The notes beneath the pieces are model-generated. The model did no database searches, was not told where the DNA came from, and saw only the letters and a program-made list of their open reading frames with translations. This document shows positions 1 to 64,000 of a stretch of DNA of 64,000 nt, piece after piece. Every line of letters starts with the position of its first letter. Position 1 is the stretch's first letter. The translations under genes and the position numbers were made by a program. Origin of the DNA: Raillietiella orientalis (Eukaryota); assembly GCA_036172245.1 (NCBI GenBank), contig JAYWIR010000059.1, positions 496,001 to 560,000 of the forward strand, read 5' to 3'.

Positions 1-2289
1 CACAAAAGAGACGACTCAAGACCGTAGTGGAAGTATCGAAATGTCCGTTAAGGATTGGAAGTGTTGATCTGTTATGTACAAGAATTCCTGCTTCTTTAGA
101 CCCATAGAAAAATCATTTTGCATAAAAAATCCTGAATGAAAAAAAGCAGTCAGCGGATTAAAGAGAGAGAAAAAATCGAATCCGTCTGCTTGGCATGCAA
201 CATGAAACCATATCAGATCCATAGAGAAATCGATCCGGATGCATGTGATCAACGAAGAGAAGGGAAAAAGAGAAGCTTACTTAAAGATCCAGATAGAGCT
301 TTGCTTAAAAATTACATAAATAATGAAATCTAATGAATTTGTTTGTTCATTTCCAACTGAGAATCGAAGAAAAGCTCCCAGACAAAGTCGTTATCCATAA
401 TATGCTTTAATGCATTATATTATCTTGAGTCTCCTGAAACTAAACTTCTAGTACGAGAAAATGCACCAAACGTGGTTAGAAATCATCGTGCAAACTGTAC
501 TCTATACCAAAACGCGTGTTATTGCTGATCAATTTCAGGAAACATTCTTTCTTGCCTGCTAATGTTTGAACTGGTAGTTGGCACTCTAGGATGCTGCTGC
601 TACTAAATCAAATGGAAGCCAAAATTTTATTGATGGCGCGATTTCCTTGATTACCCGCGCTGTCTGCTCGAAGCAGTTCAAAAGAGCTCTGGGTTGTATT
701 GATGAAAAAAGCAGACAAGACTTAGCATCCTATCACTCGAAGGAGGGCACACACATAGAGATTTGTATGGATCCTCCGCCCATGGGATAGTTGAATAAAA
801 AAAAAGCTTAGTTCTCAAGAACTTTAGAATTTTCTAGTGTTTCCATTGAGTTGGTCATGAAAGGAGGTAGCTTTGTAGAAAGAAATTCACTTCCTCCCGG
901 TTTCCTAAAACAAGCTTCTGTCTCACAAAACTTCAAACAAGACTGCACAGATCAGTACGCAGAGGGATAAATTAAAAGCAAGTCAAGCACAGAAGAAAGG
1001 ATTGCCATTTGCCACCGATGGGAAGCACAAGAATGGTGATTCTGTCCTTCTAGCTGGGTTCCCCTCTCGATGTGTAGAGCTTTGCTTCGTGGAACTTTGA
1101 AAAGGGAGAAGCACGCTTGCGAGGGGACTTCAGAATAGTTTTTTATTTTGAAGCTCGTGCCATTAAGAGGCTCCTATGAAAATCTTCCCTCCTTCCCTAC
1201 CCCTCCACACACACATACACACACAAAATAGGAAGAAAGAAAACAAAAAAATCGTTATTCCTGGAAAAAGTGCTTTCTACTGTAGATTTATACCTTTCAT
1301 CTGTTCAGATGCTGTAGCACGATATGGACCCATTTATTTTTCCTGCAGAACGGTAAAGCAAGGAAGAAACAGAATTTAGCTGAGTAAAAGAGTCCAAGTG
1401 TTGCCATTCGTGCAACGTGATTCACACTTTGCGCCATAAATTTCACTCGTTGGAGAGTAATCGCTGTGTAGTACAGAAAAGTTGATCGGAGCATTTCTCC
1501 AGCTGAGGCACGCAAAGACCAATAATTCAGTCATATCCTTTTTTTTTGAACAGCTATTTTCATTGCTCATCTCGGCTGAAGACGCGGAGAGCAGGCAAAG
1601 AAAGAGGCCATCGGAGACGGCCGCGGAAATGGAGCAGTCTTTAACCAGCCGATGGTGGCGCTGGGCTCATGAGACGGAGTGTAGGTTTTTTCCTAAGAGT
1701 AAAATAAGGAGCAAGGGAGGGATTTATTCTCTGTGCGTCTCAGCTTGCTATCTGATTTATGCATCCTGAGTTAGTATTGGCAAGGATAGTGCGTTTCGTT
1801 TATTGAAATTTTCCCTTTTCTTTACAAATTTCCCGTTCCTCCTGGGGATAGACTTCGAACCGAGCTCGGAGGCAGGATTATATTTTGCTTCCTCTTTGGA
1901 AACGTCTGAACTTTCTTCCTATTGGAGTTTGGGAGGAATTTTTGTTCCGCAGCCCGCACTAGGAGACAAGCGTTACTATGGAAGCATCTTTGGCTCTGTT
2001 CCTCTTTTTCCTTTCAAAAAAAAAAGGAAAGAGTTAGGCTGCGAGATTCGCTCTCTTTCCGGAACTGGTACAGCAGGGAGGCGGAATAAACTGACCGACG
2101 TGACTGTCTAATAAATGCAGCAATGCTTTTCTCTTTTCCCCTTTTCTTTCCTAAGCGGAACGCTGCTCTCAACGAAGTTCGTTGAATCTTCGTTCATGGT
2201 CACGTGGCGCGCTGATTTTTGATGGGCACCATCCTACTCGTACGTGCAAGATTGCTCACCCACTCGCGCACCCACCTGATTTCTTCATT

Positions 2290-2900
2290 TCCTTCTTCTC
2301 CTGATGAGACTGTGGTTCTTGAGGATAACTTCATCCCGGTCAATGGACCAGCTTGTGCTTCCCAGTACACGTCTCAGGAGTGTTGTAAGCTCGAACACAC
2401 CCGAGACACATACTGATCTGTCTCTACTGAAATGCCATGTCCACCTCCTAGGGATCTCAAGTTTTTTCATTACATCATCATTTGCTGGATCTCTCTACAG
2501 AATGCACTCTAAAGCAATCCAACAGATCTCTGCACCATATTGCAGCATCGATCCTTTTTTAATATCTATCTGCAAATCTGTTGACAGTTATTGGATGCAA
2601 AATTAATACTAATTCCGGAATACCTATAGTGGGCAGCTATGGAACTAAAGAGTAATGTTCTCGATACTCCACCGACTTCGCCCAAGAGAGAAGACAATTA
2701 CCGAGGTGATTCCCAGTAGAAGATGCAGATACCTTCAGAAAAGGAGCGCTCTCGTGCATACGGGGATCTAAGATAACGCATCGCATCTTTTGCCTCCTTG
2801 ATGAGTCTTTCAAAAAAAACAAGATTCCACTGTGTCTTAGAAGACTGAATTTCTGCAATTACCAATGATGGTGCAGATTTGAAGCGAAAAGGGTGAAAGC
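2290..2900 (-). mobile_element. Degenerate hAT transposase C-terminal remnant
   Basis: SSKTQWNLVFFERLI resembles TRWNSxxxMLER, and YLRSPYARERSFSEG resembles LxPFxxxTxxLS. A weak dimerisation-domain-like segment lies further downstream. Confidence 0.35.
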
Positions 2901-4146
2901 ACCATTTCATGTCTCTCTCTCTCTCTTTCTCTCCGAGGAGGAGGAAACTCTTGAATCACGAGACAGCCTGTACGTTAAATCATTTTTTTTCTTTCTTTTC
3001 TTTTCTTTTCATTCCGTCACGCATTTTTATCTCTGGAAGATGCAAATTAAATTCTTGAGGAAAAAAAAAAAATGAAATCCAGGAAGCGCTGAAACACTTC
3101 TTTTTCGCGGAACCTTGATATGGTGGTTCCAGCCGTGGAGATATGAATAAGGACAAGGCTGTAAGTTCTGGTCCAAACTAGTTTTGGTTTTGCCCAGTTT
3201 TCGTGAGTTTACCGATCGATAAGATATGGAAGGTAGTTACATGGCGTTGATTCTCGGAAGAAGCATCTCGCACAGGATCACGTCTTCGTAGTTTCCGGGT
3301 GACCAAGCTCCGATCGGTGACCTCTGTTCCTAACTATGAGAGCAATAGTAGGGGTTTTCGATCTCATGTTGAAAAAGAATGGTACGTCTTCATCCACATT
3401 CTGATGTGACAATCTGCAAATGCCATGTGACCACAACGACAGCTTCGTGCTAACAACGACAGCACCGTCAGGAGGAATTCAACAGTACGGCAGGTTTCCG
3501 TAATGCCATCTTTTCCTGCCATTCTACAAATCGCACATGCCTCAATGATTTGCATTCTCCGTGGCTATTTTGAAATTTCTGTTCATCCTCCTGTTGCTAC
3601 CATCGTGGTCCCCTTATTTGAATTTGCTTCGCCTGGATGGTTTTTTTTACCTACATTTCTTAGAAGTTTTTGGAGTGTTCTTCACGTTTAATTAATCCTA
3701 ATACATGAATGCCCATAGGATCATTTGGGTGATGGACAGTCTGCAAATTTCACAGTTCTGCTTTCCAAGAAAAGGAGTTTTTTTTCATTGTGGTGCTCCT
3801 GAATGATGCACTTTCATTGAGATGCACTGAATAAGTGCAATCAGCAACTGCCGTTTCCATTGCCCCTTTGGTTCATTACAAATTCTGCTTTCATGGTTGC
3901 ACCCCAGTAGTGGAAAAGTGGCCTAACGAAGTGGTGATGAAGAGTGAGGTGAGATGATTCGGGATCGACAACGAAGACAGGTGTGTGAGGTCCCTCGAAT
4001 GCAGTCTCCTTTGTACGCAAATAAATCAAATACTTAAAGAAATTTCAGAACGATGATTTTTACCTTCCCTTGCATGAACTCAACCGCTTCAGCAATGCCT
4101 ACTTGTGGGTTGTGAAGTACGAAGTGCAGTCGTCTTCATCTTCCAG

Positions 4147-4176
4147 CTTTCCACCTAAATGCATTTAGGTGGAAAG
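4147..4176. repeat. Perfect 30-bp palindrome
   Basis: CTTTCCACCTAAATG|CATTTAGGTGGAAAG. Confidence 0.95.
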
Positions 4177-4269
4177 AGATCAGGCAGAGATCAGGAAAAT
4201 GAACGGAAAAATAATAGCAGAAGGATACTTTTTTGGACAGGACCGACACCAAAAGCTTGCACATCCTGC

Positions 4270-5771
4270 AGGAAACGAGGAAACGCGAGGCAATTAATAA
4301 ATGCAAGATCCTCTTGACCGTGACCGTTTTGTTCGAATGAGGTTCGACGTCCATCCACATTCTTGGGTGGCTTTCATCCTTGCCATGTACTAATCAGCTG
4401 TTGTCAAGCTAGGAACATCATGGGTGCATCGAAAACCTGGATGAACTTTTTTATTTTAAGAAACCAATACGAAGGTATCTGATTCCAAGGAAGTGCTTCA
4501 GGTTTCTTGTGATTTTCCATCCAAAATCTCCCTACGAACAATTTTTCTTTCTTTTTTTCTTGTTTTTTTTTTTTGTCCTTCCTGATCTTGACTTAACACT
4601 TGCAGGAATCCATAAGGTTGGTTAGGTACTTTACGCAAGATGCAACTGCCATTTTTATTATGGCAGTCCGATTGATTGACCATTCCCCCATTACGTGCGT
4701 TTCAGATCTGCGGAAATGATCTTGCAATCTGGAAGTATCCGTAAAAAAAAGATCGCAAACCTCTCCAAAGTCAACAATGATTTCTTCGAGGATGTTATTC
4801 TCCTTCCCGCACCTCATCGAATCGAAGCGAAGGATGTCAAGAGAGTGAGTACAAACAAGAGGTTAGTCCTATGCCTGGAGCCTCTTAGAAAAGTCAAACC
4901 ATCCTCGTACTCTTCTCGGGAGCAAAGATTGCAAACAGTATTGCCAGCAAAGCCTCTCTATTCGCTTTGTTTACGCTGTAATCGCGGACTTGCATCCGTT
5001 TGACAATGCGCGACTAACTTCGCGAACTGTAATTGCAAGAAATTTATGGTACAGATAGCGCATAAACAGGGAGTCCTGCTCTGCGATCGATTTGCGATTT
5101 TTCTTTCTTCATCCTTCCGATGATGATGACCTTTTCTGAGGAGGTTTCAACGGCACATCCATCAACAGGGTAAAAAGCTTCCTTTGGAAAGGTATGACGA
5201 CGAGAAGTTTTGACGAAGCAAAGAAGCACTCGTCACAGAATTTTGGGATGGGAGGACGTTATTCACATGAGACATGCCCATTATCTCTATTGAAAGGCAT
5301 CTGTTCCTTCGTAAAGTCCAGCTGAAGTGCACTTTGGCCACTGAAGCCATCGTAAAAGAAGTGATCTATTTGTATCATTAGTTAAAGGTTTGGAGATATG
5401 GTCAGAAAAGAAGGATGCAGTCGAGCTCTTTGAAGTGATTCTCTCAATGTGCCAAGGGACGAATCCGGAAGAATCTGGAAAAGAGACCTCACGAGAATTT
5501 GACTACTTTCTTCGAATACTGGCGATTCCCTTTCTTTCCATCTGATTTTCCTCTTCGAATGCGGGCGTCGTCCGTTCTCGCTTTCAAAACGCAGATTCCT
5601 TCTTTCTGTTTTCCGAATCTTGGAAAGATGTACAGAATCAAAACAAGCAAACAAAAAGTGCAAGAAAAATTTGCTGTCGAGCGCCTGAACGGAAATAGAC
5701 AGACAGACAAACAAACAAACAAAAAATCCCTCTGGTCCAGCGACAGGAGCAACTATGATTCTGGAGTCCAC
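4270..5771 (-). mobile_element. Degenerate Transib-superfamily / RAG1-like transposase
   Basis: Ordered motifs across frameshifts: FYDGFSGQS (D at 5349-5351), PSQNSVTS, LLCFVKTS, IIIGRMKKEK..RRAGL, CAIC (5051-5062), PLVCTHSLDILRFD (4821-4862), IIVDFGEV, RLQDHFRR. No TIRs identified. Confidence 0.5.
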
Positions 5772-5899
5772 TATCTGCTAATGCACAAGCTTCAGATGGG
5801 AAAATGACTTCATGGGGGGCACGAGCGAAACATACAACTGATTTGTGATGGGTGCAGTTCTATGCTAAACATCATTTGCGCCGTTCCTTAGGAGTTTTT

Positions 5900-7330
5900 G
5901 TTTAGGGAAATGCTAGGCAGCGAGAAAATGACTGCGATGCATCAGTTTGATCAATGGCGCAAGATGATCCAAAGCTCTAATTTGCGAAGAACGCGGGCTC
6001 TTTAGAGAAGGAAAACACTGAGTCCTGAAGCACACAGATGGAACAAGGTTCGATCCGCTGCTGACTCTAGTTGGGCAAAGATTGTGGAGCAGTGACCACT
6101 AAACAAATAGTGCAACTTGAAGCAAGGAATTTCTTCATGATTAGAAACAATCATTTATTTTGCTTCTCTACTGGGAATACTTCTTGATTAATGGAAGCCA
6201 GCAGATTATGCTCACTCATTAATCCTAGAATTGTTTTGGTGAAAGAGCTATTTAGTTAGTCTTGCCATGCAAACAGCAAACGGTCCGTCAAATCTGACTC
6301 TTGTTGTGATGCGCTGACAAAGATTCTTTGCTCCTTTGGAAACAGATCAAGGAGGATGTCACCCAGAACTTTCGGAGTAGCACGTGCAAAGCCTTGTATA
6401 CGCATACCGATGAGGCGCTGTTAGAGCTGGGATCTGTCGAAAGAACGGAATACCTGTTTCAGTCTTGGATCAAAAGATTTCATTGCTGTGTTCGGCAATT
6501 ATGTATCTTTCGCGACAATTCGTTTCGGGGAAAGGAAACTGCGGGCACACGGGGTGGAGCAGACAATGGACAGATAAATTGCTTGCTAAATGCAGGCGAA
6601 GTTGCACTGCTAATAGAGGAGGAACAGCAGGAGCAGATACCAGATAAATCCTTTAATGAATTCACGCTGGATGGAATTTCCAGAGAACAATTTTCAATAT
6701 ATTGCTCGAATAGCAAATAATCCAATATCGCGCGGCCGAAAGACACAACTCGGGTAAGCAATCACAATTGTAGATGAATTGCAAGGGGAAAAAAAAAAGA
6801 ACAAAGTAACGGCAGGAAAAAAATCAAAAAACAACACAATCGATCATCCGAAAGCATTCGTGACCAGCACTAATTTTTCCTAAGAGAATCCCCTCAGAAC
6901 GGGAAATCTGGACTCGAACTTCCCGTTGATCACTTTTGTATGCATGTGAAATAGGGAACACAAGAACAAAGGCTCATGCGGCACACAAAAGTGCACATGC
7001 CATTGCCATGAGGGAACTTTCCCTGCACCCAATGGCCTTCAGGTTCTGTGAGCAAAAAGAGCATTGTGAAAGCATGTTTGGCTCACGTTCAAGAGTGCAG
7101 CGACTCACACTCAAGATGACCATGGTCCCACAGACGAGGAAACGGACCTTTGTCCTTTTAAAGAACGAAGAACTGTACGAAGGATGTGTGCACCCTTGTG
7201 TACAAATCACGCATTGGATTATCGAAGAAAAAAGCAACAAGGCCCGCTTGGAAGGGAAAAGGCGGAAGCTTCGAAATTTTGATGAGAGAAAAGCAGAATG
7301 TGTTGCGCATATCTGAGGACGAAGGCTGCT
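5900..7330 (+). mobile_element. Degenerate RTE-clade LINE (reverse transcriptase and C-terminal region)
   Basis: ORF 6328-6720: ALYTHT...CVRQLCIF (GVRQGCIL-like) and QINCLLNAGEVALLIEEEQQEQ (INNLRYADDxALLAExEEELQ-like). Downstream: LLYACEIG (LLYGCETW-like), MFGSRSR (WFGHVxR-like) and IIEEKSNKARLEGKRR. Confidence 0.7.
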
Positions 7331-8699
7331 TTGACACGGCAGAAATCTGTGAGCTCGTGTACCATGGACTGCTGGCACGTGAATTCGTGTTTGGTGCAGG
7401 ATTTCTGGATCCTATACTAACAGGAGGTTCTTAAAGAACAGTCATTCGTTAAATCAATTGGCCAGGGGGATGAAGAACCAGTTTTTCATTTACCAAACAA
7501 AACTTATGAGCATGCATTTTTCACCATTTTATAGAAAAGCCTTCCAATCAAAGATCCAATCCGATTGATAGATTCGATTAGATTCTGTAATCAACCAGAG
7601 GATAGTCACGTTCTGATGGAGATAGCTCCATGGCATTCTACATTAGCTACAAATATGATTTGATAATTTCGAAACGGAAGAGTTTGCGAGATACCTGCGA
7701 GGGATTCTGAAGAGTTGCGGATACGACTGAGCACGGTTTCCGGACTTACGGGCTTCTTGCATCACAAGGAGGTATTCTGTCTTCTAAGATGACCAAAGGC
7801 AGTCAAGAAAAGTGAAACAGATTATGAGATTGGTTTCCGGTGGATAATGCCTAATAATTGCGTAATAAGATTGATAACTACTACTTTTATACATGATTTT
7901 CATGATGAGACACAAATGGCCTTTTTTCCCTCCTATATTTTCCAATCGCTTGCTAACGTTTTATCAAGAAATTGCAAAACGTTACCCGCATCCCAAAAGT
8001 TTGCGGTAAGGGAACGTACAACCTGCTGTGATCTAAAGGAACGATAGGAAAGAAAATAGGAAGTTTATGGCAAAATTTTCGTAAGGGAACTGAATTCATT
8101 CCGAAAATTGAGGATGTTTCTGATGGCAGAATGCCTAAAGCTGATCGCTTCTTTCGTACAAGCAATAGGAGTATTTCATACATTCTTCGAGTACTGGAAG
8201 AAGAAAGGTGGGGAACAAAATCAGATGGTAAAATGCCTGAATTATTCTTGTAGCCTGAGGTGACTGGTTGTACACGTACATCAGCACCGAATGCGGTGGT
8301 CTGGTAAGAGCTTACGGTGCTGTTCATGAGTGATTTGCCGCTTGGTAGTGAGCTATCTCTGAGTGAAGTGGATGTGAACTCATTAGCATCATTTCAATTT
8401 TTTTAGCCCAAAATAAGCAGCAGATACAGCAGCGGTGCTGCTGCAGCAGCACACGGTTGATACCAGCCGTGTGCTTTTACTTCCGAAACGGTTTCTTGCT
8501 TTCATCCAGGTACTGAGAGACTCAAAATCATTTCCACAATTACTATGTACAGCCAGTTTATTCACTTTGAACCCCTGAGAAGCAATGAATATTGTGGAAT
8601 TTATGTTTTGGAAAAACTACTGGACATTCCGGAAGCTCGCAGTTGTATTCGTACAGAAGAGATATCTGATTTACATAATACAGTAATTAGCACTGCGAC

Positions 8700-9240
8700 A
8701 AAGCCAGAGAAATCAGACTAAACACGTCACATACCATAAGTGAACAGTATTTTTATTGATCTTGTCATCCGAAGGAAAGTCTCCCACTGCTGGATTTCCA
8801 GTTTAAACTGAATACGAAATGCTGGTTCTCCTGTGATGTTTCGGGAGAACCAGCATTGCGCGTTCAAAAGCGATTAAGATAATCCTTTCATTCCAGAAAA
8901 TGCATTCCATCAAGAGAGACAGACAGTAAAGCAGTGAAAACTGATAACCTGGAAACCAAGTTAAAAAGTGGAGCCAGTGGCTGAAGGTGGTTGAAGTGGT
9001 AAGAGAACATGCAATTGTTCGTGTATCTTCATGAACTCTCATCAGGAAGAAACTCTAGAAGAGCTCACTGTTTTGAAGATGCTTGCGAGAACCCTTGCTC
9101 TGTTTGGAAGGCCCTTGCTCATGCCCTTTGGAGTGAGAGGACGAAACGTCTTCATAGCATGTAATCTTGTTAGTCTATCGAATGGAATGCCTTCTAGGAA
9201 CAGGAAGAAGAGCATCACAATCACTCAGCAGTGACGAAAC
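8700..9240 (-). mobile_element. Highly degenerate non-LTR reverse transcriptase fragment
   Basis: KAFHSID (KAFDSID-like) near 9175-9195, followed by LQPLAPLFNL; other motifs eroded. Confidence 0.3.
8818..8857. repeat. Perfect inverted repeat, 14-bp arms, 12-nt loop
   Basis: AATGCTGGTTCTCC...GGAGAACCAGCATT. Confidence 0.95.
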
Positions 9241-10049
9241 CAAAGTCGCGGCAGGCAAGAGACGGGTTTGATCATCCAGGTATCTTGGCACTCACGCTGA
9301 TCTCTAGGAAGCATGTGCTCTTTGGAAAATGAAATAAAATCGTTCTCTCTTATCATAATAAGAAAAATATCAACCACGGTAACTCAACAAATAAAAACTA
9401 GCCATTTTCCATTTTCTGTTGAAATTCCCAGCATCCAATCATGTAATTATCATCACTTTACTCAAGTTATGCTTCTGTGACCATTATACCCCCTACAGGA
9501 AGTGGTGTGGTGTCTCCTTTTAAAGAATGAAAGCAGAGACGACATTCTGAAACAGACATAATCTCTGATTTCCCTTATCACAAAAGACGATATTCGTAAC
9601 AGCAAGAGAGATGAAAGTCAAGAAGCAACGGCATGATGAAATTGAATTCAATCTAAGACAGCGCTGGAAATTTCTAAATTATGAAAACTAGAAGTCATTC
9701 TGACTCTGATTTGACTTGCGACCCGGCAGAAGATGACTTTGGGAAAGTTTCCTCCTATTTATGGAAAGTCTCAACATGATCATGAGAAAAGACGAGTACC
9801 GAAAGGATATCTAATTAAATGGATCCAGAAATCTGGACTTTTTCAAGAAGAAATTTCCTTGCCGCTCGGCTCAGCGAGATGAAGAGATCCAAATCTATAG
9901 TGGTAGGAGCACTGAATTACGGGCAAGTGGCTCCGAGGTCCCATGCATTTGTTGCAAGAATCCTTTTTTTTTTTTTTTTTTCTCCCAAGGGATCCACGAC
10001 TCGCTATGAGGGAGAAGGTGCTGGCATGAGTGAAAAGAATTCTGATTAG

Positions 10050-10660
10050 CGACTTCCGGAGCATTAAAATGTCCATCCTCTGTAGACGCAGTATCTTTCT
10101 TGATAGATCCTTTGAGGGTCCATTGAGAATATACCCTGATATCAGTTACTGACGGTGCTCGAAGATGAAGACCTTTCAAGAATTGCCACGATGCACAAGC
10201 CCTTCTCAACCAAATGCTTTAGCATCGAACTGAGAAGGTATCCAGCGTGTGCTCCAGATAAGAGTGCAGGCCTAAATTGAAGATGCAAAAAAATTGCATC
10301 CGTTAATTTAGGTCGGTGCTCAAATTTTTCGAAAAATTGCAAAGCATCTGATCAAGGATCACTTTCTTGTTCCATTTGATTTATCACAAGCCTTTTGTTT
10401 GAGTAAGGAGGAGGCGCACGCCAGGCATGTGGTATTTCCCGCTCCTCCCGCCGAAAGAGGCTGCTGAAAAGCTGAGCGTTTCGTGTCTCTGAACGTGCTC
10501 TCCAAAAGACAGAACCGGACATCTGGCCAAACGTTTCCGTTCTTCCCATAGCAGACTCGTAGTTTCGTGAAAGGACTTGGACGAGACCTTTTTCTGTGGA
10601 AGACTGCTACTGAAGGCAACCTTGGGGGGCGTCACCTGAGTTTTTTCCTCAACGACCATT
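10050..10660 (-). mobile_element. Possible LINE post-RT remnant
   Basis: GKYHMPGV (KYLGV-like) followed by LHLQFRPALLSGAHAGY (IRPxLxYxxxxW-like). Confidence 0.28.
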
Positions 10661-11399
10661 CACCGGATCTCCGAATCTCGGAAGCGGCATTTGAGGGTTT
10701 CTTGAGCAGGGACAGTGGATAAAAGCAAAACGAACTAACGCTCTCACCTCAAAAAAGGAAGAAAAAAAAGATGAGAGGAATAGATATCCCCGAATGTTCG
10801 CGTTGTTTGCTCAGATGAAGCACTCCGAAATTATCGAATGGGCTCACTCCTTTTCTATGTTCTTTTGCTCACCACAGAAATTCGAATGTTCCATTTTTCA
10901 GCTGTGCGCAGAGCCGAATGCCAGGAGACGTCATTTGTGAAGATCCAGAGACATGATAAACTTCAGTCTGTAAGATTAGATAGAAAAAAAAAAAAATGTT
11001 GCATGTGTGCAGAGAAAACAGCATGGATCTACAGAAATCTAGAATGACCACGTGAGAAGAAAGAATACTGGACAAATAAAGATCGAAATGCCAAGTATTG
11101 CACTCCACTTCAGAGTTAAGAGATGCAAGCGCTGCATGCAAAAAGTTCTGAATATTTCGAGTCTTTCTTTCTTGATGCCTCACTGAAATGCTTTGCTCAT
11201 CGGCTGCGTCAAGAGTAAAGAGTCATACATGCTGCTCCGACGATGAAGAGATTTTCGTGTCGTTGAGATGGTACATTCACCACTGAGGAATAAGATCTCA
11301 GGGAAAAGCCATAAGCTGATTTTAACTTCCCGGTGTTGTTTTACTAAGTAACCTATTATTCATAGAAACGAAGGAAGCATCAAGCAAAGGTAGCAATGC

Positions 11400-11800
11400 A
11401 ATCATCGGAAGGCTACGATCCCAACGATGTGTCAGTAACGGGTCATGTCACGCACGAAGTGACGAGCTCCGCCACGCAAAGCAGGATGAGTAAGTGCTGC
11501 GTAAAAAAATGAAGAGCATCATCGAATGACCAACACGGTCTCACTCGTCTCTCAATTGCTTTCTGTGCATATGGTGTACCACGATTCAAAATGGACCAGA
11601 AATTCGTGGTTCCCGAAGAACAGGACTGCAATGCAATTCGGAAAGGTACGGAAGCCTCCTTCGCGCATCCACAGGCTCTTTCGCTTTCGAAACCAGAAAG
11701 GAAGGACCCCCTCGTTTCCCTGTGCTGCTACGGGACTCGCCTTTGAGGGTGTTGCGAGCAAGTGCAGCTTTGTTTTTCATCACGTAAGGAGTCTTGGCAG
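11400..11800 (+). mobile_element. Degenerate Gypsy-type integrase fragment
   Basis: AFCAYGVPRFKMDQKF...GTEASFAHPQALSL resembles FxxYGxPxxIxSDxGxQF...TxAYHPQxNG. Confidence 0.4.
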
Positions 11801-13039
11801 CGCTTGCGATTTCGTTCCGCATTTCGACCGGTGCTCCTCGAGCATTTTTAGATGCCTACCTCTTGGTATTCAAACCGTGATAGTCCTCAGCCACAAGCGT
11901 ATTCGAACCGAGAGAAAAAGGATAAAAAAAAGGACATTTTTGATTTGCCCTTTTTTGCCTTTGTCTTTTTTTCTCTTCCCTGTAAGCACCGCCATTTCAT
12001 TATCCGTCTATGCCATTTTTATTTTTATTTTTTCGACGGGAGGCTCAAGGAAGGAAAGTGCTCGGACTTTACAGATACTGCGCAATCACTGAATCGGTTC
12101 TTTGACTGTTCTGAGAATTAAACGGCGGCTTATGGCAGTATAAGGAAACGTCGAAAGAGGTACTCATCGTGCGTTAAGTTGTTGTTGGAGTTAACTCGTA
12201 CGTTCCTTTATCAATGGAGAAAACAACAGCAACTAAGAAATTTGGAATGATCGCAGTGACGGAATAGCTGCTTATTATGAATACTGATTGCCTAATCCAT
12301 ATTGAAGGTGTACAGTAAGTTTTTTATTATCCTTATGTTGATGATACAAGCATGGTCATCAAGAAGTGCCAGATGTTTTTGCCGTTCCTCTTATTGAATG
12401 AACTGAAATTTAAATGTGTGGTGGTTTCATTGTGCTGTGCATGGAATGGAAGGCGCTTGTTTTTGTGCCACTGATGGGCAGACCTCACCAGGGAACCTCA
12501 CAACGCATCTACGTCTCCATTGCTCGTGTGTGTTCCCAGATAGTTCTTGCATGTTTCCCGTTAAAACCTCAGCCGCGATGTCATCTGATCGATAGAATTA
12601 GAGTTACCGTTGACTGAAATACTCGTGGAAATCAATCGAGGACGCGACCGTCCTCAGGAATGCAAGGTGTTGAAATCATGTAGCCATGACGAACACGAGC
12701 TCTGAATGTAGATTTGATGGACAAGGTGGCGTTCTTTTCCAGCAAAGTTGCTTATGCTCGTTAATGATAGCGAGAGTTTTGCGTCCAGCTTTAATCACTT
12801 CCCTGGAGAGGCATCAAACATCAACCACACGTAGAGTCACTTGAAAAAGCTCCGGAGAAGCACGCTCGCGATCGCATTCGCGACATTAGGACAAAAAGTG
12901 TGGATCAGAACAAATACCCTTGGCTAAACCACTTGGATCATCACGGTCAGTACTCTGTTTCCTTTCCTTTCATTTTTCGGCCCGGCACCCAAACAGAATG
13001 TGCTATCGCCAGTTTCCCCTCGTGTTACTAAGAAATCAA

Positions 13040-14065
13040 AGGAATCGGGTTTAAGGAATCGCCAGTTTGATTTCCTTCACAGCTGCCAGAGTTGCACTTG
13101 AACAAACAGTCTTTGCACCATAATACAAGGCAACGTTGGCCGAATTCCTGCTCAGCGCAAGAAGTTTAGTCTTGTGGGCACTGTCGATGCTTTCGACCAG
13201 CAGTAAGCTGAAGGCACGCTGATGAGGTGTTCCGTTTCTGCCTCTTTCCAATAAGCTGTGGAACACTGGCCTGCCAAATTGGGAACGCAATTTACCTTGG
13301 TCAGTCGATGGAACAAAGAAGCAACTGAACGACTGGAGGAGCGAAACAAGGTTCCCGTGCTCGGTATGGTCTCCGGATCTTCCGAGCCATCCCAGAGCTA
13401 TAAGATGACGACGTCCGTCGAGAAAACCACCGAAGCCGTCAGGAATGCCTTAAATCGAGTCATTCGATCTTTCTTAGGACAGAATGTGCTGCACTCTGTA
13501 AAGGATTTCGTCTTGAACTAGGCGAGAAGATGAGAATAGACGTGGAACTCAGAGTTCTTTAGAGGGGGTGCTTTCCATGTCGGGTTGACAGGGATACGAA
13601 GAGGGATGGAGGAGACCTTGGAATGGATTTTTGTTCCTTTGAAGACAGAGTCGGCAGTTGGCCACTGAAGCACGAATTTTCTTCCGGTGTCACCGCTGCA
13701 GTTTGCATTTGCCGCTCAAGCACTTTCCTCCCCACTGAACGCAAGAGCGAGTTCCCATGGTGTTCCCTCTTATTTTCCCTCTTCATCTCTTCAGCAGAGA
13801 AATGCACTTGCATATGGAAGCTGGTTTTCTGGAAGACGGCGGAAGATTCCATTATACGATGTGCGAAGAACATCGCTCTGGGAGGATATCCTAGAGCGAG
13901 TTCCTGCTCGACAAATTCCTCCGCGCTGTCCAGGTGAATTAAAGACAGTTTCCAGTGAGACGAAGAGGGGGCGGCTCGGAAGCAGGAAATTCTCCTCAGT
14001 CGCTCCTCAACGTCCATCTGCAGCCCCTCATTTGTTGCAAAAAACGCTGCTGACTTTTCCATCAT
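13040..14065 (-). mobile_element. Degenerate Jockey/CR1-group LINE reverse transcriptase
   Basis: AVTPEE...LPTLSSKEQKSIP (VTxEE..KAPGxDGIP-like), HGKHPL (GKDP-like), FSTDVV, and VALYYGAKTVCSS (ALYADD-like) occur in the expected order. Confidence 0.5.
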
Positions 14066-14523
14066 CTTCCCTCACAAGTCGAGGAAGGAAGGGAGAAAGC
14101 GAACATCAAGACGGATCTCTTTGAAGACCATGCCTTTCCATTACTGCCGCTTCCCCAATCCCGGGGAGCGTTTCGCGCTTTGAATTCCCAAGTCTTCGGA
14201 ACGGAGCTCCGAAAGCGTCGCAACGCTCCGTGGTCTTTTTGGCCAAAAGATATGGCGGCTCGTCGTGCCTTCTCCCCCTTGGGACGCGATGCTGCTTCCC
14301 ACTCAGGTCTCAGGGAGAAACCCACGCGAAGAACTGCTACCAGCATCGCATATCCTGCTCGGCAAGGGAATCTCATCTCGAAAGCCAATTTGTCTAGGAA
14401 ACAGACTCATTCCTTGCTTTCTTCGTCTTCTTCTTTGTCTTTTATTGCTTCCACCTCTGTTTTTTCGTGGCGGACTACCTCTGAAGCTCTCGTTTTGCAG
14501 AGTGCACAGAGAAGGAAACTTGG

Positions 14524-14611
14524 ATGTATGAAGTCTGCACCATTCTGATTGGGTTTTGTTTCACACTAGCTAAAAAGAATGGAAAAACTGCGCTTCTATT
14601 TTTGGGATTCG
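14524..14611 (+). CDS. dpr: Putative first coding exon of the dpr gene (signal-peptide-like MYEVCTILIGFCFTLAKKNGKTALLFLGF)
   Basis: Strong donor TTCG|GTAAGT at 14611/14612 in phase 1, matching the next exon. An upstream acceptor TTTTGCAG ends at 14500, so a further 5' UTR exon may exist. The peptide is hydrophobic but not a textbook signal peptide. Confidence 0.5.
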
Positions 14612-17600
14612 GTAAGTACCAATGCCTCCTTCCCCTTCCCCCACCTTCAGTGCTTCCTCCCACCCCTACTCCGGCCCACGTCACATCCCGCTCATTCACT
14701 GCCGTCTGGAAAGACGGAGAACATCCGTTACCTTGCGCTCAGCTTCTCTTCTGCATCGGCAGAAAAGGGCGGTAGTGCGGGGTGGCTACGGGAAGGTAGA
14801 GGAAGGTCACGCCCTCCGGTTCACTTCGCGGTAGTTTCCTCCAACAGAAAGCAGGGGGGTTTCCGGACGAGACTCCAAATTGCACAAAAGTGGTACATGG
14901 AGAAGCGCGTGTCCGAGAGCAGCAGACTGAGAAAAAAGGGAGAGAGGGAAGGACGACAGAACCGGCTGCCTCGCACGGGATGCGGCTCGAAATCGATTGG
15001 ACATACCTCTCTGAAGAACATTCTGCGGAAGATCTCCGTTGCGCTTATCTCTGTAGCTCAGGAGCTCCGCCTTACCTCCAGGCGTATTCAGATGCGACAA
15101 GCCTTAAGCGCCTAGAGCATGCCCCGAACCCATCAAAAATAATGTCGTGAGTGAGGGGAAACCTCACAGAGGGCGGCGGAGTCTGCAAGGTCAAAAAAAG
15201 GTGAACCTAGGGAAGTGGTGGGAAATCTTTTCCTGCCCGAGAGGAATGCGGGGCGGCTTACGAGCAACTCTCCAGCTTCAGAACTGGCCTGAACTGGATG
15301 AATGATCTATCCGGGTCTCCTCTTCCTCCTTTTCCATTCCTCCTTCTCCCCCTCCGTTGCCCAGCGAGTGTTTCTACACGTTCTGAGCATCCCGACAAGG
15401 TACGCCTGCTCTCGAGATCTCAGCATTCGAAAGTAGCATGCTCTCCACTCGGGGGCTCCACGTCCTTTCCACCTCCAGGGAGTGATTTAGGGGGGTATGG
15501 CAGCAGGAGAAAAGGATCTCGAATAATATCTCGGCGGTTTCTTCTCTCTCTCTCCCCTCCTCCCCCCGCTTCTCCTTCTCCCCTTCCGTTCCTTTTCCTC
15601 TTTTTCCCCTCTCTCTGTCCGCCGCTTCCCTTCCCTTATCGAACGGTTCCCCCTTACTGCCGACATCCAGGGTGCTCTTCGGCGCAAGCGAAGAGGCGGA
15701 GGAGCAGATGGGAAATTTCGGTGAGCGCGCGCAAGGACAGTCGTCAGGGACTAGGGGTTTCTCGGGTACTCAGTGGAGTAGACGGGAAGGAAAGGAGAAT
15801 CGGGGTCCCACGAGAGACGTGCCTCTTCTCCATCCTTCGTCTTCCTCCCCTCGCCCCCTTACCCCTAGGAAGCAGGGGAGATGGCGGGGGATCGAGAGCA
15901 CTTCGGCCGGAGCTCCTGATTGGGAGTTGCGTCCATCCGCCCCGGAGAGGAAGCTCTGCACTGGGAACAGTAGGGGGATCGAAGATACCCTCTCTGATAG
16001 ATGGTCCAAAGGTCTTCCTCATCGTCTACCCTCCTTATGCCGTCCTTCGGGGCTAATTGATGGCTCTGCAGCCACCTCGTGGGCGGAACCCTGGAATGCC
16101 ACCACGCCTGCAGTTCTTCGTGCGGCGAGGGATCTCCTGGAGACGACCAGAGAAATCCGCAAGGCAGACGACAGCGATTTTGGAAGCAGAGGGAATGGGG
16201 GTGGAGCAGAAGTGATTTTCGTGTCATCTGCCAAGACGGGACACCCACCGGAGTCGCGTGCTCCGAGGAAGGCGAAGCTGCACGGAGGGAGGGGAGAGGT
16301 GAGAAACGTCTCGGGACGAAAGTCTCGGAATCTCGTTCTCAGTAGCGGGAAGCATCCTTTTCCCTCTCATCCGCCTCTTCACCTGCTCCGCGTCCTTTGC
16401 GAAAGGGACCAGGATCTTTCTCCGGGATCTTCCGCAGGAAGGGTACAGCCTTGTATCCTCCGTGCGATGGTCTAGAAGACGCCACGGGCGCAACGAGCCC
16501 GCTTTCCGGCGTCCCTGAGATGCAAGCGCGCGCAGCTCATTGTTGGAAGCGTAGAGTAATGCTCCTTCTGTATCGGAGAGGACCCGCCTTCCAAAAACCT
16601 CTAGGATTTCTGCCGAATTCCCAGAGCATGATTCTCACCGCACCCATCCCTCCGTTCTGTCTCTTGGGTGAAGATCGCTCTACGTACGGCAGCTGAGTGC
16701 TTGCAAGTCCTCACGGAGGTGGCGCCGGGAACGGACGGACGACCTCCTGAAGGACGGGCGTTCCTGAGAAAGTGCCGCGCATGGGTCGGAGGGAAAGCTG
16801 GCAGTTGCTCGCGGGGCAAGAAGATCATCCTCCCGGAACAGGTCGCAGCGGGGTCAGGAGGGCCCGGGACTCGGGGGGAAGGGAGTGACGGAAGTGTCAG
16901 GTGACTATGAGCGTCGGTCCCTCGCATCTACGCTGCGCCTAGTCCAGGTACCAGTACCCAGCGGCATGATCCAAGCTCCTGAATCGCGTCTCCTGTCCGG
17001 TCCCCAACGAACAGCCACGCATTAGTGCAACCGAACCTCCTCTCGGACTACTTCTCCACCCATCCCTTGAAGGGGCCGACGATCTCTCCACGGTTCAGGG
17101 AACGAGCACTGGGGAGGAACGCACCAACGCCACCACCATTGTCAAGACAGGGGAGGGCAGCGGTGGTCCCCCTTTCCTCTCTTTCCCCACCTCTCCCCAC
17201 CGTCCGCGTTTCACCGTCGGCGCTCTGAAGTCTCCCTGCCCTTCTTTTCAGACTCCTCGCGGGCAGGCCTGGCCATCACTCCTTCTGGGATACCGGAAGG
17301 GGACATCCTGAGCCCCCACTTCGACAGGAGTGCCGTCACCAACGTGTCCGTCCAGCTTGGCGCATCTGCTTACCTGCCCTGCAAGGTCCGGAGACTGGGA
17401 GATAAATCGGTGAGCTCCAGTGTCCCCGTCCCATCCCTGTAGAGGCACCAGCGAGCTCGCAAGTGCCAGGGGTCCCTCCCGAGAGACAGGATTTTCCTCC
17501 TCCTTTGTGAAGGGCTGCGCCGCTGCAGTCTTCCCGCCTTCCGTGGACGACGGCAACAGAAAGAGGGAAGGGGAAGAAAGATGGTGGGGGAGGAGAGAGA

Positions 17601-20600
17601 GGATGGAGAGAACGTTCGTTTGCCTTCCGCCCTCACCCCCCTTCTTCTCCGTTTCCTCCCTCCCACCCTTGGAGTCTAAAGATGCGTAGTCCTAGAAGTC
17701 ACCTGCCTCTCCTCTCTCACGCAGCGTCGGCACCTAAAAGGAAATGCTGGGGTGCTCCTCCTCCTCCCAGTGACATCCGAGTAGAAGAGAGCTCTCCGCA
17801 GAGCCTTTAACTGCGTGTGGGTAAGAAGGCGCTGATGAGAAGCTAGGAGACGCTTTGGGGACGTCTGAGCTCTGGAGGAACAGGAAGGAGCGGTCTTTCC
17901 TTCCTCCTCTGAAAGAACGGTTAAAAAAATAATAATAATAGAAAAGGCAGTGTCGCTAGTCCGGTGACCCTGACCACGGAACCTCCAGGATCGTCGCTTC
18001 CAGGAAGGCCGTGTGAGAGAAAGTGGTGCCAGCGAGGAAATCCTGGAGAAGCGGCACCTGGCGCTGATGACTCAGCGCGTGCTCCAGGAGGAGAGAGAGA
18101 GGATGAGTCAGGAGAGGGAGACTGCCCTCTGGAGAAACGCCATCATCACGTGACCACCGAGGCTACCCAAAAGCACTCAGAGGCGCACCTAGAGAAGGAG
18201 GAGCCACCTCTTTGTGAAGCGCCCATCTCCATGACAGCCTCGAACTCTGTCTGATCTGGAGATTACCTCCTCCTCCCTCGAGGCTGGCATACCTTCTTCC
18301 CTCCTCCCCGTGAAGGCTTCCGGGAGGAGTGTATGTGGTGACGGCGCTAGGAGCGTGCAGCACGTGGGAACGCACGTGTTCTACACGCGGCCGGGTTAGA
18401 GCCAGCGTGCGGCTACGTGGATGGCAGAACGGCTCCCGGAAGATCGGGTACATCCGTCCTCCCTCTCAGAAGCAATTTCCTCCTGAAGCGGAGGAGGACA
18501 GCCTCCTACCGCCCGCGGTCAGGAGACCGGAGGAGAGAGTCTCAAGGAAGGAAATCTTTCAGGAAATGCGGGTCGACTCGGGGGCGCTAACAGAACCGCC
18601 TGCGGTCACCGCAGGCGGTGCTGAGAGCATGCCGTCTCCAAACCCCTACGCATAGAAGGCTAAGCGTCAAGGATGACCTTCTAAGGGATCACTCTGATGC
18701 CACAGTTCCTCGCTCTTTCCCTCGTTTCCTGCCAACTAGAATGTCCGTCGGCGGTGCGAGGAGACTGCTTTCTCTTCCTCTCTTGAGGACGCGGACTGTT
18801 CCGGGATGCTGAGAACGATAGAATCGGTGTCCCAGGAGTTACGCTTGTAATGTAGGATGGTGACCTCGAATAAAGAGACAGCCAACAGCTGAAGGCTGAC
18901 TCTTCGACAGCGTCTGGCTCCGCCTCAGAGTTGTCTCCCTAACTGTTGTGATCCAGAGTATTGCTCGAGTATCTCGTTTAGCTGCTCACGCGAGAATGAA
19001 AAGAAAAAAAAATGAGTGATAGTACAGCGATGATAGTGAAGTGAGAAGACTCGTTCGGTTATGATGGTTTAGCAACACAGATACTAGGTGACTGAAGTGC
19101 TGATGTTGGGAATTAGTGTACTGCCCTCTTCAACTATCTATTTTGAAGAACATGAATTCTCAAAGGTCCTTCTTCCTTTGCTTTATCTGGGGTTTTGTAG
19201 ACTTTGGTTCTGCATCTCTTTATGAGCATCCTATCCTCACTAACCACTCCAGCATCCGAGCTGCTTTTAACCGACATTTCCAGATCACCTACTCTTCATT
19301 CCCTGAAAGGATTCATAATTGGCTTGGGATAGAAAGGAAGGTAGGGTAGGGACGATGCGTTCTCTGTGCTCAGTTTTATTATCCTCCATGCTCTTAATGC
19401 TTCTTCGTTAACGTCCGAAATGCAAGTCTTACCCGTGTCTCTCTTCCTTCTCCGATTTGGTTTATACATCTTGAAATATCTTCTTTTTCATCGGCTGTAT
19501 TGACGAAAATTATCATTGAACACTCTGAACCACGGTCCTCATGAAGCTGCAGTTGCTCTACAAGCAACATCAGATCTGCTAGCAAAAATGCTAGCAGATC
19601 TGATGTAGAAGATCCATCTTCTTTAAGGTGCGAGGGAATCTGGCCACGCTAATGCTATTCACGAGTGGGTCAGCTCATGGCTCAGAGCATCTGTCGATAT
19701 TCCGCGGTCTGGCGGAATTTAGGCGGCTATTAGGCGGCGGGTGGCCATTTTCAGAGCTTAGCATCCGATCACCAATCTTCTTCGACATATTTTGCCAAAG
19801 GACCTCGAAAGTCATCCAAAGCTTCCCGTCTCTGCTTGATCTTTTAATCTGAACGGCAATTCCTACCGCCTCGAATTCCCACCGAAGCACATCCTTTCAG
19901 AGAAATAAGCGGAAGGTTGCTCAGTTGCGAAGAAAAATTCCTCCGCTGAAGCTTCTTGGATACGGAGTCTTCGGCACTTATTGCCGCAGTTCTAGACTTA
20001 ACTGGATCGCCCTAGTCATGCATCAATGGCTCCATCGTTGATTTCAAAGTTGGTTACTCTGCAAATCTGGTTCGAACTGAGCAACACTCACTGGAGCTTC
20101 AACTTCACATTCCCATGCTGTTCTTACATCATTGGCTCTTCGTATACCCATCTCATGAGTCATGGAAGGTTCTCGCTGAAAGAGTCTCATGTTCCTTCGT
20201 GTACTCAGAAGCATGAATTTTGCCTTTCATCTGAAGTTTATTTTCATGCAAATTAAGAGGAAAGAGGGCAAATATCTTCCGTGGAAACGTGCACTTATTG
20301 AAGCTGCACTCAGCATGAATCCTTAAAAGCGTTCCTAACCTGGTGATATGCAGCTCTGCCACACTCAAGTTTTCCCAAGATCTTTACCGGTCAGTCGAAA
20401 GCGATCAAGTCACCTGCCTTCGCATTCTTTTACTCGGAAATCTTCTGAGTCGATAGAAATTCATTCTAGGAGGGAGCAGTTGTAGCACAGAACGAAATTT
20501 CCATTTGGTGACCTAGGAATATCAGAACTCTACATTCCCATGCCGTTGAAGATCGTGTCGATGCTCAATAAGAGTGCAGAATATTTCGATCGTTGAGACC

Positions 20601-23600
20601 TCATTCATGTTTTTTATTTTTCAGAAAGTGAATTTTCGCCTTCTTTGAGACTAAAACCGTCGAAAGAAACTTCCGAAAGACACGATTGCCTTCTGCTTGA
20701 TTTTGACAAATTGAATGAGGGCATGGAACGCTAAAGGATCGTTTTTTGCTTTCATCTTTGCTCATCTTTGAAGCATCTCAAGAAGTGTCAGAATGAGAAA
20801 ACATATATAAACAACTCTTGTTCACCATCTCAAGTAGGAAACAATAGACGTTCTTGGATAAACTTCGTATGGGAATGGGGCGTGTGCCTGAAGTGTTTGC
20901 TGCAAGACATGAGAAAGCAAGCAGTGGACAAACGCTCCAAGTCCGTGTGAGCAAGTGAGCTTTATAGATGCTCAAAGATTGGGCACCACGCACCTTTTCG
21001 TTCTCAAAGAGATTGAAAAAAAATTGAAAATATTCTCATGATAAACTTTACTCACCCATTTGGTCTATATCATCTCACGTATCGTCTATCTGTCTAGAGG
21101 CGTCATGCCAAGTGGCATGGCAGCTTTCTTCTTGCGACCCAGCAGACACTAAGCTAATGCTGGTGCTGCTTGGCGACTGAGCCGGCTTCCTCTCCGTTCT
21201 TTTTCGAATAGAAATGGATTTTTCTGCTGAAGAAAGACGAAATCGTTCACATATGTACAATCTCCTGGATACTGGGTGGCGACTTCAAGGACGTCAACTT
21301 CAAGAGAAATTTATTCTATGCACTTTACGTGAACTACTGGATTAAATATTTAAAATTATTTTTTCTTCAATTCGATATCTTGTTCGTTCGAAACAGTACC
21401 TGAGAAAAGACAGAGGAGCACAACACTTGATAAGGAATGTATTTCTTTGAGAATGATTATTTCATACCGATGAAAGATCATCAAATATACATCTATCCTT
21501 CGTGGATGCATAATGGATTGTGGAATGGAAACCTTCGGAAGAAGATTAAGTGTAGCCTTCTTCCACAAGTTTCCGTTGATGTGATTGCTCTTATTTCTTT
21601 CATGAAAAATTTTCTCTCACATTGGGAAACTTGCGCATTCTTCCTGATTATTGCCCTTCCATACATTAAACCGATCTGGGAATTGCCTGTTCTGTTTACA
21701 TGGGAGATGGAACAGGAGGCTATTAGATAGGCACTTATCCTGTTTGGAAATCACACTGGATGCATAAATCCAATTATGACATAATCGCTTCTGGAGGAAT
21801 ACAAGGAAAAAGTGAAGGCATTTTGCAGGAACAAAGAGCATTAGTGAACATCTTTTCCGTAGTTCAGCAATCGCCGAAAAGTTCAACATTCTGGATGCTG
21901 GAAGTTCTACATTTAATGATAGATCCTTAAAAAAAAGTTGAAAACTCTCCAGAGATCCATTTTTCAATTTCACATTCAACTATTCCAGAAATACTGAATG
22001 AAGTAAGAGTTTCCTCGTATTGCTATTTGGAAACTGAAGATCTGTTGCGAATGCATTCGACAGAACTAATTGTGAAATGAAATGACTCCACAGTTCTTCC
22101 CCTTAACTAACAAGCACTTCCCTAGATATTCGAATGACACTTACTAAAATTTTGTTAAAATCCCGTGAAATCAAACTCTAAAGAAGAAACCAGAAAAGCT
22201 ACCAGATAATATGTGCTTATCTTAAGATACGGTCAGCAACGATAAGTCAGACTATTAGAACTTTGACGCTTTTATGTTCCTTCATCTGAAATCACGGAAA
22301 GCAGGGAAAGCCTAATTTCCTTGGTTTTTCTGCTTTTGCTGGAGAGATTCAGGGCACTAAGGTCACGCCAGGAATCCGCACAGCTGCGGTTCATGATCAT
22401 AGTCGTTGCACATGAGCTTCCATGAGACTGTGAGTGAGTACAGAAGAAATGATCCTCACTGATCCGATTTACTATAGACTTGGAACTCGTTCCTCAACAC
22501 TGAGTTATTCCCTGTCGAACAGCGCTTGTTTCAGAACTTTGATCACCGATCAAAAGAAAACTCAAGGTTTTACCATTCTTTGTATGCTTGATTAATGACT
22601 GCATCGTGTGATGATGAAATGAAATCTGCAGAGGATGAAAATGATCAACTACCTGAGCGATACTTGGTAGCTGTCTTGTCTTTTTTTAAAAACTTCTGAT
22701 CCCCTGCTGTTCAAGCAGATGATTCATTACATTGCATGATCTGCATAGCCTGAATGATCAATGGCCATGCAAGCAATACGGATTACTGATCAAGGAGGAG
22801 ATTTTAACTGGAGTTCAGGATGAGTTGATGAAGGCAGTAAAATTTTTATTTAAACAGCTGACTAACGCGAGTATGCGGTAGATGACCGATTGGCATATGG
22901 CGGGAACTCATGTAGTTTTGCGAAACTCAGAATAAGAAAGAAATTCACATTTGTATTTTGCTAATGGTACTCTTGTGGAGGTTCTGATTTTTTTTTTTTT
23001 GGATTCTAGCAGAAAATGCATGATTACGATTGGTGGGAAATCGAGTTTGCGTGTTTTCATCAGCTACATGTTACTAGGGGTTGCGTAGTTGCTATTTACA
23101 AGCTGTAGAATTATAGCTCCACAAGCAGCGGCAAACCGACTGCTCTTTGATTTCCGCCTGAATATTTCCAATCTCTCAGGGATGCTAAACTGGAGTTGTT
23201 CCATAAGCCAGTACTTTGCTCGTTTGGAGCTGCTCTTCCTCATATCTACATCAATTAAACTTCAAAGTATCGGCTGGAGAAAAAGGAAAGACAGTTTAGA
23301 GCTTGGATGTCTTAATGAGAAAATAGATATGGAAGTTATGCTTATCTCCAGCCATTGAAATTTTCATGGTTTCTGAATCTAAGTATCTAAGGAAGCACCA
23401 TAAGCCACAAGCAGGTATTTATGATGCTCCTCGTAATGTATGAGATTAGATACACGCATAAGCTTTGCATACCATTCCATTGTCTGAATGGCGTGATATC
23501 GTCAAATGAGCTCGCCATTTTCTGGAATCCAATGTACACTGTGATTCTCTGATACTCGCGTTGTAGTTCTAGTTAGTTTTGCCCAAGTTTGCTTGAAGTT

Positions 23601-26600
23601 TTAAAAGTTCTAGTCCAAACCAGTGGTGAGCTGTATCATAAAATGTCAGCTATGTGCCTTACGGAGATGAGGAAAATTTTAGTTTCAGGATCTAAATTTT
23701 TCTTAGTGCCTTTTTGTCCAAATTCGATGTTTCTTAGATAATAATATCAAATCGCGCACGCTGTTTCCATCTTGTTCTTCGTTTGGGTCAATCAGATCAA
23801 AATCTTCCGAGTTTCTATGACAATCATTTCTGTTGGAGACTGGCCTTGCAAGCTGAAGGCATTTCTTGCCAGTCGGAAGGGCTGCCAAGTTTACTCGCCG
23901 ACTTTTCGGCTCCAATCTTCTCAGCACTGGTCACGTGAGAAACGGTGGTTACGACTCCTTCCAAGATCAAGGAAACGAGATTCCTTGCATGTTGCCTGTT
24001 GCTTTATTTTTTCACTTCTGTTGGTGTTGCTCTCTGGAATCCCCTTCGAGGTTTCTCGAAATTTTGTTTCCATTGTCTTGCTGGCAAAGTGGAAAACTCC
24101 ATTCTAAATCCATCATCTTGAGAACTTAATTAACATCTTAACCACGAAATTTATTTTTAGCAGCTCATTTCATATTTTTTGGTCATCCTTTCAGAGGTCA
24201 CCCCTCATCCTCATTTAAGCTTTTCTGTATTTTCCAGATGATTCAGTAAAACGGTGCTTAATAAGAAATCTGGGCGTCTTCATTTGATGAAATAAATGAT
24301 GATGCATCAGTTTCATAACACAATTTTGGAGCGTACCAAAGTCTATTGCCTATCCGTAACCGGAATTTATTTCACTGCCCAGTCTTCCATTCTAGGCAAG
24401 CGTATTTATCAAGCCTTAGTTTCGTGAGCTTCGAGCCAATATTGTCTGTCAGTGCATCTTCCTGAAGAGTGATGCATAGGGATTAAAAGAACCCAAATAA
24501 CCTTGATCTTTGCCGATTCGTCGTTTATAACTTATTTGGAAGTGGTGCTTGGAAGAAGGTCTTCGTTCTATTCGAAGTGAGAAAGCAGTGAGGGAACAGT
24601 ATGTGCTTACTGACGTTTTTCATAGTTCTAGAAACTGAATATCTCTTAAGGACAGCAATAAGGATGCTTGCAAGGCTAGTGAAAGTGCATCACTAATGAA
24701 AATCTCTCTGGATTAAAATACTGGAATTACGAAAACTGGAATCACTGAAAACCTATTTTTGCAAAAAACAAAAAAAGGGGGGGGGAAGTATTTTCTTTCT
24801 CTCTAAACCAGGGAGTAACCTGTAATTTCCACAAAATAGGCAATTTTTGGTAGTGCGATGAGACTGTCGCCATATTTTCCGAGAGACATCGAAATGAAAG
24901 AGAGGAAATGCTGAATTAAATCTTAACATAAATGCATTAGTTCCTGATGGATTTCAGAAAGAGATGAAACTTTTTATTAAATCCACAGGGAGGAGCCAAA
25001 ACTGAAGGAATAAATTCCGCACGTCTTTCCCTACAATTCTGTTCTGTTTTCGTTTCGGGAATCCAATGATCTGTTCAACAGAGAAAACTTTCAACGGGAG
25101 AAAATTATTTCAAGAGAACTGCAAGGAGCTATGGAAACCTGAAGGCTCCCAGCGCTCGCTGTCGATTAACTGAGTTATGGGATACTAGTAGTCGAATTTC
25201 GAAGACGGACTTCCATGTGATCGGCATGCAGTGAAAATTTTCGGTGAAGTTTTGTATGTGGACGGTTTTCTATTGCTCCACATTTGCCAACTTGGTTACC
25301 AATAGAGGTTTTTTTTTTTCTGCATACGAGAGTTTAGCATTCCCATTCGCATTCTTCAGATCAATTGGATCGATAGTTGTTAACTTTTTGTGTGTCTCTG
25401 CTCTTGAAGTTGCAGCCTTCTCTCGATCATAAAAATATCAAGGATATACCGCAAAAACACACTTCTATGTACTGGTTTCCTTCTCCGGATCATAAAAGGG
25501 TTATTTACTGCAAAAGATGAAGTCTCACTGTCTTCAAAAGCGGTTTTCGAAATAATGGAGAATATCGGTTTAGTTAATTGGGAAAGACAGTATTCAGAGC
25601 GTACAAGAACACATTAAAAGTTTCGTAGTGTTTTCAACACTTCGATAATGGAATAAATTTCTCTTTAAGTAAAACAACACATTCAGAAAATTTGGATGTC
25701 GACAACCCTAATTTGTGAAATGCATCTCAAGGAATGCTTGCTCGCCCTCAAGCAGACTGAAGTGCTACGTTAAAAAGATGTTAAAAAGGATTGCATTCAC
25801 ATGGACGCACTTGCATCGAACAATGTCTTTGTCAAATAATCTGTCTACAGCAATCAAGAGTGACTGCATCTATTCTTGTTGATACTCCCCTTCTTCCCAA
25901 GCAGATGTTTTTCCAATGATCTACATATCCCAGCTCCTCTCAGCTAGAAGGTGAAGCCTCCAATACAAGATCGGATGGGTTTCCTATCAAAGCAGGTTGC
26001 TTCAGATACTACTTTGCAGTGCAGAAGGTGAATTTCTAACCTTTCTAGCCGATAATGGCTGAATTTTTCTCTGTCTTCCGACGATCCGCTCTAATTTCTG
26101 ATTCGCTGTCCAATGGAGAAACGAGCTCTCTTTCATGAGGTCTTTCTTCAGGTACTCGCTGAGGACCACAAGAGCAAAGTAAATGAAAATACCTGGGCAT
26201 TTATTTATCACCATTCTTCAGCCCATGATGTTCCTGTATGTTGATGCTACATCCTAGGTGCTAAATAGAGGGAATGTTTTTGAGTTCCATATGCAAAAAC
26301 GTAATGTGCAAGTCTAACTCTAAATTAGCACTTGAACTGATCATAGACTATGTTCCTAAAAGTGTACAAAAATCACTTCAGATACCAAGAATGGTGGTTT
26401 GAACGACAAGGGATGCAACAGCTTCCAATCTTCTTTTTGCAGTTTTTCGCAATTTGCTCTTGTTATTTGTTCTCTTCTGTATACTGAAACAGTGTGAACA
26501 GATAGAACAGTGTGAATAGCACAAAAGGAACCTCCTATGTCTGGAGTGTCTTTCCGACACTCTACCTCATACTCCCATACTGCCAAAAACAGTATGAAAA

Positions 26601-29600
26601 ATAGTATCTCCTAGTCGGTAGCACAGATCATGGTTTCATTCATTTTCTTTTTTTCTATGAAAATTTAACATTTTGACCCCCATCGGCAACCTACGAGAAA
26701 AAAAAAAAAATTGAAAACTAATGATTATTCCTCACAGCTGGATGATGCATGCTATTAAATGCTTCGGGATACTTCGTAAAGCAATTACTTTGTGTAAGCC
26801 CCTTATCATTTGGTGCATCATGTACCAACAGATATGTTTCAATTATTTTTCTTTGCATCACATCATGAGTGATTTCACAAAACTGAATGTGGCTTCAGGT
26901 CATGTGGATCCGTAAGCGAGACTCTCATTTACTCACCATTAACGAATACACTTTCATCAGAGATGATCGTTTCTTGGTGAAGCACAACATCAAAGAAAAT
27001 AACTGGGTTCTGCAAGTAAAACAAGTGTTACAAACAGATCAAGGGATCTACGAGTGCCAGATATCCAGCAATCCAAAAGTAGCATTGGCTGTTCTTTTAA
27101 ATGTTCAAGGTAAAGTGCACAAAAATCCTTCGCTATCATTTCTTCAAAGCGTAACCACGGTTTGTACGTCTCTAATGCTCCTTAACTGTTCCGCAAGAAA
27201 TTCTGTGAAATGATTTTTCTGCGATCTGGGTCTCGGTGTTAAGCGAAAATCTTATCACTTCAAGCTTCATTTTCTCACAACTTTGGATCCTTTGTTAATA
27301 TGTGCCTCGAGATGTCTGTGATCGTGTAAACATCATAGCAGTGTTCAGATAGCATCCTCCTCGTACTGTTTCCAGGAAACCTTTGTCTTTGAAAGCATGC
27401 CAGAATGTCTTCTAACTTTGCGTTGGGAGGAACATGAGGGCACATTACACATTCCTCCTGACGCACAATTGTGTGATTTAATTAGAAAATATGTATTAAT
27501 CAGCATCATTTAATATGCATTCAAAGGAAAATCGTGACGTTCGAAATTTTGCTTCTGGGATAGTCGCTCATTGGAATCCAACGATGCAATCCCGGAGACT
27601 CTTTCCATTGAAATTTCCAATCACCATATAGATAAAATTGGAATTCATTACTTTCTCTTTTTATGACTTCCAAGTGTGTTACTACCTCAGGTTTTCTTTA
27701 CTGATTTTAGCAAAATCATGGGTGTACGTCTTCACAGATATCCCAACTAATCCGACCACATTAATATCACGACGAAAAACCACTAGCTTTTTCTTCTTGT
27801 ACCATTTACCTCTCATACTTATAACAAAAGGTCTTTTCTGGAAGATGATTTCTCTTTTGCTACACGCAACCCTTTATACATCCTCCTACGCCAGCTCTGC
27901 CTCCAGAAAATATTGACTGAAGAGTTGGCTTTTCATCTATCATGCAATTCTTTATTTGGAAGAATCAAATCGATCCATTTGACATAAGGGTGATTCATGG
28001 CTCGCAATCGGAGTGAATGGAACACACGCAAGCGCTCTTCCCCTCGCATTTTGGCCGTGGAAGCCTTGAAGACGACGGTGCCTGCATCCCATGCTCGATT
28101 CACATTGGGGATTATTCCCAGGATTCTACACGTTTAGACCTCATGAAAATTCTCATCTCTTTCCTGTGGCTTCCCGGAAGATCATTCTGACTTTAGAATT
28201 TGATTCGGTGTGATAAGATTTGATGAGATTTGGATTGGATGAGATTTGATTTGGTCCTGTTTCACGCGTTGCCAGCTTTCCATCTATCCTAGCATGGAAA
28301 CGATGACATTGACTGAAATCTATCCCAGTTTTCTGAAAGCCTTTTTTTTGTCTTACATTGGTTACAGGAAAAAAAAATTGCATCCAGGCAGAGTGCATTT
28401 CCAAAAAACTCAGCTTGAATATTTGGGATTGGTCGTTACTTTCGCTTTTCCCAGTAAAGGCAGAACCGATTCGAATCTAAGAGAAATTTTAAGTAGGCGA
28501 AAAGCCGGTTTGCATCTTCATATAAATATAACAGGCAGTCCAAGATCAAAAAAAAAAAAAAAAACCTTCAGATTAAGCATTCACGATTTCCAAGACGTGG
28601 GTGTCGCGAACACTGCAAACCGAAGGATGCTATCATACGGGAAAGGAAGATGTTCCTGTATAATTTCAGTTCATTTCAAACAGTCGGGAACAGTGATGCT
28701 AAAGGAACGCTTTGCTCGAAAGGGGATGCCATACTTCACAGTAGTCACTACGTACAAAATCCATGCTCAGAACTTGGTCGGTGGCAACAGTGTACTTGGA
28801 AGGACAACGGGATACTTCTCTCGCAGAGCTGGCGCACACACCAATTCAACTTCATGTTGAGATTAGCGTTCTCAATGCTTATAGTCTTTCACTGGCGGGA
28901 CAGTTCGTAGATGACGTAGGACTGTGATGGATGGAAGCTTCGTTGTCTCCTGATACTCATGTGGAAGGTGACGAAGCGAGTGTGTAGAATGGAGAAGGAA
29001 ACAAAAAAGATAAAACATCTTCGGGGAAAAGGAGTGGCTTACTTTCCTCTCAGAACGGTTTGCCTGATTTCAGTGGGACCATGTGATTTCACATTATCAG
29101 CATATCAAGTGCCTCACTCCTCATTCTTTCCGCTGAGCACTGAGCTTAGAAAATGGCGATTTTGGCAGTTGCCTAGCAAGACTTTACAGCATGCGAAGCA
29201 ACTTCGAAAGTACTCTGATTTTCAAGGATTGCATTTCTATTTCCATGCAAGAATTTCCGGTGTTTACGACTTTACAATGTCCACCTATGGGAAAAATAAG
29301 TAGGAGCAGAGCTATTATAAATTGAATTTTTCTTCTTCTTCTCTAGTACGACATCAGGTTAAATTAGGTGTTGGTTCTCCTTAAACTGATATGACAGTGT
29401 TTCGAATTTTGGCCTGTTTTTCTGGCTTGTTAGCTTCAGCAGGAACGTAATCCAAGAAGGAATATTGTAAGCTATCGTGCTTCCTAGGGAACTTTTCCCA
29501 ATTAGATCAGCTGAGATCATGCCGCCTTGTTGGTCTATTCAGCTATGATACTCTCATAATATGAAATCCAAACATTAGAAATAAATGATGCCGGAGAGAA

Positions 29601-32600
29601 TTCGTTCCCACGTGAAGGAAAGAAGCAACAGCAAGGAAGCTCCTGATGGCCAGGTTGGCACAGTTTCAGTGTTTTGTCATGACTGTACGGGATATGCAAG
29701 CAGAACTTAAAATTCTTAGAGAAACAGGGATCTCATTTTTTTCATTTAATCTGATCTGAATATGAAATTTATGATGAGTTCGGTTAAATGGGATAAAGGG
29801 AAAAACATGGAATAAACATTTATCTCAATGGGAGAAAAAATATATATATATATTTTTTTCCATTTGTCTAAATTCGATAAATGCAAAAACGAAAAGCAAA
29901 AAAACAAAAAAAAAGCAATGTCATTTTCTTAGCTTTGCCTGGAAAAAAATCTATCTTGATTCCGTGTACCTATAGTTTCATTTCCTAACCCACAAGTCTC
30001 GTAATCTTTTGGAGAACAAATTTAATGTATTAACACTGGCAACATTCACGTATTATTCAGTGTTCGGAACGCTTTTTAATTAAGGATGATGAAATTTCCA
30101 ATGCAGGACATCTTTAATTTCGAATTCTAGACCTGACCAGATACATCATCCCAATGTATTACTGTCAACCGAAATAGTTATGCCACATGCAGTACATCGT
30201 TCACTTCCGGCAAACATCGATTAACCACATAATCCAGCCATTAAGGCAGGATTATGTGGAACATATATGGATGTTCTTGTTTTCAAAATCATTGTTCCCT
30301 TGAGCTGGGACAATTATTTACAGCTATATTCAATTGTTTGGATCGTAATGAAGCAATTCTTGATTGCTTCATTACGACGAGAAATAACCGGCAAGCATGG
30401 AGCGCTACTGTGGACCCATTGCCGTGGAACCCATCGTCACTCGAGTCGCAGCCAAGCAGGAATGTAAAGGCAGAACCTGTAAATCCAGAAGTCCTCCTTT
30501 CGTGTGAGTGCTCATTTCACTCGGACCAGAAATCACTAGTAAGAGGAAACGAGATCCCCGGACATCGATCTTTAATCTGCCTTCCGGGTTTGAATTCTGA
30601 AAATGATTAGCGTCACTCTCCAAGCGGAGTCGCTTCGCTTGCACAGGATTTAACTGCTTGCCTCCATGTGCTGGTGACTGAGCTTCGGAAGTCTGGAGGT
30701 TCCTCCTTCCATCTCTGGGGTGTTCTCATCCAAGAACTGCGCATCCCGCTATGGAGGGGAATGTGTTCAACTTTCACAAAGCCATGAAACCGAATTTGTT
30801 GCATCAATGAAAGAGAAAAGTATAGGGTCTCTCCTCTGTATAAATCATGTTTTCAGGGTTTTGAAACATAAAATCAGAATATCTGTGAGATGACTCCCAT
30901 CAGAGACTCTGACAAACTACAGGAAAGATGACATTCTCAGAATTGTGGCATTGTGATGGGAAAGTGGATGCGTTTTTTGAAAAGGGTGCGATAATGAGAA
31001 AGCATCAGATTAAAAATCTTACTTCCCTTTCTCTGAAATCTTTGGAAATCCGAAATGCTGCGCAAGCCTCTATCTGATCTCATCCGATCCTTGTGAAAAT
31101 GCATGCAGGTTTCTCCTCAATAAATCTTTACAATTCAGGGTCCAGCGTTCTTGTACTGTTTCTCATGTATCATTTCTCTCTGTCCTCTATCGTTTTTTCC
31201 GGGAACAAAAGCACAGGATTTTGATCTGCAAATCTCACTCTATGGCATCGAGTTCAAATCGGGACGAAACTGGGATCCCTTCCGAACTCAGGCAAGGATG
31301 TGAAAAATCACCACAAAAGAATTAGCGCCTTCAATCTTGAACTAATAGTTGCGTGGCCTGAATGATGCCCACAACGATAAAGTAACTCCGCAGTCATTGT
31401 GTCAAAGTTATTTTGTGTGTCACAAGGATGAAATGCACTAGAAGAAAGGGTGTAAAAACTGAGCGAATTCTAAAGAACTTTTGCTCTTCCTGGGGGAATG
31501 CGTTTTTTTTTTTGCTGTTGTTTTTTACGTGAAAACGGAAATGTCAAGATGCAAGATGTTTTGCAAAGTTATCGTAATGCATTGTGATTTGAAAATTAGA
31601 TTGCTTTCAAAATGGACCACGAGCGAAGTTAGTCTCAACGCCTACAAACTTAGTCTCTGCGAAGCAGTGCATTCTTTAGCATTTTCCTTTCCTTTGGGGG
31701 GAAGGGGAAGGAGGAATACTTCACCGAGTTGGTTTAGCATGCACTGATCGAAGGCGATCGAAGGAAGAATTGCAACGGAAGTGACCTGCAATTCAACACG
31801 TGGAGCTTTCGTAGAAATACACGGAAAGTGCTCCTAATTGCCGAAATGCTGAAATCTAACTCAAGAGGACAGAAAATTAATTGAAGAAATCAATCGCCGA
31901 CCTACAGAGATAGATGCACCGTGCGCCAGCAGGAAAAGAAATAAAATAAAATGAGCATGCGTGCTAGCCAGTGTCGAAGCGAGACTATTTCCGGATCCGC
32001 AAAAGGTAATTGAAACCAAGGGGCAGTGCGCACTGAACACTAAGATACACTGCTGTCATGCAGACAAATGACCGTTTACTGGAGAGCAAAAGAATCGCAC
32101 TTTTGCAGAGAACGCTCAACAGAAATCTACTTTCAGGAACATTTTTTCCCTGCAAAAAGAATTGTGTACTTCAGTATCCTTGAAAGATGGATAGATTCGA
32201 TTAAATGATCTGGACAATGACTAGTCAACAGCTCAAACGTTCGCAGTTCCTAGATAATATTCGAATTATAATATTCGAATAATATTCGAATTTTTGGAAT
32301 TTATGGAAAGCCATGCCCAATGCGAAGTATTTCTAGAGGACCCTGTAGTATGTGTACACCTGGGGTCCAGCATTTGAAATGGCTGCAGAGTTTCTGGTTG
32401 CTTCAGGGACCGCCCGAGGAAACGGATTTCAAAATCGGAACTTTGATCAGCTTAGTTTCCGTTTATCCACTTTCTGGGTCGAAATTGCACGATTACAGGG
32501 TCAATTAGCTCGGTCAACATCATTATTGTTGTAATGCACAGTAATTCCAAAGAAATGGAATCGTGCTTTACAGAATACATAAATGGAACAAGTAGCTACA

Positions 32601-33936
32601 AGACAGGTACAAAGAGTTCTTGTCCTGACAGTTAGCAAAGAAGGATTACTCAATCTTCTGTTCCGTGAATCATTAGCGTCAGAGATGAAAAGCTGATATG
32701 GTTAAGTTTCTCCTGCCGCTTAATTTCCATTTCAAAAGCGAATCACTTTAATCATTTCTTGAAGTCGGTTGCAAATCATTTATGTGCACAGCACGCATAA
32801 ACATCAACTTATCTATTTTTCCCAAGTAATTTTGGGCACGAGAGCAAATCTTCCCCCAAATGGCTGTACGTGTTACACAATCATAAAACTGTTTCAGAGC
32901 AGCTTTGCAATAGTCCATTCATTAGCGCTGCATGGAAACGGCTATCTTATGTATCATGATCCACTTTCATCTTGTGATCGGCTAAGAGAATTTCCCCATT
33001 TACAGACCAGTTGTTCTTTTGATTGTTCCAGAAACTCTCGAAGCTGTTCAGGAACCATTAATCTAGAAAACTTTTTTTTTTTTGTCTTTCTAAACCACAC
33101 TGAAAAAATCGCACGAGTGTTGGCACTTTCGTCAAATCTGCATTTTCGTTGGGTTCGAATTTTATGCAGTTTCCGTTTTTCACGCTTGTTTTTTCCCTTT
33201 AAAATCGTTTTTTAGTTTTTTTCGCCTGTACTTCAAACAACATTTACTGATGCACTCTTGCGTCCAGTGAGGTCATTGAGTTCAGAAAGTCTCCCACTAT
33301 TTAGATGGTCAATTACGAGTGTCTCAGTTTCTTAAATCTGAACGGTTGCCGTTGCAACGTAATGGTTTTTGAGAGGAAGAATTTTGCGAGCTTCATACCC
33401 TGGGGCTTCCATTCTTAGCCATTGCTTCAATCCATGAGGAACAACCCACAGAAACTGAATGCTTTCACATTTGCAGTTCCCGAAGTGAAAATCAAGCAAG
33501 GGAGCGAAATTCGTGTGAAATCTGGAAGTAACGTGTACCTGGATTGCTTGGTGTCCAACATCGCCGAAAGTGAGGTACCAGTGTTCTGGCTCCGAAACGG
33601 CGATGACCTCCAGCATGATGCCCGCTACTTGATCACTCAGACCAGAGAGAAAAAACGTACGGTTGCGAAAACCATCATGCTGAAGAAGACAAATTCCAGC
33701 ATGACAGGGAAGTACACTTGCAGCGTATCATACTTAACGAACGCGTCGATAGTTGTGATGACTGTTGAAGGTAAGCTACTGGGCAAATGTCAGTTTTATT
33801 AGACACCTTTGCAGATGAAAAGCTAGCAGTAATCTATAAAGGAAGCGGATTCAGTTTATTGGATTCAATTACTGCTTCCGCGACTGCGTCATTGCTTTTT
33901 TCGTGCATGTTTTGTGAATGGTTGTCTCACATCTAG
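14524..33936 (+). CDS. dpr: Dpr-family (defective proboscis extension response / zig-8-like) two-Ig-domain cell-surface protein; spliced CDS join(14524..14611,17252..17409,26899..27109,33477..33770,33815..33936), 290 aa
   Basis: Exon lengths 88+158+211+294+122=873 nt give one open frame; all introns are GT-AG with compatible phases (1,0,1,1). Ig1 reads PHFDRSAVTNVSVQLGASAYLPCKVRRLGDKS|VMWIRKRDSHLLT...DDRF...WVLQVKQVLQTDQGIYECQIS, matching the Dpr signature. Ig2 has DCLV...VFWLRNG...GKYTC. The specific paralogue cannot be assigned. Confidence 0.9.
17252..17409 (+). CDS. dpr: dpr exon: start of Ig1 (not in the ORF track)
   Basis: Acceptor CCCTTCTTTTCAG; translation (D)SSRAGLAITPSGIPEGDILSPHFDRSAVTNVSVQLGASAYLPCKVRRLGDKS; donor GTGAG at 17410. 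Confidence 0.92.
19567..19606. repeat. Perfect inverted repeat, 18-bp arms, 4-nt loop
   Basis: ACATCAGATCTGCTAGCA AAAA TGCTAGCAGATCTGATGT. Confidence 0.95.
25820..25990 (-). mobile_element. Possible hAT dimerisation-domain remnant in a dpr intron
   Basis: THPILYWR (DPLxYW-like) and AVDRLF (SERxFS-like). Confidence 0.25.
26899..27109 (+). CDS. dpr: dpr exon: remainder of Ig1
   Basis: Acceptor AAACTGAATGTGGCTTCAG; VMWIRKRDSHLLTINEYTFIRDDRFLVKHNIKENNWVLQVKQVLQTDQGIYECQISSNPKVALAVLLNVQ; donor G|GTAAAG. Confidence 0.95.
28570..28880 (+). mobile_element. Degenerate Gypsy-type integrase core in a dpr intron
   Basis: SIHDF, LKERFARKGMPYFTVVT (LxxIFARxGxPxxIVSD-like) and, after a frameshift, WKDNGILLSQSWRTHQFN (NGIxHxxSxPxHPxSN-like). 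Confidence 0.55.
30200..30260 (+). mobile_element. pogo/Tigger DDE motif remnant
   Basis: LPAN followed, after a frameshift, by HIIQPLRQD (LPANTTxxIQPLDQG-like). Confidence 0.35.
32255..32291. repeat. Short tandem repeat of ATAATATTCGA-type units (three copies)
   Basis: ATAATATTCGAATTATAATATTCGAATAATATTCGAAT. Confidence 0.85.
33477..33770 (+). CDS. dpr: dpr exon: Ig2
   Basis: Acceptor AAACTGAATGCTTTCACATTTGCAG (same AAACTGAATG branch-like motif as the previous acceptor); VPEVKIKQGSEIRVKSGSNVYLDCLVSN...VFWLRNG...MTGKYTCSVSYLTNASIVVMTVE; donor G|GTAAGC. Confidence 0.93.
33815..33936 (+). CDS. dpr: dpr terminal exon: hydrophobic, GPI-signal-like tail
   Basis: Acceptor CCTTTGCAG after a 44-nt intron; in-frame DEKLAVIYKGSGFSLLDSITASATASLLFSCMFCEWLSHI*, with small residues followed by a hydrophobic C-terminus as expected for Dpr proteins. 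Confidence 0.7.
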
Positions 33937-35059
33937 CAAAACAGCAGTTGGTTTTCCATGACTACGAATCGAAAACTATTGGTACGGACATCGCTTCGAA
34001 GTGATGCACATCCCATGTAGACGCTGGCCAAAAAAAAAAAATGAAAAAGAAAAAACAACAACAAAAAAATTATTTTCGAATAAAGAGAATATCTGTTACA
34101 CAATAAATCAAGTGCCTGCTCATTTGGAACTTCCAAAACTCTTGGAAGCAAGTTGATCTGAAACACCGCTTGGCAGCACATTCTGATGTGCTAACTATTT
34201 GCGTTCGCTTTTGTACGACAAGAAATTTATTCCGGTGAATGATCCTTTCGCACAGAGTTGCCCTAATACCACCACATTAACTTGCTTATCCACAGCAAAA
34301 CAAACAATGTTACAGAAAAGGATTTTCCAACCATCCTAAGCGCATTTATCCGAACTTCGTCTCGGCAACTGATAGAGAGAGTCCCGTTGATTCTCAGGTG
34401 GGAGTCTAGCCGCCCACAGGCTCTTAGAATGCTCTCAGCATGGTGCTTTTCACAAGGCTCAATTTTTGTGAGGTTAAGAGGAAAATGATCCACTCGGTGG
34501 ATTTATCCTTTCTGGTTTGCTTAACCAGATCGTTTATCCAGTTTATTACTCTCTGAAATTGCAAGCTGTTCGAAAGAATCCATTAAAACAGTAATGGAAT
34601 TTTGTTTGAAGAGCATAAACAAGCATTTTCATTTACAGGGATGGTGCAGCTCTTATGATGGAATTCATCTTATTGCTGACGCCATCCTTGTGACCACATG
34701 CATTCCCTCCGACTGTTGAGTTTTCTCTAAGGAATGCTTCCGGTTGACAAATGTGCGTCGTTTGGGTCCCGTGAGCTCTCATCACTGAAGCCAAAGAATC
34801 AATTTGCAGTTTCCGCTATCCGAAGCATCCACCTAGTTGCTTGTTTTGTTTTTTGTTTTCTTTATCTCTCTATGAAAGAGCTGAAGGGATTTTTCGGAAT
34901 TCTGGAAGCAATTTTTTTCATAAGTAAATCAAAATCAGACATCAAGTGCTGATTTCGAATTATTTCTTCCTGAGGACGTTGGATGGAAATGATGTTCGAA
35001 ACTCGATCAATTCAGACCATTTTCTATCAGATTACTTACCCTAATCCTGCAACTTTTGA

Positions 35060-35360
35060 GATCATGGAGAGAATCCACCTTCAAGGCACATCAAACACTT
35101 CAAAGAGAATTTTGCGATCTTTGGGAGAAAAGTGCATGTGGAAGAACAAGTTTAAAGCTAGCACATATGAATGGAGACCAAGATAACAAAAAAGATGAGG
35201 TAGTAGAGACAAGTTATTCTTTAATGCTTACTCTAGTAACAGTACCAATGTTCTTCTATACATCAAGATAGGGGACGAGCAAATTAAATTCTCTTGAGAA
35301 TTATCAGGAACCGTCAGGGATAGCAAGATAATCAGATATGAAAACGATGTATTAATGACG
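35060..35360 (+). mobile_element. Possible CR1/L2-like RT remnant
   Basis: IHLQGTSNTSKRILRSL (IDLxKAFDTV-like) and IIRYENDVL (YADD-like). Confidence 0.28.
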
Positions 35361-35499
35361 TTCCAAGAACATTAGGTCAGGTGAGCAAGCGTTATTTCTT
35401 CATTACGACGATGATGAAATGATTGTAGAGATAATGACCGTTATCGTAAGCCCATCATTCCTAATTGCTTATTGCGTGTATAGAGGCCATTTCTCGAAG

Positions 35500-37915
35500 T
35501 GTTGTGCCAAATTCGCTAATTCTAAAAATGGACTTTTCAAAAGCTGAAAAGTTCATCAGCTATGGGTGTGAGACAACGGGGAGATGCAAGCTCGAGGGCA
35601 GGTTCATGCTGCTCACAGGGTGGCATGGCACCCCTGGAACTTTGCTGGCAGAGTTCTTGTGGTTTGTCAGCGAGGTGCGCCGTCGCCAAACACGTGTCCC
35701 CTCGAGGAATACATGCTGCTTGGTCACCATTCCCTCCCTTGCAGCGCTCTTGGAAAAAGGCGACCGGTTGCGAAGAGCTAATCGTGTCCGGTCACTCATC
35801 CATCCTCGAACAGGGATCACGGCAAGGACGTGATCCAAACGACCCTGGTCGGGGCACATTTCATTGTGCACCTTTGCCAGTGAGCTTCGCTTCGTTCGAG
35901 TTCCACTCTTGTGTGAGGTATCTGCCGTCCGTCTGATAATCGATGGAATTTCACCTCATGATCAGATTCGCGCCGATTCCTCGCTAGGAATGCTGCTTCC
36001 CCTTTCTGCACTGAGTTCCTCGCAAGCATGGCAGAGTGCATCGGACAGCTGATCAGACTCGAACACCTGTCTCAAAATCGCTCGAATCACCTTGCAGACA
36101 ACGCTTGTGTTATCGCCGAGACTTCATTGTTTTTTCGTCGACCGTCTGCCCAGAGCAGTTGTGGTCACCTTCCAGGTTTGCTTCGCAGCGGTGTGGATTA
36201 ATCTTTCGGGAAGCTTTCCGGAGGGTACACAATGGAATGTGCCTCCGAAGGATCCCTGGAGCGTGCATATGACAAAAGCACGCACCAGGGATCCTGAGAA
36301 AGTCACCGGGCACATTTCAGAAAGCTTCCCAAAGGATTAATCCACTAGTGCTGGGTGTGCCTGGTAAAGATGGAAGCTTTTCTTTAATCTGCGGAGCTCA
36401 CTGTTTCACTTCTGGCGGTAAACCAATTCCACGAACCTTCGTTCTTCTCCCCTTTTCGATTTATGGATCGTCACTGCTTTTGAGAGCATCATGGATGGGG
36501 TTCTTCAGGCTGTAAAAGCCGGGGCTCCCCAATTTCGGCCTGGACATCTTAAAAGACAAAGGTTACCCTCATTTTTATCCGTGCCACCCCTAATTTATGG
36601 AAGTTCACGTGCTGGGAGCGAACCTGTTCGATCCTCAAGCACTGCAGCCCGCTCTCCTCCCTTCTATTCAAGCCCGAAGCTTTCTATGCAGCAGCTTGCA
36701 CGAATTCATGCCGCACTTCACCGATTTGTAAGGTTCAGCAGAGTCCGGCCATCGTGCAGCATTGCTGGAAGCAGATCGTACTGCTCTTCGTTCACTGGGA
36801 ATTCCAGGAGTTTCCGGAAGAGTTGCATCTCCGAACTGTGCCAGATGCAGATCGACGGAGTCGATCATGCACCTGCTTTTGAACCGCGGTGCCTTCAACT
36901 GTGGTGGAGAACTGTGGTGGAGGCTAGCAACAGCACTTCTGCTCCAGGAGGACACTGAGTCCTAGACGTGCTGCCTCGGTTCTTCGCGTCGAGGGGCCAC
37001 TCGAGGGCGCATTTATCGCAGCCATGGGTTGCAGCCGTGCCATTGTTAGAGCCCGACTGGGGCTGGAAATCACCACGCAGCGAAGGGAGGTCACCAGGTT
37101 GGCAGCCACCTGCATCAGGACGGCTGTAAGGTGGCCTCACCTGGAAGAGGAAGCAAGGAGGAGATCACAGGCATTCACCGCCTGTTGATGGACGGCTTGG
37201 AACTGCGGATCTGGTGATCCTTGTCCTCTCCCTCCCTCTATTTTATTTTTCTTCCTAACTTCACATCCCCATTCGCTCCGTTACTGTCTTGGTGCTTTTT
37301 TTTTAATCCCGTTGAATGAGAAGCGAAACCAAATCCCTGCCCTTCTTACCCACTTTGTTTTTTTTGTTGTCCCCTTGCCCTTCACCGGTTCCGGACTTTC
37401 CGTTTTCCCGGCCTGCGTGCTAGTGGACCCTCCCCTTCGCTTTTGTAGTCGTCGGTTGGGAACTTTTGTTTCCGGGCCTGACCGAGTGAAAAACTTCCAA
37501 ACTGGAAGGAGGAGAAGGAATGAGGCCGACATCCCGGAGAACCGTTCGAGAGTGCCATCGCTGGCGGGTTTGCATGCGAAGGGCGATGGAATGGATCAAT
37601 CCGGGATGGGGGAGGTGAGAGGGAACCTTCGAGCAATCGTGCTATGCGCATAGACTGACTCCAATCCGATGATCGCTCCCACCCACTTCCAATCCATCCC
37701 TTTCCTGTTCGATGCAGACCATCGGGAATCAAGTGGAACCCCGTAAAGAAGGTCCATTCCACTCCCTATTTATTCATTCACTCACTGCTCCCCCTCCTCA
37801 CTCTCCACTCTTTCCCAGTTCTGTTCCCTGCGAAGACAGCCCCTTCGGGTCCGGGACTATGCACATCTGTCTCTCACTATTCTGTTCTGATTTATTTATT
37901 TGTCTGCAATAAATA
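35500..37915 (+). mobile_element. Degenerate Tx1/L1-clade LINE: RT fragment, zf-RVT and 3' UTR
   Basis: MDFSKA, GVRQ, PPFY and SPNCARCRSTESIMHLLLN...LW (zf-RVT CCHC-like, about 36828-36915). The 3' part is similar to copies at 37930-38505 and 39190-40035 and ends near AATAAA at about 37907. Confidence 0.65.
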
Positions 37916-37929
37916 GTCCGGCTATCTGG

Positions 37930-38505
37930 GATGGGAAGGCGATTCATCCCGAGCGCTTTTTTCCTTAAAGAAGATAACAGAAAGTAGGAGCAGAGGAGAG
38001 CGGAAGTGCACGTGGGAGGGAACACCGACTCACAGATCGGCCATGTGGAGAGTCCGAGAAAGGAGAACAAACAAATGTAAAAAGATGGAGGGGGAGTCTC
38101 CTCTGCAGCCACCGCGAGATGCGGGTGATCTCCGTGGAGACTTCCGGTAAGTAGGGACGCCTCGCTGCAGTCCTCGTGGAGACGCCCTCTATACGGGTGA
38201 ATTCCTTTTGTTGCCACGACCTTTAGAGGTGGTGATGCAGGACGAGGCAAAGCGTTCGACCCTGGCTGCTGCAACCCTTGCCACAGCACTGCCTGCCCTG
38301 AGGGCAAGCGACGACAGCTGTCAACAGGCGCGGTGGGAGTTTTCCTGCACCATGGTGGGAAAGACGCAACTACTTGGCAGCTAGAAGACGCGCGAGTTGG
38401 TAGATGCTCCTCCACCGATTCGCTCACTGTGGCGGCGCATCTACCAATTCGCGCATCTGGTGACTCACGCAGCTCTTTCACTCTGCTCCGCTGCACCCGA
38501 TGGTA
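37930..38505 (-). mobile_element. Inverted 3' fragment of the same Tx1-like family
   Basis: ESPDARIGRCAATVSESVEEHL is a zf-RVT remnant. The reverse complement shares GGGTTGCAGC, ATCACCAC and GGAGATCAC blocks in order with 37020-37175. Confidence 0.55.
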
Positions 38506-38510
38506 CGTAC

Positions 38511-39183
38511 AATTCTTCAAGATAGGGGCTACCTCACGAAAGGACCACCCTATGAATGCAGGAAGTCTGTTTTCCTTTCACGCCTGGTAGCGATCCTCCA
38601 AGGGAACCTTCATTCTGGTTGTCTCCGAAGGGAACCTCGAAGGGGTCCGCTCCATTTTTTCTTCTCCGAAGGGAACCCCCAAGGAACTCCGGATAGGATC
38701 CGCTATTAGGAATTTCTTCTCCGGAGGGAACCCGCAAAGGGACCGCTCCTAGTTTCCCCCTCCTCTAAAGAGAACTCCGAAGGGAAGCTTCCGAAATTTC
38801 TCAGAAGGGCGCTCCCCGAAGGGAGTGGCACGCTTCTCTGCACGCTGGAGAGGTACTGCATGGTAGGAGACGGAGGATCCATCCACGATGAGGGAGGGAC
38901 GGCTCCTTTGCACAACCGGAGGGGAACTACCACTCCGGTTGATTCTGTCTCCTGGTAGGACCCCGGAGGGTCGACTCCCAATCCCGGCGACTCATCAAGG
39001 GTATGCGGTTTGAACCGCTACGAGTGCCGCATCTGAAGATGGGTCAACCAGCGTCATCTTGCAAAGGGACTCGAACCCACGAAGCACCTCGCGTTCTCGG
39101 CATCTATCCTTCCCCGGGTGAGATTCGAACCCACGACGCTTGGTGCCACGCACCGAAGTTGTGACCACGTAATTCCGACGCGG
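38511..39183 (-). mobile_element. tRNA-derived SINE-like element, copy 1
   Basis: Minus-strand head CCGCGTCGG...GCGTCGTGGGTTCGAATCTCAC with B-boxes at 39122-39130 and 39068-39076; internal tandem units of about 40 bp; colinear similarity with 51279-51996. Confidence 0.7.
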
Positions 39184-39189
39184 ATATCA

Positions 39190-40035
39190 GCGCTCCTGCA
39201 CCAGGAGGACATCGCCCGCAGCCTGCAGCAGCGGTTCTTTGTGCCAGGAGCACTTTCGACGGGAGGTGATAGCAAGCATCGGTTGCATCCGTGCCATCGT
39301 CACGGCCCGTCATGCCTTGCAGATGCAGACGTAGCGAAAGGAGGCCACAGGGGCCGCAGCACCGTCTACATGAAGACGGCTGCAATGACAGTGGCCTCAC
39401 CTGCAAGTGGAAGTCAAGATGGAAATTGCCAGCATCCAGTGCAGGTTCGGAAGTGAATGAACGACGGACACCGATGACCCTTGTCCTCAACTCCCTTTAT
39501 TTCTTTTTATTTATCGCTCTCTTTCGCTTCGTACTTCTCCCGGTTTGCATATTTTCATTCCGATGTATACGTAGCAAAACCAGAGACCCTTGCCGTATCC
39601 CCCGGATTTCTTCACTTTTGTTTGTTGCTCTTCTTCCCCTCCCTCTCGTTCCGGAACTGGCGGACATCCTGACCTGGATGTCTTCAGTTGGAAACCAACG
39701 TATTCCCGACTGGGTTCTCGATGTTTTCCCCGGTGTGACCGGGTGGAAAATGCAAGCAAAGCTCCAGTGCAATGGCGGGCCGTCGTGATGGCGCGGAAAA
39801 TAAGGAATGTGCCGCCGTCACTCTCTCGAGGTCCGTCAGAAGGAGTTCATCTTTTCCTGCCTCATCACAGCAGCCCGATTCGTCCCTGAACCTGCTGACA
39901 CCTCCGACTCTCGTGAGCAGCCCTACGTCGACACCGGTGAAGGCACTCCAGTTCTTTCCCTCCGGTTCCTGTCCAACGTAATTGTCGGAGAAGTCCACTG
40001 AGCGGCCGATCCCACCTTTAATGTATTTATTCATC
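39190..40035 (+). mobile_element. 3' fragment of the same Tx1-like family
   Basis: Shares CCAGGAGGACA, CGGTTCTT, GGTTGCAnCCGTGCCAT, GACGGCTG, GTGGCCTCACCTG, CCTTGTCCTC and TGACCGnGTGnAAA blocks in order with 36940-37500. Confidence 0.65.
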
Positions 40036-40329
40036 TATCTCCCTGCCCTCCTCATCCTTCAATGTTCCCTCCTTATTCGCGTCCTTAGTGAGGTTCGGAT
40101 CCTCCCGTTTGGCGCTAGGGCAGATGCTGCTGACCCTTCGGCAGCCTTGTCGAACCAGTACGCCGATGCGCACATTGGCCAAGGAGATGAAGCTGCCACC
40201 CGGTGAAGAAGAAACCAAGGCTGGACTGCCAACAAAACACACGAAGTACCATATCAGTGACCTTCAGCGTCCTGGAGCTTCCGATGAGAGAAGACTCAGA
40301 ACGAACGCAACAGAATCCCCCTAGCGAAA

Positions 40330-42470
40330 AAAAGAAAAGTGCTGACGGCCGGGAACCAGAAACTGCTGCAACGTGAGGCACTCTGGGATCTGGAGAAGAA
40401 CCACCGGAAGAACGGAGGATTTCCTACCCGCTTTCTCCCCCCCCCCCCCCCAGCGGTCATCGGATTCGAGAGCGCTGCCTGCTTCATCACGTCGCCTGCC
40501 CTCCTCTGGAATCCTCTGAGGCGTCCGGAGGAGTTCGTTCACCAAGGAGTTTATTCGCTTTCTAACGCATGAGTGGCGATGCATGACATCACTCCGCCAG
40601 CGAGACGCGAGAGTCCCGAAAGCGTGCGCCCATCTCCAGTTCGCGCGATGCGTTTCCCTGGAAGATTCGTCATATGCCAGGAGCAAGGAAGAAGCTGTAT
40701 TTCAAATGTCTGAGCAGCCCAGCTCCCCTCTGCTCTCCCAGGGAATGGGGGGAAGGAGAGAGAGAGAAAAAAAAAGGAATCTCTTCCTTTTTTTTTTTTA
40801 ATGAAAAATGGAAATCGGGAACATGGCTGGGAGGCTGACAGTAAGTCTATCCGCCTGCCTCCGGCACTACTGGTCTTCCCAATGTTCTCGATGGGAGCAG
40901 CTCGAGGGCGGACAAATCGAGACACTAAAAACCACAGTGGCTAGGTTCCCTCTACAAGAGAGACGCAGGATGAAGAGGACCTTTTCATCAGGCGCCTCCG
41001 CTCTAGAAAGGAGAAGGAAAGGGATGGAAAGCCCCCCCAAAAATAAGAAAGAAACAAAGCTTAGCTCATTAACGAAAGAAATCGAAAAGGAGTTCCTGAT
41101 GGCGTTCCACTGTGTGGTCCACGGCCCCCACTTCCGTCGAGGGGGAGAAGATGCACGGCACTTCCTGAACGACAGATGGAAAGGCCCGCCACGAACTTCC
41201 CTCACCACTGTCTCTCCTTTCCAAGTCAGCCGCATGATGTTCCTCCTCTGGGACCTTCAAAACCCTTGCAGGATGGAGCTGGGGCAGAGAGGAAGGGGAG
41301 AGAATGGAAAATATCTTCGAGAGGTGAAACTTTCGGCTGGTCACAGGAAGCTGGAATCGCTGCGAGGGCATGGATAAATCCCAGGAACTAGACAGCGCCT
41401 CCCTCCTCACGAAGAAGCGGATGTCTCCCTCGCTTGCAACCATTCCGAGAGATTCCTGAGAGAAGGAAGCCCGCGTGCCTTTTCCCGAGTGGTTAGATCA
41501 CGCTAGAAAGCCTCTCTCCTCGGAAACCGTAAGAAAGAAGCTATCCTACGAGATCCATGCCTGGAGAGCAGTTCCGATCACTTTTCAAGGCAACCCGGAT
41601 CTTTTGCCAACCCTCATACCATCATAGTTACCTCAGAGAAGCTCTCCCGGGAGAAACGTCCCTTCCCTCCAGGAAAGGAGCTTCCTTCCAAGCCTTTCCT
41701 GTAAGGCGGAAGGAGAGTCCTCTGGGAAATGCCGCTCTCGAAGACTTCCTGGAACCAGGGATTGTTCTCGGGAATCATTAATCCGTGGTCTGGTCGTTCA
41801 CAAAGAGACGCGAAGGCACCGGAGTCCTGGATGTTCTGCGCACGACGTCCATGAGGTTTCAAGGAGCCAAGTGTCTTCTGCTGGGCCATCTGTCCCCTAG
41901 GCGCCAGCCATCGTCACTTCTTGGTCTTCCAGAGTGCTTTCTCTGCTTGATGGGAACACAGGAGTACGTTACAGGCCACGAAAAGTTCATGACCATCAAT
42001 TCTGTCAGTGCTTCGAACGTCGCTTCAGTGGAGTTTCCTAACTTTTCCCATAAGCATCGGTGGAGACCTGATGACCCATAGCTCTCTTAACACCTAGGTG
42101 GCTGATAACTCACAAACTTGCCGGAAATAATTTTTTAGCTCCCTCGTTTCATTCTTCCAGATCCTTCCGCAGCTCTCCACGGCAGCTTCCATTGAGAGGA
42201 GCCGCTCGGTCCCCCCAAAATTGTGTCAGGAGCTCCATTCTGCCGACAGACATTGTCGAAGGGATGCAGGTCAGCTCTTTCGGAAGGCAAAAGGCGGGAG
42301 AGAACTGGATCTGCGACGGGAAGTCGCCTTTCCTCCTTGTTGCACGTCTGCTGTTCCTTTCTTCTCTCCTGCCGCCTTCTTTCTCTCTTATCTCCTCCCT
42401 CGCCTCAGGTAGCGCGCGTTCATTCCGGAAACCTCTTACTTCTTATCGGTTCACCCAGGTTGAAGTCTGG
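40330..42470 (-). mobile_element. Degenerate Tx1/L1-clade LINE ORF2
   Basis: GSSGLHRCLWEKLG (PGxDGLxxEFYxxFWxxLG-like), VNDQT..FPRTI, GGLSIP and THRANWRWAH (DLxWRxxH-like) occur in order. Confidence 0.55.
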
Positions 42471-42569
42471 TACAATCTCTAATCTCTTTCTTTGCGTTGC
42501 TTCTGTGGAGGATATTGAGAATATGGAAACCAAAGCTCAAGGCCCATACCCATCCTCCATCCCTCCATG

Positions 42570-43290
42570 GTACATCAGGAAGACAGTAGGAGATATTCAG
42601 TAGGAGATGCAGATTCCGCGAAATTCGAAGATGAATTCTTCGTCCTTCTCAAAGAGAGGGAAGCGTCGTGCCTTTCTTCGGTGAGTAGGTCCATCACATC
42701 TGCCCGTGAACCCCACGCTGGAAACTGCGACGAATAGCCTGAGATAATGGTTCTTTGATTCGCACTGTTCGTCAAGTATCTCACCAGGCTGATGAGGATG
42801 CTTGAGAGCAGGCCGTTTTGGCGGGAAATAAGAGCGCTCCTAAAGGATTTACTGATGCTGACCGAATGGCATCAGTTCCATGTGCTATTCTCCTCCACTT
42901 CCTGATCCCGAGACGAGAAAAGGTAACGAATGTGTCTATTTCTCTTTTACCTTTTCCGCGAGCAATGTAGGCGGACAGAGACGGAAAGTCCAAGTCCTGC
43001 TAGAAATCACCTCTATCCAACAAATGTGGAGCTGGACCCTCACTAGGGCTCTAGACTTGTCAAAAAAGGAAATCTCAAAGATTCAGAATGTAACGAACAA
43101 GTCATTTAGCGTGAATCTAATGTGCCCGGCTTGAGTGAGTTGATGAAATCGCATGCCGGAGAAAGGTAAGTCCACAGTCCTTACCGGTGGACTACCGACA
43201 AACCGTGGTGTAGAAAAAATCAAGGAAGTCGGTGTTGAAGTTGCGTGCTTTGCATCATCATGAGTTCTTGCAAAAAGACTAGGAAACATA
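42570..43290 (-). mobile_element. Degenerate hAT (Buster/Spin-like) transposase fragment
   Basis: FPSLF..DD...LIFSTPRFV, LTQAGHIRFTLNDLF, GTDA and AWGSRADVMDL (RWLSRGxVL-like) occur in the expected order. Confidence 0.4.
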
Positions 43291-43529
43291 GGGCAGATGC
43301 AATCTTAATAGAAGGAATGGAAACATGTAGGTCCAGTTAGCAATCCTCAAGCTATGCAGAGGGATTACCTTACTTTAGGAATGAAAAAATTCCAGTGTGC
43401 TTGTGTGTGCGTTTTTTAAAAACAAAAAAACACAAAAAACCTGCGTTCCAGACAGAGACCGAGGTTCGCAGGGTGCCAAGAAACTCACATCTTTTGGCCA
43501 TCAAATGCATGCCATGCCACAACTACCTA

Positions 43530-44430
43530 CCAATGTTTATTGAAGATGGAATAGGAATAGGTGAAATGGTAGTGAGTCATCTAGAAGTGGGAGCAAGCGT
43601 GTGCCAAACAGGTGCGTTGTAAGTCTGCACGGATGAAGCAGTTGCTCATAAAAATTTTCAATTGCTCATAAAACCAGCTAAGCGTAAGTTTTTCTGTTAC
43701 TCCAGTAAGCCCCATAGCCAACAGAGGAAATGATACTTTGTAAAGAGGCAAAGAGAAGTACTTGATAAATACCAAGAAAGAAGTCTCAAAAGAATACGGA
43801 AGCTCGAGGTAGGAAAACACTGCTCTGGAGCTTCGAGAAGAGCAGTAATTGCCGGAGATACTGAACTGGTATCTTGAATGGCCTGCCAAAGTATTGGCAT
43901 GGTTGAGGAAGAAAAGTCTGTGAAAGAGGTAGAGGATATGGTGTTTCAACAGGGAGGCAAAGCCTGAAGGTGCGGTGTGTGGTTCCTTGTTTTCTGGAAG
44001 AAAGGAAAGGCATCGTCAAGTTTCGGGGTTCGGAAGTTAAGTGTGGTGAGCTTGTGGTCCCAAGTCATCAGGACAGATCACAGGATTCATCCAATGGTTG
44101 ATTCTCAACTCTTGGAGTACGGTCTCGAACGTCGAATTTCGTCCTCTTGCTCGAAGTTCAGCACTGTTGCTGAAATGCTGGAGCAGAATCAAGAGGAATG
44201 GGAATGCGAGGATAGATAAACAAAGCGAGATAGCATCTGCCATGGGGAGCTCGTAGATTGATGACGATGACAGGGAAAGCTGAATCAGAATTAGGCGATT
44301 GTTTCGGATGAAATCCGTCAGATAGAAATGTAATGGAGGATTGCAGGAAGATCCGGGCACAGATTATGGGAAAGAAGAATAGCAAACCGGATGGCATTCT
44401 AAACTTTACACGCGCAACTAGCACCTAGAA
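43530..44430 (-). mobile_element. Degenerate I-group LINE with RNase H remnant
   Basis: DTSSVSPAITALLEA (SVFxAELxAIxxAL-like), KVSFPLLAMGLTGVTEKL (WIPxHxGIxGNExAD-like) and HF*MTHYH (GHxxLTH-like). Confidence 0.45.
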
Positions 44431-45079
44431 GCAGGCCGGATAGTCCTTCAGAGATCCTGAAGAGGAGCACAGAATCAACCAACCGATGACGAATCGAAGC
44501 GGAATTCAAGTCCTCTAAAAGAGATGGGATGGCCGGGACAAGGGAAACAAAACAGTCCATCACTCGAAGGGATCGGGAATTTATCTGAAACTCTGGAATG
44601 CGAGCTACTAATCATGTTAATACGGGAAATGGAGGAGAAGAGCACTGATTGCTGTTGAGAGCTCATTCTGTTTTGCTTGAGGGCTGTTCCCAAATAGAAA
44701 TCCGGATCGTTGCCTTCCCCTCGTTGCTTGAATTACGGGATGTCTACTGCAACTTTTCCATCTAGTTTCATCGCCAGCTCACTGTGATGTTTTACGTGGC
44801 TCAGAAATGACGTCAGCACACTAGACATCAGCTTCTATATAGGTATGATGCAGTCCTCAAGCTATGCAGTTCTCTTCATCTTTGCAGCATCTGTTATCAG
44901 TCAACGCACGGTTCAAGTGCTTATTGGCATGAACGGGAACCTTTGGACCAAATGACTCATGATGCTTCTATCAAACTGTTGCGCATGAGCACTTTCGACC
45001 CTGCAGTTACTGAGCTGATGCTTTGATGGTCAGTGAACAATCCATAAGATGCGCGAACTCTGGTAGCAAGTACGGGGGC

Positions 45080-45670
45080 TCACAGTTGAACAAAGTCCAA
45101 CCTCCGAGCTCTCGAGGGTCCTTCACAGCTGCACATTATCGCGGCAGAATCCGTGGAGATCACCCGGTCGCGGTTTGGGTAAACTGCCCTGAGTCCACGA
45201 GTCAGCGAAACCGCTCTGTGAATATTCGAACTACCGACGGGCATCCAGAAATGCCTCCTGATGTACTGTCGAGGAAGGATTCTGTGCGGCATGGGGTTTG
45301 GTCACTGGATGAGAAACCAATTTCTGAGACGATGATGGAGGATGCCATTCATGAGGGACCACAGAAGACGATGTATACCTCCACACCTGTCAAATCCTTC
45401 GTCAGGATCGGAAAGCAGTCAATCAGGTCATGAAAGCGTCAACGCAGTCGAAGCTTGAGATTCTCCGGAGACTCTTCGAAAAACAAGGAATATTCCCCCC
45501 GTGCGATCTCACATTGAAGGTTCTTTCTCACCGTCCTTATCCTCAGCATCCTCGTCAGGTGGACCAAGCATCGGATAAGTGTGCACGGGACATCCTGATG
45601 TCCCGCGCTGTCACTGCTGAAAGAAGAAATCGGCATCAAAGGATGAGAAGGAACGCCAGACTGGAACACT
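45080..45670 (-). mobile_element. Possible non-LTR RT remnant (clade uncertain)
   Basis: GVPSH, a frameshifted QGCP-like motif, and PRELGG (PRxxGGxG-like). Confidence 0.25.
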
Positions 45671-46779
45671 TGTTACATCCTCCAAAAGATGCAAGAAGCG
45701 TCGCACGCAGTACAATCGCCAGAGTGAGACACACATAGTGTGCATTGGTTCAAAAATGTGTAGTTGCAATGTTGCCAAAACTCTGCTCAAACTTTGTGAA
45801 ACTGCAGTTTCAGATGAACAGATTTACCGTTCCACCTTACCCGTTTGCCGGACTGGGGAATGCCCGTGCTTCGAGAGTTCCAGTAGCGAGTGTTAAAATA
45901 ATCATGGACTGCATATGAAACGGATGGTGAAAAATTACCGCTAGATGGCTAACGAGCAATTCACGATACACAATAAGAGAAAGAAAGAAGACATCTTCCA
46001 TTCCTTCCACAAATTTACCAGGGAAGGAAATGAGTAAGTAGATAGGAGTAAGCGGGTGCCAATCAGTGAATCAGAAGCGAGAAAGGAATGATGGACGAAA
46101 GGACAATGGGGTAATCGAGCCACGCTTACTTTGGAACCAATGGATAAGCGGTAGTAACAGGTCTGAAGAGATGAAAGAAGAGATACTACGAGAGGAACTG
46201 AGACGAGATGCTCAGCCCGCAGTGCATTCTGCAACATCGCTGGATTCTATGATGAGATCCTTGGAAGTTTCCATACCTGAAGAAGCGTACGAATGCGTCG
46301 GAAAAGCCCTCACCATCAATCTGTGTGCAGCCGCGCGCCAGATGCCAGGGCAAGTCTGGGAAATAGAAGTCGCACACTTTCAAAAGTCACTCTTATTGGA
46401 ACATACACGCATGAAAATCTTAAAAACACATCCATACATTCAAACGCTGTTGCAGAAGATCGAATCCTGGTGTTACCTTGAAGTGTACTGTGCAAGCAAT
46501 CTGTGCAAGTCATCGATGACATCCTAAACTGGTGTTCCTTGAGTAACAGAGTTTAGATACTCAGACTGGATAATTCAGATCCCTAATCGTTAACGACATA
46601 GTGAATACGTGGGACTTGAGGGAATGAAAGGAGAAAATACATGGACGAATGGGATACGGGGTCAACATGTGGGTGAAATCCACTCACTATGCTGCATTTT
46701 GAAGACCGATATTCGAGTCTAAAAGACCCCTTTTTCCGGGAAAGAGAGGGATGTAAAAACTGCTGTTTGTTAATCTGAA

Positions 46780-47520
46780 CCCAACTCATGGTTTCAGGCT
46801 GAATTTTCTTCTGGTATTTTGCAGAGACAAGCACAATACAGCCTTAATGATGGCAACACTCTTGTCATCGAGAATGCTAGATGTGAATAAAGTATCTGTA
46901 TTGATTGTAATTTGGAAGAAATGAACTCCCATGATGTGGTGAACTCTGTAGCGCCCTCGTGGAATTAAGGGTGGTAGCCAGAGTTCGATGTTCATGGTGG
47001 AGCGTAGGTTAATTGTGTCGAAACATTCTAATTCGTTTAAGAGTTATTGAATCTGGCAGAAGACCCTGTAGGTTGCTGACCTGAAACGCTTCTAAGGTAC
47101 AAGAAGCATTCATCCGTGGATTCAGCACAGTAAAGAAATAGAATAGTGGATGTGTATCTGTTTTCCATGATAGCATAGCAATTTTAGAATATTCAGATAA
47201 CAAATACATAGTTGCAGAAGTAAGCAGATATGACGATAATACTCTAGTGGGTTTGAAGTCCATCTGTACCATTTACATATCTTTCTGCCAGTACTTCGAG
47301 ACTTTTTTTTTATTATACCATTTTATTATACTACCCTACTCAGAATGCTGAGAACTTTTAGCATTCGTAATGTGCCTGAGTACATTGGAATGGCTTTTTC
47401 TAATGTGCACTCTGCAATTTTTGTAGAATACGAGTGTCCAGGTTTGGTTCCTTGATAGCCAACCTGGATTTGCTCGGCAGTTATTGAAAATGAGTCTGGA
47501 ATACTGAGAGGATGCAAAAT
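46780..47520 (-). mobile_element. Degenerate I-group LINE post-RT region
   Basis: LRMLKVLSILS, YSKIAM, CTLEAFQVSNLQGL (CTGAFRTSPxxSL-like), PPL and INTD (IYTDG-like) occur in order. Confidence 0.45.
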
Positions 47521-49329
47521 AGAGGGATGCAGCTGGGCAGAATAAACTTTTGATGATTAAAGTGAGAATTGAGCATGATGAAAGTAAGAAATTCGTTTTA
47601 TCAGACACTGGTGGCCAACCACTCTACAGACAACTCTTCAGGTCCGAAGAGTTTGAAAATTGATGCACTTTTTGCCGCATCGTGCTTGTCTTTTATATGT
47701 ACACTAAGCACTGTAGACACTACATGATGCTTAATGGAATTATGTCGTTACAGTCTAAGTTACTGACTCCTTTGTCACCATCATAGTCTTTTGTCTCCTT
47801 CAATTATCCTATTCATTTTGAAAATCATGATCTCGATGGAATCCTAATTATAAAAGCCCAATCTCAGCAATTCCCCACTTACGGTATAGCTAACTTTCAT
47901 CTCATATTTCAAGATGCTCATCGTTACATGCATCAGTAGGAACCATTGTGCACCTTGTACATGCATTAAGCAATGGTGTTGTGCACTACTGGTATGTGCA
48001 CAATTCCTAATCCTCTTTCGCTGTTTGCCTTCTTCGAGTCTTAATTCAATCCTAAAATGCTTCCAATCGTTTGCAAATTTAGGATGTTCTAAAAAATTTT
48101 TGCATCGTTAATGTACTTCAAGGCCCTAAATTTTTCTTCTATTCTTTTTGCAGCGAATGAGGAATGAAAGAAGAACGGGCATTTTTATTTTCTTGCAGCT
48201 AATTTGAAGAAAAATCAGGTTCGGTTATTTAGTAATCTTTTGGTTTACATTGAAACAGAAACTAGCGAAAAGGGAAGAAAGGTCTCTAAGGTCATCTTAT
48301 TTGGAATTGCTTCCAGACTGTAGCTGATTTGAACAGAGTGAAGGATAAGTTTGTGGAAAGTAAGAAATAAGAAAATTTGCTCCAGCTGGTTCTGCCTCTC
48401 CGGCTTGAGATTCCTTGAGCGACTTGGCATTTGCATGCTATTTTGTGCTTCCGGTCCACTGGAGTTTATGGACTGAAGCAAGGCATCTTAAACATCGCTC
48501 TACGACATTTTCTGCCGTGCTGGCATTCTGCAAGCGTTGCTGATGCTGTGAATTATTTTGTCAGTTTTTTTTTTTTTTGGTTTTTCTTTCCAGTACTTCT
48601 CATAAGAGATAGGAGAAGAAGAAAAAGCACAAAAATAAAAATGATGAAAACACGACATCGGGTCATAAATGCTCAGAGGATTCTGAAGTTTCAATTGAAA
48701 TTGCTCTCATCAATAAAAAAAGGAAGAGAAAGAAGAAAAAAAATCCTTTTGAATTGTTTTGCAAGAATTCTCAGACCTGCATTACACTTAATTGCGGGTT
48801 TTAGACCATTTGGATCCTCAAAATGATTGTATTGTCCTTCTGTAGCTTTGGGAATGTTCCATGATGCATTTTTCAAATTAGGACACACTGAATGCAGCGC
48901 AAGTAATGGAGAGTTTTGGGCCTCGGAGCAGTTGTTTGGAGAAGGACGATTGAAAATCCTAAAAGGAAAAAAAAACAAAATAGGGTGGAAAGATAAGATT
49001 TAGCTCTCCCGTTAGCTTCATAGCTGCTGTTCCTTGCATCATTAAGAAACGAGGAAGCACGTAAAGACGTGCGCTCATAGAATTCTCCTAAGGCGTAAAT
49101 CTGGAAAGAATACATCAAGAACTCAAACGACTTGATTTACGAAACCATGGGATGTTGGTATGGAAGTTGGACCGTCGCATGGGATGGATAAATAAATGGA
49201 TAAAAGGCATCCTGTTGAATAACAAGAGCGGTTCCTGATGTGGACGGAATAGAAGTCTTGCATTTCATTTGCAAAAGACAGAGCTTTTCCGGGTGACAGT
49301 CAAGGCACGAGAGACGAAGTGCGTCGGAG

Positions 49330-50800
49330 ACGCAACGCAGAAGAGCGAAAATAGCTTAAAAGGAGGGAGTGGAAAAAGGTACGGTCTTTTCCAGCCACTG
49401 GTTGCGCAGACACCTTTAGAACATAATCCGGAGGGTTTACACCTTCCCAATTTTCTCGCTCCCAGCATGCTCTCCTGAGATGTTCCTCACGTCGGAAAAC
49501 ATTCCGCAGACTCCAGCTGCACAAGCTGCAGGTCGTGTAGTGGATAATGCTTGAGTATTCGCTATACTCAATCCCTATAAGCTCAAACGGCCAAAACCCT
49601 CAAGATTAGTTTTTCCCTGAGCCTGCTTAAGTGTTGCTGGTTGCAGCCTTTAGCCACGAGCAAAAGCGTAGTACGATTTTCTTTTTTTGGCAGCCCAATA
49701 TCTGATATGCTGACTATCTGAAGCCCAGCCAAACAACGCGTCATGCTGGGTGTTGTGGGTGTTTCACTCTGAATGATCATACCGACAGCAACCACGAAGA
49801 CCTCAAGATATAGGACACCGATTCATGATATTTTTCATCGCAGGCGATGACACGGCAGTCACTGGAACCAGAGAGCTTCAAGGATTCTTCCTGCCACACC
49901 TTCCCGTGATTCTAAAGAAGCTCGAAGAAGTTTAGACGAGCTCGCCTCTAGAGCACAAGAGGTGTCTTGATTCACCCAAATGTTAAGAGCTGCTCCTTGA
50001 GAAAATCGTGGAGCATTTCTGTACGAATTCATCGAACCATTAAAAGATAGGAACAGTTTTTGGATAGCAAGTGCTACCACGATTTCGTCGAAATTTTACA
50101 GATTCGTGCATTTTTACGTTTGCAGAGTGGGAGCTGATCATGGAAAACTCTCTCATGACGTTCATGATCACAGAACTTATCGACAAGTCCTAGTTCTTCT
50201 CAGAAAGGACTTTTCTTGCGCCTCCCGTTCATCAGAATACATCCGGCGCTGCTCCACCTGACCAGCTGTTTAGCAAAGCTCCCTTTCTCTGTTTGGTTCC
50301 TTCCATGTCTCGGGGTGGGAAATGGTGCGATGGATTTCACAGCCTTCTCACCTACGGACACATCGACGAAGGAAGAACTGATGCGGTGTTCGTGACATGA
50401 TGATGGAAGACTTGGCACAAGTAGACCACATACATTGCGCCAATACTTTGCTCGAATGATGTACCGCAAACTTTATTGATTCAGCCTGTTTCAAAGGAAG
50501 GTGCTGTTGCTGTAACAAGAACCACAGACCTTGTCCGACTCGCGAGTCAAAGCATCTTCGTCGCGAGCAAAGGCATTTGCTGCTGAAGAAACTGCCAGTC
50601 GTGGAGAGCCGACGGCCAAAAAAAACAACCGAAGAGAAGCAATTAACGTGGGCACTATCTAGTTAATTACAAGTCCTTTCTTGCCAGTTTCATTGCGGAC
50701 ATGCTGCCATTCACAGATATCGAATGATGCGGGTTCGCCGCCATTAACTTACTGAGTCTTACCGGGAGTTCCATGGACGGAGACTGAGGAGTACTTCAAT
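49330..50800 (-). mobile_element. Degenerate Gypsy-type pol: RNase H tail, integrase zinc finger, core and GPY/F region
   Basis: RYIIRAKYW...SSCHE (H2C2-like), LGLVDKF, FDEIVVALAIQKLFLSFNGS (SDNG-like), EMLHDFLKE and PPDYVL...AGK. Confidence 0.5.
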
Positions 50801-51278
50801 GCGCCAGACCCATGTGCAGCATGAATAATGGATCATACCTTCATCCCATATTACACAATGCTTTCCTCTAATTGATTTGGCAGAAAATTTCTGACAGCAC
50901 TTAGCTTTGCGCAAGAGCAGTATCCTAATTGACTACGGAAGCTGAAATGGGATCATTCCTAGTTGAAAACAGCACTCTAGAAACTGGGAGACCGCTCTAA
51001 GCAGGGAATATTTTCGAATCTGTTTTAATTTTTTATTTTTTCGCATCGTATGTGATTCAGAACACGTGATTTTACTGTGAGCAGGTCAGCTTGACGAATA
51101 TTGTGAAAAGTCGAAAAAAAATCTTAGAGTGAAAATTTCTAAAATCAACATTTCGAATTCAGTTGGTCCCAATTCGATTGAAATTATCGTAAGGTCGCTA
51201 CTGGCCTTTGGATGATGAAAATCCTTCTTTTTGTCTTCTGAGTTCTTCGACACGGTTCCACGCCTCCCGAGGATGGAT

Positions 51279-51996
51279 AATTCTCCAAGATAGGGGGTAC
51301 CCCGGAAGGGGTTCGCCCTATGAATCTAGGAGGGACTCGGAGTCCGTTCCTTTCACTCCTGGGGAGGGATCCCCGGAAATAGAGATCACCTCCACCCTGG
51401 TTGTCTCCGAAGGGGAATCCAGAAGGGAATCTTACTTATTCTCTCCGAAGGACCCCCGGGGGGTCGGCTCCATTCTTTCTTCTCTGAAGGGAACCCGGAA
51501 GGGATCTAATCCTGGAATTTCTTCTCTGGAGGGATCCCCCGCAAGGGATTCGCTCCTGTTTTTACTCCTCTGAAGGGAACCCAGAAGGAACGCTTCCGAA
51601 ATTCAGAAGGACGCAGCTTCCCCGAAGGGATCGGCTCGCGTATCTGCACTCTCTGGAGAGATGGTGGCGACACAGCTACTCCATCAGTACGACGCGGAGG
51701 GTCGTACTGATGGAGGGTCTCCTCCTTCACAACCTGTGGGAAAACTCCCCACTCCGTGATTCCTGGAAGGACCTGGAGGTCGACTACCATTTGTCCCGGC
51801 CCTCATCGGGGCCATCCGGTTTCAACCGCTACCAGTGCCGCACCCGGATGAATGTAGGCCAACCAGCGTCATCTCGTGGGGTGAACTCGAAACCCGTGGG
51901 GTGAGCGCGCTGCGTCGATTCCTTTCGGAGTATTCGAACCCACGACGCATGGTGCCATGCGTGGAGACCACCGTAATCACACGGCCTCCGACGCGG
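51279..51996 (-). mobile_element. tRNA-derived SINE-like element, copy 2
   Basis: Same ends as copy 1 (AATTCTnCAAGATAGGGG...; ...CCGACGCGG), B-box at 51931-51939 and the same internal tandem units. Confidence 0.7.
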
Positions 51997-54614
51997 GCTT
52001 ATTCTACAGTAGCCGAACATGTAATCTGCATTGTACGAATCTACGAACCCTGCGGGTTGTACATAGATTGTGTGATAGTATTTGTTAAAGATATGAAATG
52101 CATCTTAAAACTTAGAACAGCTAAAATATGTATTACTTTTTACTTGAAAGCGAAAGGAAAAACTGAAACTGCTTATTTTCCGTGCAATTTGAAGTAGGGA
52201 AAAAAAAAGGATTTTGAAGTTTAGTCAGAATTCTACGGTTTCGGCTCCATCGTTCTCGTTGTTCAAAAATGTTTCTTTTCGTGTCACTTCATCCACAACG
52301 AACAAAATGGAATTCAAACCACTGGAACTATGTGCTCCTATTCTTCTCAAGAGTACCTGAACTGACACCTCCATTGATATTTATCTTCAGAGCCGTACGG
52401 GTCTGATTTACCATGTTATCCGAGGACGATTGCCATGTTTTTCGTCTCTTCAACACGAATCCACGTTGCTGCTGTACTTCTTGCTCGCAGCCCCATAGGT
52501 TCGTAGGCAAGAGTCTCCCTGTTTTTCCTAGGAAAGCAAAGCAAGGAATGAATATGTGTATCATGAATCTTTGATTTTGCTCCTGAAATCTGAATTCAGC
52601 TGCGTACTATATCATGTGTCGAAACACGCCTTTCAGGACTGGCAGAATGAGGAACTTGGGTCTGCGGATGCAATTAAATGGGAAGCATGCTCGTCCTCTC
52701 ATTGGTCAACCTTGTGGAATCCAATTTTCCTAAAAAGCGAAGCTCCAGATTCAGCAACAGTTGCTCACAATGTGTTTTTTGCCCATTTTTTTTCTCTTTT
52801 CAGGTTTTCATTAGTTAATTACATTTGCAAATTGTTCCTCCATCTGCGTTTGCTGTGCTTCGATGTTAGTAGGATTCACATAGCAACCGAATACAGTTCT
52901 CCAGTGCCTATTGTGGCTTTGAAAAGATGGATGAACTTATCATGTTCGTTTCCGGATTATCATATGCTGTTCGGTAGTGTTGAGTCAACAGTGATCACTC
53001 CAGAGCAAGATATACGAAGATATACGACAACAAATCTATTGTAATTGTTCTTTTATAAGATTGGCATCCGAAAGTTCGGGGCACTAAAATCGTTTTTACG
53101 ACCTCTAATTTGCTTCCGGGAAAGGAGAAAGGAAGAACAGCTTCCAATTTTGATCTATTCCTTCTACTTTCCAAACTCAAGAGGCATTTTCCATTTTATT
53201 CCCTGAGTATTCTCAGTTAGGAACAGGTCTGGACTGTGTTTATGCTCGGAAATTCAATAATCTCTCATTGGTAAAGGAAAACATGTGTTTACTCGACTGC
53301 ACTGTGGATCCTTGATCCAGCAAACAGAGTTATTATCACTAAATAAATTAAAGCGAAAAATAAATAAATATATAGCGAAGCGGAACGAAGGAACAGTTCC
53401 AAATGCCTTGCCGGCATGCTTCCAAAATGTTTCCCTATTGCAAGTGCGGCTTTTCATCCTGGTTGTTTTCGAATTATCATTTTAGTTACTCTTAAAAAGT
53501 ATTTTCGAAGAATTTTCCATCTCGACACGGTCTGCGGGAATTTCAGAAATTATTCTATGGAAGCCACTCTGAGATGTACCGTTGACGAGTTGCACACTGC
53601 TCCGTACGAAGGCTTTCTTTCTGCAGCTCACTTCAAGTTCCCATAGCTGCTCGGATTCAAAGTACAGAAAAATGACAAATTTTAAGGGACACATTACCAT
53701 AAAGTGAATGTGGCTGGCAATAGAAATGTCCTTATGGATGAGGGCTAAATTTTTTGTCACTGTTAGGGAAGATCCCACGATCTTTTCATCTTCGCTTTCC
53801 AGATCTCCTTACTTAATAATCAAGGACCGAACAAATACCGAGCAGGAACTATGTAGATCAATTAGGGGAAAATCGCTTTTGTATGAATACATTCTATTCA
53901 CAATTGTTCTGCTATCTACAGAATATGTAATTATCGTATACACTGCATCCGCACTCCTTTAGTCTCTCCATAGTTCTCCTCTCCCTTCAGTCTCCCCAAT
54001 CCTGCAAATTTAAGAGTGAAATTTTGAACGAAGAGAAATTGAAACAGTTTTGAATGTAGAAGAATCATCTATTTTTTCATTTTCTATGCTTAAGGAGAAG
54101 TTTGACTGAACGATGTCATTTGCGTTTTCAAGTGCGTCAATAGTGCATGGTTAGACTTATTGAATTTAAAGCTTTCTGTTTCCATGGACTCGACTACCCG
54201 ACACCGACAGTTTCATAGGGGACGGTTCCACGTATATTATTAACGTCGTGAATTATCATTATCAGTAAACTACCGTTATCAGAGTGCACCGTGACCATTT
54301 AGCTGGAGTGAGTCCGAATTGGAAAGAGCTGAATTGCAGCGATTTGTCAGCTGCATGTTGCTGTAATCGAGAAGACATTCCAACTTGGTTTATCTGCATG
54401 GCATGCTTGTCGAATTAAACGATTCTAGTATAGACAACAGAAGACTCAACAGTGGCGAGAGCATGTGGATGTACTCAGAGTAGCGATCCTTGAGACGTTG
54501 GATGTTTTAAACCAAGAACCGCACCTCTGGAAACCATCTGCTACTGGAACTCTTAAGAAGGTTTGTCGCAAGCCCTCTGCCCCTCAGTTGTATAGAATTT
54601 AAGTGGCCTAAGCA

Positions 54615-54773
54615 ATGAATAAAAGGACGTTATTAAAATTAAGCAATGGATTAAAGGTTGAACTACCCATATTAAATGGAACAATAGGTCCTGATGTATT
54701 AAATATGAAGGATTTGTACAAGACAACAGGGCTATTTACTTATGATCCATGGATCGTTTCCGCAGCTCCGTGA
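54615..54773 (+). pseudogene. gltA: Truncated bacterial (Wolbachia/Anaplasmataceae-like) citrate synthase N-terminus; probable endosymbiont-to-nucleus transfer
   Basis: MNKRTLLKLSNGLKVELPILNGTIGPDVLNMKDLYKTTGLFTYDPWIVSAAP* matches the type II citrate synthase N-terminus (ELPILxGTxGPDV...GxFTYDPGFxSTA). About 30% GC by manual count (41/135 over 54615-54749). Confidence 0.88.
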
Positions 54774-56257
54774 TTTTGTCGCACTTTGTCGCACAAGCAG
54801 TCGTCGAAGAGGCGAGGGAGTCCACTTCACCTCGAAGGCCATACAGGCTCGTTCTCCCCTTCCGAGACTCCTTCTGGCTTCTGTAGTAGACGGAGCTGTA
54901 GCTTCGGTTCAGAAATACTTGGCTCTCCGCTAGAAGATCCGCCTGCTTATCAGCTCCTTTGCAGGGTATCAAGCTTCTGAAGTTTCTCAACAAAATCAGC
55001 GACGGAAGAAACAAGCTTGTCAGGGATCAGGAACTATTGGTGAACGATTGGAATTAATGTTGATTATCCGGAACACCATTCTGCCCTGTGATTTCCTTTA
55101 TTCCTTCCAGCTCCTAAATGAAAAGAAATGACTCGGAGTTTTTTCCATCAAATGAGAAAGGACTTGATGATGAAAAGCTGAAGATCGACCAGTTTCGCAG
55201 CTACGATTATCTAGAAAATTTAGAGTTGCTCTCATTGTTCGTCCTCACGCTTGCCCCTATAGATGCGTTCTGCGCAACGTGGAGACGAAAGCATCTTCTC
55301 CAAGCGGCTTTCCACGTGCCACTAAGGTTCTGGGTTTTCCTGAGACGAGCGAGCTTTTCGTAGTTTTACAACCTTCCTTTTTTTGTGAGTTGATGCAGTT
55401 TCCTCACACTTTTCGCCCCTGGAGCAAGCATCTTCCCGGATGGGAGGCGTGTCCCCCCCTGTAAAATAGGGTAAAGGAAGCGAGGAGGAAATGGAAATGA
55501 GAATCTTTCTCCTCCAAATGCAGACGTCGTAGTCAGCGCAGCCGGAGATCGGAGCTTCGAGTGGGAACGCTGAAATCTCTTCTGGTCTTGAATTTAGACA
55601 CACGGTTCTACAGTCACGACAACACGGTTCAGTGAAAGTTACGTGATCTCAGTTCTTCGATAGATAAGAGGATTCATGCATCGGAGTAGGTGAAGTTTTC
55701 AGTAAACCAACTTTCCCAACTGTTGGGCTCCCCGTAGAAGAACACCACACCCTCTCAACTCCAGAACTCAACATCTTACCGTACTCTTGATGTTTTCCTG
55801 GCTCCTCTTAAACTTTGTGCACTTTTTGAGATCTTCTTCGAAAGAGGAAAACTGAGAGAATTCGTTGTGGCTGTGGATACAACAGTGATTGCTTTGGTGC
55901 CCATGCTGGATTCAGTTCATTAAATACTTCTCAGACTACCATCATCTGGAGACAAAAGTAGAACGGAAAGGGAATCTTGAAAATGAAAAGGAGTGTGCTT
56001 TCAATCTTTCGTCTACACAAATTTACCTGAAGTGCTATTGTTTTTCCATGCAAAAATACGGGCCATGCTTTTGGCTGTCTTCAGGATTGCATCAAAGGTT
56101 TCTAAGATTACAAACTAAGAAGTTTGCTACTGCCACGAGAACGCTGATCTTATTTGTGACTGCGTCAGTATTCTTGTGGTTGCCGTTTTCTGAACTGATG
56201 AGTAAGGGAAGTAAATATAACTTTCCGATGCATGGCTCGAGAGTAATATGATGAAAA

Positions 56258-56335
56258 TTCAGTGTTATTCATCTGTTCATTCAGTGTTATTCAGTGTTAT
56301 TTTTATTGAACAAGAATATTTCTTGTTCAATAAAA
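56258..56335. repeat. Tandem TTCAGTGTTA units followed by a perfect 16-bp-arm hairpin (56301-56335)
   Basis: TTTTATTGAACAAGAA TAT TTCTTGTTCAATAAAA. Confidence 0.9.
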
Positions 56336-57284
56336 GAACTGATCCGAAAGTTATTTGATTGTAAAAATAACGAATGTAGCCAAGAAAAGTTTAACTTAGC
56401 AATAGTATTAGACAGAATCCATGAAACCAGTCTTCCCAATCACTGAAACAGTTTCACGCCTGAGATCAACCTTTGAGAGAGTGTGATCTGCGATGGGATT
56501 TCTTTCTGCTATGAACATCTCTTAGAATCTGTGCTACTCGTTTAGAATCTTTATACTCTCATTTAGAAGGATTTGATGTTTTGGCTGAAACCGCAGAAAG
56601 AATATTTCCTCAGATACATAAAGTGAAGTGCATTCCCCAATTAATTGCTCTGTCATGAACAGAACCATAAGGGTCACGTGGTTTCTTAAGAACAGCAAGC
56701 GCCTATCTAAACTTTGAAGACTCGGCTCTGCAAACTTTTAATGTCGGGAACCTTATTCAAAAATGGCGACGGAGCACACATACTAATGTCTTGCAGTCCT
56801 TTACATCTTCTGCAAACAGATCAAATTTAGACGCACAACATGAAAAATAAAAGTAATAAAGATCCTTGATACATGTTAAGCGAAAAGTCACTGAATCCTA
56901 GTCTTGGAAACAGAATTGCAGTAGACCCTCGCATAATGCGACGAAAAAATTGAGACGTCCCTTGAATAAGGCGGTAAATCAGCTGTGAATAAATTTTGAT
57001 TTTGGGATATGGTGCCTGCTGTTTTTTTTTTTTGAATAAAAAAAACATAGCAAATGATTTAAGTTGTTGGAGTTCAAGAATGAGAATGATAGAGTTGAAA
57101 CTATGAAAGTGTTTAAATTGACAAAGTATCAACAAGACTAAAAGTTCTTTTTTTTTTTTAATGTAAGTTAAATAATAAATAGATTTGTTATTTCTTTGTT
57201 TAAAGAAAAATAATAGATATTCCACTGTCAGGACGTTTAAGATACATTCTTATCTTTACTATCATATTATCCATGTATAAGCCA

Positions 57285-57600
57285 ATAGTACTCGTATAAC
57301 GCGGAACGCATCCTTCTCATTCCAAAGGCTTACTCTATCTTCCATTTTTCACAAACAGGAACAAGGGACAATGTCTGTGCTGTAGTGTTTTCCACAATTT
57401 TCTAATAAAGGTTGTTGTTTGCATAAGGTAAACAGAGGAAATTCGCCTGCTCAGGTTTAGAATCAGCACCGTCGTCTCCATCATCTTTCATTCTTTTTCC
57501 AGGATTTTCTTGTATACTTCTAAGGCTTTTCTTTATTATTCTGTTGGAGATGACTGTGGAAATCTATCAAATATATCTAATGTTTTTTATGCTGGTAGCT
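57285..57600 (-). mobile_element. Possible pogo/Tigger 3' end remnant
   Basis: IIRKALEVYKKILEKE resembles Tigger C-termini. TIR-like TACTCGTATAACGCG at about 57289, with a related CAGTAGACCCTCGCATAATGCG at about 56919. Confidence 0.22.
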
Positions 57601-59399
57601 GTATCGAAAGGCGAGCACGGCAGATCATTTAAAGAAATGCTAGATGCTTATCGCGCAAAGGCATTTTCTAGTAGCTCATGTCACCATTGAGAGAATAATT
57701 ACTGCAATAAGGTATGATATATGCTCATAAATAAGATTCTTTATTGGTATCCTGTTGGGAGAATGTAGCCATGAAAAATGAAAGCTCTGGTCATATAACG
57801 TTGAGAGAAAGTGAATCAGTAGGATCTTCTGTCCTGAAACAAACATGCGATACTCTCTTATGTTTGATCCAAGAACAAATCCTGAAAAACTGGGGTGTTA
57901 TAACTCGAATGAAACAAATGACATTTGTGACAGCGAGTTTCTGCTTCCATCTTGCAAACTTTGGTTACTCGGGGCTTCCTACCGGATTTCGGCTTGAGTT
58001 TAGTTGTCAAGGTATCAATAGAGGTTCTTAGCGGCTCTTCTGAGTATCATGAATTCTTGAGGACGTTCGCTGAATGCAGCGAAATAACTCAAAACAAATG
58101 AGCATGAAACCAAATTTTGTTCCCTTCTCAGTTCTGTTTGTCGAGTACCCAACTGTACATTCTTGAGCCAACGAGATACCTTCAACTTGTAAAATATTTT
58201 AAGCCATCAGCTTTTGCTCTATGTTCTCTTTTTCTCAACCTTTCCTCAACATCCGGCAAATTCGAGTAACACAAAAGGACTACAGGGTTGGGTGACGGTT
58301 TTGAGGTTGCACAATTTGGGTTTCCGTAAGCGGCAGCCCGGATAAACAAGCCGTTAACCGAACGTAAGAAACGACAGCATTCGAAAAAGCCCTGCCAAAG
58401 AAAAGTGTGAAATGATGCATAGTTTCTTCTCTGGGGACAGCTTGAGCACTAAACTCATCCATGTTTCCTGCACATTCCGGAGCAAAGGTACGGGGAGAGG
58501 CTGTTTCCAACAAGTGTCGATACCTCTCTCTTAGCTCTTTCTATGTTCTTCGTTTCCAGGAAACGAGATTGCTGTCCATTAGAAGGTCCCTGGAAATTGG
58601 TTCTGGTCTCTACAGGAAACTGACCTGTCCGTTTTCTTGGATTTTTGGCCGTCTTTCTTCTCATTCTCATGCCATCTTCATATGTCCGACCTCACTCCAA
58701 AAAATTCGGACCACTCAAAAGATAGCAGTTTCGAAAAAAGGTGAAAGTCAAGTTACAGTCAACTAACTGTAATAGTTAAGATTGAATGAAAAAAATGTAA
58801 CGTCGATATTTCTTTCCTTTTATTTTCGTTTGACCACTCTTACGTAATAATGCACCCTTGCATGGACAGTTTGGAAATCAATAAATAGACAAATTCATCC
58901 TATGCATAACCTCTTCTTCCAAAGATCTTTCTTTCATCTTGAATCCTCGCACCGTTCTTCATTCAGTCGACTCATTATGTACGAACTCCGGCGACTGCAG
59001 TTTACCCATTTATTTGTTCCTTGTCATTGCAGTCTGCATACCAGAAAGCAAAAGAGTTGAACTCATTATTCCGTTCTGAGTCTTTGCTCCCTTTTTGATT
59101 GAGGGTCATCATTACCGTCTGCCGCAATGTGGACACTCTTTATTGGGAAGGACCTGCCAGCATATGCAAAGAAAAAAATACCAAAGCCAAACTCCGCTTT
59201 GGTTCCATTCGTTGCGCGTACAGAAGAAACACAGAACTCTCGAATTCTCGCTGAAGGGAAAATGTGCTTCCCAATTCCGTAACTGCTTTCTATTCAGTTG
59301 CCATGCACTTGAGGCTTGGGACGCTTCTTGGAGCACAGCAATAGCACCAATCAAAACACAGCTTCAGCGCCAAGTCCTCCGAGCAGCATCCAACGAAAG

Positions 59400-62300
59400 T
59401 GAGTCGAAAGACCAGCCAGACGGAAAATCTTCCTTCATTTTGTCGCTGAGCAGTCCACCGGCTCAAGGCAGTCCACCAGACGGCGGGACTCGGCTCCCAT
59501 TCCTAGCATCCTGGAAGCGACGTCGGACTGCCTCTCTACGCAAGTCCCAAGTCGCCGAGGGTGCAGGAAGGCAGCCATTCGGAATTTAAGAGAGTGGAGG
59601 AGGCATCGATGAGAAAGGGAAAATTCGGACCAGAAGTAGCCGCAACGAGCTGATCTGTTCCGAGTAGCGTGTTCCCCTCCATCATCCCTTCGAAACTACT
59701 CGGAAGAGTAATGATTGCTCAGCAACATCCAGGCACACAAGACGGCATCCCCATTCGATGCTCGCAACCCAGAGAACAGTCCCTACGGAAAGCGCAGGTC
59801 GCAGAAGGGATGCTCCCATCATCACCCATGCACGCAGTCAATCCGCATGCACAAGACCGGGAAGCGTTCGTTTCGCTCCAACTGCCCCAAACGGAATCTT
59901 CGGCGACCTGGAAAAACAGAGGGAGGACGCCGTTTCCAGGAAACCGACCGATTTTCGACTGACAGCGCGGAAAGGCATCTTCGCTCGATCCTGGACAGCA
60001 AGGCGACTCACCACTGAATTGTGCAAGTGCTCGGCTTATTCATTCTAGAAAATTCTACAGACCAATGCGGGACGGACGAGCCACATCCCGTCGCCCATTC
60101 GTCGGACCGCTCATCCAGGATGCACTCTTGGAGGTTCGGGGAAGTGCTGAATCCAGGACTGCCACAGACCGCCAGTGCAACGCTCTTCCGGGAGAATCCG
60201 ACGAAAACTCCAGAAGGGTGCAAGCCAAGTCCCCCTCCTTTCGGAAGGAAAGCAATGCTCTTCCGATAGAAGGGTGCTCCCATTGCAAGGCGACCCAAGA
60301 GAAAAGCAAGGAACGAAGGGTCGAGCCGAAGATGCAGCTGAGAAGATATCTTTGGTGGAAGAACGAACTTAGAAGGAGACGCCAACGTTCGGGGAAGTCT
60401 TGCTGCAGCCAAGCGCACGCCGAGGAGGCGGCAACAAGCCGGAAGGGAGCAAAGCAGCTACGTCAACCGCAGATACCCTGGACGCGTGCCGAGGGCGCGC
60501 GAGCGCACCTGCGATCGAAGGCCAAGACGAAATGAGGGTTGCACGCGACAAGAAGAGACTGCCAACACGCGGACGACCAAAGTTTCGACGACGGTTCGCT
60601 CGTAGACAAGCAACGCCACCGCATCCTTGGGTTCAGCGGAGACGCCACTTCCGGAAGCATCGAGCGGGGGCTCGACATCGCGCAAAAGCGCCCGCAGCTT
60701 CACGCCATCCGCATGGAGGTCAGCATTCTCCGCTACGTAAAGGGGTCCCTGTGGGTCTGCCACCCGAAAAGACGGATACTGGCCCGTTCGGCCCCCTCGC
60801 GACGAAGGGACACCAGTGCGCCCTCCTCTCCGATGCGCACCCGAAAGCCCGCTCAGGCGCGCCGACCGCCGCGCACCTCAAGCATCTGCTCTGGCCACGC
60901 GCCCCGAGCAACCGCCCTCCGCTTGCCGGCCCAGCATAGCGCCAACCTGCCACGTTCCTAAGACTTCGCTGGTTCTGCATGAATTCTCTCCTCCTCATGC
61001 CGTGCTGAAGCATTCCTCGCGACTCGGTAGCGCGTCGACGATTTCGGGAGGCATAGGAGGGATCGCGACGCAGAGCTGCCTCAGCCTAGTCAGCAGGGCG
61101 CGACCGGGGCGGCCACCATCCGCGATCGCCTCGCCAAGCAGCTCGTTGCTTCCGCGCCATCAGCGCCCCGGTGCGCGTTACGGGCTCCAGAAAAGCTACT
61201 GGAAAGGCAGCTTTCGGCCCCCAAGGCGCTTACGGCTCATGACGAACGCAGCGCAACGCGGCCGGGATGGTGTCCTCGGATTTTCGGAACATCCCCGGAA
61301 TAAGGCAACGCACGCCGCGACGCCTCCTGAGGCGCCACAGCAAGGCACCAGGCACTCGGCCTGCAGGGGAGACCAGCAGCACGTGTACCAGGATGCAACC
61401 CGCAACAAGCGTTCCCGATGCAGACTCCTGGAAATGCGCGCGCGCTGGACGACGAACACGGGCAGAGGGACAGCGGGAACACTTCCGCCTCTCCCACGTC
61501 GAGGAGCGACGTCAGCCGGTGGAGGAAGAAACCTGGACCAGTAGTGGCTTCCAGAAGTGGTCACGAAGTGGTGGTTCCTCCTCGCGCTGCGGATCCTCCG
61601 ACCTCCTACCGCCCGGAATTCCACGCGTGTCGAGTCTCCCACTCGCGAAGACCATCGTATCCGCAAGTGGAGAAATTCCGGGAAGACTGCAGTGCTGGGC
61701 GGTAGGTCGCTCAGCGTAGCGCACGGAGCAACGGGGGCTCCGCGGGAATCCGCCACATTCGCGAGCGCCCTTCTCCGGGAACATCCCCGCTGCCCCACGC
61801 GGCCATCAGTGCGGAAACACCCACTCCTCCCGCGCGCACATCGCCATCCCAGGTGGGCATCCCTTCCGCAGGCGTGCACGTCCAGGAGACACGACCGACG
61901 TCCTCTTCTCGAAGACGTACGCCTCCAATCGGAGGAGGCGCTCACAACCGCGGAAACCCCTGTTGGTCCCCCGGATCTCGCCTCTGCTGCCGGATGCGCA
62001 TCTTCCGCTTGGAAGGGCAGGTTGCAGCCACGCCTTCGGCGATCCAACGCTCCACGAGCCGCCATGCGACGACTTGCGTCCGCTCGACTTCCCGGTCGAA
62101 CCGCACATCCGCACGGAGGCCGTGCTGCCCTTGCCGACATCCGCGCAAGCGGGACGTGGGTGTTCCGCGAGCGTCTGGGACCCTTCGGCAAGTCGTGGCA
62201 ACAAGTTGCTACGACGACGGCAGCAGTCCGGAGAAGGGTCCGTGTGTCCTTCCCTTGCCGTCCAAGAGATCGTTCCGGCTGCAGGGCCAGGCCTGGAGCG

Positions 62301-63900
62301 ACCTTGGGGTCGACGGGAACGCTGACCGGCGCAGGCGCACGCTCAGTGTCGCTCCTCCGTCGGCACCTTGTTTCCGGTGCGCCTGCAGTGGCGCGCATAG
62401 CTCATCATCCCCAAACTGACGCTGCTGGTTGGCTGCGCCAGGCCCTGCGATCCGCCCTCGCGGCTCAGCCTGCAATCCGGATGGGCCCTGACCCGGCTTC
62501 GCCGCCTCCGTCGCCTGCGAACCGATTCCCCGAGGGCTCCTCCAGTCCAGGTGGCCACGCGTGGCAATATTCGCTCGCCGTGCCTCGCGTCACGACGCGT
62601 CTACGAGGCTCCGCCGACTTCATTCTGGCCGTCGTCAATGCGATCAACTCCGTCCAGGAGTCGGAAACGCCCAAGGCCTAGCCACGCGCTTCCCGGAGTT
62701 TCTCGCATTGGGACGCTGAGCCTGCAACAAATCAAATCTTTGCTGCCGCATTGACGGTGCGCTTGACTCCCTGACCTGCAGCGCCGCCCTGCCGCTTCTG
62801 TCGGGTGGGGCCGATCTCCAAAATTTTCCGGAGTCCGGGCAATCCATTCTGCCCGCTCTTGTTCCGCCCAGAAGAGGGGCGCCGTCCGAGGTCAAGATAG
62901 CCGCTGCTGTGAGAGGATGCACCGAAAGCGAGCGAGGTGGCGCTCGCTCGAGAACGCCATCCAGGATCTTCGGCGACGTGAGAAGTTCCATGGCAACGCC
63001 CCGCGACAAGAATGCCAGAGAGTCCCCTCCCTCCATTCCCACAGGAACCCACAGACGGACGGACGTGAACGCAAACTGCGGGCGGGCGCCCTCATTTCCG
63101 ACGTCGCTATCGCTGCGTGCAATTGGCCACCAGTTTGCGCGCTCACTCGGAATGAGGACTTTCGTTGGCGCTTCCGGAGACGCAGCGCTTCGGTGCCCAT
63201 CAGCAGCAGCCTCGAGGAGCCGCCAACTGAGTCATCGCGCCGTCCCATTCCATATCCGCTGCAGCTGCAACTCTTTCGCGCGAACTATTCGATCCTTTCT
63301 TCGTCGGGGAGCGGCTGCGCGGATGTCTCGACGTCTGCCACACCGCTGCCCGTGGGCCAGATTCGCCCGTGCAGTCGCCTCCTCCCGCTGAGGACGCCGG
63401 GCACGCGAGCATCCGCCGCTCGTCCCGACGAATCCACTCGTCCTCACGGGACGAAAGCGGCGGATGTCCACGCACCGCTCCCGGGTCCCTGGGCTTTCGA
63501 TCCACCGTGGAGGGAGCGTGCATCGACCTGCGCGATGCGCGGACCAAGGTCTTCTCTCGCGCTCGAGTAAGAAAACGGTCGTTTTCTGCGACAACCGTTC
63601 CCACTACCAGAAGAACGCAGCGGAATGCTCCCGTGCCTCGCGCGCGCGCTTCGCTTGCCAAATTCCGGGTGGGCAGGTGACTCTCCCGATTCGGTTTCGC
63701 TGCCTGAGAGCGCTCAGGAAAGCTGGTCGCCTCCGCAGCTTGCCCTTTGGCCGCGCGCCGTGCGCACGCCTTGAGGCTCCATCGATTCCTCCCGTCTCCA
63801 CTGCGCTTCCCGATGCACACGGCTCCACAAAGATTGGATGCTCACTGATGGGGCGGATGCAATTCGAGCTCCGCTTTTCGCCCACTTCCGCCGTGGGAAC
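59400..63900 (+). mobile_element. Long GC-rich degenerate Tx1/L1-clade LINE (possible ORF1 remnant plus frameshifted ORF2)
   Basis: WFCMNSLL (60970; WKLNxSLL-like), VVPPRAADPPTSYRP (D at 61592), RRARPGDTTDVLF (GVRQGxPLSPxLF-like), ASARL, SWQQV, SLLRRHLV, LAVPRVTTRL and DFRWRF occur in the order expected for Tx1 ORF2. Confidence 0.65.
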
Positions 63901-64000
63901 GCGCCTCGTTTCCTCGCGTCCGCCTTGCACGGGCGAGAAGAGATTTGGACGAGAACGCGCGGGCCTCTCGCAGGTCCGAAGAGGACGCAGCCAACCACCG

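Follow-up and report, generated by a model that had tools for sequence, protein, structure and literature searches.

The window (the whole 64-kb stretch of DNA analysed here) contains a 185-bp segment of Wolbachia DNA at positions 54588..54772 (+ strand), comprising 27 bp of the spacer upstream of gltA and the first 158 bp of the gene, as delimited by blastn. We interpret this segment, with a probability of roughly 0.85, as a nuclear Wolbachia transfer (NUWT) that persists as a non-functional fossil; its nuclear location is inferred from one assembly.

Identity and origin of the gltA segment

The segment carries a residual 52-codon ORF (54615..54773, + strand) which runs from ATG to TGA and corresponds to GltA residues 1–52, the TGA lying at the position of Cys53 in Wolbachia. 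The initial annotation had reported this ORF, with the same translation, inside a span of 54571–54774, and had recognised in it the N-terminal part of a bacterial type II citrate synthase. Profile and structure searches uphold the assignment: NCBIfam PRK05614 matches the ORF with an E-value of 2.1e-8 (residues 4–51 aligning to profile positions 5–53 of 430) and TIGR01798 with 2.5e-8, and each of the nine PDB matches at E≤10 is a citrate synthase, the top one being 4xgh_A (E 1.8e-9). A Pfam search of the 52-codon ORF gave no match; it is not long enough to match PF00285. With 33.1 bits, the ORF falls below the curated cut-offs for a full-length type II citrate synthase (505 and 485.15 for PRK05614 and TIGR01798, respectively).

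Sequence comparison establishes that the segment originates from Wolbachia, as had been proposed from the resemblance of the ORF to Wolbachia GltA. The best 39 of 48 matches in the protein search are Wolbachia GltA or unnamed proteins (E 6e-18 to 1e-12; 64–83% identity; 409–430 residues long, with a few shorter or fused); 20 of these 39 carry the name Wolbachia and none carries that of another bacterium. The next group, from Ancylobacter, is far weaker (E 2e-5). Of 400 genomes scored in the order to which genome G001 belongs, 22 have matches at 59–80% identity with E≤4e-15, the remainder reaching at most 61% with E≥2e-13. Residues 1–52 align without gaps to the N-termini of 17 Wolbachia GltA proteins (65–81% identity). 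At the DNA level, identity is 87.6% to L087/G351, 87.0% to L084/G284 and 85.4% to L086/G277, all in ungapped blastn alignments, and 73–88% across 18 Wolbachia-like genomes, the non-coding spacer included. A donor among the Rickettsiales other than Wolbachia was rejected, as identity outside the 22 Wolbachia-like genomes is at most 61% and the spacer has no DNA match there. The ends of the match are both sharp and are identical in most of the 22 loci; homology may continue for a few bases beyond 54772, to about 54785, with an indel.

Both the DNA tree and the protein tree place the piece within Wolbachia. In the former it adjoins the clade of G284, G351 and G277 with ultrafast bootstrap (UFBoot) values of 60–73; in the latter it lies outside a clade of wVulC, wBemisia and 'group B' (UFBoot 97), the inner nodes (64–72) giving no further resolution. 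Placement in a supergroup, which the initial annotation had considered feasible, is weak from these trees.

Decay of the gltA segment

The gltA piece is dead and truncated, has evolved under relaxed constraint and is not a live bacterial gene. When compared with Wolbachia GltA, a type II, hexameric-type citrate synthase, it retains 52 of about 413–416 residues, and the catalytic domain is absent; since only the first 12% or so of the gene was captured, no enzyme can be made. Eight base changes are private to the piece relative to 22 sequences, of which one lies upstream of the start codon, five are at codon position 1, none at position 2 and two at position 3. All seven coding changes are nonsynonymous, giving A5T, I31M, G46W, F47I (two bases), T50A and S52P, and codon 53 has in addition gone from TGT to TGA. 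Of the residues replaced, six in all, four (G46, F47, T50 and S52) are invariant or nearly so across the 17 aligned proteins. The codons that differ from the nearest genome comprise 4 synonymous and 12 nonsynonymous, against ratios of 15:3, 12:5, 8:8 and 7:7 in pairs of Wolbachia sequences, although these counts, like those by codon position, are small numbers taken from 185 bp alone.

All 52 codons are free of stops and indels, which extends the claim of the initial annotation that the first 45 are intact. This openness is, however, no more than chance would give: in 20,000 simulated random decays, with 8–19 substitutions starting from the nearest Wolbachia sequence, the frame remained open in 36–63% of cases. 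The open frame is therefore uninformative and provides no evidence of youth.

The retained start codon and open frame could nonetheless be read as signs of exaptation, in which the ATG and the 52-codon frame would be expressed as a host micro-protein or exon. The 5′ edge is acceptor-like (a pyrimidine tract in the adjoining filler, followed by CAG) and a donor-like GTGA follows codon 52. Against this stand the frequency with which neutral decay leaves the frame open, the loss of conserved residues with an excess of nonsynonymous changes, and the failure to find neighbouring exons on either strand. Moreover, each of the three frames meets a stop in the segment's initial 30 bases, so the segment cannot be an internal coding exon. 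We regard exaptation as highly improbable.

Surrounding DNA and junctions

Within the assembly, the gltA segment is physically contiguous with non-bacterial sequence on both sides. The flanks yielded no bacterial matches beyond the segment, either by blastn against the Wolbachia-like genomes or by tblastx, in agreement with the earlier description of a fragment embedded in host DNA. The same description gave a GC content of about 30% in a richer setting; the setting is indeed richer (44.0% and 46.0% in the two 500-bp flanks; 45.9% for the whole window), but the insert itself has 34.6%.

The surrounding DNA is animal and probably arthropod, to judge from the best PDB (structural) match of one Ig exon, Drosophila Dpr4, and from language-model neighbours, the nearest Atlas clusters being arthropod; these serve as leads only. 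Pfam was positive for 3 of the 480 stop-to-stop ORFs of at least 60 residues in the whole window, and the host-type genes detected are confined to Ig V-set and Ig exons and an EZH-like fragment. Word-based protein searches with the V-set and EZH-like ORFs returned no match at E≤0.001, and Rfam gave none within the window at gathering thresholds. A location of the insert in an intron of a live EZH gene was considered and is unsupported, as a scan of short minus-strand ORFs (28–59 residues, from 44 kb on; 150 of 153, the two lowest and the last being left out) showed no further EZH exons; its matches were two of sub-threshold noise, to YxzE and DUF7753. The heavily decayed transposable elements said to surround the insert were not borne out: transposon domains are absent from all 480 ORFs of at least 60 residues and from the 150 shorter ones.

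A direct repeat of 9–14 bp flanks the insert. Its left copy, TTTGTCGCA-AGC, occupies 54562..54573 (+ strand), as located by comparison of the flanks, and is separated from the Wolbachia segment by 14 bp of pyrimidine-rich filler (54574..54587, + strand) that aligns to neither Wolbachia nor the right flank. On the right, TTTGTCGCAC occurs twice in tandem, the second copy being extended by AAGC (54775..54798, + strand). The 9-mer of the repeat has four copies in the window, three of which are here and at 54562. A 9-mer shared across a 185-bp gap was found at 1.7% of 20,000 random sites, a figure to be read with the fact that the repeat was spotted post hoc. No terminal inverted repeats of note were seen at the insert, and self-comparison of the window revealed two repeat pairs, neither near the insert, and no other copy of its flanks.

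The repeat and filler fit capture at a repaired chromosome break. We propose that an ancestor of the host, probably an arthropod, harboured Wolbachia in its germ line and that a DNA fragment passed from there to the nucleus, where it would have been ligated into a break by end joining. The 14 bp of filler on the left would be a product of this joining, as would the short target duplication, TTTGTCGCA(C)AAGC, on both sides; capture would have been limited to the beginning of gltA and the 27 bp of spacer, and the piece would have drifted neutrally since insertion.

The same repeat, at 9–14 bp, could equally be the target-site duplication of a mobile unit, in which case the piece would be a secondary copy, brought to this site by a transposon of the host or by segmental duplication from a larger, primary Wolbachia insert located elsewhere; NUWTs are reported to have duplicated in Brugia malayi and Drosophila ananassae (PMC3849323, PMC4299567). 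However, none of the 630 scanned ORFs has a transposon domain, inverted termini are lacking at the insert and its flanks are single-copy in the window, so that we consider secondary movement unlikely. Another reading takes the source to be RNA: the reverse transcriptase of a host retroelement would have made a copy from the 5′ portion of a Wolbachia mRNA. The points cited are the start of the segment, which lies 27 bp ahead of the gltA ATG and is plausible as a transcript 5′ end, and the 12–14-bp target-site-like duplication. We give an origin from RNA very little credence; if true, it would mean that a bacterial transcript was retro-copied into an animal genome.

Chimeric joins are a recognised concern where hosts carry symbionts, and at 185 bp the piece is about the length of one short read, as might arise if reads from live Wolbachia or a contaminant had been misjoined into a host contig. 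That the piece is such an assembly artefact is nevertheless very unlikely. Its divergence from each of the 22 sampled Wolbachia-like genomes is at least 12.4%, and the stop and the exclusively nonsynonymous private changes in conserved residues are not what a live gltA would show; in addition, both sides are non-bacterial and bear the flanking direct repeat, and a second, heavily decayed Wolbachia piece is present on the same contig.

An older Wolbachia fossil in the window

This second fossil derives from an NMO/FabK-like gene, an identity read from L114:2234-3280 (PF03060, TIGR03151), and lies 10.6 kb from the gltA piece. It consists of two blocks on the + strand, at 43043..43398 (69–71% blastn identity to five genomes) and 43529..43953 (69–72%), which are split by a 130-bp window-specific insertion (43399..43528) at a point where the Wolbachia sequence is contiguous. 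Stops and frameshifts are evident in tblastn alignments, and identity of the second block is flat across 17 genomes (69.7–74.3%). Its two flanks have no 7-mer in common that would indicate a target duplication.

Private branch lengths are about 0.09–0.12 substitutions per site for the gltA piece and at least 0.26 for the second fossil, from which the former is the younger of the two, but is not demonstrably recent. The 'fairly recent' transfer of the initial annotation therefore holds in this relative sense only, and of the present or past infection that it proposed, the insert would record a past one. Judged by generally quoted invertebrate neutral rates, the insertion may date back some millions to tens of millions of years, an uncalibrated estimate. 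Two fossils that clearly differ in age lie within 11.5 kb, which may reflect two separate Wolbachia infections, with replacement of one symbiont by another.

When the 64-kb window was compared by blastn with five Wolbachia-like genomes, the gltA piece, the region 43043–43953 and one 30-bp match (E 0.007) were all that was found, and tblastx against four 20-kb gltA neighbourhoods detected no neighbouring Wolbachia genes; these two comparisons define the sensitivity of the search for further fossils.

Comparison with other transfers and significance

Wolbachia 'genomic fossils' have been described in Dictyocaulus viviparus (Koutsovoulos et al. 2014, PMC4046930), as have NUWTs in filarial nematodes (Vancaester et al.). 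The present case is alike in that a short Wolbachia fragment is co-assembled with host sequence, is truncated, carries inactivating changes and evolves neutrally, and in that more than one fragment, of unequal preservation, occurs per region and can mark past infection. The accounts of those inserts include read-coverage evidence, whereas the piece described here is known from an assembly. The GC content also differs, at 45.9% in the window against the 34.5% given for D. viviparus (PMC4046930), and the host is not one of the nematodes of those studies, the window looking arthropod-like. A 2025 NUWT screen applied an HMM threshold of E≤1e-30 (PMC12693587); the 185-bp piece is far below it, and NUWT censuses therefore probably undercount pieces this short. 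The inserts of Drosophila ananassae and Brugia malayi share the donor genus and the direction of transfer, but are reported to be large, recent, multi-copy and partly transcribed (PMC4299567, PMC3849323), unlike the single 185-bp scrap with about 9–12% private divergence found here. The transfer of gltA is genuine but of an ordinary, well-known kind, and because Wolbachia DNA is common in animal genomes it adds an example rather than a principle.

NUMTs and NUPTs are stray organelle DNA captured at chromosome breaks by end joining, often with filler and short duplications, and decay neutrally thereafter. The insert resembles them in its apparent break capture with filler and a short duplication, but its donor is a facultative bacterial symbiont.

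As gltA is a marker for the detection and typing of Wolbachia, a copy of the gene's 5′ end in the nuclear genome, 83–88% identical to live strains, can give rise to false-positive infection calls, whether based on PCR or on reads, and to odd 'strains'. Taken together, the two fossils indicate that Wolbachia was present in the host lineage on two distinguishable occasions, or over a long period, a history that would be of more interest were the host Wolbachia-free today.

Wolbachia origin of the gltA segment

The initial annotation had described a 52-codon open reading frame as the N-terminus of a bacterial type II citrate synthase. The frame is present with the translation quoted there (54615..54773, forward strand, ATG to TGA), and the proposed identity is borne out by two NCBIfam models, PRK05614 (positions 5–53 of 430 aligned with ORF residues 4–51; E 2.1e-8) and TIGR01798 (E 2.5e-8), and by the PDB, in which all nine matches at E ≤ 10 are citrate synthases; a Pfam search with the ORF returned no match. 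Each model scores 33 bits, where the cut-offs for the whole protein are 505 and 485, respectively, and the ORF is in functional terms no member of the citrate synthase family.

A protein search with the ORF gave 48 matches at E ≤ 0.001 from 54 candidates. The top 39 (64–83% identity; E 5.6e-18 to 1.4e-12) comprise 20 named as Wolbachia citrate synthase, 17 unnamed proteins, a Callosobruchus chinensis 'unnamed protein product' and a metaclust entry; the other nine are from Ancylobacter or Starkeya (E 2.3e-5 or worse). When 400 genomes sampled from the order of the genome with handle G001 were scored, 336 matched, and one more genome yielded no score; 22 of the 400, all Wolbachia-like, align over residues 1–51 at 59–80% identity (E ≤ 4e-15), and the next-best at 53–61% (E ≥ 2e-13).

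At the DNA level, the match to Wolbachia-like loci is ungapped over 185 bp (54588–54772, forward strand). The closest loci are L087 in genome G351 (87.6%), L084 in G284 (87.0%) and L086 in G277 (85.4%), followed by 15 others at 72–83% and four divergent loci at 57–73%. Leftward of 54588, the window has nothing in common with the bacterial loci; the right limit lies at 54772 or, as read from the alignment, perhaps ~12 bases further with an indel. The match opens with 27 bp of the non-coding spacer that precedes the gltA start codon; this points to transferred Wolbachia DNA and excludes convergence as well as an anciently shared gene. The fragment had thus been correctly recognised as Wolbachia gltA. 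Its contrast in GC content with the flanks also holds (34.6%, against 44.0% and 46.0% in the 500-bp flanks and 45.9% in the window), although the earlier figure of about 30% was slightly low.

We put at roughly 0.85 the probability that the segment is a nuclear Wolbachia transfer (NUWT): a stray fragment of symbiont DNA would have entered at a chromosome break in the germ line and been captured on its repair, would have been non-functional from the outset, and would have decayed neutrally thereafter.

Decay of the gltA segment

Eight bases of the segment are private relative to the 22 Wolbachia-like sequences: one immediately ahead of the ATG, five at codon position 1, none at position 2 and two at position 3. 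Every one of the seven coding changes is nonsynonymous (A5T, I31M, G46W, F47I (two bases), T50A and S52P), with G46, F47, T50 and S52 invariant or nearly so among 17 aligned proteins; codon 53 is TGA in the window and TGT in every Wolbachia compared. The codons differing from the nearest genome are 4 synonymous and 12 nonsynonymous, whereas these 52 codons give ratios of 15:3, 12:5, 8:8 and 7:7 in four Wolbachia-to-Wolbachia pairs. The lineage of the window's copy is therefore under relaxed constraint. Separately, among the 22 Wolbachia-like genomes, G387 (locus L105) has six private bases of its own within this 185-bp stretch. Every one falls at codon position 1 or 2, which is unusual for a live gene, although the frame stays open over 413 codons.

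Exaptation of the segment as a small ORF or exon is very improbable, the least likely of the rival readings; its one point in favour is the open frame, which is explicable by chance. In simulated decay (20,000 trials) that introduced 8, 14 or 19 random substitutions into the nearest Wolbachia sequence, all 52 codons stayed free of stops in 63%, 46% and 36% of cases, respectively. The open frame is evidence for neither youth nor function.

A second Wolbachia-derived fossil

Searched by blastn in four portions against five Wolbachia-like genomes, the entire window yielded the gltA segment, a second segment and one 30-bp match (E 0.007). The second segment, on the forward strand, comprises two blocks (43043–43398 and 43529–43953; 69–72% identity) interrupted by a 130-bp foreign insertion (43399–43528) that is not present in Wolbachia. 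It spans ~0.9 kb, carries many stops and frameshifts, and corresponds in G284 to a gene for an NMO-family, FabK-like protein (PF03060, E 1.3e-49; TIGR03151, E 1.1e-80, under its cut-off). As the gltA and NMO genes lie hundreds of kilobases apart in Wolbachia-like genomes, the two segments are either separate captures or remnants of one scrambled insert. When the window was compared by tblastx with the 20-kb regions around gltA in two genomes, and with the surroundings of the NMO gene, no additional pieces emerged. In four of 15 further Wolbachia-like genomes searched (L123 in G333, L125 in G375, L127 in G254 and L129 in G363), the NMO/FabK-like gene itself has one or two in-frame TAA codons near its 3′ end, which suggests variable C-terminal length or possible pseudogenisation in some strains.

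Insertion site

The window contains the 9-mer TTTGTCGCA four times (0.64 expected), and three of the copies bracket the gltA insert, one at 54562 and a tandem pair at 54775 and 54785. The left copy reads TTTGTCGCA-AGC and the second right copy TTTGTCGCACAAGC; these two look like a 12–14-bp target duplication. The left copy is separated from the Wolbachia DNA by 14 pyrimidine-rich filler bases (54574–54587) with no match. Filler together with a short duplication is what remains when a staggered break is repaired by end joining. A 9-mer is common to both sides of a 185-bp gap at 1.7% of 20,000 random window sites, so the direct repeat is suggestive of insertion and not proof of it; the flanks of the NMO segment retain no such repeat.

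That the junctions are an assembly chimera is highly improbable: the decay pattern, the non-bacterial flanks and the second fossil all speak against it, and mis-assembly would not create the filler and short duplication. Slightly less improbable, albeit still very unlikely, is a secondary copy relocated to this site by a host element or duplication.

Phylogenetic placement and age

On a backbone of full-length gltA DNA, the segment adjoins the clade of G284, G351 and G277 (UFBoot 60–73). In a tree of 36 Wolbachia-type proteins, named and unnamed, with an Ancylobacter outgroup, it falls in a clade (UFBoot 97) with Wolbachia of filarial hosts, wCfeJ, a 'Wolbachia sp.' MAG protein and wMeromenopon, separate from the clade of wVulC, wBemisia and a 'group B'-labelled protein; inner nodes have values of 64–72. 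The NMO segment is equidistant (69.7–74.3% identity) from all 17 genomes compared and cannot be placed phylogenetically.

For both segments, G284 and G369 served as the reference pair; the two genomes are 13–14% apart in each segment. The private branch of the gltA segment is 0.085–0.096 substitutions per site with no window-specific indels, against 0.263 for the NMO segment with 55 deleted and 138 inserted alignment columns specific to the window; terminal branches in maximum-likelihood trees are 0.12 and 0.84, respectively. The gltA segment is clearly, and by a wide margin, the younger. Because part of its branch belongs to an unsampled donor lineage, its decay is bracketed between about 0.04 (8 private bases in 185) and 0.12, which at commonly quoted invertebrate neutral rates is an uncalibrated millions to tens of millions of years. 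The description 'fairly recent' therefore stands relative to the NMO segment, but not in the sense of a fresh transfer.

Surrounding host sequence

Elsewhere, the window resembles eukaryotic DNA that is poor in genes. Among all 480 stop-to-stop ORFs of at least 60 aa, three have Pfam matches at E ≤ 0.001: an Ig V-set ORF (26887–27210, forward; E 8.7e-6, at the Pfam cut-off), an Ig/I-set ORF (33419–33799, forward; E 1e-7) and an Ezh2_MCSS ORF (58283–58540, reverse; E 1.4e-7). In the PDB, the Ig/I-set ORF matches Drosophila Dpr4 best (E 4.2e-9); the Atlas clusters closest to this ORF consist of Ig proteins from arthropods, at a score of 0.96 that serves as no more than a lead. The two Ig ORFs, on the same strand with 6 kb between them, are probably exons of one Dpr-like two-Ig-domain gene and provide the best clue to an arthropod host. 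The EZH-like ORF aligns with residues about 240–300 of human EZH1/EZH2, with two cysteines of the human sequences replaced by phenylalanine and alanine; no additional EZH exons were found among 150 of the 153 small minus-strand ORFs, and this isolated ORF could be another relic or a strongly diverged exon. Protein searches with the V-set and EZH-like ORFs gave no match at E ≤ 0.001. The 'decayed TEs' reported nearby are not confirmed, as no transposon domain was found in any scanned ORF of the window.

Three GC-rich islands (13000–19000, 36000–42000 and 59000–64000; 50–65% GC against about 40% elsewhere) have long overlapping frames on both strands without a Pfam match. Two of them share ~0.5-kb, 70%-identical stretches with other parts of the window (38600–39059 with 51423–51874; 36931–37249 with 39188–39508).

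Relation to known nuclear Wolbachia transfers

NUWTs are already well described. Those of Dictyocaulus viviparus are presented as short, disabled fragments assembled together with host genes (PMC4046930), and filarial nematodes are credited with thousands of fragments of mixed supergroup origin, which served there for inferring lost and replaced infections (PMC12693587); large duplicated inserts are recorded for Drosophila ananassae and Brugia malayi (PMC4299567, PMC3849323). The gltA segment, known here from its sequence, has the sequence-level features of this class and is a real yet ordinary Wolbachia fossil. It would gain significance if the host lineage proves to be without known Wolbachia.
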